DNA of 64,000 nucleotides. Source: Candidatus Micrarchaeia archaeon. GTDB taxonomy: Archaea; Micrarchaeota; Micrarchaeia; Norongarragalinales; CAINOH01. A program made the translations under genes and the position numbers. The notes beneath the pieces are model-generated. The model made no database searches. It saw nothing but the letters and a program-made list of their open reading frames with translations, and was not told where the DNA came from. The stretch covers positions 17,947 through 81,946 of the forward strand of contig JBAYMJ010000002.1 in NCBI GenBank assembly GCA_041663565.1, given 5' to 3'. Below, in pieces: positions 1-64,000 of this stretch. The stretch's first letter is position 1. Each line of letters starts with the position of its first letter.

Positions 1-336
1 AAACCCCGCCAACCACTTACCCAAAACGCTCATTTTGCGATGGGTAACTCCCCATCAGACTAGGTGCGGACTTTCCTTAAATAGATAATGAAAACCAAAA
101 AAATGCGAAAAAAGCGAAAAGAATTTACTTGAAAAACAACTGTTTGCGCGAAAAATAAGGCACGATAGAACCCCGTTTTTCAAAATAAGCATAATTTTCC
201 GCCCATTTTGAAAAAACAGGCAGGAAGATGGAAACTGAAAAAATACTGGAAGTGAGGTTTGCAAGGAGTAAAAAGCGGCAGAATACGAAATTAACGAAAA
301 ATATGGTTTATTTTGCCAAAACAAGCCATAAAACAG

Positions 337-1338
337 CTATTTCTTTCCAATCAAGGACATCTGAGCCAGCAAAGCCTCAAGTTGGATGGTTTCGTCCGCA
401 CCCATAACCATGCGGAAGTCGTATTCGCCAATCTTATCAACCAGCGCGACTTTCTGCTCGTCCGGGATTGGAAGCCCGGTGACTTCGCGGTAAATCGAAA
501 TCAGGACGTCTTCGCCAGCCAAGCCGTACTTGCCCATAATCTCCCAAAGCATCTTGCGGGCAGTTGAGAAGTCGCCCTTGACCGCAGTTGTGACCATTGT
601 TGCGACTTCTTTTGGAGTTGCGCGCGAGGCCACTTTGAAAATCGATTGCGCGGTGACTTTTGCGGAAAGCGAGCAGGCGCCCTGCAGCACGTTTGCGGCC
701 TTTCTTGCATCGCCTTCGGACACCGCGACTACCGCATCCCGAACGTCCTTTTCCAGGTGCAGGTTCTCGTGCTTTGCTATGTTGTCAACAATCTTTCCGA
801 TGTGCTCGTCGGATAGCGGAAGGAAGCGGAACACGGCGCACCTGCTCTGGATGGGCTCGATTACCCTGCTTGAATAGTTGCAGCTGAGTATGAAGCGCGT
901 GTTCTCCGAGTAGCGCTCCATTGTTCGCCTGAGCGCCTGCTGTGCCTCTGCGGTGAGCGCGTCGGCCTCGTCGAGGAAGATGATTTTGAAAGGCACGCTT
1001 GCAAGGGGTATTGAGCGCGCGAAGTCCTTGATTTTCCCGCGCACGATGTCGATGCCGCGCTCGTCGCTTGCGTTGAGCTCGAGGAAGCACTCCCTGTAGG
1101 CCTCGCCGTAAAGCTCGTGCGCAAGAGCAAGCACGCAGGTGGTCTTGCCTATCCCCGCGCGCCCCGCAAAGAGCATGTGCGGCATCTCCTTGGCGTGCAC
1201 GTAGGACTCGAGCCTGCTGACTATGTGCTCCTGGCCGACGACTTCGGACAGCTTCTTGGGCCGGTACTTCTCAATCCACGGCTCGTAATCCGCCTTGGTC
1301 CTTTCAGCCTTCGCCGGTTCCGCTTCCTTGAGAGTCAT
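337..1338 (-). CDS. rfcS: Replication factor C small subunit (clamp-loader AAA+ ATPase)
   Basis: Translation has WIEKYRPKKLSEVVGQ, Walker A GRAGIGKTT, Walker B IIFLDEADALT and the SRC motif QSRCAVFRF. ATG at 1336-1338 preferred over the upstream TTG of ORF 337..1353. Confidence 0.93.
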   Translation of the reverse strand: MTLKEAEPAKAERTKADYEPWIEKYRPKKLSEVVGQEHIVSRLESYVHAKEMPHMLFAGRAGIGKTTCVLALAHELYGEAYRECFLELNASDERGIDIVRGKIKDFARSIPLASVPFKIIFLDEADALTAEAQQALRRTMERYSENTRFILSCNYSSRVIEPIQSRCAVFRFLPLSDEHIGKIVDNIAKHENLHLEKDVRDAVVAVSEGDARKAANVLQGACSLSAKVTAQSIFKVASRATPKEVATMVTTAVKGDFSTARKMLWEIMGKYGLAGEDVLISIYREVTGLPIPDEQKVALVDKIGEYDFRMVMGADETIQLEALLAQMSLIGKK

Positions 1339-1462
1339 TTTCCTGCACCGCAATGAACGTAAAATCAGACAGAACTGTTTTCGCTCGGAAAGTTAATAAT
1401 CCGAGCGTGACAAATGCAATCGCCGCCCAGAGGCGGCAACTTGAACCAAAGGTGATTTGCTT

Positions 1463-1813
1463 ATGCAGGCTACTGACCCGGACGTGCTCATCTCAACTAC
1501 CGAGGAAATCTCAGGATTCCGGACCAAAAAGTACGTCGGCGTGGTGTGGGCGTCAAGCGCGCGCACCCTGGACACCGCAAGCGAGATTGGCGCGATGCTG
1601 AAAAGCATCGGCGGCGGCGACCTCCCGGCTTTCCGCAAGTTGCTCAACGAAGGCAGGCACTCGGTGCTGCACGAGATTGCCGCAACCGCAAAGGCACGAG
1701 GCGCAAACGCAATCGTGGGCGTAAGGATGGAAAGCGCAAGCATCGTCGGAGGCACAATAGACGTCTATGCCTATGGGACCGCAGTTGTTGTCGAGAAGGA
1801 AACCAAGAAGTAG
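1463..1813 (+). CDS. YbjQ/UPF0145 family protein
   Basis: ISTTEEISGF...GANAIVGVRMESASIVGGTIDVYAYGTAVV matches the YbjQ-type pentameric domain pattern. ATG at 1463 lies 8 nt after an AAAGGTGA Shine-Dalgarno-like site. Confidence 0.8.
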   Translation: MQATDPDVLISTTEEISGFRTKKYVGVVWASSARTLDTASEIGAMLKSIGGGDLPAFRKLLNEGRHSVLHEIAATAKARGANAIVGVRMESASIVGGTIDVYAYGTAVVVEKETKK

Positions 1814-1868
1814 GCCGTTGGGAAAATTAGAAAAAATCCTGAAAAAAGAAGATATGGAAAAAGGGAAA

Positions 1869-2108
1869 CTAAGCCGCCTTGTAGGCGGTCCTCTTTGAGG
1901 GCGTGCCCCAGCAGGTCTTGCAGATTACGTGGCGCTCGCCCTTCACGCGCCTGCGCGAGAGCTTGCTTGACTTCTCGCACGCGTGGCAGACCTTGCGCTT
2001 GCACTGGCCGCACTCCTCGAGAAGATGGGCCTCGCGGCCGCACTTTTCGCACTTTTTGGAAGAAACTGGACGGACTATACGAATACACCCTTGTAACACA
2101 TTATTCAT
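1869..2108 (-). CDS. Small double zinc-ribbon protein, function unknown
   Basis: 79-aa ORF with four CxxC pairs (CEKC, CGQC, CHAC, CKTC). It is not overlapped by a better-supported gene. Confidence 0.5.
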   Translation of the reverse strand: MNNVLQGCIRIVRPVSSKKCEKCGREAHLLEECGQCKRKVCHACEKSSKLSRRRVKGERHVICKTCWGTPSKRTAYKAA

Positions 2109-2213
2109 TGACGGCCTAATGCCTTCAAAATGAGTATATTGTCTTTTGCGAAGAAAATTAATAAAGTTGCTTAAGAGGGCAAAATTGCCCGAAAAGCCGG
2201 TTGGACTGTTAAA

Positions 2214-3578
2214 ATGGCAAAAAACATTGCTGGGGCGGGAAAAAAGAAAAAAAACGGGCCAGATGTGACCGCCACTTCAAAGGTCTTTTTCCTCACATAC
2301 GGCTGCACGTTCAACGCCGCTGACACGGACGCATTGAAGGCCGCAGTTGCGAAAAAGTACGGGATTGCGGAGTCGGAAGCCGAGGCAGGCGTCGTGGTGA
2401 TGAACACCTGCTCGGTGAAGGACTCGACGCAGGAAAAGATACTCTTCAAGGCAAAGAAACTGGACGCCCAAGGAAAGAAGCTGGTGGTTACCGGCTGCCT
2501 TGCACAGGTGTCGCCCGAACTGGTCGAAAAGGCGGTTCCGGGTGCAAGCATTGTCGGAGTGTGGTCGAACGCCAAGATGGTGGATGCGATAGGGTGGGTG
2601 TTGGAAGGAAAAAAAGTCGTCCAAACCAAAAGAACCTCAATCCTTCCTTTCAACGTCACGGTTGACGGCATCTTTGCCCGCGTGCAAATCAGCCGCGGGT
2701 GCCTCGGAAGCTGCACCTACTGCTCGACAAAGATTGCGAGGGGCAGCCTGCAGAGCTTTCCGCAGGAAGAAATCGTGGCTGCAGTCGAGTCCGCGGTCCG
2801 GCAGGGAGCTAAGGAAATCCAGCTTACAAGCCAGGACACGGCCTGCTACGGTTTCGACTTTGGGGGCAACAGGAAGGGAGGCAGGAAAGGAGTAACGAAG
2901 AAACCCGAACATACCCTCGCAACGCTCCTTGAAAGCATATGCAATATTCCCGGCCGCTTCCGCGTGCGCATCGGGATGGGAAACCCGGAGCACTTCTGGA
3001 AGATAAGGAAGGAGCTTGCAAAGGCAATCTGCTCAACGGACAAGGTTTACCGTTTCCTCCACATACCTGTGCAGAGCGGAAGCGACCCCGTGCTTGCGGC
3101 GATGAACCGAGGATACAGGGCATCCGACTATGCAAGGCTCGTGGAATTCTTCCGCAAGAAAATACCAGACCTGACGGTTGAGACCGACGTCATCGTGGGC
3201 TTTCCCACCGAGACCGGGAAGGACTTTGAAGAGACTGTTGCGCTCGTTGAAAAAACGCGGCCGCAGATTACGAACATATCAAAATACAGCGCCAGGCCCA
3301 AGACCATTGCCGCAAGAATGAAACAAGTCGGCCGCAAGACCGTCAACGAGCGCAGCACCAAGATGAACGTGCTGTGCCGCAGTATTGCGCTGGAAGAAAA
3401 CGGGAAGCTGGCCGGAAAAACCTACGACGTGCTGGTCACGGAAAGGAAGGCCGGAGGATTTTCCGCAAGGGCGCCGAACTACAAGACCGTGCTCCTTGCA
3501 AGGGGCGCCATTGGCTCATTTATTACCGTCCGGACTACTGGTTACGGGCAATGCTACCTGAAGGGAAAAAGGCTGTGA
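2214..3578 (+). CDS. Radical SAM methylthiotransferase, MiaB/MtaB (CDKAL1-like) family
   Basis: N-terminal UPF0004 pattern FFLTYGCTFNAADTD, radical SAM cluster motif GCLGSCTYCSTKIARG and a C-terminal TRAM-like region. Confidence 0.88.
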   Translation: MAKNIAGAGKKKKNGPDVTATSKVFFLTYGCTFNAADTDALKAAVAKKYGIAESEAEAGVVVMNTCSVKDSTQEKILFKAKKLDAQGKKLVVTGCLAQVSPELVEKAVPGASIVGVWSNAKMVDAIGWVLEGKKVVQTKRTSILPFNVTVDGIFARVQISRGCLGSCTYCSTKIARGSLQSFPQEEIVAAVESAVRQGAKEIQLTSQDTACYGFDFGGNRKGGRKGVTKKPEHTLATLLESICNIPGRFRVRIGMGNPEHFWKIRKELAKAICSTDKVYRFLHIPVQSGSDPVLAAMNRGYRASDYARLVEFFRKKIPDLTVETDVIVGFPTETGKDFEETVALVEKTRPQITNISKYSARPKTIAARMKQVGRKTVNERSTKMNVLCRSIALEENGKLAGKTYDVLVTERKAGGFSARAPNYKTVLLARGAIGSFITVRTTGYGQCYLKGKRL

Positions 3579-3586
3579 ACAGTCGA

Positions 3587-4252
3587 ATGGAAAAGACGCA
3601 AGCGGGCAACAAGAAAAAGGAAAACCCGGCCACTATGAGAAAAATTGTCGCAGTAGTTGCGGCAATCGTAGTCCTCCTGGTTTTTGCGACTATCTTTTTC
3701 CTTGGAATCCCGACGGACAGCCATCGGGGAGTGGGTGAAACGCCCAATTCGGCACTGCAGCCAACGCCTTCAGCAAAAGCCCATGCGGCCTGCGTCACTT
3801 CGATTGAGGAGCGGACCGTTCGCGGAAGCTCGATGGAAGGGCTTCTTTCCGACGGCGACACCGTGACGGTCCAGTTTGGCTACTACGGCTGCAACGAGCC
3901 GCAAAGGGGTGAAGTTGCGCTCGTGCACTTTTCAGGCGACGCAAACCCGCTCATCAAGGTCATCAAGGCGGTGCCAGAAGACTCGTTCTCCCTTTCGCAG
4001 GCCTCCTGCGGCTGGAACATAATGGTCAACGGCAATGCATTGCAAAACTCCGAGGCGAAGGACTACTGCATAGGTTACTCCGGCTACCGGATGCTTTCGC
4101 TCTACGTGCAAAGCTACAACGGCATAATCCCGCAGGGCGCCTACCTCGTGCTCGGCAACCTCGTGCAGGGCTCCACCGACAGCACGCGCTTCGGCCTGAC
4201 AAGCAGGGGCAGCCTGCTGGGAAAGGTGGGAATGCCCGCCGACCCCGCATAG
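3587..4252 (+). CDS. Signal peptidase I-like serine peptidase (S26; bacterial-type Ser/Lys boxes)
   Basis: N-terminal TM helix, then GSSMEG (box B-like), LIKVIKAVPED (box D-like, Lys) and GNLVQGSTDSTRFG (box E-like). ATG at 3587 avoids overlap with the preceding gene; the 3374 start is rejected. Confidence 0.7.
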   Translation: MEKTQAGNKKKENPATMRKIVAVVAAIVVLLVFATIFFLGIPTDSHRGVGETPNSALQPTPSAKAHAACVTSIEERTVRGSSMEGLLSDGDTVTVQFGYYGCNEPQRGEVALVHFSGDANPLIKVIKAVPEDSFSLSQASCGWNIMVNGNALQNSEAKDYCIGYSGYRMLSLYVQSYNGIIPQGAYLVLGNLVQGSTDSTRFGLTSRGSLLGKVGMPADPA

Positions 4253-4328
4253 CTCACGGCTCGTGGAAGCTATTGGTTTTAAATCCGCAAAGCAAGAAGT
4301 CTTTATCTAATTTCAAGGGCGAATTGGT

Positions 4329-5072
4329 ATGAAGAGGATTGCGGACATTTTCAACAAGACGTTCGAGGCATACGGCGCGAACTTCAAGACGATTTCGTTC
4401 TTCTCGATACCGTTTTTGATAGCGTTCCCGGTAGCGCTGTTCCTGTCCAACTACGCCGCGATGGGCTCCATATTCATGCGCCTTGACAGCATCAAGTGGG
4501 ACATGACCCCGCTCGACCTGGGCATCGTCATCCTCCTGCCAATCGTATCGATGCTTTTGTTTTCCTTTGCGCTCGTCGCAATCAACATGATAATCACGAG
4601 CCAAAGGTCGATGAACAAGATTGCGTTCTACGAGATGGAAAAAATCGAGCAGCGCACCTACCACCTGTTCGAGGTGTTCCTTGCCGCGTTCGCGCTCACG
4701 TTCATCGCTGACGTCGTGCTTTACCAGTATGGGCTGCACCAGACCGTCGGAGCGCTGGTTGCAGCACTCGTCGCGCTCGCAATATTGTTCGTGCCGCAGG
4801 CCATCGTAATCGACGGCTTCCGTGGATGGACCGCGATAAGGAAGAGCGTCTCGACTGTGACGCGCCGCTTTTCCTACGTAATCCTGTTCCTAGTAGTGTC
4901 CGCGGTGCTCATCCTGCTCAACGACATCATCTTCCTCAACATCTCAGCCGACCCCGGGATATTCGCCTACGGCCGCTACGCGGCCATCGTCATCAACGCG
5001 CTCGTCATCCTGCCGTTCCTTGAGGTGTTCAAGGTGCAGGTCTATCTCAGCAAGTACACGATACTCAACTAG
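4329..5072 (+). CDS. Polytopic membrane protein, unknown function
   Basis: 247-aa ORF with about 6 hydrophobic segments. No motif recognised. Confidence 0.55.
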   Translation: MKRIADIFNKTFEAYGANFKTISFFSIPFLIAFPVALFLSNYAAMGSIFMRLDSIKWDMTPLDLGIVILLPIVSMLLFSFALVAINMIITSQRSMNKIAFYEMEKIEQRTYHLFEVFLAAFALTFIADVVLYQYGLHQTVGALVAALVALAILFVPQAIVIDGFRGWTAIRKSVSTVTRRFSYVILFLVVSAVLILLNDIIFLNISADPGIFAYGRYAAIVINALVILPFLEVFKVQVYLSKYTILN

Positions 5073-5168
5073 GCCAAAGCCTGCGAAAACATTAAAACCG
5101 CCATTCACACTTAGGTTTACCCACCAAGATTTGCCTGCGAGGCAAAACAGGCGTGAAAGGATATTGCC

Positions 5169-7460
5169 ATGGAAACCGTAATGATCATCACCGAAAAGCC
5201 GCGCGTGGCAGAGAAGATGGCTGCCGCGCTAGCGGAAGGCCCTGTCAAGCAGTCGGCAGGCGCGGGTGTAAAATCCTACGAGCTTGCGCGCGGCGGAAAG
5301 AGAATACTCATCGCTCCGGCAGTGGGCCACGTCTATTCGCTCAAGCAGAAGGAGGCCGGCGGGCGCTACCCGGTCTTTGACATAGAGTGGGTGCCGGCAT
5401 CGGAATCAAGCGAGTCCGCCGCGTTCACCAAGAAGTACCTCGAGTCCATAAAGAAGCTTGCAAAGAACGCCGACTCAGTTGTGAACGCCTGCGACTGGGA
5501 CATCGAAGGAAGCCTGATTGGAGGCAACATCATCCGCTATGCGGTGAAGAAGCCCGCAAAGCGGATGCTATTCTCGACGCTGACAAAGGAGGACCTTGTT
5601 GACGCTTATTCGGAATTGAAACCCCTCGACACGCCACAGATAGACGCCGGCGAGGCGCGGCACTACCTTGACTGGTACTGGGGCATCAACACGTCGCGCG
5701 CTCTCATGTCCGCGATAAAGAAGGCGGGGATTTTCCGCATCATGAGCATCGGAAGGGTGCAGGGCCCGGCGCTCGCGATACTTTCCCAGCGCGAGCTTGA
5801 GATACAGAAGTTCGTGCCCGAGCCGTACTGGACGATTACCGCGGTGCTAAAGGGAGTCGAGTTCTCCTGCCAGGAGGGCAACATCTTCGACGAAAAAAAG
5901 GCCAAGGAAATAGCGGGCAAGGTCGCAAAGGCCGTGAAAGACAAAGCACTTGTCGAGAAAGTCGAGGAGAAGGAGTTCGCGCAGAACCCGCCTTTTCCGT
6001 TCGACCTGACCTCGATGGAAATCGAGGCCTACCGCGCGTTCGGATTCAAGCCGTCGATGACGCTTTCGCTTGCGCAGGACCTCTACGAGGCAGCCCTCAT
6101 CAGCTATCCCCGCACGTCGTCACAGAAGCTCTCGTCAAAGCTCAACCTGAAAAAAATCATCACCGACATCGGAAAGAACCCCGTTTACGCGGACCTGTCC
6201 GCAAAACTCATCTCCAAAAACAAGACCGTCCCCCGCGAGGGCGAGAAGGACGACGCGGCGCACCCCGCAATCCACCCGACTGGGCTGGTGCCAAGCGGGC
6301 TGAACCCGTACCAGGCCAAGCTTTACGACCTCATTGTCCGCAGGTTCCTGTCCTGCTTTGCAGACCCGGCAAAGAGGGCACGAATGAACGTCGCGGCAAA
6401 AATAGGCGAAGTGGGTTTTGCAGCAGGAGGCTCGCGCACTGTTGAGAGGGGCTGGTTTGAGTTCTACGGAAAGTACGTGGACTTGGAAGAGGAAGTCCTG
6501 CCCAAGTTCGAGGTAGGCGAGCGCGTGCCTGTTGACAAGCACGAGCTTGAAAAGAAGATGACCAAGCCGCCCAAGCGCTACACCGAAGCCTCGCTTGTCA
6601 AGAAGCTCGAGGACGAGGATTTGGGGACAAAGGCGACCCGGTCGGAAATAGTGGAGACGCTTTTCCGGAGAGGGTACGTTTCAGGAAAGAGCATCGAGGT
6701 GTCCGCGCTCGGGCTTTCGGTTTACGAGACGCTCACAAAGCACGCGGACGAAATCCTTTCCGAGCAGCTTACGCGCGACTTTGAGAAGGAGATGGAGGAC
6801 ATCCAGTCCGGCAAGATAACAAAGGAAAAAGTCATCGCCGAGGGAAGGGTCGCACTTGAGAAGATTCTCGAGAAGTTCCGCTCGAAGGAGGAAAGCATCG
6901 GAAAGGAACTCGTGGATGCAGTGAAGCAGACGCAGAAGGAGGAAAGCGTGTTGGGCCCGTGCAACGTGTGCGCAAAGGAAGGCCGCACAGGGCAGCTGCA
7001 AATCCGCAAGTCGCGCTTCGGGCTCTTCGTGGGCTGCGGCGCGTACCCCGCCTGCAGGAACCTCTATCCGCTCCCGAAGATGGCGCTCATAAAGAACGCG
7101 CAGAAAATCTGCCCGGAGTGCGGCACGCCCATAGTCACCGTGATTCGCAGGGGCAAAAAACCATTCAACATGTGCCTTGACACCAAGTGCAAGACCAAGG
7201 AGTCGTGGGGAAAGAAAAGCTATACGGTCAACAACTCCGACGGCACGGTCACCGAGAATAAGAGCGTGGTTGTTGCGCAGGGGGCTGCGGACGCGCAGGA
7301 TGCGCCAGTGAAAAAGCCGGCGGCGATTGCGAAGGCAAAGGCCGCAACCGCGCCGACGAATTACACAAGCACCGCAGCCGTAACGCCTGCGGCCAAAGCT
7401 GCGAGGAAGCCCGCATCCAAAAAGCCTTCGGCAAAGGCAACGGCAAAGAAAAAAGCCTGA
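5169..7460 (+). CDS. topA: DNA topoisomerase I (type IA) with C-terminal zinc ribbons and a Lys/Ala-rich tail
   Basis: Toprim start MIITEKPRVAEK, acidic motif CDWDIEGSLIG, active-site region ISYPRTSSQKL, Cys4 ribbons (CNVC...CGAYPAC; CPECG...C..KC) and tail AAKAARKPASKKPSAKATAKKKA. Confidence 0.93.
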   Translation: METVMIITEKPRVAEKMAAALAEGPVKQSAGAGVKSYELARGGKRILIAPAVGHVYSLKQKEAGGRYPVFDIEWVPASESSESAAFTKKYLESIKKLAKNADSVVNACDWDIEGSLIGGNIIRYAVKKPAKRMLFSTLTKEDLVDAYSELKPLDTPQIDAGEARHYLDWYWGINTSRALMSAIKKAGIFRIMSIGRVQGPALAILSQRELEIQKFVPEPYWTITAVLKGVEFSCQEGNIFDEKKAKEIAGKVAKAVKDKALVEKVEEKEFAQNPPFPFDLTSMEIEAYRAFGFKPSMTLSLAQDLYEAALISYPRTSSQKLSSKLNLKKIITDIGKNPVYADLSAKLISKNKTVPREGEKDDAAHPAIHPTGLVPSGLNPYQAKLYDLIVRRFLSCFADPAKRARMNVAAKIGEVGFAAGGSRTVERGWFEFYGKYVDLEEEVLPKFEVGERVPVDKHELEKKMTKPPKRYTEASLVKKLEDEDLGTKATRSEIVETLFRRGYVSGKSIEVSALGLSVYETLTKHADEILSEQLTRDFEKEMEDIQSGKITKEKVIAEGRVALEKILEKFRSKEESIGKELVDAVKQTQKEESVLGPCNVCAKEGRTGQLQIRKSRFGLFVGCGAYPACRNLYPLPKMALIKNAQKICPECGTPIVTVIRRGKKPFNMCLDTKCKTKESWGKKSYTVNNSDGTVTENKSVVVAQGAADAQDAPVKKPAAIAKAKAATAPTNYTSTAAVTPAAKAARKPASKKPSAKATAKKKA

Positions 7461-7503
7461 AGGGAAAAACAACGACCCGAACGACAAAGGCGACGATGCA
7501 CTT

Positions 7504-8157
7504 ATGCCCAAGACGACAATCTACCTTATTCGCCACGCCGAGACCATAGGCAACGCCGAGGGCATCATACAGGGCCAGACCATGGGAGGCACGCTCTCAA
7601 AGCACGGCACGCGCCAGGCGCAGGCGCTTGGAAGGTGGGCTGCCGCAAAGGACGTTTCGGCGGTGTATTCAAGCCCGTTGTCCCGAGCAGCGGATACTGC
7701 AAAGATTGCGTTCCCAAATGCCACAATAATCGAAAAGGACGGGCTGATGGAACAGGACGCGGGGGAACTGTCCGGAAAGACCATCGAGGAGGCGTTCAGG
7801 ATATTCCACAAGATGAACCTGTCCGGAGCGCGCGAACCGGAACGCACAATCGACTACTTCCTGCTGCGTTACGGCCACGAGCTTTCAGGCGAGTCCGCAA
7901 AGGACGTTGCGGAGCGCGGGATGAAGGCGCTTGGGGAAATCGCAAAGGTAAATGCCGGAAAGTCCGTCGCAGTAGTGTCGCACGGCAACCTGAACAAGTG
8001 CGTGCTGTGCGCAATCACGGGCTACGCACTTTCGTACGAAAACTTCAAGAAAATGGTGCAGGGAAACTGCTGCATAAACACGATTGAATTCGGCTCCGAC
8101 GGCCCAAGCGTAGTGGCTATAAACGATACCCGCCACCTTGATTCTGTTGAAAGATGA
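7504..8157 (+). CDS. Histidine phosphatase (phosphoglycerate mutase-like) family protein
   Basis: IYLIRHAETIGN (RHG-type motif), SSPLSRAADTA and VVSHGN, typical of the histidine phosphatase superfamily. Confidence 0.8.
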   Translation: MPKTTIYLIRHAETIGNAEGIIQGQTMGGTLSKHGTRQAQALGRWAAAKDVSAVYSSPLSRAADTAKIAFPNATIIEKDGLMEQDAGELSGKTIEEAFRIFHKMNLSGAREPERTIDYFLLRYGHELSGESAKDVAERGMKALGEIAKVNAGKSVAVVSHGNLNKCVLCAITGYALSYENFKKMVQGNCCINTIEFGSDGPSVVAINDTRHLDSVER

Positions 8158-8978
8158 AAATCGCGCTCGACGCATCCAAGACCGCCCAGCAGAACGCCGC
8201 CGACTACTATTCCAAGGCAAGCAAGCTGCGCGCAAAGGCGGATGGCGCAAAAAAGGCGCTTGAGGATACGCTCAAGCTGATTGCAAGCGAAGAGCGGCGC
8301 GAGCTTTACAAAAAGCCGGAAGACGAAGCCGCTTCCAAGAAGAAGTTCCGCATAAGGCGCGACCTGGAGTGGTTCGAGAAATACCGCTGGTTCTACACAA
8401 GCTCCGGGCTTTTGGTTGTCGCAGGGCGCGACGCCTCGCAGAACGAGCACGTCTTTTCAAGGCACGCGGAAAAAACGGATTTGTATTTCCACGCCGACGT
8501 GACTGGCGCTCCCACGACCATACTCAAGGAGGGAAACACGCCTAAGGCTGCAGAGCAGGACAAAAAGGAGGCGGCCCAGTTTGCGGTAAGCTACTCGTCC
8601 TCGTGGAAGAACGGCTTCGGCAGCGTGGACGCTTATTGCGTGCCTGTTGAGAGCGTCTCGCGAACTGCAAAGGCAGGCGAATACGTTTCAAAGGGCGGTT
8701 TCATCATCGCAGGAAAACGCGAGTACTTCCGCGGCACGGCGCTTGGGCTGCGCATCGGCCTGGACGAAAAGGAAAGGGTCGTCGCAGTCCCGGCAATCTC
8801 GACTAGGGTACTCAAGAACGCAGTGTCAATACTTCCTGCCGGCACCAAGGAGAAGGGCGCTGTTGCAAAGGAGATCATGGCGCGGCTTGGGACCGACAAC
8901 CTCGACGACCTGCTGTTGGTGATTCCGGCTGGAAAATCGGAAGTGGAACGGGCAACGAAACAGGCCCCGAAAGCCTAG
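8154..8978 (+). CDS. NFACT-R (DUF814) domain protein, short form lacking the NFACT-N domain
   Basis: Coiled-coil N-terminus, then RWFYTSSGLLVVAGRDASQNEHVFSRH...LYFHADVTGAPTTIL, the DUF814/NFACT-R signature. ATGA overlap with the upstream gene. Confidence 0.7.
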   Translation: MKIALDASKTAQQNAADYYSKASKLRAKADGAKKALEDTLKLIASEERRELYKKPEDEAASKKKFRIRRDLEWFEKYRWFYTSSGLLVVAGRDASQNEHVFSRHAEKTDLYFHADVTGAPTTILKEGNTPKAAEQDKKEAAQFAVSYSSSWKNGFGSVDAYCVPVESVSRTAKAGEYVSKGGFIIAGKREYFRGTALGLRIGLDEKERVVAVPAISTRVLKNAVSILPAGTKEKGAVAKEIMARLGTDNLDDLLLVIPAGKSEVERATKQAPKA

Positions 8979-9078
8979 AGGGCAGACAAACCAGCCGAAC
9001 CGATTATTCAATTATTTAAACCGAGACGACACTACATACTTTCAGGCCAAAAACCGATTCTCACTAGTTACTGGATGA

Positions 9079-13002
<3,924 letters not shown>

Positions 13003-13052
13003 GCTTTCAATTCGTTTTTCTTTTTTGGATTCAAGTGGGAAGTGACTGGAAA

Positions 13053-13508
13053 ATGAACATCAAGTTATTCGCACAATGCACTGTTGCGCTGCTTACCGCA
13101 TCGCTATTAGGTTACGCGTTCAGCTACATAGGCGTTGCCGGGACGGTCATCGACTCGTTCTGGAAGCTTGTTGCCTTTGACTTGGGTGCGTCAATCCTTT
13201 TTGCATTTGCCTGGCCGCATGTGCGGGGAGTGCGCAAGGGCGACACCCTTGCAACCGACCTTTCCATGGGAAACCTGCGCATGCCGGGGATAAACGTAAT
13301 GGTCGGCACGTTCGGGATTGGAAACGCGCAGGCAGCTGGAAACGGCAGGATTGGGCAGAAGATACGCATCCACCTTGCCGACGGAAGGAGGGGCGAGGCA
13401 AGGATAGTGGAATATGCCGGCACGTTCTCGCCTGCGCGCGTGCAAATCCTTGAGATGGAAAAGCCTGCTCCCCAGCACATAGTTGAGAACGACGAGCGGC
13501 TGCTCTGA
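13053..13508 (+). CDS. Membrane-anchored hypothetical protein
   Basis: Two N-terminal hydrophobic helices followed by a soluble beta-rich region. Start ambiguous between ATG 13053 and GTG 13035. Confidence 0.5.
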   Translation: MNIKLFAQCTVALLTASLLGYAFSYIGVAGTVIDSFWKLVAFDLGASILFAFAWPHVRGVRKGDTLATDLSMGNLRMPGINVMVGTFGIGNAQAAGNGRIGQKIRIHLADGRRGEARIVEYAGTFSPARVQILEMEKPAPQHIVENDERLL

Positions 13509-13571
13509 AAAAAAAGACGGCGAACCTGCCGGGTCCGCAGCAACTTCTTTTGCTTTCCTGTTTTTTCAATC

Positions 13572-14630
13572 CTACCGGAAAGGCCTTTCGTTTCTTCGTA
13601 GCCTTCGCAAGGATACCGCATCGGGGCCCACTTTTGCGCACAGCCTAGCGTAAGCGACTTCAAGCTCTTTCGGGTCCATCGCAGCACGCAAGTCCGCCTC
13701 GATGAGTATCGCGGGGTAGGCGTAGCGCGAGTTGCCCTTGCACAGGCCGCAGACTGCTTTGCTTGCGGCGTCCGCTTTCGTGTAATCTGAAAACTCGAGC
13801 CTGAGCGGGCGGTCGTATTTTGACGCCTTCACGTAGGTCGCCGCTGGTGTGGTGCGGCACAGGTCGCGTCCAAGGTCCTGGCGCTCGATTTTGACAAGGC
13901 CGCTGCGCTCGTTCTCCTCCAGGGCCATCGAAAGGAAGGCTGAGTCGTTTGTCGATGAGAGGAATTTCGCGTGCTGGGAATAGAAGTCGGAAAGGTCTTC
14001 GGACTTTCTCATCGCGTCCAGGTAGTTGCGGCTCTTGGTGTCCTTGACTACCCCGACAAGCGTGACGTCTGCCGCACTGCACTCCGCAAATAGGAAGCGG
14101 TATTCCGCAAGGAGGCGCTCGAAGCCCTCGAACGCCGGCGAGTCCTTTTGCGGCCGGTCCTGGGGGTTTGGGAAGATGCTGCCATCAAGAAAGACCATCG
14201 AGGGCGAGAAGAGCTTCACCGACTCCCGCGCACGCGCAATCTCCGAGCGCAGCCGGATTATGGAGTCGCGCTGCATCGTGTCCGACTCGTCGAAGGAGTC
14301 AAGTAGCGCGGTCTCGAACCCATCCAGCCCGGACGGGTGGTTTGCCTTGCGGCAGACCTTGCCGTTTTCGTAGCCGAACGCGGTGCACACCGCGCGGAAG
14401 AGTACGAGCTCGCAGGACTGGTAGACCTCGGACACTATGCCGCCGTCGATTGCTGCGATTGTACCGGTAAAAGTTGCGTTTGGAGGGCATGAAACAACCG
14501 ATGACTCGCCGAGGAACGCTTCCTTCCCCGCGGTTGCCTGCAGTTGGCGCAGGCCCGATGCGGCGGCGGACAGGCCGGACTCTAGGGTGCGTATCCTCGC
14601 AATCACTTCCGAGGTGTTGTCCGTAATCAT
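13572..14630 (-). CDS. nurA: NurA-type 5'-3' DNA nuclease
   Basis: IAAIDGG, VFLDGSIFP and YPAILIEADLRA match NurA catalytic motifs. Start trimmed to ATG 14628-14630, because the upstream 139 codons of ORF 13572..15047 run antisense to a pilin gene. Confidence 0.8.
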   Translation of the reverse strand: MITDNTSEVIARIRTLESGLSAAASGLRQLQATAGKEAFLGESSVVSCPPNATFTGTIAAIDGGIVSEVYQSCELVLFRAVCTAFGYENGKVCRKANHPSGLDGFETALLDSFDESDTMQRDSIIRLRSEIARARESVKLFSPSMVFLDGSIFPNPQDRPQKDSPAFEGFERLLAEYRFLFAECSAADVTLVGVVKDTKSRNYLDAMRKSEDLSDFYSQHAKFLSSTNDSAFLSMALEENERSGLVKIERQDLGRDLCRTTPAATYVKASKYDRPLRLEFSDYTKADAASKAVCGLCKGNSRYAYPAILIEADLRAAMDPKELEVAYARLCAKVGPDAVSLRRLRRNERPFR

Positions 14631-14741
14631 TGTAAGGCGCCTAGCGGTCTCAAGCTTGACCCTGGATATGACTTGACGGGATTGTAATTTATTACGGATA
14701 GGCCAGGACGAGTTCCGGTGACGTGCTCGCGAGGCGCATCG

Positions 14742-14748
14742 TTTATAT
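14742..14748 (+). promoter_or_regulatory. TATA box for a leaderless pilin-like gene
   Basis: TTTATAT centred about 27 nt upstream of ATG 14770, the spacing expected for an archaeal leaderless transcript. Confidence 0.4.
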
Positions 14749-14769
14749 CGGCGTGCGGCATACTGGTAT

Positions 14770-15222
14770 ATGCATATGACACACCGTGGCCAGGGCGCAT
14801 TCGAATACCTGCTGATGCTTGGCGGCGTAGTGCTAGTGGCGGTCATGGTCATCCTCATAATGCAGGGTTCTGCGCAGGGCGCGGACAACGCCCTGCTGCA
14901 GAACCAGAACCAATACAACAGCATAGTGGCCGGCGGGGTGAAGAACACGCTCACGAACGCGCCGCTTTCGTTCATACTCTCGTGCACCGCAGGCTCTGCC
15001 ACCACCTCGTACATAAGCAACAACTCGAACTGCGACGCCGCGTGCAAGGCGGTCGGCTACACCAACGGCACAACGGTGTGCTACACGAGCGGCTGCGCCG
15101 CATCCTGCAACGCCTGCACGACCATAACTTGCAACGGCATCGCGTGGAACGTCATCACGGGGTGCAGCGCGCCTGGAAGCTGCAACATGGACTCGTGCAA
15201 CTGCACGCGCACCGCCGGCTAG
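14770..15222 (+). CDS. Class III signal peptide (type IV pilin-like) protein with a Cys-rich head
   Basis: N-terminus MHMTHRG/QGAFEYLLMLGGVVLVAVMVIL (K/R-G cleavage context plus hydrophobic helix). The C-terminal 80 aa contain 14 Cys. Confidence 0.8.
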   Translation: MHMTHRGQGAFEYLLMLGGVVLVAVMVILIMQGSAQGADNALLQNQNQYNSIVAGGVKNTLTNAPLSFILSCTAGSATTSYISNNSNCDAACKAVGYTNGTTVCYTSGCAASCNACTTITCNGIAWNVITGCSAPGSCNMDSCNCTRTAG

Positions 15223-15280
15223 TACGCGCATAACTTCTGCCATTTTAAACGGCAAATCCCCTTCTTGTTCCGGTGGAAAA

Positions 15281-15850
15281 ATGAAAGGCCAGACGTCACT
15301 TGAGTACCTGCTGATACTTGCAGGGACCGTGATGCTCGTGCTCCTCGTCTCGACCATAGTTAACTCCGCCATGGCGCCCGGGCTGGAGAACGCGAGAAAC
15401 AACAGCACCGCCCAGCTTTGGAACGCGTCAAACGACTGGGGGACGCCGACAATCCCGTCAACCACTGCCACCCCGACGCCCACGGTGGGCCCGATTGAGT
15501 TCTTCTTCCAGGTGCAGGACAACGGCGGCAGCAGCGTCGCATTGTTCCTGCCTACGGGCGACGTCGTCCTCAAGACCGGCTGCTACGCGGGGGCTGCGGG
15601 AAGCTGCGCCAACCCGCCGGATGGGTCGTTTGCGGTGAGGGACCCTGCGGGCGTCTCGCACGCGTTCATCAACCCGTCCGGAAGCCTCTGCATCGAGGAC
15701 GCAAACTGCAACGGGAACGACGCGAGCTGCAACAGCCCGCCCGACGACTCGTTTACGACGCAGAACTCCGCAGGCACTACTGTATCATACATAAGCCCGG
15801 CTGGCGCGCTTTGCCTTACGGGCAGCCTTGTCCAGTATGGGAACCCCTAG
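15281..15850 (+). CDS. Class III signal peptide (pilin-like) protein with an internally repeated head
   Basis: MKG/QTSLEYLLILAGTVMLVLLV and a Thr/Pro linker. Two clear repeats of about 40 aa follow (C..SC..PPD.SF.....AG......I.P.G.LC), preceded by a weaker third copy. Confidence 0.8.
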   Translation: MKGQTSLEYLLILAGTVMLVLLVSTIVNSAMAPGLENARNNSTAQLWNASNDWGTPTIPSTTATPTPTVGPIEFFFQVQDNGGSSVALFLPTGDVVLKTGCYAGAAGSCANPPDGSFAVRDPAGVSHAFINPSGSLCIEDANCNGNDASCNSPPDDSFTTQNSAGTTVSYISPAGALCLTGSLVQYGNP

Positions 15851-15858
15851 ATGATTTG

Positions 15859-17421
15859 ATGGACCGCTTCAGGATTTCGTTGACTGTCGCACTTTTCCTG
15901 TGCCTGCTGCAAGGCGCCTGCGCGGGAAACCTCAGCGTGAAGAGCGGACAGCTCAACATGACAGGCAACCTCTACGTCGGGCCCAACTATCTCTTCGTCA
16001 ACTCAACTTCGGGACTCGTCGGAATCGGCACAACTGCACCGGGAACGATTCTGGAAATCTCGTCAACAAACAACCCGCTAGCCGCGGGGTCCGCATCTAT
16101 ACTCCTGGCCGGCGACGTCAACAAGGAGCGCGTGGCGATACGCTCAAGCCAGGCTGCGGTATTCATTGCGGCCGGCCACCGGGGCACCGTTACGTCCCCG
16201 TCGGCCTTGCTTGCGGGCGACGCGATGGGTTACTACCAGCTCGGGGGGTACACGGGCACGGGATACACGCGAGCTGCGTGGATTACCGGATATGCAGAAG
16301 AGAACTGGAACGCAACGAACTGGGGAGGCAACCTCATATTCTCCACCATATCCCCCGGGACCACGTCCATCACCGAGAAGGTGAGGATAACCGGTGCGGG
16401 CAACGTCGGCATCGGCACGACGAACCCGGCAGCAAAGCTCCATGTCAATGGGGACGTGCGCATTACTGGGGATTCGTTTGATTCCATATTCATAAACCAG
16501 GGCGGGGCGTTGTATATCAGCGCTCCAAGTTCAAAGAAGATATATTTCGACACGACTGGAGTCGGACCGAAGGTTTCCTTTGATATGACTAGTGGCAACG
16601 TCGGCATCGGGACAACCGCACCGGCATCAAAGCTTCAGGTCTCCGGAGGCGAAATCCAGACCGGGACCAGCGGCACTGCCTGCTCGGGTTCCAATGCCGG
16701 CGCGATTCGTTGGAGCGGCTCGCACTTCTACGGGTGCACCGGCAGCTTCTGGATCCAGCTGGACTCGGGCGCGTACTCGTCATGCAACGAGATAAAGGCA
16801 GCAAGCCCTGGAGCCGGTGACGGCGCGTACACCATCTATCCGTCGGGCGTTGCAATCAACGTCTATTGCGACATGACCACCAACGGCGGCGGGTGGACAA
16901 TCGTAACTGCGCAGTCCGGAGCGGGGCAATACGGCCTTGCCGACGACACGGAAGCGACTGGCAACCCGTTGTCATACCAGGCGTACAACCTGAACCTGAT
17001 TAAAAAGATGTACATAAGCTCGGTCTCGTCGGAGTCGCTGATAAAGCGCAGCACCGGCGCCTGGATAAAGGCAAGCCACGCGCTGTTCGACAACAACCTT
17101 GTGGGCATGGGCAACCAGCACCCCCATTGGCAAGTCACTGTGACCGCCAGCAATGGTGCAACTGCTGCAAACTGCCAGATGGGCTACTCGAACTTCTATA
17201 ATTCGAATGGCGGCGACTTCGGCATAACCACCTCGGGGGTCGTCTTCGACCACCACAACCCCAGCACGTATTACCACTTGAACGCCGGCTGCGCAAGCAT
17301 GTACTTTTACAATTATGGCACTACATACAACGTGAACACCGCCTTGGGAGATTGGCCGGTGACGAATGCCTGCGTTCCCAGCGGGACCGAACTGGGCAGC
17401 TGGTACGCCGCGATGAGATGA
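15859..17421 (+). CDS. Secreted stalk protein with a C-terminal fibrinogen-related-domain-like head (paralog 1)
   Basis: Leader [40 protein letters not shown] and [16 protein letters not shown] motifs, neck [24 protein letters not shown], then CNEIKAASPGAGDGAYTIYPSGVAINVYCDMTTNGGGWTIV. Start set by paralog alignment. Confidence 0.85.
   Translation: MDRFRISLTVALFLCLLQGACAGNLSVKSGQLNMTGNLYVGPNYLFVNSTSGLVGIGTTAPGTILEISSTNNPLAAGSASILLAGDVNKERVAIRSSQAAVFIAAGHRGTVTSPSALLAGDAMGYYQLGGYTGTGYTRAAWITGYAEENWNATNWGGNLIFSTISPGTTSITEKVRITGAGNVGIGTTNPAAKLHVNGDVRITGDSFDSIFINQGGALYISAPSSKKIYFDTTGVGPKVSFDMTSGNVGIGTTAPASKLQVSGGEIQTGTSGTACSGSNAGAIRWSGSHFYGCTGSFWIQLDSGAYSSCNEIKAASPGAGDGAYTIYPSGVAINVYCDMTTNGGGWTIVTAQSGAGQYGLADDTEATGNPLSYQAYNLNLIKKMYISSVSSESLIKRSTGAWIKASHALFDNNLVGMGNQHPHWQVTVTASNGATAANCQMGYSNFYNSNGGDFGITTSGVVFDHHNPSTYYHLNAGCASMYFYNYGTTYNVNTALGDWPVTNACVPSGTELGSWYAAMR
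16594..16640 (+). repeat. 47-nt cassette identical to 18132..18178 (mid-gene, paralog 1 vs paralog 2)
   Basis: Direct comparison: ggcaacgtcggcatcgggacaaccgcaccggcatcaaagcttcaggt is identical in both genes, while the flanks diverge. Confidence 0.9.
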
Positions 17422-17501
17422 TTGGAATCTCGGAACGTTGACTTTAAGGAGAATTGTTGCCGGACAAATGAAACGACTCTAGGAAAATGGACATGCGATT
17501 T

Positions 17502-18860
17502 ATGGACCGCTTCAGGATTTCATTGGCCGCCGCGCTTTTCCTGTGCCTAGTGCAGGCCGCGTGCGCGGGCAACCTAAGCGTGAAGAGCGGACAGCTCAAC
17601 ATGACTGGCAACCTCTACGTGGGCGCTTCTGGGTCCGCGCTCTTTGTAAACTCAACGTCGGGTTACGTTGGAATTGGGACGACGAACCCAATCCGCGCAT
17701 TGCATATCTATGGCAACCCAGTTGTCGAACTCATACTTGAGGATGGCGCGGCAAATGCCGACTACCGGAAATGGAATTTCGTTGTCAACGGCGGCGCGGG
17801 GTCGAACAGCAGCTTTTACCTCCGCCAGCTCAACGACGCTGGAACTGCTGGCGCAGTCCCGTTCATGGTCAGCGGCGCAGGCAACGTCGGCATAGGCGCC
17901 AGCCCAATCAGCAAGCTGGAAGTCGCCGCATTGAACAGTTCCGTGGCAATCGGCGGTTACCTGGGGAACCCGCCGACATACCAGACAGGAATCCAGTTCC
18001 TCAACTACGGGGTATATCACGTCGGCTTGCGCTACGACGGCCAGGGCAACCTGATTTATGAAAGTGCGGGAAACAGCGTAAACCCGATGCTGTGGTATAA
18101 TGGCCAGCCCGCCAACTTCCTAGTGAGGAACGGCAACGTCGGCATCGGGACAACCGCACCGGCATCAAAGCTTCAGGTTTCCGGTGGCGAAATCCAGACG
18201 GGAACAAGCGGAGCGTCCTGCACGAGCGCCAACACCGGTGCAATACGCTGGGATGGCTCGTATTTCCTCGGGTGCACCGGCTCCGGGTGGGCGCGACTGA
18301 GCTACGGCACGTATTCCGCCTGCAATGCCATCAAGGTCGCCACGCCAAGCGCGGCCAACGGCACGTATACGGTATACATCAACAACACGGCAACACAGGT
18401 CTACTGCGACATGACCTCAGATGGCGGCGGGTGGACGCTGATTGTCGGCATCGGCCCGGACAACAACCACGACACCGCAAGCGCAGTCACCCCGGAGAAC
18501 CTCGTCTCGGCAACAGGCAAGGGCAAGTTCAGCGACGCCTGGATAAACCTCCTGCGGACCGCCCCGGGGACAGAGGGGATAGTAAGGCTGAACTGCGGCA
18601 CCTCAGTTGATTATTTCGACTACAGGACAACCGCGTGGCAGGCCACGTATACCGCCAACCCGAACGGGGTCGGCTGGGACGTGTACACCCAGCCGTGGGG
18701 GACCGCGCCGTACAGCGGCGGAGGGGCGAGCTACCCGAACCAGCCCGGGCCGTGGGCGTACTCGGTATGGGGCCAGAACACGATTTATGGCTATAGCGGG
18801 TGGACCGGCTGCTACACCGGTTCCGCAACTGGCGGCCCCGGCACGGTTTGGATGAGATAA
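17502..18860 (+). CDS. Secreted stalk protein with a C-terminal fibrinogen-related-domain-like head (paralog 2)
   Basis: [94 protein letters not shown] and CNAIKVATPSAANGTYTVYINNTATQVYCDMTSDGGGWTLIV. In-frame upstream ATGs at 17487 and 17493 are possible alternatives. Confidence 0.85.
   Translation: MDRFRISLAAALFLCLVQAACAGNLSVKSGQLNMTGNLYVGASGSALFVNSTSGYVGIGTTNPIRALHIYGNPVVELILEDGAANADYRKWNFVVNGGAGSNSSFYLRQLNDAGTAGAVPFMVSGAGNVGIGASPISKLEVAALNSSVAIGGYLGNPPTYQTGIQFLNYGVYHVGLRYDGQGNLIYESAGNSVNPMLWYNGQPANFLVRNGNVGIGTTAPASKLQVSGGEIQTGTSGASCTSANTGAIRWDGSYFLGCTGSGWARLSYGTYSACNAIKVATPSAANGTYTVYINNTATQVYCDMTSDGGGWTLIVGIGPDNNHDTASAVTPENLVSATGKGKFSDAWINLLRTAPGTEGIVRLNCGTSVDYFDYRTTAWQATYTANPNGVGWDVYTQPWGTAPYSGGGASYPNQPGPWAYSVWGQNTIYGYSGWTGCYTGSATGGPGTVWMR
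17511..17569 (+). repeat. 59-nt 5' cassette identical to 18902..18960 (leader region, paralog 2 vs paralog 3)
   Basis: ttcaggatttcattggccgccgcgcttttcctgtgcctagtgcaggccgcgtgcgcggg is identical in both copies. Paralogs 1 and 4 carry diverged versions at 15859.. and 20357.. Confidence 0.9.
18132..18178 (+). repeat. 47-nt cassette identical to 16594..16640
   Basis: See the partner copy; verified base by base. Confidence 0.9.
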
Positions 18861-18892
18861 ATATAATGATGTTTTGAGCCAGAGATGATTTC

Positions 18893-20320
18893 GTGAACAG
18901 CTTCAGGATTTCATTGGCCGCCGCGCTTTTCCTGTGCCTAGTGCAGGCCGCGTGCGCGGGAAACCTCAGCGTGAAAAGCGGCCAGCTCAACATGACAGGA
19001 AACCTCTACGTCGGCGCATCGGGCAACGCACTTTTTGTCAATACCGCATCGGGACTTGTGGGCATCGGAACGACAAGCCCTTCGCAGAGGCTCGACGTGA
19101 CTGGAACGGTCAATGCGTACGCTTTCACGGTCAACGGCTCGGCCTTCAGCACCAGCCAGTGGACGACTGCGGGCTCTAACATATACTATTCCTCAGGCAA
19201 CGTCGGCATCGGCACGACGAACCCGGCAACGGTGTTGCACATCTCCGGCCCGAACGAGGGAACCTCGACGTACTACTCCCAACTGAGGGTCGATGGGACC
19301 GGAGCCTACCCTTGGAACATTGCAGGAATTTCGTTGAACCCCAACGGGGCAGTCCAATCCCACCTTCGTTTTCTCGAGAATGGCGTAGTCAAGTTCCAAA
19401 TACGATACAACAACGGAAACACGCAGGATAGCAAACTGAAATTTTACAGCTTCATCACAGGTACGGACATGGCGACGTTTGATGCGACAAGCGGCTACGT
19501 CGGCATCGGGACAACCAGCCCCGCTTCCAAACTGCAAGTCTCCGGTGGGGAAGTCCAGGTGGGAAACAGCGGCGCCTCGTGCACAAGCGCCAACGCGGGC
19601 GCAATCCGCTGGAGCGGCACGCACTTCTATGGTTGCACAGGCAGCGGCTGGGCGCAGCTGGACTCCGCGGTATACCCGTCGTGCGGCGCCATAAAGACTG
19701 CAAACCCGAGCCTTTCCGACGGGGTATACACGATATACCCTTCGGGCATCGCCATGCAGGTTTACTGCGACATGACCACGCTGGGAGGGGGGTGGACGCT
19801 CGTTCTTCTCAACAGCCAGTATTCCGTCCCTCCGAAGCCGACCTGGACAAACGTCACAACCGGGAACGTCATTACCGGCACGTTCGGCTCAACCCTTGAC
19901 AGCGCGTTCGACCAGTTCCTTGGCGTCGCATATTGGAACACGCTGGGAACGCAGATGCGGGTCGAGGCGGGCAGCTCGTCCGCGTCGATTTCGCACCGGG
20001 CGCGCTACAACTTCACGCTCAACTCGGCGAACAACTATGCCCTGACCATGACGAACGCAATCCTTGACATAGGCTCGACCTACCCGGGAATGGCCACGTA
20101 CCACGCTGCGGGCAATTATCAGCTCTCGACCTTTGACGCGGACCACGACGTGTACTCCGCAAACTGCGCCAATTCCTACGGAAACACCGCCTGGTGGTAT
20201 GGAGCCTGCTGGGATGGGAACTTCTGGGGCGGCGGAGAATCGGGAAGCCACCAGAACAAGCCATTCTGGACCGGCAGCAGCGCGGACTACTACGACTGGG
20301 GCGCAATCTGGATACGGTAA
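18893..20320 (+). CDS. Secreted stalk protein with a complete fibrinogen C-terminal-like domain (paralog 3)
   Basis: GTG start; leader [23 protein letters not shown]. FReD hallmarks [41 protein letters not shown] and the distal [37 protein letters not shown]. Confidence 0.88.
18902..18960 (+). repeat. 59-nt 5' cassette identical to 17511..17569
   Basis: See the partner copy; verified base by base. Confidence 0.9.
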
Positions 20321-20356
20321 ATTAAACAGCAGTTCATCTAAACTAGTAACGATATC

Positions 20357-21697
20357 ATGGACCGGTTCAGATTCTCATTGTCTGTCACTCTCTTCTTGTG
20401 CATCGTGCAGGCCTCTTGCGCGGGCAACCTCAGCGTGAAGAGCGGACAGCTCAACATGACAGGAAACCTCTACGTGGGTCCTGCCGGAAACGCGCTTTTT
20501 GTAAACTCCACGTCGGGACTTGTGGGCATCGGCACCGCAAGCCCCTCGGCACAACTGCACGTTGTGGGCAACGCAGTCATCACCGGCAGCATCGGAATCG
20601 GGACAACCAACTCCCTTGCGAAAGAACACATCCTTTTGGGGTCTGCAGGGACTACGCCAAACTTCACCATCGCACCTTCCTTGATTTTGGAGCATTCCGG
20701 GTACGACGGCCAACTGCAATTTTTAGCCCCGTCAACAAGGGCATCTTACATCATGTTCGGCGACGAGCGGAATTATGCCCGTGGAAGCATAGTCTACGAC
20801 CATCGCGCCGGTTCGGAAATGCTGGCGCTTTCCAGCCAGAACGGAAGCATAACAATACTTGCAGGAGGCAACGTCGGCATAGGAACGACGAGTCCGGCGT
20901 CAAAGCTGCAAGTCACGGGAGGCGAAATCCAAACTGGCAACAGCTCCGCAGCCTGCTCAAGCGCCAATGCAGGAGCAATCCGCTGGACGGGCGTGGTGTT
21001 CCAGGGGTGCACGGGCACGAACTGGACGACGTTCAGTTTCGGCGGGCAGGACGGGTCGACCCAGCAGCGGGCGGGCATAAGCTGCAAGGCGATAATCAAC
21101 GCCGGCTTCTCGAAGGGCAACGGCAACTATTGGGTCGACCCCGACGGCGGGGACACGGTCAACGCGTTCCAGGCATATTGCGACATGACAACGGACGGCG
21201 GAGGCTGGACGAAAGTCTATCACGGGACACCGGACCAGGCGTCCACGACGATTGCGTACATTACGGGGACCGCGCCCCTAGTCACCACGTCGTCGACGAT
21301 GATGTTCGCGTTCTTTGACGAGACTACGAACGCCACGTCAAGCGCGTGGAAGTTCCAGACGCCGTCCGCATTCACCACCAACACGCCGATGGCGAACGTC
21401 CAATGCGGGTACGTGACAATCACTGCCACGAGGATAAGCGACAGCCTGACGGTCAGCAACGTCCTCCGGTACGGGTATGGCAGCTTCGGCAGCAGGTGCG
21501 ACGAAGGATGCAGCAGCACCTGGGGGCAAATCTGCCTGAAAAGCACCTCGGCCCAGGGAACCGCCGGCGGGTACGCCGATTTCCCGATGTACACGTCTTT
21601 TGCGTGGGCGGGATACGACAATTGCGCTAGGTCTGATGAGACGTATTCTACTACGCAGTGCCCGACGACCAAGAGGTTCGTGATATTCGTAAGATGA
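20357..21697 (+). CDS. Secreted stalk protein with a C-terminal fibrinogen-related-domain-like head (paralog 4)
   Basis: [94 protein letters not shown] and CKAIINAGFSKGNGNYWVDPDGGDTVNAFQAYCDMTTDGGGWTKV. Confidence 0.82.
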   Translation: MDRFRFSLSVTLFLCIVQASCAGNLSVKSGQLNMTGNLYVGPAGNALFVNSTSGLVGIGTASPSAQLHVVGNAVITGSIGIGTTNSLAKEHILLGSAGTTPNFTIAPSLILEHSGYDGQLQFLAPSTRASYIMFGDERNYARGSIVYDHRAGSEMLALSSQNGSITILAGGNVGIGTTSPASKLQVTGGEIQTGNSSAACSSANAGAIRWTGVVFQGCTGTNWTTFSFGGQDGSTQQRAGISCKAIINAGFSKGNGNYWVDPDGGDTVNAFQAYCDMTTDGGGWTKVYHGTPDQASTTIAYITGTAPLVTTSSTMMFAFFDETTNATSSAWKFQTPSAFTTNTPMANVQCGYVTITATRISDSLTVSNVLRYGYGSFGSRCDEGCSSTWGQICLKSTSAQGTAGGYADFPMYTSFAWAGYDNCARSDETYSTTQCPTTKRFVIFVR

Positions 21698-21756
21698 AGG
21701 CGGCCACAAACACGCGGCTGCCAAAGCCATTTTTATTCCGCGGCCCGCTGTAATGT

Positions 21757-21921
21757 ATGATGGAACGGGCGCAGACTTCGCTTGAATACCTGCTGATACT
21801 CGCGGGCGCAATAATGCTCGTCCTGCTGGTGGCGCAGGTGATCACCGGCGCGATGCTGCCCTACAACTCCGCAAACAACGCGGCTGTGGCGACGGTCTGG
21901 CCGACGGGAATGAACGGTTGA
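21757..21921 (+). CDS. Mini class III signal peptide (pilin-like) protein, 54 aa; absent from the supplied ORF track
   Basis: Hand translation gives MMERA/QTSLEYLLILAGAIMLVLLVAQVITGAMLPYNSANNAAVATVWPTGMNG, stop TGA at 21919-21921. The N-terminal motif matches the other pilin-like genes here. Confidence 0.7.
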   Translation: MMERAQTSLEYLLILAGAIMLVLLVAQVITGAMLPYNSANNAAVATVWPTGMNG

Positions 21922-21926
21922 TTCTC

Positions 21927-22283
21927 ATGACTGAATACAAGCAGGCAATAGTGCTCCGCGCCGACCTTGGCATGGGCAAGGGAAAGCTGGTGGCGCAGGG
22001 ATGCCACGCAAGCATCGACGCGTTCGAGAAGGCCAAGTCCTCCAAGCCGGAATGGGTGGAGGCGTGGAAGGACGGCGGGTGCAGGAAGATTGCCGTGAAG
22101 GTCCAGTCGGAGCGCGAGCTTGTTGGGATATTCATGGCAGCAAAGAAGGCCAGGCTGCCCTGCTCGCTGATTACAGACGCGGGCCACACGCAGGTCGAGC
22201 CGGGAAGCAAGACTGCAGTTGCGATAGGGCCTGCACCGGAAAGCGAAATTGATGAAATTACTGACAAGCTCAAACTGCTTTGA
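21927..22283 (+). CDS. pth2: Peptidyl-tRNA hydrolase, archaeal/eukaryotic type (Pth2)
   Basis: YKQAIVLRADLGMGKGKLVAQGCHAS...DAGHTQVEPGSKTAVAIGP is the Pth2 signature. ATG 21927 preferred to TTG 21918. Confidence 0.92.
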   Translation: MTEYKQAIVLRADLGMGKGKLVAQGCHASIDAFEKAKSSKPEWVEAWKDGGCRKIAVKVQSERELVGIFMAAKKARLPCSLITDAGHTQVEPGSKTAVAIGPAPESEIDEITDKLKLL

Positions 22284-22307
22284 TTAATTCTGTCGCCTAT
22301 CCGCCAA

Positions 22308-22580
22308 TTATTTCTCGTCGTCGTCCTGCTTCCACAGCGTGCGCTTCTTGTTGATTAGTTCCTTGGATAGCTGGCACAAAAGGGAGCTCACGCGCAATGC
22401 CTCGTCGGGGGAGAGACGGAAACCGACCGTGCCGATGGTGTTTGCGATTCGGACGGTGATTGTGCCGTCGCGCGGGTAGCCGTTTGCGGAAGTGGGCTCG
22501 GCGGTCTCGAGCTTGAGCGCGCTCTTGTGCGACACGCCGTCGTCGTCCTTGTACCAGTGCACCAGCTCGTCTTCAATCAT
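22308..22580 (-). CDS. Small hypothetical protein (90 aa)
   Basis: MIEDELVHWYKDDDGVSHKS... Trimmed to ATG 22578-22580, because the upstream part of ORF 22308..22850 is antisense to the pilin leader at 22735. Confidence 0.45.
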   Translation of the reverse strand: MIEDELVHWYKDDDGVSHKSALKLETAEPTSANGYPRDGTITVRIANTIGTVGFRLSPDEALRVSSLLCQLSKELINKKRTLWKQDDDEK

Positions 22581-22734
22581 TACTGTGGATTCACTTTGTT
22601 GGGTGGGTTGCAAGTAGCACTTGGACGGCGAATATAAACAAAAGCTGACGCGATTTCCGGTGAAGCCGCCGGAACCCCGTCCAACAAAGCTGCAGATGCA
22701 GAACCAATAAAACGCCGTGCGCGATTGCATTAAT

Positions 22735-24447
22735 ATGGCAATACGCGGCCAGGGCGCCTTCGAGTATCTTCTGCTGCTTGGCGGGACGGTTCTTGTCGCG
22801 ACCATAGTCCTTGTGATGACGCAGGGGTCGATCCAAAACGCGAACAACACCTACGGTGCGGCGTCAGGCAATTACGCAGATTTTGTAACGGGCAGCGTAA
22901 ACGACATCTTCGCAAACGGCTCGCTCACGCACGAGGCGCCGACGGGCTGCATATACGGCAACCCGGCCTGCGATGCAGGCTACTACTGCGACAACGGAAC
23001 CTGCAAACAGGCTAATGCACTGCTCAAAGGGTACGCGCTCGACCCGGCCGGAGTTCCGCTTCTTGGAGTGACAATCCACCTTGTCGGCGGCAATACCGCA
23101 GACGCGCTCACCAACGCGTCCGGGTATTACGAGATGGCCTTCGCAATCAACGGCTCGTCCGCGATGTACGCTGCCACTGCCGCAAGAAGCCCCGCAAACG
23201 TGCAAGCCGGTGCGACGGTCAACCTTACTGCCGGCTTTGCAACAATCCAGAAATTCACCTTGAGTTATAACCCCGCGTCGCTTTCCGGTTTCGTGCGCGA
23301 CCCGGCAGGCAACGGGATTGCGGGCGTCGCGCTTTCGTGCGGTTCCTATTCGGCTACGTCCGGGAGCGACGGTTCCTATGCCATAGGCAACGTGCCAATG
23401 GCTTCCGCAAGCACGACCAGTACCCTTGCGGGGTCGAAGACTCCGACTTTCGTTTCCAACTCAACGCCGGCGACGTTCAACGCGGGCGTAACCAACTCGC
23501 AGAACTTGCAAATGTCCTATTCCAACGCGAATGTTTCAGGGTACGTACGTGACGTGTCAAGCGCAGGCGTAGCCGGCGCTGCGGTAAGCTGCGGCGGCGT
23601 GTCGACGACTACCGCAAGTGACGGCGCGTATTCGATAAGCGGCCTTTTGATGTCCGCTGCTTCTTCTTCGTGCACCCTCGCGGCCTCCAAGTCCGGTTAC
23701 ACTTCTGCAAGCGCAACAGCAACTCTTACTGCAGGCGCAATCACTTCGGGCCAGAACCTTGCCATCAATCTCATAGTCGTTGGCGCCTGCGGTTCAAGCA
23801 ACGGCGCGGCTTTCTATTCCGCCCCGTCCTCGGGCCTTTGCACTGCTGGAAGCGCTTCCGCATTGTCGGGCGCAGGGCCTTGGTCGTGGACTTGTGCCGG
23901 TACGTATGGCGGCTCAACCGCAAGCTGTTATGCAAACCTCATCGTGAACGGCGCGTGCGGCGCAGCTGCAACAAGCTATGCCTATTCTGCCGGCGGCTTC
24001 TCCGGCGCATTGTGCAATGCCGGGACGGCAAGCCCGAGCAGCCCATCGTTTCCTGCCGCGGGAGGGTCAACTAGTTGGGCCTGCCTTGGCTTGAATGGCG
24101 GAAGCGGCGCTTCCTGTTCGGCATCAAGGGCAAACCACCCCTGTGCAGTTGCAGGAGGAACGATATACGGGTCGTTCTGCCGTTTTAGCGGTTCGTCTTG
24201 CCCTGGCGGATGGACACAATATGGCAGCTGGTCAACGACAACGGCAGGACACAGCTCTTCTTGCGGCTGGGTAAGTTCGCCTTGGCCGGAACCGAGCTGC
24301 TGCAGCACCGGCTCCCACGACTTTTCCAATACCGCAGTGGAATCCTGCGGGTATTGGCAGTATTGTTGCACTTCGTGGACTTGCCCGACCAACTGTTGGC
24401 AGACCGCATCTGCAATCGTGACGGAAGTCGGGTGTTACCAGCCTTGA
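22735..24447 (+). CDS. Large class III signal peptide (pilin-like) adhesin with CarboxypepD_reg-like repeats and Cys-rich modules
   Basis: MAIRG/QGAFEYLLLLGGTVLVATIVLV; three G(Y/F)VRD..G.G(I/V)AGA.(L/V)SCG....T.SDG.Y.I repeats; two GACG...LC..G...........W.C.G..GG...SC modules; a Cys/Trp-rich terminal domain. Confidence 0.82.
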   Translation: MAIRGQGAFEYLLLLGGTVLVATIVLVMTQGSIQNANNTYGAASGNYADFVTGSVNDIFANGSLTHEAPTGCIYGNPACDAGYYCDNGTCKQANALLKGYALDPAGVPLLGVTIHLVGGNTADALTNASGYYEMAFAINGSSAMYAATAARSPANVQAGATVNLTAGFATIQKFTLSYNPASLSGFVRDPAGNGIAGVALSCGSYSATSGSDGSYAIGNVPMASASTTSTLAGSKTPTFVSNSTPATFNAGVTNSQNLQMSYSNANVSGYVRDVSSAGVAGAAVSCGGVSTTTASDGAYSISGLLMSAASSSCTLAASKSGYTSASATATLTAGAITSGQNLAINLIVVGACGSSNGAAFYSAPSSGLCTAGSASALSGAGPWSWTCAGTYGGSTASCYANLIVNGACGAAATSYAYSAGGFSGALCNAGTASPSSPSFPAAGGSTSWACLGLNGGSGASCSASRANHPCAVAGGTIYGSFCRFSGSSCPGGWTQYGSWSTTTAGHSSSCGWVSSPWPEPSCCSTGSHDFSNTAVESCGYWQYCCTSWTCPTNCWQTASAIVTEVGCYQP

Positions 24448-24502
24448 AAGGAGTTACTCCCGTGTTTTTCGGTGCGTGAAAGACGGACATGCATCGTAAG
24501 AG

Positions 24503-25027
24503 CTATTTCCTGTAGCCTGCAATCCTTGCCTTCTCGCTCGGCTGCGTCACGCGCTTTCCGATGAAGTAGTTTACGGTGCGCTCGCCGAAGGCCCGCGCGC
24601 GGGCGAAGTCTATTTCGTCAAGCCTGCCCTTGCCCAAAAACGAGAGGTTTCCCTTGACGTTGAGCGTGAGCGTGTTGCGGACCACTGCCCCGCGCTTCTC
24701 GAACTCGACTGAAACCTGCTTGAACGACTCGCGCGACTGCTTGGAGTTTGAGCACAGCGCAAAAGGCGCGACGTTCCTTGTCTTCCAGTCGAAGCCCTTG
24801 GTCTGGCCGAAGAGGTCGCGCTTTGTGAACATGTGCGCGAGGTCGGCTTCCACAAAGAACAGGTCGTAAAACCCGTTGTCGGGCTGGTATCCTGATGCAG
24901 TCCACTGGCCGTAGGACATCAATGTAGCTTCGGCTCCCGCAATGGTCGCTCCTGCGTGCACTGCCTGGGCTACCGGGAGGAGGCGGGCGTCGGCCTCGAA
25001 ATAAAGCACAAGGCAACGCACAGCCAT
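24503..25027 (-). CDS. Hypothetical protein (174 aa)
   Basis: Clean ATG-initiated ORF with no competing gene. No motif recognised. Confidence 0.5.
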   Translation of the reverse strand: MAVRCLVLYFEADARLLPVAQAVHAGATIAGAEATLMSYGQWTASGYQPDNGFYDLFFVEADLAHMFTKRDLFGQTKGFDWKTRNVAPFALCSNSKQSRESFKQVSVEFEKRGAVVRNTLTLNVKGNLSFLGKGRLDEIDFARARAFGERTVNYFIGKRVTQPSEKARIAGYRK

Positions 25028-25067
25028 TCAGCACCAAACCCCATTCAAGTTCTCGTCCCTTCCTGCT

Positions 25068-25784
25068 TTACGCGACACGGGCTGCGGGCTTTGCGAGCGA
25101 GTAAGCCCGCTCGACTTTAAGCTCGGAAAAGTCCGCGCGCTTGGAAGCCCAGTCCAAGACCGTGGTGAATGCCACGTACGAGACTGCGATTCCCGCTGCG
25201 AACATCAGCCGCTCGTAAGCCGTGACGGGCACAAGAGCGGTCCACTGGGCCGAGGTGTAGGGCAGCGAGTAGGCAAAGATTACCGAGCCTACCGCGTGGG
25301 CCGTGAATGTCGCGCCCAAGCTGCGTGCAACCAGGTTCTTGCTCCACCCAAAGACACGGACTGCAACAGGGATGAGCCAGTAGAGTGAGTAATACCACGC
25401 GCCCGCGCCAGCCGGGGTCATCACAAAGAGCGCCATGCAGGCAAGGGGAACTCCGAGTCCTACTGCGTCAAGCTTCTTGAAGTCGATGCGGGCGAAGTAG
25501 TACGCCGCAAAGAGCATGGTTGAAAGGCGAAGGACGTTCAACAGGGTGATTGCCTTCCCAAGCACCACCATGTTGACCACCTGCGAAGCCGCAAGCGCGA
25601 CCAGTCCGAGGCCGAGGCCGAGGAAGGATGCCACTATTGGGCCGAAGAACTGGAAGAGCGTAAAGTAGGACGCGTTCGAGCCTATGATTGGCGCGAAGTT
25701 GATTTGCTCGGCTATTGCCGCAAACACCGCGAAAGCCCCCAGGAATAGGAGCTTGCGCTTCGTAAGACCCATCGACAAATCCAT
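25068..25784 (-). CDS. Six-TM membrane protein, possible vitamin/substrate-capture transporter component (speculative)
   Basis: Roughly 6 hydrophobic helices in a 238-aa protein, same strand and directly downstream of folC. The function is a context inference only. Confidence 0.5.
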   Translation of the reverse strand: MDLSMGLTKRKLLFLGAFAVFAAIAEQINFAPIIGSNASYFTLFQFFGPIVASFLGLGLGLVALAASQVVNMVVLGKAITLLNVLRLSTMLFAAYYFARIDFKKLDAVGLGVPLACMALFVMTPAGAGAWYYSLYWLIPVAVRVFGWSKNLVARSLGATFTAHAVGSVIFAYSLPYTSAQWTALVPVTAYERLMFAAGIAVSYVAFTTVLDWASKRADFSELKVERAYSLAKPAARVA

Positions 25785-25932
25785 AGTTACAAAACCCCCC
25801 TGAACTGGATTGAAAAGAAAGCAAGTATTGTTGGAAGAAACGACAAATATTAACCCTATTGTTTATGGCGGGCCCGGAACGGCGTAGAAGCATTTTCCGA
25901 GTCCGATAGAGGCAAAATGCGAAGAAGTTTGA

Positions 25933-27306
25933 CTAGCATTTTGCCGTAGTTTTGCCAACTGGCTGCTTGGAAAGCCCGGCCTTGATTTCACCAACCAAGT
26001 AGAGGGAACCTGCCACCAGGACCATCCCGTCTGCATCCGAGTTGGCGTGCTTTACAGCAGCCCGCAAGGCCTCACCTGCTGACCAGAAATCCAAGACCAC
26101 CGGACAATGCGGCCTTGCCGCTTCCGCCACCCGCACCGCAGTTGCCGTGCGGTGGTAGGAAACCGGGGCCGCGTAGAAGGACGTTGCAAGAGGCGCCAGA
26201 AGGCCCACAGTTGACTCGACGTCCTTGTCGTCCATCATCCCGCAGACTAGGGATATCCTTTTGCCTGCAAAAAGCGCCTTGACCGAAGCTGCAAGAGCCC
26301 TTGCGCCGTCGGGATTGTGCGCGCCGTCAAGCACAACTAGAGGTTCCGTGGAGACTATTTCGAGCCTGCCGGGCCATTTCGCGGCCTGGAAACCTTTTTG
26401 GATTGCAGTTGAAGGGATTGAAAGCGCCCCTTGCTCATCCAGCTTGCGCAAAGCCGCATAGGCGACGGCCATGTTGAAGCACTGGTAGCTTCCAAGCAAG
26501 CTGGAAGAAAGCCGCGTAGTGCCTAACTTTGACGAGATTTCGACCTGCGTTCCTGAAAGGGAAACGCTTTTTCCTGAAAAAGTAAATTCGGCATCGCCGG
26601 CCGCGTCCTCCTTTCCGCCGCTTTTCCTTTCGCCGACGACAACGACCCCGCTGTTCTTTTCACCCGCGACCTTTCTGATTACCCCAAGCGCCGCGCCGTC
26701 GCACCCGGTCACAACCGGCCTGCCTGCGCGGATTACCCCGGCTTTCTCAAAAGCAATCTTCTCAACCGTGTAGCCGAGCGCCTTGGTGTGGTCGAGGCTG
26801 ACGCGCGTGATTATCGAAAGAACGGGCTCGGCCACGTTTGTTGAGTCCAGCCTGCCGCCCATCCCGATTTCAAGTACCGCAAAATCAACTTTCGAGTCCA
26901 AAAAGAACTTGAGCGCTACTGCGGTGTTGACCTCGAACTGGCTGAGTGTTTCGGTGTGGGCTTGGTTGTAAGTTTCGACGGCCTTTTTTGCATCCAAGAT
27001 TATCCTTGCAAAATCCGCCTTCGAAATATCCTTTCCATCCACGCTGACCCTTTCGGTGTAATCAACCAAATGAGGAGAGATGTATCGGCCGGTCCTGTAA
27101 CCTGCGTTCCTGATTGCGGACTCACAGAACGCTGCGACCGAGCCCTTGCCGTTGGTGCCGGTGACGAGGATGCAGGGAACCGCCTTGGGGTCGAAGCCAA
27201 GGATTTCACACAAGTCGCGAACAGGCGCAAGCGTCCACTCGTTCTTCGGAGGCAGCGCCTCGAGGAAGGCTATTGCTGCAAAGTAGTCGTCGGGTTGGCG
27301 TTCCAT
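25933..27306 (-). CDS. folC: Folylpolyglutamate synthase / dihydrofolate synthase family (Mur ligase fold)
   Basis: ILVTGTNGKGSVAAFCESAIRNAGYRTGRYISPHLVDYTERV (P-loop plus the SPHL motif typical of FolC). ATG at 27304-27306. Confidence 0.88.
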   Translation of the reverse strand: MERQPDDYFAAIAFLEALPPKNEWTLAPVRDLCEILGFDPKAVPCILVTGTNGKGSVAAFCESAIRNAGYRTGRYISPHLVDYTERVSVDGKDISKADFARIILDAKKAVETYNQAHTETLSQFEVNTAVALKFFLDSKVDFAVLEIGMGGRLDSTNVAEPVLSIITRVSLDHTKALGYTVEKIAFEKAGVIRAGRPVVTGCDGAALGVIRKVAGEKNSGVVVVGERKSGGKEDAAGDAEFTFSGKSVSLSGTQVEISSKLGTTRLSSSLLGSYQCFNMAVAYAALRKLDEQGALSIPSTAIQKGFQAAKWPGRLEIVSTEPLVVLDGAHNPDGARALAASVKALFAGKRISLVCGMMDDKDVESTVGLLAPLATSFYAAPVSYHRTATAVRVAEAARPHCPVVLDFWSAGEALRAAVKHANSDADGMVLVAGSLYLVGEIKAGLSKQPVGKTTAKC

Positions 27307-27345
27307 TGGCAAAACCAGCAATTGGATTTTGCACGGCCGGATTAA

Positions 27346-29079
27346 TCAGGCCTTCTTTGACTGCTCAAGGCACGCCTTCACAAAGCCCAAAAAGAGCGGA
27401 TTCGGGTTGAACGGCCTGCTTGAAAGCTCGGGGTGGAACTGCGTGCCCACGAAGAACGGGTGTGATGGGATTTCCATCACCTGCATTATGGGCTGGTTGG
27501 GCGCCTTCCCTGAGAAAACCATGCCCGCTTTCTGGATGCGGTCGATGTAATCGGGGTTGACCTCGTAGCGGTGGCGGAAGCGCTCGCGAATCTTGAGCTT
27601 TCCGTAAAGCTCCGCTGCCATCGAGCCCTTGACAAGCTCGACGTCCTTCCCGCCAAGCCGCATGTTGCCTCCGAGTCCCTCGATTTTCTTTTGTTCCGGA
27701 AGGATGTCAATGACCATGTCAGGGGTGTCCGGGTCAATCTCGGTTGAGTTTGCCTTGGACAGCCCTAGGACGTTCCTGCAGAACTCCACAACCGCCATCT
27801 GCATGCCATAGCACAAGCCTAGGTAGGGCAGCTTGTTCTTTCGCGCATACTCGATGCACTTGATCTTGCCTTCTGTTCCGCGCGAGCCGAAGCCGCCGGG
27901 AACGATTATGCCGTTGACGCCATCAAGCACCTTCGCGACTTCCGCATCAGTTGACTTGGGGGTGAGCTTGCTCGTCTCAATCCAGACAAGCTCGACTTTG
28001 CACCCTGCTTTTGCGCGCGAGTGCTCGATTGCCTGGATTATGCTCGCGTAAGAGTCCTTGACTTCGGTGTACTTTCCGGTGATTCCAATCTTTATGGACT
28101 TGGTGGGCTTCGCGAGAGCCTCGCAGAAGTCCTCCCAGCGCCTCATCGCAGCCTCAGTGCGAACGGCAGGGGCGCGCTTTATGCCTAAAAGCTCAAGAAC
28201 CGCCTTGTCCAGGCCCTTTTCGTGGAGCATTATCGGGACTTCGTAGATTGACTGGGCGTCAGGCACGCACACCACGCGCTCAAGAGGCACGTTGGAGTAG
28301 ATGCTGATTTTCTCGCGCACCTTCTCTCCTACCTCGCGGCCAGCGCGCACCACCACAATCTCAGGTTGAATTCCCAAAGACATAAGGGTGCGAATGCCGC
28401 TCTGCGCGGGCTTGCTCTTGAACTCACCAAGCGAGCTGGGGTTGAAAGCGTAAGTGACGTTGGAGAAAATGACGTTGCTGCGGCCTTCCTCGTACTGGAG
28501 CTGGCGCATCGCTTCCATGAAGTAGCCGTTTTCGAGGTCCCCTACTGTGCCTCCGACTTCGATTATGACCACGTCTGTCTTGGTGGTGATTGCGCACTCG
28601 CGCACGAACGCCTTGATTTCACCTGTTACGTGGGGGATGAACTGCACGTCGCGTCCAAGATACTCGCCCTTGCGCTCCTTGGTAAGAACCGTGTTGAATA
28701 TCTTGCCGCCGGTGATGTAGTTGAGCTTTGAGAGGTTCTTGTCGAGGAAGCGCTCGTATGCTCCGAGGTCCATGTCGGTTTCCGCGCCGTCGTCAAGCAC
28801 GAATACTTCGCCGTGGCGGTAAGGGTTCAAGGTGCCTGCGTCCTGGTTGAGGTAGCCGTCGAACTTGATTGGCTCGACTTTGAGCCCCGCTGCCTCGAGG
28901 AGCGCGCCCATGCTGGATGAGAAGATTCCCTTGCCTACTCCGGAGATTACGCTTCCGGTGATTACGAGGTACTTGGTCTTTCCGGGCTCGTAGCCCTTCG
29001 GGACTGGGGTGTAGAACTCGTGGTCACTGGACTTGTTTGAAAGCGATGAAAGAATGCCACAAGAGTCCTCAGCTGCCAT
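27346..29079 (-). CDS. pyrG: CTP synthase
   Basis: KYLVITGSVISGVGKGI, LNQDAGTLNPYRHGEVFVLDDGAETDMDLGAYERF and the glutaminase part GLCYGMQ...QFHPE. Confidence 0.95.
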   Translation of the reverse strand: MAAEDSCGILSSLSNKSSDHEFYTPVPKGYEPGKTKYLVITGSVISGVGKGIFSSSMGALLEAAGLKVEPIKFDGYLNQDAGTLNPYRHGEVFVLDDGAETDMDLGAYERFLDKNLSKLNYITGGKIFNTVLTKERKGEYLGRDVQFIPHVTGEIKAFVRECAITTKTDVVIIEVGGTVGDLENGYFMEAMRQLQYEEGRSNVIFSNVTYAFNPSSLGEFKSKPAQSGIRTLMSLGIQPEIVVVRAGREVGEKVREKISIYSNVPLERVVCVPDAQSIYEVPIMLHEKGLDKAVLELLGIKRAPAVRTEAAMRRWEDFCEALAKPTKSIKIGITGKYTEVKDSYASIIQAIEHSRAKAGCKVELVWIETSKLTPKSTDAEVAKVLDGVNGIIVPGGFGSRGTEGKIKCIEYARKNKLPYLGLCYGMQMAVVEFCRNVLGLSKANSTEIDPDTPDMVIDILPEQKKIEGLGGNMRLGGKDVELVKGSMAAELYGKLKIRERFRHRYEVNPDYIDRIQKAGMVFSGKAPNQPIMQVMEIPSHPFFVGTQFHPELSSRPFNPNPLFLGFVKACLEQSKKA

Positions 29080-29223
29080 TACCCACACACCCCGTTCAAA
29101 AAAAGAACTAATGATTGAATTGCTATAATAAAAAGAAGACGGTGGCTTTCGGTTGTTAAAAACGTATTGTTGGACGGCAGGATTGAAGTAGGACTTTTAT
29201 TCCGCAACGCACCCACCCAAATT

Positions 29224-30336
29224 ATGGAAAACACCTATCATGGGCTTCCCATAACAATCAGGGGCGAAAACCCCGGTCCGACATGGAGGCACAACAATGC
29301 CGCTGAAAAACGGGCGAGAAGGAACTGGCCCAAGGACTACGACCACGACATATTGCTTACTGTAGAGACAACGGACAAGTGCACCCTGCGCTGCGACCAC
29401 TGTTTTGCCGAGTCCGGGCCTGAAAAGAACACGTTCATAGACCACAAAAAAATCGAGGAAATCGCAAAGGAATGCGAGACGATATTCCCGCAATATGGCC
29501 AGAAAATTATCCGGATTACCGGAGGGGACCCGTTCCTGCACCCGAAGATTTTTGGCATCGTCAAGTCGTTCTCCAAGAGGAAAAAGAAGCTTGGATACAA
29601 GCTCCTCGACGTTGAGACCAACGGCTGGTGGGCAACCGACGACGAAACGGCGAGAAAGTACATAAAGAAGCTCAAGGCATCCGGCGCGGACCTCTTGAGC
29701 ATGACCAATGATTACTTCCACTGCAAGCAGGGCGTATTCGACATCCATGAGCATATGCACAGGATAGACCACATCGCCTCGGAGGAAGGCCTTAGGTTCC
29801 GAAACATCCTGACCGGGTATGGCACTGACACTCCTGACGAAAATACTGCAAAAGAAATAGAGGAGCACAAAAAGCGCTGCAATCACTGCCACGGCATCCC
29901 AAACATCACGCCAATTGGCCGGGCGCGGGAACTTCCTGAAGAAACGTGGGGTTCGCACGTAACCTGCGGCCTGACAGGCTGCAGGCTGACCCCGCCATTG
30001 TTCATGCCCTTAATCGGGGCTGAAAAATACACGCATAGGGACGAGATTACCCTCGGCCCGAACGGGAACGTCTATCCCTGCAATAGCGGAAAGGAGTTCG
30101 AGCACGCGTCGCTTGCAATCGGAAACATCTACAGGAGGCCTCTTGCGCACATAATACAGGACCCGCAAAACAAGATAGTCGACATAATCCGCAAGGAAGG
30201 GCTGCGGGGAGTAAGCAAACGGGCAGGGATAACCTCACCGAATCATTGGGGAACCTACTGGAAGATGTCGCCCTGTGGATTATGCCACGAACTTTTGAGG
30301 ACTCGCGGAAAGCAGATACAGAAGAACATCAAATGA
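29224..30336 (+). CDS. Radical SAM protein with a Cys-rich (SPASM/twitch-like) C-terminal extension, substrate unknown
   Basis: CTLRCDHC (CxxxCxxC) in LLTVETTDKCTLRCDHCFAESG, plus additional C-terminal Cys clusters (CNHC, CGLTGC, PCNSG, CGLC). Confidence 0.8.
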   Translation: MENTYHGLPITIRGENPGPTWRHNNAAEKRARRNWPKDYDHDILLTVETTDKCTLRCDHCFAESGPEKNTFIDHKKIEEIAKECETIFPQYGQKIIRITGGDPFLHPKIFGIVKSFSKRKKKLGYKLLDVETNGWWATDDETARKYIKKLKASGADLLSMTNDYFHCKQGVFDIHEHMHRIDHIASEEGLRFRNILTGYGTDTPDENTAKEIEEHKKRCNHCHGIPNITPIGRARELPEETWGSHVTCGLTGCRLTPPLFMPLIGAEKYTHRDEITLGPNGNVYPCNSGKEFEHASLAIGNIYRRPLAHIIQDPQNKIVDIIRKEGLRGVSKRAGITSPNHWGTYWKMSPCGLCHELLRTRGKQIQKNIK

Positions 30337-30367
30337 CGCGCTTACGCTGAAGCAAAATGAAAAGAGA

Positions 30368-30387
30368 CCCCCTCCTTTCGGAGGGGG
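30368..30387. terminator. Bidirectional terminator-like hairpin between convergent genes
   Basis: CCCCCTCC-TTTC-GGAGGGGG, a perfect 8-bp stem, followed by a T-run (ctgttttt) on the plus strand. Confidence 0.55.
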
Positions 30388-30463
30388 CTTCATCTGTTTT
30401 TCCAAGGGGGGCTTGGAGGATTTGATGAAGGATAAATGCCGCAAAAGCGGCTGGTTGTTGAAA

Positions 30464-30847
30464 CTACTGTCCCCACATGACCTTACGGCCCGATGTCAGC
30501 CGGTCCTTGCGGAACTCTCCCTGCATGTGGTAGTAGGAAGCGCCGAAAAGCGCCGCTACCCCGACTACGGGCATTGGCATGAGGGTGACTACGCCGATGA
30601 GCGCGAGCACCAGCGAGTACGACCGGAAGCGCAGGGCCTCCTTCCAAAGGGGAAGGTAGCTCTGGGTGTAGTTGTACCGGTTGGTGAGCTTCATCATGGG
30701 CTCCTTTGCGTCCGCAGGCACCGAAGTCATCTGGATGTCCCAGTTCTTTTCCGACGGCGCCTTGCCAGCTGGCGCTACCGAGTCCCCTACGGTAATCTGG
30801 TCCCCGCTTTTTGGGTTCAGCTTTGAAAGCATGTCCTGTATTGCCAT
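30464..30847 (-). CDS. Small membrane protein, member 1 of a five-gene paralogous cluster
   Basis: 127 aa; soluble N-terminal part, then a Gly-rich TM hairpin (SLVLALIGVVTLMPMPVVGVAALFGASYY). Lies 14 nt downstream of the preceding gene. Confidence 0.65.
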   Translation of the reverse strand: MAIQDMLSKLNPKSGDQITVGDSVAPAGKAPSEKNWDIQMTSVPADAKEPMMKLTNRYNYTQSYLPLWKEALRFRSYSLVLALIGVVTLMPMPVVGVAALFGASYYHMQGEFRKDRLTSGRKVMWGQ

Positions 30848-30861
30848 ATTTCATTCCCCCT

Positions 30862-31467
30862 CTACTGTGCGACTATTACCGAGCGTCCCTTCTGCCAAGT
30901 GACCTCGCTTCCGAACCCGTTCATGTGCTGCCCCCAGTAGTGGCCCCAAAGGTAGGCGAACACCACCGAGACAATCGGGTTGATGAAGTACGTCACTATC
31001 ATCATGAGAAAGCACACCATGGCCCAGAAGAAGCTGTTGTACTCTCCGGTCCAGCTGTCCTGCATCTCGATTCCCTTGAACTGGAAGCCCAACCGCTTTC
31101 CGAGGAAGTGGCCACGGGTGTCGATGTTGAACATGTGCATTGGCCGCGGCTCGCCTGTGAACGAGTCGTTGGGGCCCATCACGTCCCCCGAGCCGTCTAT
31201 CATCGCCGGGCCTTCCTTGTTGGTTGGCACGAACATCGGCATGTCGTAGCTCTCGTTGCCCGAGGCCTTCGCCGGAGCCTGCGCTCCTGCTGCCGGCTTT
31301 GCGGCTGCCGAGACTGCGTTGACCTTCTCGGAGTAGACTACCTTGTTGTTCCCGACCTTGTCCGCAGTGACCGGTATGGGCCACGACGCGGGTCCGTTGT
31401 AGATGTACTTTATCTCCTGCGGAGTGCCGGTAGCCTTTTTTGCCTGTGAAAGGTTGAGCAATGCCAT
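30862..31467 (-). CDS. Small membrane protein, member 2 of the cluster
   Basis: 201 aa from ATG 31465-31467. Contains MPMFVPTNKEG (shared with member 5) and C-terminal TM helices. The upstream part of ORF 30862..31650 overlaps member 3 and is rejected. Confidence 0.65.
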   Translation of the reverse strand: MALLNLSQAKKATGTPQEIKYIYNGPASWPIPVTADKVGNNKVVYSEKVNAVSAAAKPAAGAQAPAKASGNESYDMPMFVPTNKEGPAMIDGSGDVMGPNDSFTGEPRPMHMFNIDTRGHFLGKRLGFQFKGIEMQDSWTGEYNSFFWAMVCFLMMIVTYFINPIVSVVFAYLWGHYWGQHMNGFGSEVTWQKGRSVIVAQ

Positions 31468-31472
31468 TTTTC

Positions 31473-31727
31473 TCACAACACGAACGCCACAAGGAGCGCG
31501 TAAATCAGGCAGCCGAATGCGAGTATGTTTATCGGCGTGTCCGTAAGCCCGAACGGCCGGCCAAGCGAGTGGGTATCCCAAATCTCGCCCATGGTCGGGA
31601 TTGTGTCCGGGTTGTCGAGCACGCTGACAATCCCCGCGTCCTCTAGCCACATCACGATTTGGCTCGTGAGGGGCGCGTAGTAGAACGGCGCCTTGTTTTT
31701 GAATACTCCTTTTCCTGCCATAATCAT
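31473..31727 (-). CDS. Small tail-anchored membrane protein, member 3 of the cluster
   Basis: 84 aa with a single C-terminal TM (INILAFGCLIYALLVAFVL). 5-nt and 7-nt gaps to its neighbours. Confidence 0.55.
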   Translation of the reverse strand: MIMAGKGVFKNKAPFYYAPLTSQIVMWLEDAGIVSVLDNPDTIPTMGEIWDTHSLGRPFGLTDTPINILAFGCLIYALLVAFVL

Positions 31728-31734
31728 TTTCGCC

Positions 31735-32205
31735 TTAATCGACTGTCATGATTGTACGCTTTACTCCGAACGTCCAGCATCCCCAGCGCAGCCCTGCGCC
31801 GATTGCGCGGAAGCGCGCTGCGAGTGCGAACATCAATAGCGACCCTGCCGGGAACACCGTGAAAGTGAATATTGCCGCTGCCATCCAGAACACGAAGATG
31901 CACCAGGAAATCTTCTCCTTGCGCCACCCGTCGATGTATTCCATGACGAAGCCGTACCGGGTGTGGGTGCGCATCACCGGGAAGTCCTTCGGGTTGACTT
32001 CACAGCCCGCAGTAGTCATGACCGAGGTCGGCTCGTTGATCCCGCCCTTTCTCGGCTCTGCCTTGGCTGCAACGTCGGCCTTCTGCTTGGCGTAAGTGCC
32101 GTGGTATGCGCTCTCCTGGATGCCCGGAGCTACCGGCCGCTTGCCGTAGCCCGCCGGGTCGCCGAAACCGGAATTGTCCTGTCCTGGAGTGTGAAGTGAA
32201 ATCAT
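31735..32205 (-). CDS. Small membrane protein, member 4 of the cluster
   Basis: 156 aa; FPVMRTHTRYGFVMEYIDGW followed by a TM hairpin, alignable by eye to member 5. Confidence 0.6.
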   Translation of the reverse strand: MISLHTPGQDNSGFGDPAGYGKRPVAPGIQESAYHGTYAKQKADVAAKAEPRKGGINEPTSVMTTAGCEVNPKDFPVMRTHTRYGFVMEYIDGWRKEKISWCIFVFWMAAAIFTFTVFPAGSLLMFALAARFRAIGAGLRWGCWTFGVKRTIMTVD

Positions 32206-32215
32206 TTACATCAAC

Positions 32216-32599
32216 TTATGTAGCTTCGTAGAGCATACGCTGTTTCCAGTTGTTGCTCACGTAGAAGTCCTGCCACAGGTAACGGCCGTAGGCAAAGCCC
32301 GATGCCAGGCCGAATGCGCCTGCGACGAACACGTTACGCGGTATGAGAACGATTGCCATTATTGCAAGAAAGATTGCCGCAGCCTTGGCCACCTGCCATT
32401 CCTTGTAGATTCCTATTGACTCGTTGAGGTAGTCCTGGCGGCGCTTGATGTGCATTACCGCGTGCCCGTGGGTGTCAGTAGGCACGAACATCGGGATGTG
32501 GTTGTAGCCGCGCTTGGGGACGGTCTCGTCCGGAGTCTGGACCTGGCCGTAAGTGAGCATTTCCCTGCGGGCCTTTGAAAGTGAATAGTCTTTTTCCAT
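32216..32599 (-). CDS. Small membrane protein, member 5 (first gene) of the cluster
   Basis: 127 aa from ATG 32597-32599, preceded by the SD-like GAGGGGGA. HIPMFVPTDTHGHAVMHIKR, then the TM hairpin AAAIFLAIMAIVLIPRNVFVAGAFGLASGFAYG. Confidence 0.65.
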   Translation of the reverse strand: MEKDYSLSKARREMLTYGQVQTPDETVPKRGYNHIPMFVPTDTHGHAVMHIKRRQDYLNESIGIYKEWQVAKAAAIFLAIMAIVLIPRNVFVAGAFGLASGFAYGRYLWQDFYVSNNWKQRMLYEAT

Positions 32600-32647
32600 G
32601 TTCAACAAATCCCCCTCGATTTGCGTAACTATCTTTGGAATGACGAA

Positions 32648-32656
32648 ATATATAAA
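32648..32656 (-). promoter_or_regulatory. Candidate TATA box for the five-gene membrane operon
   Basis: Minus-strand GTTTATATAT about 50 nt upstream of ATG 32599, with an SD-like site in between. Confidence 0.35.
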
Positions 32657-32875
32657 CTGTTCGGTAGTAACAAACATTAATATCTAGTAGTCAATTGACG
32701 TAGTATTGAAATGGCATGAAAACAATAGTCGTCAAAAGACGTATTTTGTGGGGTTTTGCTGAGTGCCCTAGAGGCAAGCCACTACTCGCCAAACCGGCCA
32801 AGCCGGCGGTCCGAAGGGACGCAGCTCCATCAAACCACCCCGTTTTGAGGCCGCAAAGGCCGGCCGGGATACCGG

Positions 32876-32885
32876 ATTATATTTT
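32876..32885 (+). promoter_or_regulatory. TATA box for leaderless folD
   Basis: ATTATATTTT centred about 27 nt upstream of ATG 32907, with no SD in between. Confidence 0.45.
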
Positions 32886-32906
32886 CCCGCGCCCAGAAAC
32901 ACTACT

Positions 32907-33776
32907 ATGTCCGCCCCAACGCCGACCAAGGCAAAGCTGATTTCGGGTAAGCCCATAGCAGATTCGATGCTTGAGGCGGTTGCCCAAAAGGTTGCCAAGC
33001 TTGCGGAAAAGCCGACTCTTGCAGTAATCATAGCAGAAGGCGACCCGGCATCCGAGCTTTACGTTTCAAAGAAGCAGGCAGCTTGCAGGAAAGTGGGCGT
33101 GCACTCGCTGCGCTTTGACATCCCCCGCACCGAGACTACGGCAAAGCTCCTGGCACTCATCCACAAGCTCAACGCCGACCCCAAGGTGGATGGAATACTT
33201 GTCCAGCTTCCTCTTCCAAAGCAGATAGACGAGGACAAAGTAATCGAGGCCATTGACCCGCAAAAGGACGTGGACGGCTTCCACCCCATAAACCTCGGAA
33301 GGCTCTCAAGAGGGGACGAGGACGCGGCGCTCATCTCCGCAACACCGAAAGGCATAATCAAGCTCCTAGAATCAATAGGCTGCGACGTGTCAGGCAAAGT
33401 CTGCACAGTAGTTGGCACAAGCAACATAGTGGGAAAGCCAGTTGCGTACTTGCTGATGAACCGCAAGGCAACGGTAATCACCGCAAACAGCAGGACTCCC
33501 GATTTGGGAGCCGTGACCCGCCAGGCGGACGTGCTGGTTGTCGGAGTTGGCAAGCCGGGGCTTGTGCGCGGCGACATGGTGAAGCCGGGCGCAACAGTCA
33601 TTGACGTTGGCACGAGCAAGCTTGCGAATGGAAAGCTTGCAGGGGACGTTGATTTTGAGTCCGCCTCGCAGGTGGCATCCGCAATAACCCCGGTCCCCGG
33701 CGGGGTGGGGCCGATGACGATTGCGAGCCTTCTTGACAACACACTGGTTGCGTACGGACGAAGAAGGAAAAAATAG
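32907..33776 (+). CDS. folD: Bifunctional methylenetetrahydrofolate dehydrogenase / methenyl-THF cyclohydrolase
   Basis: GDPASELYVSKKQAACRKVG, VDGILVQLPLP, DVDGFHPINLG and GVGPMT are FolD hallmarks. Confidence 0.93.
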   Translation: MSAPTPTKAKLISGKPIADSMLEAVAQKVAKLAEKPTLAVIIAEGDPASELYVSKKQAACRKVGVHSLRFDIPRTETTAKLLALIHKLNADPKVDGILVQLPLPKQIDEDKVIEAIDPQKDVDGFHPINLGRLSRGDEDAALISATPKGIIKLLESIGCDVSGKVCTVVGTSNIVGKPVAYLLMNRKATVITANSRTPDLGAVTRQADVLVVGVGKPGLVRGDMVKPGATVIDVGTSKLANGKLAGDVDFESASQVASAITPVPGGVGPMTIASLLDNTLVAYGRRRKK

Positions 33777-33841
33777 GAAAAAGCGGGCCACTGTTGCCAA
33801 AAGACGCGGGGTGGCATCGAAGGTAATCGTTGGTTTTTCTA

Positions 33842-34429
33842 ATGCAACCTTCCTTTTCGGACAAAATCCAGTTGCGTAACCTAATGAAAAAGATGCGCAG
33901 GGAGCACCCCAAAAAGGAAAGGGACGAGAAAAGCTGCCTGATTTGCAAGAAGCTCATCGCCAGCCCCGAATTCCAGAACTCTAAAACAATCCTTCTCTAC
34001 TGCCCGAAAGCCGACGAGGTTGATGCCTGGACCGCAATCACCGCGGCGCTGGTGCAGAAAAAGACAGTATGCCTTCCCTGCACGGACGAGGAAAAAAAGG
34101 AGATTACCGCCTGCAGAATCATCGGGTCCGAAAAACTGGAGAAGGCCGCGTACGGAATCTTCGAACCAAGAAGGGACGAAAAGAAAGTCATCGCCCCCGA
34201 AAAAATAGACTTGATTGTAGTTCCGGGCGTTGCGTTCGACGTCCACGGCAACAGGGTCGGCCACGGCCTAGGCTATTATGATAAGTTTCTTTCAGCAGCA
34301 ACGAACGCCTTGAAGGTCGCAATCGCATTCGACTTCCAAGTGATTGATGAAAAGATAGTCTGCGAGTCGCACGACGTCCAAGTTGACCAGATAATAACCG
34401 AGAAAAGGCACATCGTTGTAAAGAAGTAG
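33842..34429 (+). CDS. 5-formyltetrahydrofolate cyclo-ligase (MTHFS)
   Basis: IVVPGVAFDVHGNRVGHGLGYYDKFL is the family signature. ATG 33842 preferred to TTG 33830. Confidence 0.88.
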   Translation: MQPSFSDKIQLRNLMKKMRREHPKKERDEKSCLICKKLIASPEFQNSKTILLYCPKADEVDAWTAITAALVQKKTVCLPCTDEEKKEITACRIIGSEKLEKAAYGIFEPRRDEKKVIAPEKIDLIVVPGVAFDVHGNRVGHGLGYYDKFLSAATNALKVAIAFDFQVIDEKIVCESHDVQVDQIITEKRHIVVKK

Positions 34430-34459
34430 AAGCAATAACGCTTGAACAGGCTGGTTTCA

Positions 34460-35080
34460 ATGAAAAAAATCCGCGTAGTCGTCCTCGCCTCGGGCAGGGG
34501 AAGCGACTTCGAGTCAATAGCAAAGGCTGCAAGGAAGGGCGGGATTGCCGCGGACATAACCTGCATGATTACCGACAACCCGCAGGCAGGCGCCCTGCAG
34601 AAGGCGATGGATTTCGGCGTTTCGTCCAAAGTCATCGACTACGGCAAGTTCCAGAACCGTGCGGAATACGAAAAAGTGCTGCTGAAGGCTATAGATTCGT
34701 TTGGCCCCGACCTCGTCGTCCTTGCGGGGTATATGAGGATAGTCCGCTCGCCCGAGCTGCTTTCCAGGTACGCCGGAAGGATAATCAACATCCACCCCTC
34801 GCTTCTCCCGAAGTACCCTGGCGCGCACGGCCAGCAGGACGCGTTCGATGCGAAAGAGAAGGAGTCTGGATACACCATCCACTTTGTGGATGCAAGCCTT
34901 GACGGAGGCCCAATAATCGTCCAGGAAAAGGTGGATGTCTCGGGCTGCAAAAACGGCGACGAAGTTGCCGCGAAAATCCTTGCCCGCGAGCACATCGGCC
35001 TTCCGAAGGTAGTGGGCATGTTTGCAACAGGAAAGTTTGAAATCAACGGAAAGAAAGTCACCTACACCCAGAACAGGTAA
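34460..35080 (+). CDS. purN: Phosphoribosylglycinamide formyltransferase
   Basis: VVLASGRGSDFESI, LVVLAGYMRIV, IINIHPSLLPKYPG and HFVDASLDGGPIIVQ. Confidence 0.9.
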   Translation: MKKIRVVVLASGRGSDFESIAKAARKGGIAADITCMITDNPQAGALQKAMDFGVSSKVIDYGKFQNRAEYEKVLLKAIDSFGPDLVVLAGYMRIVRSPELLSRYAGRIINIHPSLLPKYPGAHGQQDAFDAKEKESGYTIHFVDASLDGGPIIVQEKVDVSGCKNGDEVAAKILAREHIGLPKVVGMFATGKFEINGKKVTYTQNR

Positions 35081-35089
35081 CAACCACGA

Positions 35090-35647
35090 ATGCCCCAAAC
35101 CAGCAACCTCGACTTTTCGGAAACGATACAGATTATCGTCTCCGCGCTCGGAATATCCTACGCGTTCTCCTACGTCTGGCCCGACCAGCAGTTCTTCTCA
35201 ATCCTGCTTACCGTAGGCACCGCGTTCGTGCTCCACGAACTCGGGCACAGGTACATGGCAACAAGGTACGGCGCGCACGCGCGCTACCAGATGTGGACAA
35301 TCGGCCTGGTCGCGGCAATAGTGCTTGCGGTTGCCCTTGACTTCGTGTTCGCTGCTCCCGGCGCGGTGTACATCTACGGAAAGGAGCTTTCGCGCAGCCA
35401 AAGCGGCAGGGTCGCGCTTGCGGGGCCGGGAGTGAACATCCTGCTGAGCCTGCTTTTCGTGATTGCTGCAGGAACCGTTTATGGCGCGGGCGACGTGCTT
35501 CTTGTGGGCGCGCGAGTGAACGCGTTCCTTGCAGCGTTCAACCTCCTCCCGATGGACCCGTTCGACGGGGCCAAGGTGATGCGCTGGAACAAGCCTGTGT
35601 GGGCAGCTGCGTTCGCGCTCTCGGCGATACTGGTCCTGTTCACCTGA
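35090..35647 (+). CDS. Site-2 protease-like (M50) membrane metalloprotease, minimal form
   Basis: HELGH zinc motif in a TM helix (FVLHELGHRYMA) and the second motif NAFLAAFNLLPMDPFDGAKV. Confidence 0.82.
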   Translation: MPQTSNLDFSETIQIIVSALGISYAFSYVWPDQQFFSILLTVGTAFVLHELGHRYMATRYGAHARYQMWTIGLVAAIVLAVALDFVFAAPGAVYIYGKELSRSQSGRVALAGPGVNILLSLLFVIAAGTVYGAGDVLLVGARVNAFLAAFNLLPMDPFDGAKVMRWNKPVWAAAFALSAILVLFT

Positions 35648-35657
35648 GTGAATCCAC

Positions 35658-36068
35658 ATGGTCAAGTTCGAAAAGCTATCTTGGTCTGCTTTTGACGGCT
35701 CGTGCAGGAAAATAGCGCGTTTTGTCCGCGGCAGGCGAAAGGCCGGACTTGCAGTTGACAAAGTCTACGGCATCCCCCGCGGCGGACTTGGCATGGCGCT
35801 GCGCATCTCGCACCTTTTGGACATACAACTTATTGTTGACGAGGCAAAGGTTGACCGCCGCACGCTTGTCGTTGACGAGATATGCGACACGGGCCGCACG
35901 CTTTCTGAATTCTCCAAAAGGCACCGCGGCCGCTACGCTCTCATCGCGACAATCTACCACAGGAAGGACGCCGCGTTCACTCCGGACTACTACCTGAAGC
36001 TAAAGACGGACAAGTGGGTGCTGTTTCCGTGGGAGACCGCAAAGACCACGCGGATGGAAGACGGATAA
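35658..36068 (+). CDS. Purine phosphoribosyltransferase (Gpt-like)
   Basis: VYGIPRGGLGMA, PRPP-binding loop LVVDEICDTGRTL and C-terminal WVLFPWE, resembling xanthine-guanine PRTs. Confidence 0.8.
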   Translation: MVKFEKLSWSAFDGSCRKIARFVRGRRKAGLAVDKVYGIPRGGLGMALRISHLLDIQLIVDEAKVDRRTLVVDEICDTGRTLSEFSKRHRGRYALIATIYHRKDAAFTPDYYLKLKTDKWVLFPWETAKTTRMEDG

Positions 36069-36070
36069 GA

Positions 36071-36649
36071 CTAGTTTTCAAAACCAAAGGCAGGTACTTG
36101 GCCGTCCGTAAGGTTGGAAGTCGAATACAGCCCCTCGCCGAAGATGAACAGTTGCGAGCTGTTTGCTGACTCCAGGCCAAGACCGACATCCACCTTCGCG
36201 CACCCAAGTGCCTCGATTGCGGAGTCGTTGCCCCAGTACTTGACCTTGAGCACGGACTGGTTCGAGTCAAATGAAAGAACTTTTGAAAACGTGGCTTTTG
36301 CATCGCCGGCAAAAAAATCCACGTGCTTCGAAGGCTCTGCCCCACAACCCACCCACAGCGAAGGGACCAGCCCGCGTCTTTCCGACGCCTCAAACGCAAC
36401 CGAGGCCCATCGTGCGAGTTTTTCTGCCGCATCCTGTGCAACCTGCGCTGGCGTCGCGCCCCTTGCGCTTGCAAGCACCGCAAGGAAGGACTGCCGCAGG
36501 TTGGCCTCGAAAAAACGCGAGCGGGACAGCAAGACAAAGGTTGCCGCAGTATCGGCCTCGGCATCCGAGCGCGCCGAGGAATATGCTGCTGCCTTGAGCG
36601 CGAAGGGAATCACTATGAAAAGAAGCACCAGGCCGAGGAAACCGCGCAT
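36071..36649 (-). CDS. Pilin-like operon gene 6: MRG/F-type class III signal peptide protein
   Basis: MRG/FLGLVLLFIVIPFAL then a 170-aa soluble domain. ATG 36647-36649 lies 4 nt after the stop of gene 5. Confidence 0.6.
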   Translation of the reverse strand: MRGFLGLVLLFIVIPFALKAAAYSSARSDAEADTAATFVLLSRSRFFEANLRQSFLAVLASARGATPAQVAQDAAEKLARWASVAFEASERRGLVPSLWVGCGAEPSKHVDFFAGDAKATFSKVLSFDSNQSVLKVKYWGNDSAIEALGCAKVDVGLGLESANSSQLFIFGEGLYSTSNLTDGQVPAFGFEN

Positions 36650-36653
36650 AAAA

Positions 36654-37064
36654 TCAGTCGCCCCCGGCTTTCGCCTCGAAAACCACAAGCATCGCCCCGC
36701 CGTCCCTTGGCACGATTATGCGGTTGGTGGAAATGACTTTGGAAGATTTAGAAGGGGCTGCCGCAAATTCTGACAGTAAAATTTCCTTTCCGTCCGGACA
36801 ATGGACCGAAAACGCACTCGCGGCAAACGTGTCCGTTGCCTGCCTGAACTTTTCCCTCAATGCAATTTCCCCTTCCGCGCTTTCGCACGCCGACAATACC
36901 AGGTCGGGCTGCGACGAGGCCGCCAGTGCGATGTCTTCAAGCGCGGTTGAAAGCGCGACCGACTCTAGCGCGTGAACCGGCCGCGTCGCGTGCGGCATCA
37001 GGACCAAAAGCGCGCAGGCAACGGCGAATACTGCGGCGTCAACGAGCATCCAAAACCCCCTCAA
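36654..37064 (-). CDS. Pilin-like operon gene 5 (TTG start overlapping the upstream stop)
   Basis: TTG-RG/FWMLVDAAVFAVACALLVL. The TTG at 37062-37064 overlaps the TGA of gene 4 (TTGA). The only in-frame ATG would delete the RG cleavage context. Confidence 0.55.
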   Translation of the reverse strand: MRGFWMLVDAAVFAVACALLVLMPHATRPVHALESVALSTALEDIALAASSQPDLVLSACESAEGEIALREKFRQATDTFAASAFSVHCPDGKEILLSEFAAAPSKSSKVISTNRIIVPRDGGAMLVVFEAKAGGD

Positions 37065-37411
37065 CGGAAACAATACCTCCAGATGGAAATGCCGTTGACC
37101 GGGGTAGTGATTACGCGGTTCACGCAATAATCTCCACTTGCTTGCGCGGACTGCCCGGCTGGACGCAACGGCAACAGGAGCCCCGACTTGCACGATGCGA
37201 ACGCGCCCGAACACGACCACGCCTCCTTTTCGGACGCAAGGAACGCCTTGAGGTAGTTGTCCGACCGCGTTGCGACCTCGGCATACTGGCTTGCATCCCG
37301 GTGCATCGAGGAAAGAAGGACCGCAAGGCAAGCTATGACTATGGAAAAGGAGACTGCAGCCTCGGCCGTTGAAAACCCCCTGTTCCCATTGCACAGCAAC
37401 CCAAAGCTCAC
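37061..37411 (-). CDS. Pilin-like operon gene 4 (GTG start overlapping the upstream stop)
   Basis: No in-frame ATG exists upstream of the motif NRG/FSTAEAAVSFSIVIACLAVLL. The GTG at 37409-37411 overlaps the TGA of gene 3 (GTGA). Confidence 0.55.
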   Translation of the reverse strand: MSFGLLCNGNRGFSTAEAAVSFSIVIACLAVLLSSMHRDASQYAEVATRSDNYLKAFLASEKEAWSCSGAFASCKSGLLLPLRPAGQSAQASGDYCVNRVITTPVNGISIWRYCFR

Positions 37412-37764
37412 GCCGTTGGCACCCCTCCCGAAAGGTCGCTTACGATTGCGTTCTCGGCCCCGGAAATCTTCACGGGGCACTGCACCTCTTGGATTGCTTT
37501 GGACAGGTTCAAACCCGAAGTGCTTTCCGAAAACGGAAAACCCATCGACAAAGTTGAAGAGCGGAGCGAATAGCTTCCCAAAGTGACGCACGCAAGGCTT
37601 GCAGCTGAAAGCGGGGCGACCTTTCCCAGCCCTTCCGAGTCCAGGCGAAAGAGTGCGCTTTTGCTTGCGCCTACAAGTATGAACGCAGCGGCTGCGTAGG
37701 TTGCAAAGACAAGCAACGCCTCCAGCACCGCCTGACCCTTCCGTTTCCCTTTCATGGCTTCCAT
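37408..37764 (-). CDS. Pilin-like operon gene 3
   Basis: MEAMKGKRKG/QAVLEALLVFATYAAAAFILVG. A 39-nt tandem duplication of the leader lies at the 5' end. Confidence 0.65.
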   Translation of the reverse strand: MEAMKGKRKGQAVLEALLVFATYAAAAFILVGASKSALFRLDSEGLGKVAPLSAASLACVTLGSYSLRSSTLSMGFPFSESTSGLNLSKAIQEVQCPVKISGAENAIVSDLSGGVPTA

Positions 37765-37819
37765 AACCGCCTGTCCCTTTCGTTTTCCTTCCGTGGCTGC
37801 CCGCCCCCGCTGCCGACAA

Positions 37820-38257
37820 CTATCCTGCAAGGAAAATCCTGCACCCTGAATCATAGTAAACGCGGTAGGAGCAGGCCCCTTCGCAGGAACCTGATAGGAC
37901 GCAGTCGTTGGCAACCAAAAAGCTCGCCGGGCCGTCCCTTGAAGCGAATGAGACCACAACCGCCGACCTTTCGAAGTCGTAAGCTATTGCCGCCCCATCG
38001 GGAATGGACACCTTCCCGGAATACTCCGAGCTCTCTCCTGTTGCCTTCGCAAGCTCTGTAGCCGAATGCAGCTCCGCTGCAGCCCTCCTGCACTGCGAGG
38101 CCCTGCTTGCATCCAGCGACAGGCCGTAGGCTTGCGTGTAGGCCGGCGCAAGCAGCGCAACCAGCGCGGCTGACGCGCACAGCACAAGCATCGAGTCAAG
38201 CAGGCCTTGGCCGCGCTGTGCCCGGCAAGCTAAAGGGAGCATATGGCCAACCACCAT
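37820..38257 (-). CDS. Pilin-like operon gene 2
   Basis: ...CRAQRG/QGLLDSMLVLCASAALVALL, then a Cys-containing soluble domain. Start ambiguous between ATG 38257, ATG 38242 and TTG 38263. Confidence 0.62.
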   Translation of the reverse strand: MVVGHMLPLACRAQRGQGLLDSMLVLCASAALVALLAPAYTQAYGLSLDASRASQCRRAAAELHSATELAKATGESSEYSGKVSIPDGAAIAYDFERSAVVVSFASRDGPASFLVANDCVLSGSCEGACSYRVYYDSGCRIFLAG

Positions 38258-38277
38258 CGTCAATCCCTTTCCCCCAA

Positions 38278-38454
38278 CTATGGTTCGAATCCAGTCTGGT
38301 TCAGCAGGCCAACCGCGCGCTGCGAAGTCGAGTTGAGCTGACCCGAGAAATCCGATGCCGTACCCCGCACCTGGCCCAGGAACGCTATGGCAAGCGCCAC
38401 CAGCACGCCTATTATCAGCAGCATCTCCACCGAGACCTGCCCCTTTTCATCCAT
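38278..38454 (-). CDS. Pilin-like operon gene 1: 58-aa candidate major pilin; absent from the supplied ORF track
   Basis: Hand translation of the minus strand gives MDEKG/QVSVEMLLIIGVLVALAIAFLGQVRGTASDFSGQLNSTSQRAVGLLNQTGFEP, stop TAG at 38278-38280. Confidence 0.72.
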   Translation of the reverse strand: MDEKGQVSVEMLLIIGVLVALAIAFLGQVRGTASDFSGQLNSTSQRAVGLLNQTGFEP

Positions 38455-38564
38455 AGGGATTAAGACTGCCTGCGGACGGACAATAAGCTGGCGTGTAACT
38501 ATGCTAAACGCAAAGTTGCTCGCCCTGCTAGGCTTATTTATTCCCCGGTTGAGTAAATTTCTTG

Positions 38565-39323
38565 ATGAAATACCCGCTAGCCCTGCTGGCTGTTGCGCTC
38601 CTGCTCGCGATACCGCTAGCGCAGGCCTACACCGACCACTCGCTTTCGGTCACGGTCACCATCAAGAAGGACGGCACCGCGCACGTGCGCGAAAAGGCCA
38701 TATTCTACGTGGACAGCGACGCCGAGATAGAGGCGTTCAAGGACAACCTCAAGCTGGGAAAGAGCACCATACTCGCGTGGAAGAAGTTCTCCGACAACAT
38801 CCGCTACCACATAGGCGGGGTGCAGAGCCCGGTTGACAACCTCACCATCACCGCGGGCCCGGAGTACGACATCAAGCAGAACGCGCGCTCGGTCACGCTC
38901 GACTACGAGCTCGTTGACAAGTTCGTCGAGGGCCAGAAAATCGGCAGCAGGACGACCCACTTCACGCTCAACGAGGAAATCCTCGGGTTCGACAAGTCGG
39001 AGACGCGCCAGACGATACTCGGGAGCAACGTGTACTTCACCATCGCCCTGCCCCAGACGTCCTCGCTTGCCAAGAAGGACGGCGCGGTTCTCGTCGGGCC
39101 TTCGCCGTACGTGTACGACGAGTCAAACAGGACAATAACCTGGTTCGGGCCCAGCACCGGCCGCTGGGTGCTCGAATACGACGTGGAGGAGCCCCTGAGC
39201 GATGAGGTTTATGGCTTCTTCTCCGACCTCTACAACACCGCAGTCGAGCTCCTGCCGCTTGCCGTTCTCCTGATTTCAGCGGGCATCATCCTGACGATGC
39301 TCGTGAAGATGAAGCGCTTCTAG
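38565..39323 (+). CDS. Secreted protein with a C-terminal membrane anchor, unknown function
   Basis: Sec-type leader MKYPLALLAVALLLAIPLAQA/YT and a C-terminal TM (LLPLAVLLISAGIILTMLV) plus KMKRF. Divergent from the pilin-like operon. TATA-like CTTATTTATT lies about 27 nt upstream. Confidence 0.65.
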   Translation: MKYPLALLAVALLLAIPLAQAYTDHSLSVTVTIKKDGTAHVREKAIFYVDSDAEIEAFKDNLKLGKSTILAWKKFSDNIRYHIGGVQSPVDNLTITAGPEYDIKQNARSVTLDYELVDKFVEGQKIGSRTTHFTLNEEILGFDKSETRQTILGSNVYFTIALPQTSSLAKKDGAVLVGPSPYVYDESNRTITWFGPSTGRWVLEYDVEEPLSDEVYGFFSDLYNTAVELLPLAVLLISAGIILTMLVKMKRF

Positions 39324-40474
39324 AGCTTCCCGTAGGCGTCCTCGATGGCGCCTTTCTCTTCCTTTTCAAGCCCGTAGCCCTCGGCCTGCTGGGCTGAGAT
39401 GTACGGCAGGACGTCCTTTTTCGCGCGCTTGGACGAGATGTGGGCTATCTTTCCCACCTTGAGTCCGGCTGACTTGAGAGCAGCGCGCGTCCCGCGCGAG
39501 GAAGCCATCTTGGAAAGCTTGCTGGGAAACGAGTATTTCGCGAACTTCATGTACCTGTTCTTCTTCGCAAGAGCCGTGCCCGTCAGCGCGAGCGTGCGCG
39601 CGTACTTCCAGAACGAGTAGTCGTTGGTCTTGCGCACGTGGCCCAAAAACATGTCCGAGCGCGAGATTATGTCAAGCGCCTTGGCAACTTCTTCGGGGTT
39701 CTCGTATTCTATCGGCACGTTCTCGCAGAACCACGCAAGCATCGTCGATATCTCCTCGTCAACCCCGTCGGATGCCTTGAGCGCCTCCTTGTAGTTGTCC
39801 GCCTTGAGCGTGCGCCTCACAGCGTCGAACATGCCCGCCTCGCGCTCGCGCTCCGACGAGATGGATTTGCCTCCCGATGACTGCAAGTCTATTAGCGCTG
39901 CTCGCATGTCGCCCGAGCTTTGCTTGGCGATTTCGTCTATGTACTCGCCTTCCGCCATGCCCTCGGCCTTTGCGATTTTCTTTAGGGCTGCCGCAATCGA
40001 CCTTGAGTTGAGCTTCTTGAACTCAACTGGCTTCGTGAGAAATCGCAGGGGCTTTACCGCGTCGTCCCACGCGTCGTTTGCGATGAATATGATCGGCTGA
40101 GCTGACTCCCTCGCAAGGGCCGCGAGTGCCGACGAGCTCCCGCGGTCCGAGGTGGAGCCAATCTCATCGACTATGAGCAGCCGACGCGAGCCGAACAGCG
40201 AGCCGTAGCCTGCAGACGCGCCAAGCACTTCCTTGATGTCGTTTGCCGAGCGGAGCCTCGAGGCATCCGACTCGACTGTTTCCCAGCCCATCTCAACAGC
40301 AAGCGCCCTTGCAACCGCGGTCTTGCCGGTGCCCGGCGGGCCGAACAGCAGCAACGGCTTTTCCTTTTTTCCGGACTCGACGCTTGCGGCCCACTGCCTG
40401 ATTTCCTGGCGCGGCTCCTCGTTCCCGATGAACTCGGCGACGGTCTTGGGCAGGTGCTTGATTGTCCAGAGCAT
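39320..40474 (-). CDS. rfcL: Replication factor C large subunit (short form)
   Basis: [36 protein letters not shown] and LLIVDEIG, with a C-terminal basic region typical of RfcL. Confidence 0.85.
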   Translation of the reverse strand: MLWTIKHLPKTVAEFIGNEEPRQEIRQWAASVESGKKEKPLLLFGPPGTGKTAVARALAVEMGWETVESDASRLRSANDIKEVLGASAGYGSLFGSRRLLIVDEIGSTSDRGSSSALAALARESAQPIIFIANDAWDDAVKPLRFLTKPVEFKKLNSRSIAAALKKIAKAEGMAEGEYIDEIAKQSSGDMRAALIDLQSSGGKSISSEREREAGMFDAVRRTLKADNYKEALKASDGVDEEISTMLAWFCENVPIEYENPEEVAKALDIISRSDMFLGHVRKTNDYSFWKYARTLALTGTALAKKNRYMKFAKYSFPSKLSKMASSRGTRAALKSAGLKVGKIAHISSKRAKKDVLPYISAQQAEGYGLEKEEKGAIEDAYGKL

Positions 40475-40606
40475 TTGGGAAAACCTGAAAGGAAAATCGA
40501 ACGGGTTGAAAAAATTATAATAGAAAAAGGAAGGGCAAGAAATAAAATGGAAAACGGGCCAAACTGCAGGGAAATCACCGACTCCGCCCGCAGCCCGGCT
40601 GCAAGC

Positions 40607-40714
40607 TTACTTCTTCTTTGCCGGTTTCTTCGCCGCCTTCTTTGCAGCCTTCTTTGCAACTACCTTCTTGGCAGCCGGCTTTGCGCCGCAGGTGCATCCG
40701 CAACCACAGTTCAT
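40607..40714 (-). CDS. 35-aa microprotein: Cys cluster plus Lys/Ala-rich tail; absent from the ORF track
   Basis: MNCGCGCTCGAKPAAKKVVAKKAAKKAAKKPAKKK. GGGGTGA SD-like site 6 nt upstream, TATA-like CCTATATC further upstream, and a hairpin GCAGCC-c-GGCTGC just after the stop. Confidence 0.6.
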   Translation of the reverse strand: MNCGCGCTCGAKPAAKKVVAKKAAKKAAKKPAKKK

Positions 40715-40821
40715 TCTCTTCACCCCGATATAGGTAATATCGCGTTTGGGACTTTTAATAACGATTAAAACGCTTCCCAAGCATTATTTGTATCCGCATG
40801 TCCAACTAGTAATGCGTTTTT

Positions 40822-40895
40822 GCCTCAGTAGCTCAGCCTGGGAGAGCGTTCGGCTGAAGACCGATGTGTCGGGTGTTCAAATCACCCCTGAGGCA
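40822..40895 (+). tRNA. tRNA-Phe (anticodon GAA), no intron, CCA not encoded
   Basis: Cloverleaf by hand: acceptor GCCTCAG/CTGAGGC, D arm GCTC..GAGC, anticodon loop CTGAAGA, T arm GGGTG-TTCAAAT-CACCC, discriminator A. One T:T mismatch at 27:43. Confidence 0.88.
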
Positions 40896-40949
40896 TTTTT
40901 CACCACACCCCCAGCGCGGCACAGATACAATTAATTTCCCCAGACGCTA

Positions 40950-41222
40950 ATGGTAAACGGGTGTTGTCCAATGGCAAAGGGAAAATCGTCAGCAAGCATA
41001 AAGATAACCGGCCTTGAGAACCTCAAGAAGATGAACTGCAAGCCGTCGGGCTGTGGCGGCTGCGGCTGTTCGGGCGCGCTCTATGGCGTCGGGTTCCTCG
41101 GCGCGCTGTACTACTTCCTGACAACCGCGACCAGCCTCTGGATGGGAGTCGTGGGAGTGGTCAAGGCGATATTCTGGCCCGGCGTGCTTGCTTGGCTCGC
41201 GCTCAAGTCCCTCGGCGCATAG
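40950..41222 (+). CDS. Small membrane protein with an N-terminal Cys cluster
   Basis: Contains MNCKPSGCGGCGCSG followed by two TM helices (ALYGVGFLGALYYFL; AIFWPGVLAWLAL). Start ambiguous between 40950, 40971 and 41031. Confidence 0.6.
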   Translation: MVNGCCPMAKGKSSASIKITGLENLKKMNCKPSGCGGCGCSGALYGVGFLGALYYFLTTATSLWMGVVGVVKAIFWPGVLAWLALKSLGA

Positions 41223-41352
41223 GGGGGAAGGCAGGAGTTCCGGCGGGAAGGGACCGCCGGCCTGCAACTACTTATTTTTGGGTAAAGGCCATTTTTGGGT
41301 AAAAGCTATTTATCCGGCCGCCGCGCAATCATTTCCGCAGGAGTGATTGCCG

Positions 41353-42312
41353 ATGGACTTCTTTTCAAAGATGCTCTCAAAACAGAACGCCCCGCGCATA
41401 GGCGCGCTCGCGGTGATTTTCGCCGCTTTCCTTTGGGGCGTTGACGGGGTGCTGCTCACCCCGCAGCTTTACACGCTTGACGTGGTCAACGTCGTGTTCC
41501 TCGAGCACAGCCTCGCGTTCCTTTTCATGATTCCCCTGCTGTGGAGGGAAATCTCCGAGCTGAGGAAGCTCAACGCAAAGGACTGGCTTGCGTTCGTATG
41601 GATTGCGCTTTTCGGCGGGGCGATTGGCACGATGGCAATCACCCAGGCGCTGTTCCTCGTAGGGTTCATACCACTGTCCGTTCCCATACTCATCCAGAAG
41701 CTCCAGCCGCTGTTCGCCATAGGACTTGCGCTAGTGCTGCTCAAGGAAAAGCCGGCAAAGGAGTTCTACGCCTACGCTGCGCTTGCGCTTTTGGGAAGCT
41801 ACCTCATCACGTTCGGCTTCGAGTCGCCGGTGGTGAGCCTGGAGAACAAGACGCTCCTTGCGGCGCTGCTGGGCCTGGTCGCCGCTTTCGCGTTCGGCAC
41901 GTGCACGACAGTCGGGAGGTACGCGGTTGAGAAGGTCAACTACCGCGTCTCGACCTACCTGCGCTTCGGCCTCACCGCGCTTATCATGGGCGCGCTGGTG
42001 CTTGCGCTTGGCAAGCTCGGAAACTTCGCGGCAGTCACGCAGTTCCAGTGGCTCGTCCTGTTTGTCATAGTCTTCACGACCGGCGGCCTCGCAATCGGGA
42101 TTTACTACTACGGCCTGCGCTTCGTCACCGCATCCAAGGCCACGTTCTACGAGCTCGCGTTCCCGTTCACGGTAATCGTGCTCGACTGGCTGCTCAACGG
42201 CAAGTTCCTCTCGCCCGGCCAGCTGCTTGGCGCGGCAATCCTTGTCTATGCGGTGCTCAAGATAAACCGGGCCAAGGTGGCGCTGGGACCGGGCGAAGAA
42301 GTTAAGGCCTAG
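41353..42312 (+). CDS. EamA/DMT-superfamily transporter
   Basis: About 10 TM helices in two EamA-like halves. No substrate inference is possible. Confidence 0.75.
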   Translation: MDFFSKMLSKQNAPRIGALAVIFAAFLWGVDGVLLTPQLYTLDVVNVVFLEHSLAFLFMIPLLWREISELRKLNAKDWLAFVWIALFGGAIGTMAITQALFLVGFIPLSVPILIQKLQPLFAIGLALVLLKEKPAKEFYAYAALALLGSYLITFGFESPVVSLENKTLLAALLGLVAAFAFGTCTTVGRYAVEKVNYRVSTYLRFGLTALIMGALVLALGKLGNFAAVTQFQWLVLFVIVFTTGGLAIGIYYYGLRFVTASKATFYELAFPFTVIVLDWLLNGKFLSPGQLLGAAILVYAVLKINRAKVALGPGEEVKA

Positions 42313-42337
42313 GCTGCGCACAAGAGTGCGTGATTTT

Positions 42338-42511
42338 ATGGAGCGTGCTGCGCGCAGTGCCGGGAACCGCTTGAGGCAGGAGAACGAAAAACTGCTGCGA
42401 ATCCTCATCAAGCTTGCAAAGAACGCAGGCGGGTTCGGCAAGCTGAAAAAGCAGGGCCTGGACGACGAGGACGTCGCATTTCTCAGAGAAAAGTTCCAAG
42501 CCAAGGAATAG
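42338..42511 (+). CDS. Small hypothetical helical protein
   Basis: MERAARSAGNRLRQENEKLLRILIKLAKNAGGFGKLKKQGLDDEDVAFLREKFQAKE. No competing gene. Confidence 0.35.
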   Translation: MERAARSAGNRLRQENEKLLRILIKLAKNAGGFGKLKKQGLDDEDVAFLREKFQAKE

Positions 42512-42612
42512 GCAAAAGCACCCTTAGGCACAAACCAATCAACTTGCCGCACAAACGACGCTGTTGGCCTTTGCTCAAAAGGCATAAAAAGCAATACCTG
42601 CATTAAGAATAT

Positions 42613-42733
42613 CCGGTCAGCGGTCATAGGAGAGGGGTCACGCCCGTTCCCTTTTCGAACACGGAAGCTAAGCCCTCTTACGACGTTGCTTGTACTGCCC
42701 GCATGGGTGGGAACGCATGTTTCCGCTGCCACT
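42613..42733 (+). rRNA. rrf: 5S ribosomal RNA, not linked to 16S/23S genes in this window
   Basis: GGTCAGCGGTCATAGGAGAGGGGTCACGCCCGTTCCCTTTTCGAACACGGAAGCTAAGCCCTC...GTACTGCCC...GGGAAC...CCGCTGCC resembles archaeal 5S (helix I pairing, the loop C TTCGAAC..GGAAGTTAAGC pattern, GTACTG). The ends are approximate to within a few nt. Confidence 0.85.
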
Positions 42734-42787
42734 CATATTCCTCCCTAGTCTTAAGTTTAAATTTGATGCAGGCCTAGTGATTAGCGT

Positions 42788-43807
42788 ATGGCAATCATAG
42801 AGTTCCAGCACCCGTACATCCTGACCGCAGTCATAACCTTCATCGCCACCTTCGCGGCCACCTGGCTCATGATCCCCCGGCTCAAGCGCGCGGGGCTCGT
42901 GGGCGTTGACATAAACAAGGTCCCCTCGTCATTCAGCCGCGACAGGATAAAGGGCCTCAAGGACAAAGGCTACCCCGGCCTGCCGGTAGTCCCCCGCTCG
43001 GGCGGAATAGCGATGATAATGGGCTTCTCTGCCGGCATGCTCGTGTCGCTTCTCATCTACCCCTACAACAACCTTGCGGGCATACTCGCCGCTCTCCTTA
43101 CCGCAACGCTCATCTCGATGATAGGCGTGGTGGAGGACTTCCTGCCCATCCGCCAGGTTTACCGCACGCTCCTTCCCGCAATCGCCGCGCTCCCGCTGAT
43201 GGTGGTCACCGCAGGCCACACCGCGATGACGCTTCCACTCTTTGGCAACGTGGAGTTCGGTATAATCTATACGCTCGTCCTCATCCCGATTGGCGTGATG
43301 GCCGCGTCCAACCTGGTCAACCTGCTTGCAGGGTTCAACGGGCTTGAGGCCGGAGTCGGCGCGATAGCAGGCGCGGCGCTGTTCTGGGTCGCGTATTCAA
43401 CGGGCGCGTCCGAGGCCGCGTTCATCGCAATGGCGCTCTCGGCAGCATGCATCGCGTTCCTCGTGTTCAACTTCTACCCTGCCCGGATATTTCCCGGAAA
43501 CGCCGCGACATACATGATTGGCGCGGTGATTGCCGCAATAGCAATCATAGGCAACATGGAGCGCGTTGCGGTGATTGCCCTTGCGCCGCAAATCGCCGAG
43601 TTCTTCCTCAAGGCAACCGGCTGGTTCAAGGCCGAGAACTTCGGCAAGCTCGGAAAGGACGGCCGGCTCTCCTACGAAGGCCCCACGCAGTCGCTCACGC
43701 ACCTTTTGATGAAGGCGTTCAGGCCAACTGAGCGGCAGCTCGTGATGATGCTTCTTGCGATACAGGCGGTGTTTGCCGTGATTGCAGTCCTTTCGGTTTC
43801 GTGGTAA
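42788..43807 (+). CDS. aglH: Glycosyltransferase family 4, UDP-GlcNAc:dolichyl-phosphate GlcNAc-1-P transferase-like (AglH/MraY-WecA superfamily)
   Basis: Polytopic protein with VVEDFLP and NLVNLLAGFNGLEAG motifs characteristic of polyprenyl-phosphate sugar-1-P transferases. Confidence 0.8.
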   Translation: MAIIEFQHPYILTAVITFIATFAATWLMIPRLKRAGLVGVDINKVPSSFSRDRIKGLKDKGYPGLPVVPRSGGIAMIMGFSAGMLVSLLIYPYNNLAGILAALLTATLISMIGVVEDFLPIRQVYRTLLPAIAALPLMVVTAGHTAMTLPLFGNVEFGIIYTLVLIPIGVMAASNLVNLLAGFNGLEAGVGAIAGAALFWVAYSTGASEAAFIAMALSAACIAFLVFNFYPARIFPGNAATYMIGAVIAAIAIIGNMERVAVIALAPQIAEFFLKATGWFKAENFGKLGKDGRLSYEGPTQSLTHLLMKAFRPTERQLVMMLLAIQAVFAVIAVLSVSW

Positions 43808-43843
43808 GCGGAAAAAGAAATTGTTTAGCTGAGAAAGCCGAGC

Positions 43844-44926
43844 TTATGCTTTCCTTACTTTGAAGTCAATGACTACCTGCACGACGTAAGCGGCGAACGG
43901 CCTCACCACGCGTTTTCCGGTAATCCTGCAGGACATCCCCGCATTCCTGGCCTTTTCCTTGACCAGCTTGACAAGCGGAGCGTAGATGTCCTTGTGGAAT
44001 TCGGTCTCGCCCTTTGCCTTGGTCTCGACGAAGCCGTAGAAGTGTATTGTGCAGCCTTCAGGGTTTGCGCCAATCAGCGCCGCGTCAAGGAAGTCGCCTG
44101 CGGAGTGCGGAAGCGGCATCATTATGCGGTCGGCCCAGCCGCGGTACTTTTGCGGCACGACTTTCTTCACGTCGCCAAGGATTGCCTTGACGTTTGGCGT
44201 CTTGTTGAGCAGGATGTTTTTTTCAAACGAGCGCACGGCGTCCGGATTCAGTTCGATGCCAACGACTTCCGTCTTGGGCTTTCTCTTTGCAATCACTATC
44301 GCAAAAGGCCCGACACCAGCAAAGAGCGCGAGGATTTTTTCGCGGGGCTTTACAAGCGACGCTATGCGGAGCCGCTCGTGCGACAGGCGCACGGAAAAAT
44401 ACACTTTGGCCACGTCGAACGCAAAGGAGCAGCCGCTTTCGCGGTAAGTTGTTGTCGTGCGCTTCTCCCCTGCAATCACGGTGATTTTCCGCACGCGGAA
44501 CTCGCCGAGCATCGGACTGTCCTTTCGCGCAACGACTTTGATGTGGCCGTTCTGGGCCATTATGGCCTGTGCAATCACTTCCTGCTTTGGGACAAGCTCG
44601 TCTGGAATCTCCGCAATCGCGATGTCGCCGACGCAGTCGTAGGAGCGTATGACTTTCGCCACGTCGGAGTCCGAAAGCGCGTGCCTCGCGGCGAGCGCGT
44701 CCTTTACCGAGCCGGTTGCCTGAGTGGAATGAGGTTCAAATTCTTTTTTTGCTATTGAGACCCCAAGGGCCTTTGGAAGCTTTGCTTCCCCAGTCAATGG
44801 AAAATATATGAAGCCGTCCGCATCGCGGATTATCTTGTAGCCCTTTGCGAGGATGCCGAGGTCGAAAAGCCTCTTGCGCACGCTCTCGGCATTCCTTGCT
44901 GATACTTTTGCGCAACTCAATTCCAT
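43844..44926 (-). CDS. trm5: tRNA (guanine37-N1)-methyltransferase Trm5 (Met-10+ family)
   Basis: ILALFAGVGPFAIVIAK, VVGIELNPDAV and ADRIMMPLPHSAGDFL match Trm5/Taw22-type class I methyltransferases. Confidence 0.85.
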   Translation of the reverse strand: MELSCAKVSARNAESVRKRLFDLGILAKGYKIIRDADGFIYFPLTGEAKLPKALGVSIAKKEFEPHSTQATGSVKDALAARHALSDSDVAKVIRSYDCVGDIAIAEIPDELVPKQEVIAQAIMAQNGHIKVVARKDSPMLGEFRVRKITVIAGEKRTTTTYRESGCSFAFDVAKVYFSVRLSHERLRIASLVKPREKILALFAGVGPFAIVIAKRKPKTEVVGIELNPDAVRSFEKNILLNKTPNVKAILGDVKKVVPQKYRGWADRIMMPLPHSAGDFLDAALIGANPEGCTIHFYGFVETKAKGETEFHKDIYAPLVKLVKEKARNAGMSCRITGKRVVRPFAAYVVQVVIDFKVRKA

Positions 44927-45020
44927 TGGAAAAAAGCACCAAACCCCTGGATTAGCTTAGGTCTTGCAAAGCACTTTAACCTGCCTTGGAGAAATAACTT
45001 TTGAACCGTGGGGTCTGAAA

Positions 45021-45878
45021 ATGGCTTTTGATGTCGCAGCGTTCATCAACGAGTATTTCATCTACCCGATGCGGTACCCGGGGCAGTACGCGCCGTACAA
45101 CGCCTACAACACCGCCGCGTTTGCGATTGTGGCGATGGTGGCGGTTTACTGCATCTATTGGGCCATCACCAAGAAACTCAAGCTGAAAATCGACGGGGAG
45201 TTCTTCTTTGCCGCGGTCCCGTTCGTTCTTTTCGGCGCGTTCTTGCGCGTAATACAGGACGCGTCCCTTCTTCCGCGCGAAGTGGTCGTTGCTGGAGTCT
45301 CGCTGTTCCCATTCATCACCCCAGGAATATATTTCCTGGTCTTTTTCGCGCTGGCCGCGGGCTTTGTCGCAAGCTGGATTGTTGACAGGAAGAGCGTGGT
45401 CAGGAACACCAAAAGAATCGGCTGGCTCTTTGCTCTTGCCTCTTTCTTTGTCTTGGTTTCGAGGATGAGTTTTCCCAACGCCATTATTGGCGTCGGCATA
45501 ATCGCATTGGCAACAGTCTGCGCGCTTGCATTCCGGTTTGCCGACAGGAAGTTCTTCAAGAAAAAGACCGAAAACATAGAACTTGCCACGGTGTTTGGTC
45601 AGTGCCTCGACGGCGCGGCCACTTTCCTGGGGGTCGGCTTTGCAGGCTACGGCGAGCAGCACGTCGTCGGCAACGCGGTGATGGCAAACCTGGGCGGCCC
45701 GGTGGCATTCTTTTTGCTCAAGGTCGCATTCGCATTTGTAGTCATCCACGTCGCACGCCGCGAGTTCTCGAAAAAACCCGAGGATGCCCAAGCGAGGGCG
45801 TTCCTCCTGCTGCTGATTGCGATATTCGGCGCAGGGCCTGGGACGCGCGACCTTTCAAGGATAGTCCTCGGAGTATGA
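45021..45878 (+). CDS. DUF63 family membrane protein
   Basis: Polytopic protein with GYGEQHVVGN and conserved N-terminus FINEYFIYPM. ATG 45021 chosen. Confidence 0.7.
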   Translation: MAFDVAAFINEYFIYPMRYPGQYAPYNAYNTAAFAIVAMVAVYCIYWAITKKLKLKIDGEFFFAAVPFVLFGAFLRVIQDASLLPREVVVAGVSLFPFITPGIYFLVFFALAAGFVASWIVDRKSVVRNTKRIGWLFALASFFVLVSRMSFPNAIIGVGIIALATVCALAFRFADRKFFKKKTENIELATVFGQCLDGAATFLGVGFAGYGEQHVVGNAVMANLGGPVAFFLLKVAFAFVVIHVARREFSKKPEDAQARAFLLLLIAIFGAGPGTRDLSRIVLGV

Positions 45879-45939
45879 TGGGAAAAGACAAAAAATCGGA
45901 TTTTGGCCTGAAGCCCTGGAGAGCCGCAACCCTCGTAGC

Positions 45940-46200
45940 CTAGACTACGAGTATGATGAACATTATGACCACGCCAAGTGCGGCGAGGTCCTTGACTCCG
46001 AAGTTCGAGCTGACTGCGAAGGAGCCTACAAGCAAAAGCAAGAGTATGCCGGGAATCAGCGCTGCGCCGGATGCGCCAAGGAACAAGCCGGTGACGCTTC
46101 CAAATACTGCCGTCGGGTTGATGCCGTACCCGTCGCCCATGAGCAACAGGAATATCATCATCGCGCCAACGACTGTGTATACGTCTATCCGGTCGTCCAT
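45940..46200 (-). CDS. Small membrane protein (86 aa)
   Basis: Three hydrophobic segments. Trimmed to ATG 46198-46200. Confidence 0.45.
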   Translation of the reverse strand: MDDRIDVYTVVGAMMIFLLLMGDGYGINPTAVFGSVTGLFLGASGAALIPGILLLLLVGSFAVSSNFGVKDLAALGVVIMFIILVV

Positions 46201-46395
46201 CGTCCAGTTCCCACTGCCTTCACCGCAGCAACGCAAGCCCCCCGGAAGCGTCCTACAATGCAAGTTGACTGTATCCCGTTCTCTATAAATACAAGTACGG
46301 GCAAGAAAGTATTCCAAGCCGCTTGCATAACTTGCTTTTGAACTACTAGATAGTAGTTACAAAAAAGTATATATTACTGTGCCCGACGGCCGGAC

Positions 46396-46403
46396 ATTTA
46401 TAA
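46396..46403 (+). promoter_or_regulatory. TATA box for leaderless rpl21e-rpoF
   Basis: ATTTATAA centred about 26 nt upstream of ATG 46425. Confidence 0.45.
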
Positions 46404-46424
46404 CGCTCAAAAAAGGTGCTGAAA

Positions 46425-46769
46425 ATGAAGAGAAGTCACAGCAAATACTCGAAACAGGGACGCAATCTCAAGAGCAAGGGCCGCAGGCCCATCACCCACC
46501 AGCTCAAGACGCTGGAGGTGGGAGACCTCGTGCGCATCGACGTGGACCCGCGCTTCGCGGCCGGGATGCCCCACCTGCGCTTCAACCACCGCTCGGGCTT
46601 CATCAAGGCCAAGCGCGGCAAGGCCTACGAGGTCCAGTTCAACGACGGCAACAAAGCAAAGATACTGCTCATGACCAACGTCCACCTCAAGAAGCTCACC
46701 GCAACTGCGAAGATGGAGCAGACCGAGGCCAAGGTCGCGACTGCGGCAAAGAAAATAGGCAAGAAGTGA
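46425..46769 (+). CDS. rpl21e: Ribosomal protein L21e
   Basis: MKRSHSKYSKQGRNLKSKGRRPIT...GDLVRIDVDP...GMPHLRFNHRSG...VHLKKL is the L21e pattern. The overlapping ORF 46379..47230 is a frame artefact in this region. Confidence 0.92.
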   Translation: MKRSHSKYSKQGRNLKSKGRRPITHQLKTLEVGDLVRIDVDPRFAAGMPHLRFNHRSGFIKAKRGKAYEVQFNDGNKAKILLMTNVHLKKLTATAKMEQTEAKVATAAKKIGKK

Positions 46770-46774
46770 TTTTG

Positions 46775-47230
46775 ATGAAACTCGTATCCGAAAAACCAAT
46801 TACCCTCATTGAGATAAACGAGCTGCTCAAGAAGAGGCAGAAGGAGTCCACTGGCGAGTTTCCGTACGAGCAGCAGAACACGCTCGACTACTCCGAAAAG
46901 TTCGTCGACAGGATAACGCCTGCCAAGGCAAAGGAGCTCAAGAAGGAGCTTGTTGCTCTGGGCTTTTTGTCAGGCGAGCAGGTTTCCACCCTTGTCAACA
47001 TCCTTCCCAAGAAGGACGACGTGACCAAGGCGTGCCTTACCGGCGAGAAGCTTGACGTGACCGAGGAGCAGGTCAAGGAAGTCACCAAGGTAATCAAGCC
47101 CTACGCGAAGGACGCCAAGGACCCCGTGCCGACCAAGGCAGAGGCCAAGGAGGCAGCGAAGGAAGCGGCAAAGGAGGCCGCTGCCAAGGAAGCTAAGGAG
47201 TCCAAGGCGGAAAAGGAAGCCAAGGAATAA
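46775..47230 (+). CDS. rpoF: DNA-directed RNA polymerase subunit F (Rpo4/Rpb4-like) with a Lys/Glu/Ala-rich tail
   Basis: MKLVSEKPITLIEINELLKKRQ...EQQNTLDYSEKF...AKELKKELVALG.LSGEQVSTLVNILPK. The conserved archaeal order L21e-RpoF-DUF655 supports the call. Confidence 0.82.
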   Translation: MKLVSEKPITLIEINELLKKRQKESTGEFPYEQQNTLDYSEKFVDRITPAKAKELKKELVALGFLSGEQVSTLVNILPKKDDVTKACLTGEKLDVTEEQVKEVTKVIKPYAKDAKDPVPTKAEAKEAAKEAAKEAAAKEAKESKAEKEAKE

Positions 47231-47240
47231 GCTTCGGAAA

Positions 47241-47268
47241 CCGGGCTTTGCTTTCCCGGACATTTTTT
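47241..47268 (+). terminator. Hairpin plus T-run terminator after rpoF
   Basis: CCGGG-ctttgcttt-CCCGG followed by acaTTTTTT. Confidence 0.5.
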
Positions 47269-47434
47269 ACGACCCCAGCCTATGGCCCTTGCAATAGGCT
47301 AAAATACTTACAACAGCCTAAAAACTACAACCAAGGAAACAAGGGCAATTACTGGCGGAACGTGCTGACCGGACGAATACAACCGCGATTACTTTCAGCC
47401 TTTATTGCCCCTTTGAATTGACGGTGTAAAGATT

Positions 47435-48106
47435 ATGAACGAAGTTCCTGTTGCAACCCGAAAGGAAGACTACGCTCTCGTGCTCGATTACCTTCCCATA
47501 GGCAACTCGGGCGAGGCGCGCAAGGAGCCCATAATCCAGGTGATTGGCGAGCACTACTTCACTCTCTTGGAGATAGTAGTCACGCCGGGAAAGGCGTTCG
47601 CGCCGCTTGAGCGGGTTTACATCGGCAAGGGCGAGCGCCAGAACATCGCGCAGATACGCGGCCGCATCAACTACGACAAGCTCACAAGCACTGCCCAGCG
47701 CGAAATCGACACCGCAGTGCGCCAGATTGTCAAGTCGCGTGAGGCCGAGTTCGTGGCGTTCCTCAACCGCGCGGGCTCGATCAACATCCGCGCGCACTCC
47801 TTGGAACTCCTTCCGGGAATCGGCAAGAAGTACTTGGAAGAACTACTCCGCCAGCGCGAGCAGAAGCCGTTCGAGAGCTTCGCCGACGTCTCAACCCGCG
47901 TGTCGCACCTGGGAGACCCTACTGAAATATTCGTCTCGCGCATCCGCGAGGAGCTCAAGGGCAACGAGAAGTACTACATGTTCTCCAAGGCGCCCGCAGA
48001 GGAGCACTTCGACCGCGGCTACGACCGGCGCGAAGGGCACGGGTACACTCCCCGCGAAGGAAGCTACAGGCCGACCTACGGCTCACGCGACAGCTATCGC
48101 AGATAA
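47435..48106 (+). CDS. DUF655 family protein (OB plus helix-hairpin-helix; putative nucleic-acid binding)
   Basis: EDYALVLDYLP.G, GEHYFTLLEIV, YDKLTSTAQ and NIRAHSLELLPGIGKK. Sits in the conserved position after rpoF. Confidence 0.8.
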   Translation: MNEVPVATRKEDYALVLDYLPIGNSGEARKEPIIQVIGEHYFTLLEIVVTPGKAFAPLERVYIGKGERQNIAQIRGRINYDKLTSTAQREIDTAVRQIVKSREAEFVAFLNRAGSINIRAHSLELLPGIGKKYLEELLRQREQKPFESFADVSTRVSHLGDPTEIFVSRIREELKGNEKYYMFSKAPAEEHFDRGYDRREGHGYTPREGSYRPTYGSRDSYRR

Positions 48107-48157
48107 AACAAAAAATTAGATTAAGCGGCAATGAGTGCCGCGCTCTTTTTCTTTTAT

Positions 48158-48358
48158 TTAACGGCTGGCAAGCTTGATATCCTCGCTCGTCACGGTCTTC
48201 CTTCCAGCGTGCTTTGCAAGCTGGACCGCCTTCTGCGAGATGTCAATGGCCATGTCCTCGAGCACGTCCGCAAGTGCTTCCGAGGCATCCTCGGACACGC
48301 GCTCCGCGCCGGCTTTACGAATGAGGCGCTCTACTGGCGCCAAAGGAACGTCACCCAT
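48158..48358 (-). CDS. Archaeal histone (HMf family)
   Basis: 66 aa: [22 protein letters not shown]...[18 protein letters not shown] is a canonical histone fold. Confidence 0.93.
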
Positions 48359-48508
48359 CTTAAACGACCTCCGTTAGTTGAAATATACCATAGGAACGCT
48401 TATTATTTAATTTTGCGGAAGGATTGGGCGGCGATTCTGGCGCGTGCTTGTGACCGGAAAGCCGGTAGGCAACAATAGATAATTCTGCAAACAGTGTAAG
48501 TTTTTCGT

Positions 48509-50218
48509 ATGGATGACGGTGTGGCCAATGCCGGCCTTTCGCTGAAGAACGCTGATTCCGTCCAGCTGCGGCAATACCAGCTTGCTGCGGCAAAGACCGC
48601 GCTTGAAAAGGGCAACACGCTTGTTGTGATGCCAACTGCGCTGGGAAAGACTTTCGTCGCAATACTGGTAATCGCAAGGATGCTTTTCATTGAAAGGGAC
48701 GCCGCAAGGAAGGCAGCGGAAAAAGGGACAAAGGAAACCGCCGCAAGTGCAACAGCACAACCAGGCGCAACGGCCCAAGGCCCAAAGGCCGAAACAGGGC
48801 CGAAGGAAGGGAAATATCTTTTCCTCACTCCCACCAAGCCCCTGGCAATCCAGCAGGAGCGGGTGCTTCTGGAGACTCTTGACATCTCGGACGAGGAGTC
48901 CTGCGTGCTCACAGGCGAGACCGCGCCTGCAAACCGTGAGGCGCTGTGGAAGGAGCGCAAGTTCTTCTGCTCAACCCCGCAGACCGTTGAGCACGACATC
49001 CTTACCGGAAAGGTTGACCTGAAGGACTTCAAGCTGATTGTGTTTGATGAAGTCCACCACGCGGTGAAGAACTACGCCTACTCGTTCATAGCAAGGCAGG
49101 CTACTGCGCAGAGCCCATCCTGCCTCCTGCTCGGCTTGACAGCATCGCCTTCAGCTGACAAGGAAAAGGTTGCAGAAATCTGCTCCAACCTCAACATCAA
49201 GAACATCGAAGTTGTCACGGGCGAGGAAAAAAACGTCGAGGCATACTCCAAGGATTTGGATGTTGACAAGATTTTCGTCGATATGTACCAAGAGCAGAAG
49301 GAAATATCGCAAGTGCTGCGCGAGATGCTTTCGGACTGCCTCAAGGAGCTCAAGAAGATGGGGCTTGCAAAGTCAGCGGCAATATCCATTGACAAGCACG
49401 AATTGCTTGAGATGCGCACCCTGCTTTTGTCCGAGCTTGCGAAGGGCAACACGAACGCCTACCGCGGCCTGAGCCTGCAGGCAAAGGCGATGAACATACT
49501 GCACGCAATCGACCTGCTTGAGGCCGAAGGAATCAACTCGCTCAAGCGCTTCCTTGACTCGCTTACCGGCCGCGAGAAGAAGACCAAGGCAATACGCGAG
49601 CTGATGGCAGACTCGAGGTTTACAACAGTCAGGTCAACTGCTGACCTTGCGCTTCTCAAGGGACTCAACCACCCCAAGATGGGAAAGCTGAGGGCAATAC
49701 TTGAGGAAGTTGCAGACAAAGGACAGTCCGCAATAGTGTTTGCGCACTACAGGCATTCAGTTGAATCAATACTCGAGGAAATCAAGGCAAACCCCAAAAT
49801 CCGAGCCGCAGCTTTCGTCGGCAAGTCCAACGAGGGGATGAGCCAGAAGAAGCAGCACGAGACCCTTGAGAAGTTCAGGGCAGGAGAATACAATGTGTTG
49901 ATATCGACTTCGATCGGAGAAGAAGGCCTCGACATTCCAAGAGTTGACCTCGTAGTATTCTACGAATCAGTCCCTTCTGAAATCCGCCTCATCCAACGCC
50001 GGGGCCGCGCTGGCCGCGTGCGTGCGGGAAATGTGCTGATGCTTGTCACCCGCGGCACCAAGGACGAGGCGTTCCTGTGGATTGCAAAGCGCAAGGAAAG
50101 GCAGATGCACGAGAACATGCGCGAGCTCAAAAAAAGCATCGACCGGGGAGACAAGGACGCGGCTTTTGCGGGAACAAGCTTTGACAAGCGGCAGAAGAAG
50201 ATTGACGAGTTCTTCTGA
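48509..50218 (+). CDS. hef: Hef/FANCM-like superfamily 2 helicase (helicase part only, no ERCC4 nuclease domain)
   Basis: LRQYQL, VVMPTALGKT (motif I), VFDEVHHAV (motif II), GLTASP, and helicase C motifs TSIGEEGLDIP and QRRGRAGR. A Lys/Ala/Thr-rich insertion follows motif I. Confidence 0.82.
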   Translation: MDDGVANAGLSLKNADSVQLRQYQLAAAKTALEKGNTLVVMPTALGKTFVAILVIARMLFIERDAARKAAEKGTKETAASATAQPGATAQGPKAETGPKEGKYLFLTPTKPLAIQQERVLLETLDISDEESCVLTGETAPANREALWKERKFFCSTPQTVEHDILTGKVDLKDFKLIVFDEVHHAVKNYAYSFIARQATAQSPSCLLLGLTASPSADKEKVAEICSNLNIKNIEVVTGEEKNVEAYSKDLDVDKIFVDMYQEQKEISQVLREMLSDCLKELKKMGLAKSAAISIDKHELLEMRTLLLSELAKGNTNAYRGLSLQAKAMNILHAIDLLEAEGINSLKRFLDSLTGREKKTKAIRELMADSRFTTVRSTADLALLKGLNHPKMGKLRAILEEVADKGQSAIVFAHYRHSVESILEEIKANPKIRAAAFVGKSNEGMSQKKQHETLEKFRAGEYNVLISTSIGEEGLDIPRVDLVVFYESVPSEIRLIQRRGRAGRVRAGNVLMLVTRGTKDEAFLWIAKRKERQMHENMRELKKSIDRGDKDAAFAGTSFDKRQKKIDEFF

Positions 50219-50291
50219 AGGCCAAGGACGGCAACGCCCCCGGCAAACACGCCTTGCACTTTCCGGCAGAAGCCGCAGAATCGCCCATTTT

Positions 50292-50319
50292 ATTAATATA
50301 AGCGTTTTCTTATATTAGT
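50292..50319. promoter_or_regulatory. Inverted-repeat operator overlapping the arsR promoter and start
   Basis: ATTAATATAAG-n6-CTTATATTAGT (10 of 11 positions complementary). The AT-rich left arm doubles as a TATA-like element about 25 nt upstream of the GTG start at 50318. Confidence 0.5.
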
Positions 50320-50569
50320 GGACACTAAAACCAAGACCCTGAAGGCAGTCTCCGACCCCACGCGGCTTTCTCTCCTGCAGAGGATTGCAAAGGGAGAAAT
50401 CTGCGCCTGCAAGCTCAAGTGCGGCAAGGTAAGCCAGCCCGCTGTTTCGCAGCACCTCTCGACATTGCTTTGCGCGGGGCTTGTGAGGGTGCGCAATGAC
50501 GGCGCAAAAAGATTCTACTCGATTACCCAGAAGGCAACAAAAATACTGGATGACATTTCAGGATGGTAA
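50318..50569 (+). CDS. ArsR/SmtB family metalloregulator
   Basis: LKAVSDPTRLSLLQRIAKGEICACKL....VSQPAVSQHLSTLLCAGLV: winged HTH with a CxC metal-site motif. Confidence 0.88.
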   Translation: MDTKTKTLKAVSDPTRLSLLQRIAKGEICACKLKCGKVSQPAVSQHLSTLLCAGLVRVRNDGAKRFYSITQKATKILDDISGW

Positions 50570-50594
50570 ACCCAATCGGGGATGCAGAACGCAA

Positions 50595-50909
50595 ATGAAA
50601 ATCGAAATATTCGGAACCGGATGCCCCGCCTGCCTGGAGCTTGAAAAGAGGGCCAAGGCGGCTGTTGCAAAGCTCAAGGCAAAGGCTACGGTCTCGCACG
50701 TATTTGACATCAACGAAATCGCCGACCGCGGAGTCTATGCAGTGCCTGCAATCGCAATTGACGGCAAGGTAGTACTCTCAGGAAAGGTCGCCTCGCAGGA
50801 AGAGATTGAGAAGGCGATTGCAAAGAAGTCGAAAGAAAAGACAACAGGAAAAACAAAGCCGACAAAGAAGGCCAAGACAACTGCAAAGAAAAAACAAAAA
50901 TCGAAGTAG
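50595..50909 (+). CDS. Thioredoxin-fold redox-active disulfide protein with a Lys-rich tail
   Basis: MKIEIFGTGCPACLELEKR...VPAIAIDGKVV matches the small CPxC thioredoxin-like family commonly paired with ArsR and a permease. Tail KKSKEKTTGKTKPTKKAKTTAKKKQKSK. Confidence 0.8.
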   Translation: MKIEIFGTGCPACLELEKRAKAAVAKLKAKATVSHVFDINEIADRGVYAVPAIAIDGKVVLSGKVASQEEIEKAIAKKSKEKTTGKTKPTKKAKTTAKKKQKSK

Positions 50910-50912
50910 ACG

Positions 50913-51962
50913 ATGCAAATGGACTTTTCACTCTTGTTTATCGCAGGGCTTTCCGCAATCTGGGACTATATAGCACTGCACACGCTCTTCTGCCTCATCC
51001 CCGCATTCTTCATAGCTGGAGCGATGAGTGCACTCATACCAAAGGACCTGCTCTTGCCCTACCTGGGAAAGAAGGCGTCGAACTTCGTCTCGTACCCGAT
51101 AGCGGTGCTTGCGGGGTTGCTCCTTGCAGTATGCTCGTGCACCGTGCTTCCTTTGTTTGCGGGAATCAGAAAGAGCGGAGCTGGAATCGGTCCGGCAATC
51201 GCGTTCCTATACACCGCGCCTGCAACCAACATCCTTGCAATCACCTACACAAGCAGCCTGATTGGCTGGGACATAGCGCTGTGGAGAATCGCGTTTTCAA
51301 TAGTCTTTGCAATTGCAATCGGAATCATCATTGACAAGATTTTCAAGGACGAAGACGTAAAGGCGGCTGCGAACCTGTTTGGCAAAAAGAAAAAGGACAA
51401 GAACACCGTCAAGAGGCTCCTGATGCTCTTCGTGCCCCTTGTTGCGATACTGCTTGCAGGGACGCGGCTTGAGGAGGGAATAATCAAGTACGCGGCGATA
51501 GCGGCGCTTGTAGCGGCAACGGCCTTTGCTGCAAAGAAATACTACACCAGAGAAGAAATCGACTATTGGATGTCGGAGTCCTGGCGCTTCTTTGCAATGA
51601 TATTCCCGATGCTAGTTGCAGGAGTGTTCATCGCAGGGGTCCTGGGCGCTGCCCTGCCCGCTGACCTGGTCGCACAATACGTCGGCAACAATGGATTCCT
51701 TGCAGTTCTCATCCCAGTTGTGTTCGGGCTGTTCATGTACTTCCCGACCCTGGTAGAAGTGCCGATGGCAAAGACGTTCCTCGAACTGGGGATGGCAAAG
51801 GGCCCGCTCTTGGCATACCTGCTTGCCGACCCGGTAATTTCGCTTCCCAGCATGCTTGCAGTCAACAAGATAATGGGAACGCACAGGACCATAGTCTACG
51901 CGGGATTGATATTGGTGTTCACAGTTGCGGCGGGACTCCTGTATGGGGCCATTGCGGCGTAA
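50913..51962 (+). CDS. Permease of the DUF318/ArsP-like family
   Basis: Polytopic protein with LLAVCSCTVLPLFAGIRKSGAGIGPAIAFLYTAPATN (vicinal Cys motif) and a second half ending in the PTLVEVPMAK region. Confidence 0.75.
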   Translation: MQMDFSLLFIAGLSAIWDYIALHTLFCLIPAFFIAGAMSALIPKDLLLPYLGKKASNFVSYPIAVLAGLLLAVCSCTVLPLFAGIRKSGAGIGPAIAFLYTAPATNILAITYTSSLIGWDIALWRIAFSIVFAIAIGIIIDKIFKDEDVKAAANLFGKKKKDKNTVKRLLMLFVPLVAILLAGTRLEEGIIKYAAIAALVAATAFAAKKYYTREEIDYWMSESWRFFAMIFPMLVAGVFIAGVLGAALPADLVAQYVGNNGFLAVLIPVVFGLFMYFPTLVEVPMAKTFLELGMAKGPLLAYLLADPVISLPSMLAVNKIMGTHRTIVYAGLILVFTVAAGLLYGAIAA

Positions 51963-52028
51963 TGCGAATGGGACTGCAACAGGTAAAAAATCCGATTAAA
52001 CAGAATAAATGGAGAAAAAAGGTCGATT

Positions 52029-53261
52029 ATGATGATAAAAGGCGCAAAGGACTTCCTCTCAATCCCGTTCAACCGCAACCTGTTCATAGCACTAGCTGTG
52101 ATTGGCTTTTTCTTGCTTGCATTCGAGCAGGCGCAGATGCCGACAACAGGCACGGTTGCAAACAACGGCACCTGCATTGACAACCTCACAGTTCACTTCT
52201 TCTACCTGCCCACGTGCCCGCACTGCGCCGAGCAAAAACCGTTCAACGCCGAGCTGATGAAGGAATACCCGCAAGTCACGTGGATACAGCACGACATCTC
52301 AAAGACATCCGAAGCGCAAGTCATGTCGCAGATGATGATTGACCACGGAATGGAGGGAGACAACCTGCGCGTGCCCATGACGTTCATCGGCAACAAGTAC
52401 ATCCTCGGATATGAGTCCAAGATAACGACCGGAGTCCAGCTCAAGGCGATGCTTGCGGACTACGTCGCAAAGAACCCGCAGGCTTCAAACAACTCGGCAA
52501 ACGCCAACGAAAGCAGGTTCACCCTCGACATACCTTTCCTTGGAAAGACCAACCTGGCCGAGATGTCCCTTCCGGCCCTTGCAGTTGTCCTCGGCCTGGT
52601 TGACGGCTTCAACCCGTGCGCGATGTGGGTGCTCGTGTACCTGATTGCGCTCGTGATGGAGCTCAACGACAAGAAAAGGATGTGGCTCATCGTGGGGACG
52701 TTCCTGCTTGCTTCGGGAATACTCTACTTCCTGTTCATGACCGCCTGGCTCAACCTGTTCCTATTGGTCGGCTACCTGCGTCCGATAATGATAATCATCG
52801 GCCTGATTGCGCTTGGCAGCGGAATACTTGCAGTCAGGGAGTACCTGCTTACAGGCGGAAGGCCGGTTTGCAAGATTGGTGACGAGGAGGAGAAGCTTGG
52901 CACGATGGGCAGGATGAAGGAAATCATCGCCTCGCCCCTTACGGTCTCTACGGTCCTTGCCATAATCGCGCTTGCCTTTGCGGTGAATTCGGTCGAGTTC
53001 ATGTGCTCAGCCGGGATTCCCGCGGTGTTCACCCAGATTCTTGCGCTGTCCAACCTCGGCGGCCTGGAATACTACGGCTACATACTACTCTACACGCTGT
53101 TCTTCATGCTGGACGACCTGGTAATATTCGGGGTCGCCGCATTCGCGCTCTCGTCCTCGGACGTAATGGACCGCTACGCCGGATTTTCCAAGATTGTGGG
53201 CGGCTCGATTCTGTTCATACTGGGGCTGCTGATGCTTTTCGCTCCGGGACTGTTAAGGTAA
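52029..53261 (+). CDS. Thioredoxin-like domain (CPHC) fused to a DsbD/CcdA-like thiol-disulfide membrane module
   Basis: Signal anchor, then FFYLPTCPHCAEQKP (thioredoxin/glutaredoxin-like). A 6-TM domain follows with GFNPCAMWVL and FMCSAGIP Cys motifs. Confidence 0.65.
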   Translation: MMIKGAKDFLSIPFNRNLFIALAVIGFFLLAFEQAQMPTTGTVANNGTCIDNLTVHFFYLPTCPHCAEQKPFNAELMKEYPQVTWIQHDISKTSEAQVMSQMMIDHGMEGDNLRVPMTFIGNKYILGYESKITTGVQLKAMLADYVAKNPQASNNSANANESRFTLDIPFLGKTNLAEMSLPALAVVLGLVDGFNPCAMWVLVYLIALVMELNDKKRMWLIVGTFLLASGILYFLFMTAWLNLFLLVGYLRPIMIIIGLIALGSGILAVREYLLTGGRPVCKIGDEEEKLGTMGRMKEIIASPLTVSTVLAIIALAFAVNSVEFMCSAGIPAVFTQILALSNLGGLEYYGYILLYTLFFMLDDLVIFGVAAFALSSSDVMDRYAGFSKIVGGSILFILGLLMLFAPGLLR

Positions 53262-53291
53262 GCTTTTATTGATTGAACGCGTGGTCGAACT

Positions 53292-53702
53292 ATGGACCCG
53301 TTCAATATTCAAATAGAAAAAATTGAAGGCGTGACCTTGGTAGTATCAACAATCCTTTTCCCAGGGTATTTATTGTACGAATTGTTTTTTCCAACACATG
53401 ATATTGCTACAAAGCTACTTGCCAGCGTCTTTCTTGGAAGTATGATATTTACAATGGTAAACTTTTGCGATAGTTTTACCAACTACTTCAAAAAAATAAA
53501 AACACAAAATAAAGCGATTACATACTATTTTTTGTTTCTAGTTACGTTACTTTTGCTAGGGCTGAATATCCAACAAAAGATAACTATTTCAACACCCGAC
53601 TTAATTTTGACACTAGCGCTAGGTGTTGTTTCAATTCTCGTAATGGCAATAGTGTTCAAGTATGTTTTCAGAAAAACTAAGTCTCAAAGAAAGAAAAAAT
53701 AA
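53292..53702 (+). CDS. AT-rich orphan membrane protein (compositionally foreign)
   Basis: 136-aa ORF with 3-4 TM helices. G+C is about one third (20 of 60 in a counted stretch at 53341-53400) against well over half in the flanks. The stop abuts the tRNA-Gly 3' end. Confidence 0.55.
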   Translation: MDPFNIQIEKIEGVTLVVSTILFPGYLLYELFFPTHDIATKLLASVFLGSMIFTMVNFCDSFTNYFKKIKTQNKAITYYFLFLVTLLLLGLNIQQKITISTPDLILTLALGVVSILVMAIVFKYVFRKTKSQRKKK

Positions 53703-53703
53703 A

Positions 53704-53866
53704 TGCAGCCGCCGGGATTTGAACCCGGGTTTCGAGATTGGCAACCTCACGTCCTAGTGCCCGCCAAACCGATAAAGCGTTGGAGATTAGTCCAAAGACA
53801 GAATTCGGCGGCTCCAGGTTGTCCGGCCAAAGCCCCGAAGAGATAAGACCTCTGGACTACGGCTGC
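53704..53866 (-). tRNA. tRNA-Gly (anticodon GCC) carrying an insertion of about 90 nt (putative non-canonical intron) in the D-loop
   Basis: Minus strand reads GCAGCCG-TA-GTCC-AGAGGTC[about 90 nt]TA-GGAC-G-TGAGG-TTGCCAA-TCTCG-AAAC-CCGGG-TTCAAAT-CCCGG-CGGCTGC-A. All stems pair once the insert is removed. The exact intron borders were not resolved by eye. Confidence 0.7.
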
Positions 53867-53975
53867 ATCCTAGCTATTTGTTGGAAGAATAATTGTGAAA
53901 AGAAAGGTTAAAACGATTGCTGTGGGGGTGCAAAGCAGGCGCCTGCCGCAAAGGGCGCGCCGGAACGCAGCCCGC

Positions 53976-54158
53976 TCAGTGGGACACGTTGCTCATGTTC
54001 TGGAGGAAGTCGACGAAGCTGTGCGTCTGGTCGGTTATGGCGTTGTTGGCCTGGCCTGCGGAGCCTTGGACTATCATTATGACTATTGCCGCTATGAGAA
54101 CGCTGCCGCCCAGTATCAGGAGGTATTCGAATGCGCCCTGTCCGCGGAACCTTGCCAT
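53976..54158 (-). CDS. Small class III signal peptide (pilin-like) protein, 60 aa
   Basis: MARFRG/QGAFEYLLILGGSVLIAAIVIMIVQGSAGQANN... from ATG 54156-54158. The upstream part of ORF 53976..54239 is not needed. Confidence 0.72.
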   Translation of the reverse strand: MARFRGQGAFEYLLILGGSVLIAAIVIMIVQGSAGQANNAITDQTHSFVDFLQNMSNVSH

Positions 54159-54257
54159 AGAAACCAAAAATACTAACTGCTCGGCGCTATAAATAAGCCA
54201 TACCCACTCGGGGGGTGTCGGGACAACCGCAAGGCCCATGTGCCCACCAGCCCGGGA

Positions 54258-55934
54258 CTAACGCCTCTTCTTCCGGTAGCCAAACGCAAGCATCAGGCTG
54301 GCCAGCACAACTGCAAGCGCGGCCAACGCAAACTGCGGGGACGAAAGGACAGAGGACAGCTCCTGCCCGAGGGGGTCGGAGGTCGGGGCCGCTGTCGGGC
54401 GTTCGGAAAGGTCAACAGTAACCTCGCGGGCATATGTGATTTCGCCTATCTTGACCGAAAGGTTGGTCTCCAGCGGACCTGTTCCTGCCACGAGCGGGTA
54501 CGGCACCAGGAACTCCACGCGGGTGGTGTCGCCGACCGCAAGGTAGCTTATTGCCTGCGAAAAGTTGGAGCCCGGAACGGAAAGCGACACAACTGCGTCG
54601 GAGACCGGCGCGTTTCCGGTGTTGTGCAGCCAGAAGTAGAGCTGCACGCCGTCCGAAAGCTGCTTTGCGGCGAAGTTCTCAACTGCAACGGAAGCCGACG
54701 CCCGCGCCGAATCATCCTGCGAAGCAAGGAGGTACCCCGTCTGTTCGGACCCGTAAGCCGACACCGTTGAGGAATAGTTGTAGGAGTACCCGCCAACAAC
54801 CTTGAAGGGATACACCACGTCCCAGGATGCCGTTGCCTGCGAGCCAGCTGGGATTACGAGCACCTGCTCCTTTTCGCTTGGCGTTGAGAAGTCGGGGTGC
54901 AGCAAAAGAGAGACGGGCACCGCGATTGTCCGCGAAAGCAGGTTTTGCACTGTGGCGTTGACTATTGCAGTCTGGGACGCGCCGTGGACTTCGCCGGGAA
55001 ACGAGGCGGAAAGCAGAAAGAACTGCGAATAACCCGGCTGCGAGATGAAGGAGAAGCTGTTTGCCGCGCTGATCGTCGTGCCGGACAGGTCGCTTGTGCC
55101 GGTTGCCTTGAGGGAATACTTCGTGTCCTCCTGGTCGCGTCCGACTGCCAGGCGAAGGTGCGAAGCGTCGATGAAGAAAATCTCGTTGAAAGTCGGGTCT
55201 ATGGGCACCCACTTGCCATCGACCGCAGCTTCCACCCACGCGTGCGGCTGCCAGTCCTCGCCCGAGTACGCGAAGCCGACAACGTGCCGCGCGGGAATCT
55301 TCCGAGAACGCAGCAGCGCCTCCAGAAGGTGCGCCTTCTCGTCGCACGTGCCGCGGCCTGCCGCAAGAGTTGCAGTCGAGTCAAGCGCTTCGTCCTTGTA
55401 CTTGGAGTCGTAGACTATGTTTTCATAAACCCAGGAGGAAAGCGCCGCAACCGCTTCGCCTGCGCCTGTCGCATTCGACGCAATTGACGCGGCAAGCGAC
55501 TCGGCCTGCGAATCTACTATCACGAGCTTGCTTTGGGAAAGGTAATCGGCGCCCGAACCCGCCACTGGCTCGAAATCGCACCGCGACGGGTCGTAGGAGA
55601 CGTTGACCAAGGCGTCGATGGCAATCCTGTTCGGCTCGTTTGGGACGGGCTTGTAGTGGAAGGATAGCACGGTGTTGCCGAAAGAATCGGTTGAAACGGA
55701 GTACGCGCCGGACGAGTTGAAGGTAGCGGACTGGGCCGAAAAGTTGCCGAACGCGTAGGTTGAGAATATGACGTCGGTTGCCGCTGGCGGGACGAGGATG
55801 GAATACTCGAGCCGGGCCGCAACGATGGAGGAGCCGATTGCGCCTGATGATTGGGCGAAGGCAAATGGGACAAGGACTGCAACGGTGACAAGAAAGACCG
55901 CTAGAGCCTGAAATTTCCCCTTGGCAGCAATCAA
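54258..55934 (-). CDS. Secreted transglutaminase-like cysteine protease-fold protein with a C-terminal membrane anchor
   Basis: Signal KFQALAVFLVTVAVLVPFAFA/QS. Transglutaminase core GRGTCDEKAHLLEALLRSRKIPARHVVGF...HAWVE...WVPIDPT (Cys-His-Asp). C-terminal SPQFALAALAVVLASLMLAFGYRKKRR. TTG start 55932-55934 overlaps the rpr2 stop. Confidence 0.8.
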   Translation of the reverse strand: MIAAKGKFQALAVFLVTVAVLVPFAFAQSSGAIGSSIVAARLEYSILVPPAATDVIFSTYAFGNFSAQSATFNSSGAYSVSTDSFGNTVLSFHYKPVPNEPNRIAIDALVNVSYDPSRCDFEPVAGSGADYLSQSKLVIVDSQAESLAASIASNATGAGEAVAALSSWVYENIVYDSKYKDEALDSTATLAAGRGTCDEKAHLLEALLRSRKIPARHVVGFAYSGEDWQPHAWVEAAVDGKWVPIDPTFNEIFFIDASHLRLAVGRDQEDTKYSLKATGTSDLSGTTISAANSFSFISQPGYSQFFLLSASFPGEVHGASQTAIVNATVQNLLSRTIAVPVSLLLHPDFSTPSEKEQVLVIPAGSQATASWDVVYPFKVVGGYSYNYSSTVSAYGSEQTGYLLASQDDSARASASVAVENFAAKQLSDGVQLYFWLHNTGNAPVSDAVVSLSVPGSNFSQAISYLAVGDTTRVEFLVPYPLVAGTGPLETNLSVKIGEITYAREVTVDLSERPTAAPTSDPLGQELSSVLSSPQFALAALAVVLASLMLAFGYRKKRR

Positions 55935-56257
55935 GCCTTTTTCACCGCCGTTGCCTTTCCCACCATGCGCCTTTTTCCGCACGAGCCGCACACCCTGTAG
56001 GCCTTTCCGGATATCACGCGCACCTTGTGCGTTTCGCCCTGCCTGCAGAAGATTTGGTTGCAGTGCTTGCAGAATGATGCGACGCCGACCTTGAGCCTGT
56101 GGCGCATCGCAATCTTTCGCGCAAGCTGGACGTAACGTGTTGAAAGCTTCGGCTCTCCTGCAGAGTACATCTCCCCTGCAAGGGAGAGCAGGACCGCTAT
56201 CCGCTTCCTTGCGGCCTGGTCCTCGAACGACGACTGTGATGCGGCTTTCCGTTTCAT
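55931..56257 (-). CDS. rpr2: RNase P protein component 4 (Rpr2/Rpp21)
   Basis: RKRIAVLLSLAGEMY...YVQLARKIAMRHRLK....FCKHCN......RV.....YRVCGSCG: Rpr2 helical region plus zinc ribbon. Confidence 0.85.
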   Translation of the reverse strand: MKRKAASQSSFEDQAARKRIAVLLSLAGEMYSAGEPKLSTRYVQLARKIAMRHRLKVGVASFCKHCNQIFCRQGETHKVRVISGKAYRVCGSCGKRRMVGKATAVKKA

Positions 56258-56308
56258 CGCGTGCACTACCTGCCCACACCTTACGGTTGGAGCATTGAAA
56301 AAAGGGTA

Positions 56309-56422
56309 TGGGCCTGGTGGGATTTGAACCCACGAACTTCCAGTTCGCCTAGAACCATAGTCCCTGAGGGGCTATGGCGTCATATAAGACTGGCACTCTG
56401 GACCAAGCTGAGTTACAGGCCC
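56309..56422 (-). tRNA. tRNA-Ile with anticodon UAU and a 37-nt intron at the canonical 37/38 position
   Basis: GGGCCTG-TA-ACTC-AGCTTGGTCCA-GAGT-G-CCAGT-CTTATA[TGACGCCATAGCCCCTCAGGGACTATGGTTCTAGGCG]A-ACTGG-AAGTTC-GTGGG-TTCAAAT-CCCAC-CAGGCCC-A. The intron holds a CCATAG/CTATGG hairpin. The variable region parses as 6 nt, which is atypical. Confidence 0.62.
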
Positions 56423-56586
56423 TAAAATACGGTGATTTACAATAGTGTTTAGCAACCAATAAAACCCGATTAGAAGGCCTGCCCGGCCGTTGCAGGGGCG
56501 ACCTGCCCCTTGCAGTCACGGCGGCGCCGGGTGCTTGCGGAAAGGCCCTTCGTCAGGTTTATTACCAGCCGATTCTTCTACAATTT

Positions 56587-57156
56587 ATGACATTGCTTAA
56601 CAGGAAGGCTGGGGAACTTGCAATCAAGGACGCGTTCACGTTCGCAAGCGTCGCGTTCGGAATACTCGCAATAGTGCTGTCGCTTCAGGGAATCGCCTGG
56701 GCGCCAGGCCTCATCGTGCTTGCGATAATCGCCGACTTCCTCGATGGAAAGGTCGCGCGCTGGACCAAGCAGAACAACGACTTCGGCCTGCAGCTCGACT
56801 CGCTTGCGGACGCAATCTCGTTCGGTGCAGTTCCCGCGGTGATGGGAATGCTCCTTTCCGGCGCAATCTTTGACGCGGTCACCGTCGCGTGCGCGGTATT
56901 CTTCGCAATCTGCATCGTGATGCGGCTTGCCTGGTTCAACCTGCAGGACCCCAAGGCTGAGAAGGGAGTCTACTACGGCCTGCCCAGCCCGCTTGCCGCG
57001 CTCTTTGCGGTGTTCGTGCCTTGGTACTTCGGATGGGGGGCCGCGGCAACTGCCGCATCGTTCCTCGTGTTTGGGGTGCTTGCAATAGCCGGGTTCAAGA
57101 CAAGCAAGAAGGCGCTCAAGGCAATGCTCGGGCCCCTTGGGATAATCTTTTCGTAG
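56587..57156 (+). CDS. CDP-alcohol phosphatidyltransferase (archaetidylserine synthase-like)
   Basis: DFLDGKVARWTKQNNDFGLQLDSLADAISFG equals the D(x)2DG(x)2AR(x)8G(x)3D(x)3D motif. Small 189-aa PssA-like size. Confidence 0.8.
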   Translation: MTLLNRKAGELAIKDAFTFASVAFGILAIVLSLQGIAWAPGLIVLAIIADFLDGKVARWTKQNNDFGLQLDSLADAISFGAVPAVMGMLLSGAIFDAVTVACAVFFAICIVMRLAWFNLQDPKAEKGVYYGLPSPLAALFAVFVPWYFGWGAAATAASFLVFGVLAIAGFKTSKKALKAMLGPLGIIFS

Positions 57157-57196
57157 CGAGCTGACACTGTCCTTGCAGAAGCCGAAAAAGGAAAAA

Positions 57197-57535
57197 ATGG
57201 CCGTCCGGCACCTCGGCGAGGTTGCGCAGGAGGACGCGCACGGCGGGTCGGGAAAACGCCGGATGGTCTTCCGAAATTCCGATGCGCCAAAAAGCAGGCT
57301 CGAAGCAGTCTCCGTAGGCTACCTGCCAAAAGGCGGGACGTTCGAATGGCACAGGCACGATGGCATTGACGAAATAATCGCAATCATGCGCGGAAAGGCA
57401 ACAGTCAAGTCGGGAGGCAGGACGTTTCCAGTCAAGGCCGGCGACTTCCTGCTGGTGCCGTCGGCCACGATGCACAAAATCATAAACACCGGGCCGAAAA
57501 AAATGCAGGCCCTGTTCGTGCGCGTTTACAGGTAA
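57197..57535 (+). CDS. Cupin domain protein
   Basis: GTFEWHRHDGIDEIIAIMRG...AGDFLLVPSATMHKIINTG (cupin motifs 1 and 2). Confidence 0.75.
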   Translation: MAVRHLGEVAQEDAHGGSGKRRMVFRNSDAPKSRLEAVSVGYLPKGGTFEWHRHDGIDEIIAIMRGKATVKSGGRTFPVKAGDFLLVPSATMHKIINTGPKKMQALFVRVYR

Positions 57536-57605
57536 TCGGCCGCTTTTTCTTGCTTTGCGTCGCAAAATACTATGCGAACACATTTAGCATTCTCGTGGAA
57601 TCTCA

Positions 57606-58925
57606 ATGGACCTGGGCCAGGGCATACGAAAGGCGCTTGCACGCATCACGGGAGCTGCGCTTGTAGATGAGAAGGCGGTAAGGGAGTTCAGCAAGGACCT
57701 CCAGCGCGTGCTCATCACAAACGACGTCGAAGTAAGACTGGTCTCGACGCTGTGCAAGAAAATCGAGGAGCGCATACTCAACGAGAAGATACCCGCAGGC
57801 TCAAGCATCAGGGAACACGCAACCCGGGTCGTTTACGAGGAGCTCTGCAACCTCATGGGCGGAGAAGCGTACGTCCCGACTGTACAGAAGAAGAAAATCC
57901 TTCTCCTCGGGCTGTTCGGCTCCGGAAAGACCACCACTGTTGCCAAGCTTGCGAAGCTCTACCAGTCCAAGGGCCTGAAAGTCGCCGCAATCGCTGGCGA
58001 CGTGCACCGTCCGGCTGCAATTGACCAGCTTGAACAAGTCTGCAAGTCGGTGAACGCGGGATTCTATGCCGAGCGCGGGCACAAGGACGCCGCAAGCATT
58101 GCACGCAAGGGAGCCGAGGCGCTTTCGCCGCACTATGACGTCATAATAATGGACACCGCTGGACGCTCGGCTTTCGACGACGAGCTTGCGACCGAGCTCA
58201 AGCAGATTGACGAAACCATCAAGGCTGACGAGAAGTTCCTCGTAATAAGCGCGGACATAGGACAGGTCGCTGCAAAGCAGGCGAGGCAGTTCGACGAGGC
58301 AGTGGGGCTCACTGGAGTAATAATCACCAAGATGGACGGCAGCGGAAAGGGAGGCGGCGCGCTCTCGGCGGTTGCCGCGTCAAAGGCCGCAAAGATTGCA
58401 TTCATAGCATCGGGCGAGAAGCCCGAAGCGTTCGAGGCGTTCGACGCCAAGAAGTTCGTCGCCCGGCTGTGCGGCTTCCCCGACCTGGAGGCGCTCCTTT
58501 CCAAGGCAAAGGAGATGTCAACCGAGGAGAACCTGCAGAAGGCGATGGAGGACGGCAAGCTCGACTATGAGACGTTCCTTGCACAGAGGAAGGCGATGAA
58601 GAAGATGGGTCCGCTCAAGCAAATCATGCAGATGGTGGGCGCCTACGACCTGCCGGAAGAGATGGTGGGAAAAAGCGAGGAGAAGATGAAGTCATTCGAG
58701 TCTGCCATAAACTCGATGACCCCAGCTGAGCGCAAGGACCCCAAGCTGATGAAGATTCGCACGCGCCAGGAGCGCATCGCCAAGGGCTCGGGCCAGAAGA
58801 TGGACGACGTCCGCGAGATGGTTGAAAACTTCGAACGCGTGCAGAAGATGATAAAGGGAATGCGCGGCAACCGCGGGTTCCTCAAGGGGCTTTCGAAGAT
58901 GATGCCGGGCGCAGGGATGAGATGA
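57606..58925 (+). CDS. srp54: Signal recognition particle protein SRP54
   Basis: N domain, G domain LLGLFGSGKTTTVAKLA, DTAGR and TKMDG, then a Met-rich M domain (MGPLKQIMQMVG). Confidence 0.95.
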   Translation: MDLGQGIRKALARITGAALVDEKAVREFSKDLQRVLITNDVEVRLVSTLCKKIEERILNEKIPAGSSIREHATRVVYEELCNLMGGEAYVPTVQKKKILLLGLFGSGKTTTVAKLAKLYQSKGLKVAAIAGDVHRPAAIDQLEQVCKSVNAGFYAERGHKDAASIARKGAEALSPHYDVIIMDTAGRSAFDDELATELKQIDETIKADEKFLVISADIGQVAAKQARQFDEAVGLTGVIITKMDGSGKGGGALSAVAASKAAKIAFIASGEKPEAFEAFDAKKFVARLCGFPDLEALLSKAKEMSTEENLQKAMEDGKLDYETFLAQRKAMKKMGPLKQIMQMVGAYDLPEEMVGKSEEKMKSFESAINSMTPAERKDPKLMKIRTRQERIAKGSGQKMDDVREMVENFERVQKMIKGMRGNRGFLKGLSKMMPGAGMR

Positions 58926-59236
58926 TGCCTGCGCACGCTGAAAACAAAAGCCTCGCCAAGATGCGTTATTTCGTGGAAAGCTGCGTCACGTGCAAAGATG
59001 TGGGGGTTCCGGAAACCGAAGGCCACGTAGTCCAGTTGGTGGAAGAACGCGGCGGGGAAAAAATCAAAAGAATGTATTACTCTCTTGAACGCTACGAGAA
59101 ATATACGTCATTCGAAGAGCCGCCGGAGACAATGAACCCGATTCCACTCATTCACTGCAATAAGGACTATAAAACAATCCGGAATTTCCTGCTGGAACGG
59201 AAAGCCGCAAAGGGAGCCGAAGGCCGCACAGAATAA
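58922..59236 (+). CDS. Hypothetical protein (104 aa)
   Basis: ATGA overlap with srp54. Contains one CxxC pair. No family recognised. Confidence 0.4.
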   Translation: MMPAHAENKSLAKMRYFVESCVTCKDVGVPETEGHVVQLVEERGGEKIKRMYYSLERYEKYTSFEEPPETMNPIPLIHCNKDYKTIRNFLLERKAAKGAEGRTE

Positions 59237-59245
59237 AACCCCCGC

Positions 59246-60172
59246 TTGCTAATTATTGCGGTGTCCATACAGTTGAACTTCGAGCTCATCCGCATCGCAG
59301 CCGCCCTGCTTGGAACGGGCGCCGCGGCATACCAGGACGCGAAGACCAGCTTCATCGACGACAAGCTCACGCTGTCGATGATTGCGCTTGGGACTCTTTT
59401 CAATATCCTCATGTTCGACTGGGACTTCGCGCTCTACTCCATCGGAATCACCGCAATCATTTTTGCAATCGGCTACGTGCTCTACCGCGCGGGCCAGCTT
59501 GGCGGGGGAGACGTGCTGCTTTTCTGCGGCCTGCAGGCGCTGCTCCCGTACTACCCTGCAGGCGCGATGGCGCAAATCCTTTCAACCGCGGGGCTTGCGG
59601 CTCAGCAGCAAATCGTCTTCTTCGAGCCCATGCTCCCGTTCTTCGTGTCCATTTACCTTGCGTGCTCGTTTCTGGGGATGGCAATCAGCGGCTACATATA
59701 CGCGTGGAAGCTGTACCAAAAGACCGGATTTCGGAAGCTGCACCCGAACTATCTGATGGGCGGCGCGACGCTTGCCGCAGCATTGTTCATAATCTACTGG
59801 CTTAACTTCGTGTTCGGGGTCGCGAAGGAAAAGACCGCGCTCATCTGCCTGCTCCTTGCGCCGGCGGTGTTCCTTGTAATCTTCAAGAAGGACGTCTCCG
59901 AAAAGGTCGCGCTCAAGTGGGTGGCGCGCAAGGAGTTCGAGGACGAGGACATAATCAGCACCGAGATGCTTCCGGCAAGAATAGTCGAAAAGTACGGCAT
60001 AGACCGCGTGCTGACCGAGTCGCAGCGAAAAATACTGGAAAAAGTCGAGCAACAGGAAGGCATCCACAAGTTCCCGGTGCAGAAGGACCTGCCGAGGTTC
60101 GGGCCGTACATCCTCGTGGGCCTGGTTGTCTGCCTCCTGGTGCCTGACTTGCTGTCGCTGCTCTTTTATTAG
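59246..60172 (+). CDS. A24-family aspartic prepilin/preflagellin peptidase (PibD/FlaK/EppA-like) with a C-terminal extension
   Basis: Two catalytic Asp contexts, AAYQDAKTSFIDDKL and QLGGGDVLLFCGL, in a polytopic protein. TTG start; GTG 59261 is also possible. Confidence 0.8.
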   Translation: MLIIAVSIQLNFELIRIAAALLGTGAAAYQDAKTSFIDDKLTLSMIALGTLFNILMFDWDFALYSIGITAIIFAIGYVLYRAGQLGGGDVLLFCGLQALLPYYPAGAMAQILSTAGLAAQQQIVFFEPMLPFFVSIYLACSFLGMAISGYIYAWKLYQKTGFRKLHPNYLMGGATLAAALFIIYWLNFVFGVAKEKTALICLLLAPAVFLVIFKKDVSEKVALKWVARKEFEDEDIISTEMLPARIVEKYGIDRVLTESQRKILEKVEQQEGIHKFPVQKDLPRFGPYILVGLVVCLLVPDLLSLLFY

Positions 60173-60196
60173 ATTTCCCGGCCACTAATACTACCT

Positions 60197-61648
60197 ATGG
60201 CACAAAGCGATTTCCCCTACTTGTCAGCCGAGACCACCGAGGACATAGAGATACCAAGGAACCCCTTGGAGCAGGTCATCGGCCAGGACGAGGCGGTGAA
60301 GTACTGCAAGATTGCCGCGCTCCAGCGAAGGCACGTGCTGATGGTCGGCCCGCCGGGCACCGGCAAGTCGATGCTCGCGCAGGCCACCGCGTACTGCCTC
60401 CCGAAGCCGGAGCACGAAATCAGCGTATTGCACAATCCCGAGAACCCCGAACGTCCGATTATAGAGATTCTTTCAAGGGAGCAGATACTCCGCGAGAAGA
60501 AGCTTGCAAAGCAGCTTGAGGGAAAGCTCGTTGACGCGCGCGAAGTGCCCTCGTTTGTAGCCGAGCGCCTCGGGTACAGGTGCAGGCGTTGCGGGAAACT
60601 CTCGCGGCCGCAGGACGGTGCATGCCCCTCGTGCGGCATGGACAAGTACGCGACCGAAAGCTCGCCATTCGGCGACCTGCTGTTCCCGCACGTGCCAACC
60701 GGCCAGAAGGCGCGCGTGCACACCACCCGCGCGACCGAGGACGGCCGCGAGGAAATCATAGTCTACGAGGGCGCGGGGGACAAAATCCGCGTGATGGACC
60801 AGGTGTCGCTCGAGAAGCTGGACACGCAGAAGAAGAAGGCGCCAAGAAAGACCATCATCCCACTTTCCCGCAAGAACTTCATAGTCGCAACCGGAGCCTC
60901 GGAGACCGAACTGCTTGGTGACGTGCGCCACGACCCGTACGGCGGTCACGCGCAAATCGGCACCCCGCCGTACACGCGGGTAGTCGCAGGCGCGATACAC
61001 GAGGCGCACGAGGGCGTGCTCTTCATCGACGAGATTTCCTCGCTCCACAACATCCAGCGCTTCCTTCTCACCGCGATGCAGGAAAAGAAGTACCCCATAG
61101 TCGGAAGGAACCCGCAGTCAAGCGGCGCGTCCGTTCGGGTTGACGACGTTCCCTGCGACTTCGTGCTTATGGGCGCATCCAACATCAATGATATTCCATA
61201 CATCCTACCGCCGCTCCGCTCGCGCATCATCGGCAACGGCTACGAGCTCTTGCTGCAGACCACGATGCCCGACACTCCCGCGAACTGCCAGAAGCTCGCC
61301 CAGTTCGTCGCGCAGGAAATCAAGAAGGACGGCAAGATACCGGCGGCGACGCTTGCCGCAGTCGAGGCGGTAATCCAGGAAGCGCGGAGGCGCGCGAAGA
61401 AAGTCGACACCACCGATGACGCGCTCACCCTTCGCCTGCGCGAGCTTTCGGGAGTGGTCAGGCTTGCAGGCGACCTTGCAGTTACCGAGAACGCGCCGCT
61501 CATCGACGAGGGCATGATTGCGCGCTCAATCATACGCAGCAAGAACATCGAGGAGCAGCTCTCGGAGCGCTACGGCTCGGTGTGGAACGCCAACAGGTCC
61601 GAGGTAATCCAGACGGAGACGCGCAAGGACCACAAGGAGATACGCTGA
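60197..61648 (+). CDS. LonB-like AAA+ ATPase lacking the protease domain, with a zinc ribbon where LonB has its membrane anchor
   Basis: TTEDIEIPRNPLEQVIGQDEAVKY..., MVGPPGTGKSMLAQA, LLGDVRHDPYGG..GTPPYTRVVAGAIHEAHEGVLFIDEI are LonB-type motifs. CRRCG...CPSCG lies between Walker A and B. The protein ends after the AAA lid, and a terminator hairpin follows. Confidence 0.72.
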   Translation: MAQSDFPYLSAETTEDIEIPRNPLEQVIGQDEAVKYCKIAALQRRHVLMVGPPGTGKSMLAQATAYCLPKPEHEISVLHNPENPERPIIEILSREQILREKKLAKQLEGKLVDAREVPSFVAERLGYRCRRCGKLSRPQDGACPSCGMDKYATESSPFGDLLFPHVPTGQKARVHTTRATEDGREEIIVYEGAGDKIRVMDQVSLEKLDTQKKKAPRKTIIPLSRKNFIVATGASETELLGDVRHDPYGGHAQIGTPPYTRVVAGAIHEAHEGVLFIDEISSLHNIQRFLLTAMQEKKYPIVGRNPQSSGASVRVDDVPCDFVLMGASNINDIPYILPPLRSRIIGNGYELLLQTTMPDTPANCQKLAQFVAQEIKKDGKIPAATLAAVEAVIQEARRRAKKVDTTDDALTLRLRELSGVVRLAGDLAVTENAPLIDEGMIARSIIRSKNIEEQLSERYGSVWNANRSEVIQTETRKDHKEIR

Positions 61649-61666
61649 TTATAAAAAATAATGGAG

Positions 61667-61686
61667 AGGGCGCCGCGCGCCCTTTT
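61667..61686. terminator. Hairpin plus T-run between convergent genes
   Basis: AGGGCGC-cgc-GCGCCCT followed by TTTT. Confidence 0.5.
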
Positions 61687-61720
61687 CACACGACATTCGT
61701 GCGCTACCAACAACAGCCCA

Positions 61721-63007
61721 CTACTCTGCGGGGCAGTTGTACGCGACCTTGATTAGGTACGAGTTCAGGACGTTGTTGCTTGCGTCCAGGAAAGTCACGT
61801 CCGTGAACGCGGTCGGCAGGTACGTGTTGATGGTCGAACAGGAGCTCCCGACCGACTTGGTGGTTATGGTGGCGTCCTTGATGCAGTTCCTGCTCGTCGG
61901 GTCGTAAATGGGGTGGTCGGTCGCGCAATAGATGCAGGTGTTCTCGGCGGTGTTGTACTGTATGAACGTCTCGCCCGAGCCGGCTGCGTTGCAGCGCGTG
62001 GTCGCATAGCAGACGTGGTTCGTGGAGTCGTATGACGGGTAGCCTGCGTGGTTGCAGCTATAGCAGTAAGTGCCGTCATCGCTATACCCGTTCAGGCAGC
62101 AGTACGAGCCCGAAGATGCACAGTACATGCCGCTAGAGGTGCAATAATAGTAATTCGAATTATAGTTATACAGCCCGCAAGTCACCCCGGAACTGGTCGA
62201 CGTGGTAATCGAATAGTGCCCGGTGACATTGTTGCTGGGGTCGTTGTTGGCCGCCCTGGTGACCCTCGCAACCGGGTCAGCTCCGATTACCATCTTTGCT
62301 GGCGGGCTGTAGCACGCGGTAATCTTCACCCCGCATCCGGATTTCGGAAGCGAGATTGGTATGGTGTTGAAGGCATAATTGACAATCGGCGAACTGTAGT
62401 CGATGACTCCCTGCAGGGGCATGCCGACATTCAGGGTCGAGTTGAAGAGCACGGTGGTGTTTCCGCCCGAACTTCCCGCTGCATCCACGTACGCCTTGTT
62501 CGCCGCGTCGGTGTCGTTGATTGGCGCGGCGAGGCCCGTCAGGACGTTGCCGGAAGCGTTGACCGTGTTGTTGAACCTGGTGACGCCCGAAACGTACACG
62601 TCATTGCCGAAAGTCGCGTTGCCTACCACGTTCAGTCCGCGCGAAATGTTGGCCGCCCCGCCTATGATCGCGTCGCCATCGACGTTCAGACCGCCTGAAA
62701 GGTTCGTTGCGCCGCCGACCTTCACGCCGCCGTTGACCTCGAGCTTGGCCTGCGGGTCGGTTGTCCCTATGCCCACGTTTCCGGGCACGCCGGAGTACTG
62801 GTTGCTTCCGACGATTATCCAGTCGCCGTCATCGGCGCCGGTCCCGCTTGAGAGGTAGTTTTGCAGGCGGGTGGAATATTCGGACGAAATCACCGACTCG
62901 GACGCCGAGTTTAGGTTGGCGTTCACGACCACCATCACTATTGCCGAAAGCAGCACGCCCCCGGCTATCAACAACAAATATTCCAAAGCAGTCTGTCCAC
63001 GCGACAC
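61721..63007 (-). CDS. Class III signal peptide (pilin-like) protein fused to a tail-fibre-like stalk and a Cys/Tyr-rich head
   Basis: GTG start; [47 protein letters not shown] is the same stalk motif as the FReD paralogs. LTGLAAPINDTDAANKAYVD follows, and the C-terminal region is rich in Cys and Tyr. Confidence 0.8.
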   Translation of the reverse strand: MSRGQTALEYLLLIAGGVLLSAIVMVVVNANLNSASESVISSEYSTRLQNYLSSGTGADDGDWIIVGSNQYSGVPGNVGIGTTDPQAKLEVNGGVKVGGATNLSGGLNVDGDAIIGGAANISRGLNVVGNATFGNDVYVSGVTRFNNTVNASGNVLTGLAAPINDTDAANKAYVDAAGSSGGNTTVLFNSTLNVGMPLQGVIDYSSPIVNYAFNTIPISLPKSGCGVKITACYSPPAKMVIGADPVARVTRAANNDPSNNVTGHYSITTSTSSGVTCGLYNYNSNYYYCTSSGMYCASSGSYCCLNGYSDDGTYCYSCNHAGYPSYDSTNHVCYATTRCNAAGSGETFIQYNTAENTCIYCATDHPIYDPTSRNCIKDATITTKSVGSSCSTINTYLPTAFTDVTFLDASNNVLNSYLIKVAYNCPAE

Positions 63008-63108
63008 GGCAATCTACCCCGAATAGGACAACGCGGGATGAAATAAAAAGAAGGCTGTGGGTTCCGAAATCAAGGAAAACAAAAAAGGAAAAAGAATGAA
63101 AAGGAAAA

Positions 63109-63663
63109 TCAGCGCCTGTACGCCGGCCTCTTTGCGGCCGCGCTCTTTGCTGCCGCCTCGCGCGCCAGCTTCTCGCGGTGCGCCCTGACGGCCTCGACTA
63201 TGGCCTGCCTGTGGCGCTCGGGAACCGTCTGCGTGTCCTCCTCTACCGGGAACACGAACTTGCCCGCCTGGTAAAGCATCAATGCGAAGACAAGGAGCCC
63301 CAGCCAGAGCATGAAGTCGGCGGTCGGGTTGAGGAGCACGCCTATTAGGTCCTGCATCGAGAACGCGGCGGGGCTCGAAGGATATGCCGTCGCGCCCATC
63401 GTCCAGCCGAAGAACTGCGATATGAGCGCGGGGTTGACCTCGGCAGCGCGCACCTTCTCCATGGTGAGGAAGATGTTGTACGCCGCCTGCATCACCTTGA
63501 GCATGAAGGTGACTATCAAAAACGAGCCTGCGAGCTTGAGAAGGTGGAACTTCGTGTCGCCTACCTTGAACCACATCATCCTGCGCATATGAAACACATC
63601 CCCCGGCTGCCCAAATGACTGCCATCTGGCGCCCGGACTACGGAAGCGATTACTTTTTGGCAC
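63109..63663 (-). CDS. Membrane protein with a basic C-terminal tail, unknown function
   Basis: Three hydrophobic segments. Start ambiguous: ATG 63663 or the internal MRRMMW. Confidence 0.45.
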   Translation of the reverse strand: MPKSNRFRSPGARWQSFGQPGDVFHMRRMMWFKVGDTKFHLLKLAGSFLIVTFMLKVMQAAYNIFLTMEKVRAAEVNPALISQFFGWTMGATAYPSSPAAFSMQDLIGVLLNPTADFMLWLGLLVFALMLYQAGKFVFPVEEDTQTVPERHRQAIVEAVRAHREKLAREAAAKSAAAKRPAYRR

Positions 63664-63769
63664 AATTTAAGCCTTTGTCAGCCGGGGGAAAGGGGTGGGA
63701 AAGGCCCGGGAAAGGAAGGCTTAAATACCACTTTGACAATATGTTACTACATACAAAGAGTGACAAATA

Positions 63770-64000
63770 ATGAGGACTTACGAATCCGCTTTGGACATCA
63801 TCTTCGTCACCATCGACTTCATAGTGGGAGCGCTCACGATACCCCTACGCTGGTTCACCAAGGGCATCCCCGGGCTGTCGCTGAACGCCGAGCTGGTATT
63901 CGGCAAGTTTTTTGGAAGCGCCATAGAATACACCAAGTCAGACTCCTGGGGAGTCTGGTTCTGGGTAATGCTTTTGGGCCTGGTCCTAGTATACCTGTAG
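63770..64000 (+). CDS. Small membrane protein (76 aa)
   Basis: Two hydrophobic helices. The stop codon coincides with the window end. Confidence 0.4.
   Translation: MRTYESALDIIFVTIDFIVGALTIPLRWFTKGIPGLSLNAELVFGKFFGSAIEYTKSDSWGVWFWVMLLGLVLVYL

Follow-up and report, generated by a model that had tools for sequence, protein, structure and literature searches.

Organization of the six genes

Six consecutive genes occupy positions 38454 to 36071 on the minus strand of the window, which is the whole 64-kb stretch of Micrarchaeia DNA that was analysed. Each encodes a basic leader, a [KR]G context and a hydrophobic helix, and the open reading frames were confirmed as a previous sequence-only reading had described them. 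The first gene, g1 (38454-38278), encodes 58 aa beginning with MDEKG/QVSVEMLLIIG. The next two, g2 (38257-37820, 145 aa) and g3 (37767-37408, 119 aa), have the sites QRG/QGLLDSMLVL and KRKG/QAVLEALLVF. The fourth gene, g4 (37411-37061, 116 aa), starts with GTG and has the site NRG/FSTAEAAVSFSIVIA, g5 (37064-36654, 136 aa) starts with TTG and reads LRG/FWMLVDAAVFAVA, and g6 (36649-36071, 192 aa) begins with MRG/FLGLVLLFIVI. Hydropathy analysis gave one hydrophobic segment per protein, always at the amino end.

The window was scanned for a class III pattern, [KR][GA][QFIVLMA] with a hydrophobic stretch of 20 residues after it, using the 740 stop-to-stop reading frames of at least 50 aa in all six frames. 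Thirteen frames matched, and six of these are the consecutive genes g1-g6. Six others are obvious class III proteins of the G/Q..EYLL type and one is unclear. The pattern in six successive genes is not a chance occurrence.

The six-gene order and the neighbouring genes are shared by at least seven related Micrarchaeia contigs. The order is conserved in the loci designated L002, L004/L007, L006, L008 and L009 and in the more distant L011; the shared flanks comprise the RFC large subunit, a 252-aa protein and PRTase/M50/PurN. A rearranged version encoding the same six kinds of protein is found in L013. Purifying selection acts on each of the six genes; dN/dS is about 0.03 for g1 and 0.10-0.36 for g2-g6 (g2, 0.14-0.36; g3, 0.14-0.29; g4, 0.16-0.34; g6, 0.10-0.20). 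The conserved order in related contigs and the purifying selection indicate that g1-g6 are real genes, and the operon is real and conserved in the Micrarchaeia (DPANN).

Leader peptides and cleavage sites

The proposal that the amino ends are pilin-like leaders was borne out by the orthologues, in which they behave as class III signal peptides: the leader drifts, while the [KR]G/Q..[DE] or RG/F motif and the adjoining helix are invariant in the alignments. A short, positively charged leader ending in [KR][GA] and followed by a hydrophobic helix of about 20 residues was found in all six window genes and all orthologues, and leaders of the same gene range from 3 to about 21 residues among genomes. 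Those of g2, for example, include MHSRG, MKCSKRG, MALTLQHRRG and one of 21 residues. We infer from the sequences that the six leaders would be cleaved after the conserved Gly.

The residue at +1 is Q in g1-g3 and F, I, V or L in g4-g6. An acidic residue is present at +5 in g1 (E), g2 (D), g3 (E) and g4 (E). In g5 a D occurs at +6, not +5, in all orthologues, and in g6 none stands near +5. Class III membership is not excluded by such a lack, which is shared by archaellins and by the tip pseudopilins of bacteria. According to PMC4187195, the substrates of EppA carry Q at +1 together with an acidic +5, and PibD cleaves leaders down to 3-4 residues. In M. maripaludis, cleavage by EppA is sensitive to the Q at +1, so that a mixture of G/Q and G/F substrates may need a peptidase of broad specificity or a second peptidase.

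Start codons and gene junctions

The overlaps of start and stop codons at the g3/g4 and g4/g5 junctions, GTGA (37411-37408) and TTGA (37064-37061), are present at exactly the positions reported earlier. It had also been claimed that g4 and g5 have no usable ATG. This was correct for g4, but g5 has an in-frame ATG at 37049, five codons after the TTG, which gives MLVDAAV and is chosen by gene callers in several orthologues. The proposed non-ATG starts nevertheless agree with the related loci, in which the position of the overlapping start is conserved and its codon switches between ATG, GTG and TTG. The window has GTG at the g3/g4 junction, where L002 and L004 have ATG and L008 and L009 have TTG. 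Four loci have TTG at the g4/g5 junction, and ATG stands there in L004 (MKGVWMLVD) and L011 (MTGFCRG/LWMLAD, with a 7-residue leader). This comparison favours the junction TTG over ATG 37049 as the start of g5.

An SD-like element, GGAGG(T), lies about 7-12 nt upstream of the junction starts; that of g5 is GGAGGT, 7-10 nt upstream. The conserved 4-nt overlaps at g3/g4 and g4/g5 fit the translational coupling that had been suggested for these junctions. The conserved carboxyl end of g3, DLSxGVPTA, overlaps the SD-like element and the start of g4. Three start candidates were found for g3 itself, ATG 37767, ATG 37758 and TTG 37830; the TTG overlaps the end of g2, and its position is conserved in three orthologues. 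The start of g1 is ATG in every locus and is not preceded by an SD-like element, and several of the downstream genes start with TTG or GTG. In L011, g1 overlaps g2 by 4 nt.

The short protein, a proposed filament subunit

After its leader MDEKG, g1 would have the mature amino end QVSVEMLL (Q+1, E+5). The protein has no globular domain and carries a conserved N-x-T sequon at N41. It scored just below the gathering thresholds of two Pfam families, Flp1_like (5.7e-7, 29.3 bits; GA 33.5) and Class_IIIsignal (PF04021; 7.5e-5, 23.0 bits; GA 23.7), and its orthologues had been pre-assigned to PF16982 (Flp1_like). Among the loci g1 is 91-100% identical at dS of about 0.8-1.1, and by dN/dS it is by far the most constrained of the six genes. 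These features point to a helix-only pilin of the Flp/EpdE kind, which is the proposed filament subunit. The idea that one tiny subunit and five larger ones form a major-plus-minor pilin set is supported by the near-threshold matches, the assignment of the orthologues and a published parallel, with g1 as a candidate for the major subunit.

The possibility was considered that all six proteins, including g1, are low-abundance priming or tip subunits and that the bulk of the filament is made from a stand-alone short pilin. Two further genes of the window, 21757-21921 and 53976-54161, encode short Flp-like pilins of about 54-60 aa that are helix-only and of the G/Q..EYLL type, and several larger G/Q..EYLL proteins are also encoded; either short gene could specify the true major subunit. 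Such an arrangement would mirror that of M. maripaludis, in which EpdE lies outside the minor-pilin operon, and in published clade 1 systems the major pilin genes usually stand alone (PMC4858521; PMC4187195). The 4-nt overlap of g1 and g2 in L011 argues for similar expression levels of the two genes. Given this overlap and the co-transcription of g1 with the other five genes, a large excess of g1 would have to arise by translation alone. However, the low dN/dS of g1 and a protein that is identical at dS 0.76 are as expected of a filament subunit that packs against itself. Against low abundance also stand the position of g1 as the first gene and its invariable ATG without an SD-like element, when downstream genes often have TTG or GTG, and its retention with the module even in the rearranged L013. 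An all-minor operon is considered rather unlikely, and g1 is retained as the proposed filament subunit.

The five larger pilin-like proteins

No family match was found for g2-g6 in Pfam, NCBIfam or PDB, and as judged from their sequences the five proteins represent families undescribed in these collections. When the TadE, TadF and TadG families (PF07811, PF13400, PF16964) were compared, none matched g2-g6 at E <= 1; TadF matched only g1, with an E of 0.098. The ectodomain of each of the five has at least two invariant cysteines, which fits an extracytoplasmic location.

In the alignment of g2, a variable leader is followed by the invariant RG/Q[AG][LV]LDSM (Q+1, D+5), and all five invariant cysteines of this protein lie outside the helix. 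The corresponding motif of g3 is [KR][GA]/QAVLE[AS][LM]L (Q+1, E+5), and the cleavage-site segment KRKGQAV in its leader is duplicated in tandem in the window and in L009. Only the N-terminal 30 columns are shared by g2 and g3 (hhalign E 1.4e-6).

The site of g4, RG/F[ST][TV][AI]E (F+1, E+5), is of the bacterial type, and its ectodomain has four conserved cysteines. Two sub-threshold NCBIfam matches were obtained, to ComGE (14 bits, cut-off 49) and XpsI (13.8 bits, cut-off 150), both with E of about 0.04 and both covering the N-terminal helix only. None of the GspH/I/J/K or ComGD-GG families was matched above its cut-off, and the two g4 scores lie far below theirs.

The GspG-HIJK and ComGC-GDGEGFGG clusters encode sets of small major and minor subunits. 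It is conceivable that the module likewise forms a short pseudopilus, resembling those of type II secretion or competence, that serves uptake or export across the envelope; in a DPANN cell that depends on a host, this could mean the acquisition of DNA or nutrients and not adhesion by a long fibre. With one small major and five minor subunits encoded together in one coupled operon, the module resembles these clusters, near-equimolar coupling would suit a short structure of defined size, and the ComGE and XpsI matches of g4 point the same way. However, these matches fall far below the family cut-offs and are confined to the helix. No secretin or DNA-receptor gene is linked to the operon, nor are ATPase and platform genes, and an archaeal pseudopilus of the T2SS/Com type is not mentioned in the available text of PMC4858521, PMC4187195 and bioRxiv 10.64898/2026.04.22.720090. 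A pseudopilus is very improbable.

The motif of g5 is [KR]G/[FIVL]WML[VA]D. An AF2 model (mean pLDDT 80.5) showed a transmembrane helix, a break at P24, a helix at residues 30-50 and a four-stranded sheet, and this predicted arrangement is the general layout of a pilin. The model gave no significant match by Foldseek against PDB at E <= 0.001. The largest subunit, g6, has two invariant cysteines and several N-x-S/T sequons; its AF2 model was only moderate (mean pLDDT 64.6) and likewise had no Foldseek match against PDB at E <= 0.001. Only eight representatives were found among 1.84 billion proteins, which indicates, at the level of sequence, a lineage-restricted family. As the largest of the six, and alone among them in lacking an acidic residue near +5, g6 is a candidate for the tip or terminal subunit, by analogy with GspK and PilX.

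It was also considered that only g1-g4 are pilins, and that g5 and g6 are uncleaved bitopic signal-anchor proteins that help to assemble or align the machine from its base, as PilN/PilO and GspL/GspM do in bacteria. In this genome the leaders of g5 and g6 are three residues each, so that only M/L-R-G precedes the helix, and neither protein has an acidic +5. Initiation of g5 at ATG 37049 would remove the RG motif, and an upstream AGGGG could act as the SD element. Furthermore, the AF2 models, consisting of helices and a small alpha/beta domain, are not seen as pilins by Foldseek. However, the ATG of g5 in L011 overlaps the g4 stop and begins a 7-residue leader that ends in RG (MTGFCRG/L), and the leaders of g6 homologues, 7 and 9 residues long, end in RRG and KRG (MGRKRRG/F and MADAVKKRG/F), so that these distant leaders all end in [KR]G. 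The motif [KR]G[FIVL] is conserved, with synonymous changes in the codon for Gly and, at +1, four different codons for hydrophobic residues, and no PilN, PilO or GspM match was obtained by Foldseek. Membrane-anchored base factors are an improbable identity for g5 and g6.

Neighbouring genes

A divergent intergenic region of about 107 nt (38455..38561) separates g1 from the gene of the 252-aa protein. Its mean identity is 80% over six loci, its conservation exceeds that of synonymous sites in the adjoining genes, and it contains the invariant blocks GGAATAAATA, GCAACTTT, GTTTAGC, TTACACGCCAG and TTATTGTC. The region probably holds the promoters of both genes. The conserved TTATTGTC lies about 30 nt upstream of the g1 ATG and, together with the lack of an SD-like element, suggests that the g1 mRNA may be leaderless or have a short leader.

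The protein of about 252 aa (38562..39323, plus strand) has an N-terminal secretory signal and a C-terminal transmembrane anchor, with hydropathy segments at residues 1-25 and 223-253. No family was found for it in Pfam or NCBIfam. Its gene adjoins the module wherever the locus reaches that far (L002, L003, L004, L006, L008, L009, L010, L011 and L013), and this synteny makes it a possible accessory or anchor component.

A Peptidase_A24 class III signal (prepilin) peptidase is encoded at 59246..60172 on the plus strand. The product has 308 aa, about 7-8 hydrophobic segments and a GGGD motif, and it matched Pfam Peptidase_A24 at 2.1e-11 (44.6 bits, above the GA of 26.5). Its only named NCBIfam match is a weak one to FlaK_Arch (5e-7), far below the cutoff, and it is longer than the 230-position FlaK profile. 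This enzyme is likely to process the six leaders. No assembly ATPase or TadC/FlaJ-type platform gene was found anywhere in the 64-kb window, nor in the 10 kb to either side of the operon in any related locus.

Comparison with known type IV filaments

PMC4858521 and bioRxiv 10.64898/2026.04.22.720090 describe clade 1 or 'system 1' (Epd) pili as having a major pilin of about 60-70 aa without a globular domain and at least five minor pilins, and report their occurrence in DPANN. In M. maripaludis the minor pilins, the major pilin and the ATPase and platform are encoded at separate loci, according to PMC4187195. The Epd pili of Methanococcus maripaludis (EpdE/MMP1685, EpdA-D, EppA) resemble the present system in the very short major pilin without a globular domain, in at least five minor pilin-like proteins in one operon, in class III leaders with Q+1 and an acidic +5 (here g1-g3), and in pilin genes that lie away from the ATPase and platform genes. 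There are several differences. The short pilin heads the minor-pilin operon here, whereas that of Epd stands alone; G/F-type sites occur in half of the subunits (g4-g6); the peptidase is encoded outside the operon, 21 kb from it; of the non-pilin genes that the 11-gene epd operon also contains, none is present; and g2-g6 have no detectable similarity to annotated families in Pfam, NCBIfam or PDB. Epd systems have a dedicated 9-TM peptidase of the EppA type (arCOG02300); about 7-8 hydrophobic segments were counted in the window enzyme. Their secretion ATPase, of clade 1, goes with two platform genes of the TadC-like kind, and none of these was seen in the window or in the +/-10 kb flanks of related loci. 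On the best reading, the operon is an archaeal type IV pilin module related in kind to Epd/'system 1' pili, a kind of system that is already known.

An origin of Tad pili from the Epd-like pili of archaea has been proposed (bioRxiv 10.64898/2026.04.22.720090). Bacterial Tad/Flp pili share with the present system a helix-only pilin of about 50-60 aa with Glu at +5, in line with the score of g1 on Flp1_like, and pseudopilins with similar leaders (TadE/TadF/TadG in Tad) accompany the pilin. However, the site of g1, G/QVSVEM, differs from the Flp motif G/XXXXEY, tadV-rcp-tadZABC are not adjacent here, and g2-g6 have no TadE/TadG-family match.

Bacterial priming complexes (GspH-I-J-K, FimU-PilVWX, ComGD-GG) also consist of four or five small pilin-like proteins, whose genes follow one another behind or close to that of the major subunit. 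They have one large member without Glu5 (of the GspK or PilX type, here g6), and the G/F(S/T)xxE site of g4 is in the bacterial style. The likeness is one of functional analogy only, with no structural match for the g5 and g6 models, and the host here is an archaeon with no outer membrane and no secretin.

Proposed assembly and function

The most likely products of the operon are a pilus subunit of very small size and five pilin-like accessory proteins, and more probably than not these are all the subunits of a type IV pilus-like filament in this Micrarchaeia archaeon. The N-terminal hydrophobic helix would insert g1-g6 into the membrane, and the A24 aspartyl peptidase would cut each of them after the conserved [KR]G. 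The mature g1 peptide of 53 residues, one helix with a short glycosylatable tail, would polymerise as the filament. The minor pilins g2-g6, with small cysteine-containing ectodomains, may form a priming or tip complex for g1 polymerisation, which would be driven by an ATPase and a platform whose genes would lie in another part of the genome. The SD-like elements, the 4-nt overlaps and the weak TTG and GTG starts would keep the minor subunits coupled, low relative to g1 and near-equimolar. We infer these major and minor roles, and the filament function, from the features described above.

DPANN archaea such as the Micrarchaeota depend on physical contact with host cells, and to our knowledge the surface structures for this contact are largely unknown. 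The filament is probably used for adhesion or host contact. A more speculative and unlikely extension is that the five larger proteins, unrelated to one another and combining G/Q and G/F sites, are specific to the Micrarchaeota and evolved independently as a counterpart of the priming and tip complex that minor pilins form in bacteria. They would cap a helix-only Flp-like fibre and, together with the membrane-anchored 252-aa protein, form an organelle through which these ultrasmall archaea contact the hosts on which they depend.

The locus offers a compact, conserved and apparently complete set of subunits, comprising proteins absent from Pfam and NCBIfam. It extends the known repertoire of archaeal type IV filaments and reveals no new principle. 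It is also a natural setting in which to ask whether a single A24 peptidase of an archaeon can process G/Q as well as G/F sites, with leaders as short as three residues. Finally, overlapping GTG and TTG starts are often missed by automatic gene callers, and g4 and g5 are truncated in several public assemblies as a result.

Conservation of the six genes

Six tightly packed minus-strand reading frames with the leaders claimed in the sequence-only reading were present between 38454 and 36071. With the slash marking the proposed class III cleavage point, they are, in operon order, g1 (38454-38278, 58 aa, MDEKG/QVSVEMLLIIG), g2 (38257-37820, 145 aa, ..AQRG/QGLLDSMLVL), g3 (37767-37408, 119 aa, ..KRKG/QAVLEALLVF), g4 (37411-37061, 116 aa, GTG start, ..NGNRG/FSTAEAAVSF), g5 (37064-36654, 136 aa, TTG start, LRG/FWMLVDAAVF) and g6 (36649-36071, 192 aa, MRG/FLGLVLLFIVI).

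About 16 close relatives of the g6 protein (61-83% identity) were found in public data, and their contigs carry the six genes in identical order with the same neighbors as the window. At one end these neighbors are the RFC large subunit and a divergent 252-aa protein, and at the other PRTase, M50 protease, PurN, 5-FTHF cyclo-ligase and FolD. Identities to the window were determined by tblastn and dN/dS by the Nei-Gojobori method, at dS of at least 0.7. The most conserved product was that of g1, with 91-100% identity and a dN/dS of about 0.03. The corresponding values were 48-72% and 0.14-0.36 for g2, 57-84% and 0.14-0.29 for g3, 42-73% and 0.16-0.34 for g4, 49-72% and 0.12-0.28 for g5, and 62-83% and 0.10-0.20 for g6. 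The possibility that these are spurious reading frames is ruled out by the dN/dS ratios and the synteny; all six are genuine genes.

A profile of the g6 family recovered only 8 representatives from 1.84 billion representative proteins. One came from a more distant genome (locus L011) having the same six-gene operon, and another from a rearranged locus (L013) of a distant relative, where all six kinds of protein are still encoded, beside RFC and a protein of about 250 aa. At the rearranged locus (1971-4885), the order begins with a g6-like gene and continues with three TTG-start pilin-like genes with 4-nt overlaps (LKA/Q, LKG/I and LKA/I). Converging on them are genes for a 144-aa g2-like protein, a DUF116 protein and a 55-aa g1-like pilin. 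The search for g1 homologues returned three close relatives and, being limited by its word index, was uninformative on the wider distribution.

Class III signals

Each of the six proteins has a single hydrophobic segment, located at the amino end. The 740 stop-to-stop reading frames of at least 50 aa in all six frames were scanned for a hydrophobic stretch preceded by a [KR][GA] site. The pattern occurred in 13, six of which are g1-g6 and another six evident class III proteins with G/Q..EYLL sites, indicating that its presence in g1-g6 is not due to chance. Alignments of the orthologues of each gene showed that the segment before the glycine varies freely in length and sequence, and that little or no change occurs at the [KR]G site or in the roughly 25 residues after it. 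An acidic residue is found at position +5 of the mature protein in g1, g2, g3 and g4, and glutamine at +1 in g1, g2 and g3. In g1-g3 this agrees with PMC4187195, which describes glutamine at +1 and an acidic residue at +5 as the EppA substrate signature of Methanococcus maripaludis and reports that PibD accepts leaders of just 3-4 residues.

A lesser alternative is that g5 and g6 encode membrane assembly factors that are not cleaved. The leaders of distant orthologues speak against it: in remote g6 homologues the basic leader is longer (MADAVKKRG/F and MGRKRRG/F). Further g6 homologues read VRG/V, MKA/V and MKG/F. At least two invariant ectodomain cysteines are present in each of g2-g6, five of them in g2, and an N-x-T sequon at N41 of g1 is kept in all orthologues. 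Sequence features give good support to the predicted membership of all six in the class III signal, type IV pilin-like proteins.

Start codons and expression

The overlapping GTGA and TTGA start/stop junctions were found at the coordinates first proposed for them. The overlapping start codon at the g3/g4 junction is GTG in the window, ATG at the related loci L002 and L004, and TTG at L008 and L009. That of the g4/g5 junction is TTG in the window and at L002, L008 and L009, and ATG at L004 and L011. At all loci, the g4 and g5 junction starts are preceded at a distance of 7-12 nt by an SD-like GGAGG(T).

The claim that g5 has no usable ATG did not hold, as an in-frame ATG occurs at 37049, five codons downstream, and is used by several gene callers. 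This internal ATG was rejected as the start on three grounds: the junction ATGs of L004 and L011, the greater length of the L011 leader, and the spacing of the SD-like element. From its junction ATG, the L004 protein reads MKG/VWMLVD, and that of L011 has a 7-residue leader, MTGFCRG/LWMLAD. These leaders, together with a [KR]G[FIVL]W motif that is kept across loci through differing codons, favor the junction start. The g6 start is ATG at all loci and GTG in one relative. The g3 start is ambiguous in the window, the candidates being ATG 37767, ATG 37758 and TTG 37830, whose position is conserved. A KRKGQAV segment, in part with the preceding glycine, is tandemly duplicated inside the g3 leader in the window (37740-37790, minus strand) and in L009 (4838-4900); the duplication is absent at the other loci and gives two candidate cleavage sites.

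No SD-like element precedes g1; a conserved TTATTGTC is found about 30 nt before its ATG. The region between g1 and the gene for the 252-aa protein (38455-38561) is 80% identical across six genomes, has invariant blocks and exceeds the synonymous sites of the genes on either side in conservation; two promoters and a regulator site are probably located there. These features are compatible with a leaderless or short-leader g1 followed by SD-led, coupled internal cistrons. The 252-aa protein itself (38562-39323, plus strand) has a secretory signal, a C-terminal TM anchor and no known family, and its gene divergently adjoins the pilin module at every locus that extends far enough on this flank, the rearranged L013 and L010 among them.

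At one related locus (L006, 9184-9260), the g4 start in the TTGA junction is offset by one base from the frame of the conserved RGFSTAE body, and g5 has CTG as its junction codon. This is explained by an assembly error or indel, by a decayed copy, or by a non-canonical start.

Family, fold and paralogy

When all six proteins and their distant orthologues were scanned against Pfam and NCBIfam, the only matches were near-threshold ones to g1, which scored slightly under the thresholds for Flp1_like and Class_IIIsignal; g1 orthologues carry a pre-assigned PF16982. PDB sequence-profile searches with g1-g6 gave no meaningful match. In Pfam, NCBIfam and PDB sequences, g2-g6 had no match. The g6 profile seemed to match TAL-effector repeats of PDB TALE proteins with a summed E of 5e-21, where a segment of about 25 residues, VLASAKGATPAQVAQDAA (residues about 53-79; 36420-36500, minus strand), resembles the repeat core ..HGLTPEQVVAIAS... 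The match was rejected as a short-motif/repeat artefact, since many weak per-repeat scores are summed and no single stretch passes alone.

The AlphaFold model of g5 (pLDDT 80.5, core above 90) shows a TM helix, then a break at P24 that leads into a second helix, and a sheet of four strands; this predicted layout is the general pilin plan. The g6 model was moderate (pLDDT 64.6). In Foldseek searches, neither model matched a PDB entry at E <= 0.001; the best-scoring entries (kinesin, sialidase and ribosomal uS3) were all above this value and not meaningful. With hhalign, g2 and g3 had only their N-terminal 30 columns in common and g4 and g5 showed no similarity, indicating that g2-g6 are not recent paralogues.

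Comparison with known pili and a proposed filament

Judged by its pilin genes and cleavage sites, the closest described system appears to be the Epd, clade 1 or "system 1" pilus. It occurs in methanogens, Thermococcales and DPANN and combines a short major pilin that has no globular domain with at least five minor pilins; its cleavage sites are of the Q+1/E+5 type, and its pilin genes lie away from those of the machinery (PMC4858521; bioRxiv 10.64898/2026.04.22.720090; PMC4187195). In contrast to Epd, the short pilin g1 heads the minor-pilin operon, half of the cleavage sites are of the G/F type, leaders are as short as three residues, and the five larger families are unannotated and, judging by g6, restricted to this lineage. 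The operon proteins did not qualify for the Tad and T2SS/Com minor-pilin families when tested, and these systems are therefore analogies only. No account of such an operon from Micrarchaeota turned up in the literature search. The operon extends a known kind of system and introduces no new principle; it is useful for DPANN surface biology and for the correction of gene starts.

We propose that a type IV pilus-like filament is built from the six products of the operon. The g1 protein would be a helix-only, Flp/EpdE-like fibre subunit, and g2-g6 would be minor pilins that prime or cap the g1 fibre. As the largest protein, and one that has no acid at +5, g6 is a candidate terminal subunit. Translational coupling and weak start codons may keep the minor subunits low and matched. 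All six would be matured by an A24 peptidase, and a Peptidase_A24 gene with a GGGD motif is present at 59246-60172. Assembly would depend on machinery encoded elsewhere; no ATPase or platform gene was found in the window or in the operon flanks of the related loci.

Other genes of the window

Six more class III signal proteins, with the distinct motif [KR][GA]/Q[GT][AS][FL]EYLL, are encoded at 14749-15222, 15281-15850, 21757-21921 and 22717-24447 on the plus strand and at 53976-54161 and 61721-63007 on the minus strand. Two are short (about 54-60 aa), stand-alone Flp-like pilins, and a 576-aa member has CarboxypepD_reg domains. Any of the six may belong to another filament or be the true major pilin. 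The main alternative to a g1 fibre is that all six operon proteins are minor subunits and that the fibre is built from a stand-alone short pilin, that of 21757-21921 or 53976-54161. Between pilin-like genes, four tandem paralogous genes (15811-21697, plus strand) encode proteins of 446-536 aa with a common N-terminus, one with a weak Fibrinogen_C match; they may be adhesin-like surface proteins.

The Rfam scan gave no match inside or beside the operon and identified one 5S rRNA and two tRNAs in the window (56309-56422, minus strand; 40822-40895 and 42616-42731, plus strand). The tRNA at 56309-56422 probably has an intron, given its 114-nt span. Just beyond FolD, at about 30400-32700 on the minus strand, five small genes (about 127, 155, 83, 201 and 127 aa) form a conserved cluster with counterparts in L002 (13987-16097) and L008 (7720-9853); none of the five had a Pfam match at any related locus. 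Additionally, a CDC48-like AAA ATPase of 1305 aa (9085-13002, plus strand) has an intein-like insertion in its first ATPase domain.
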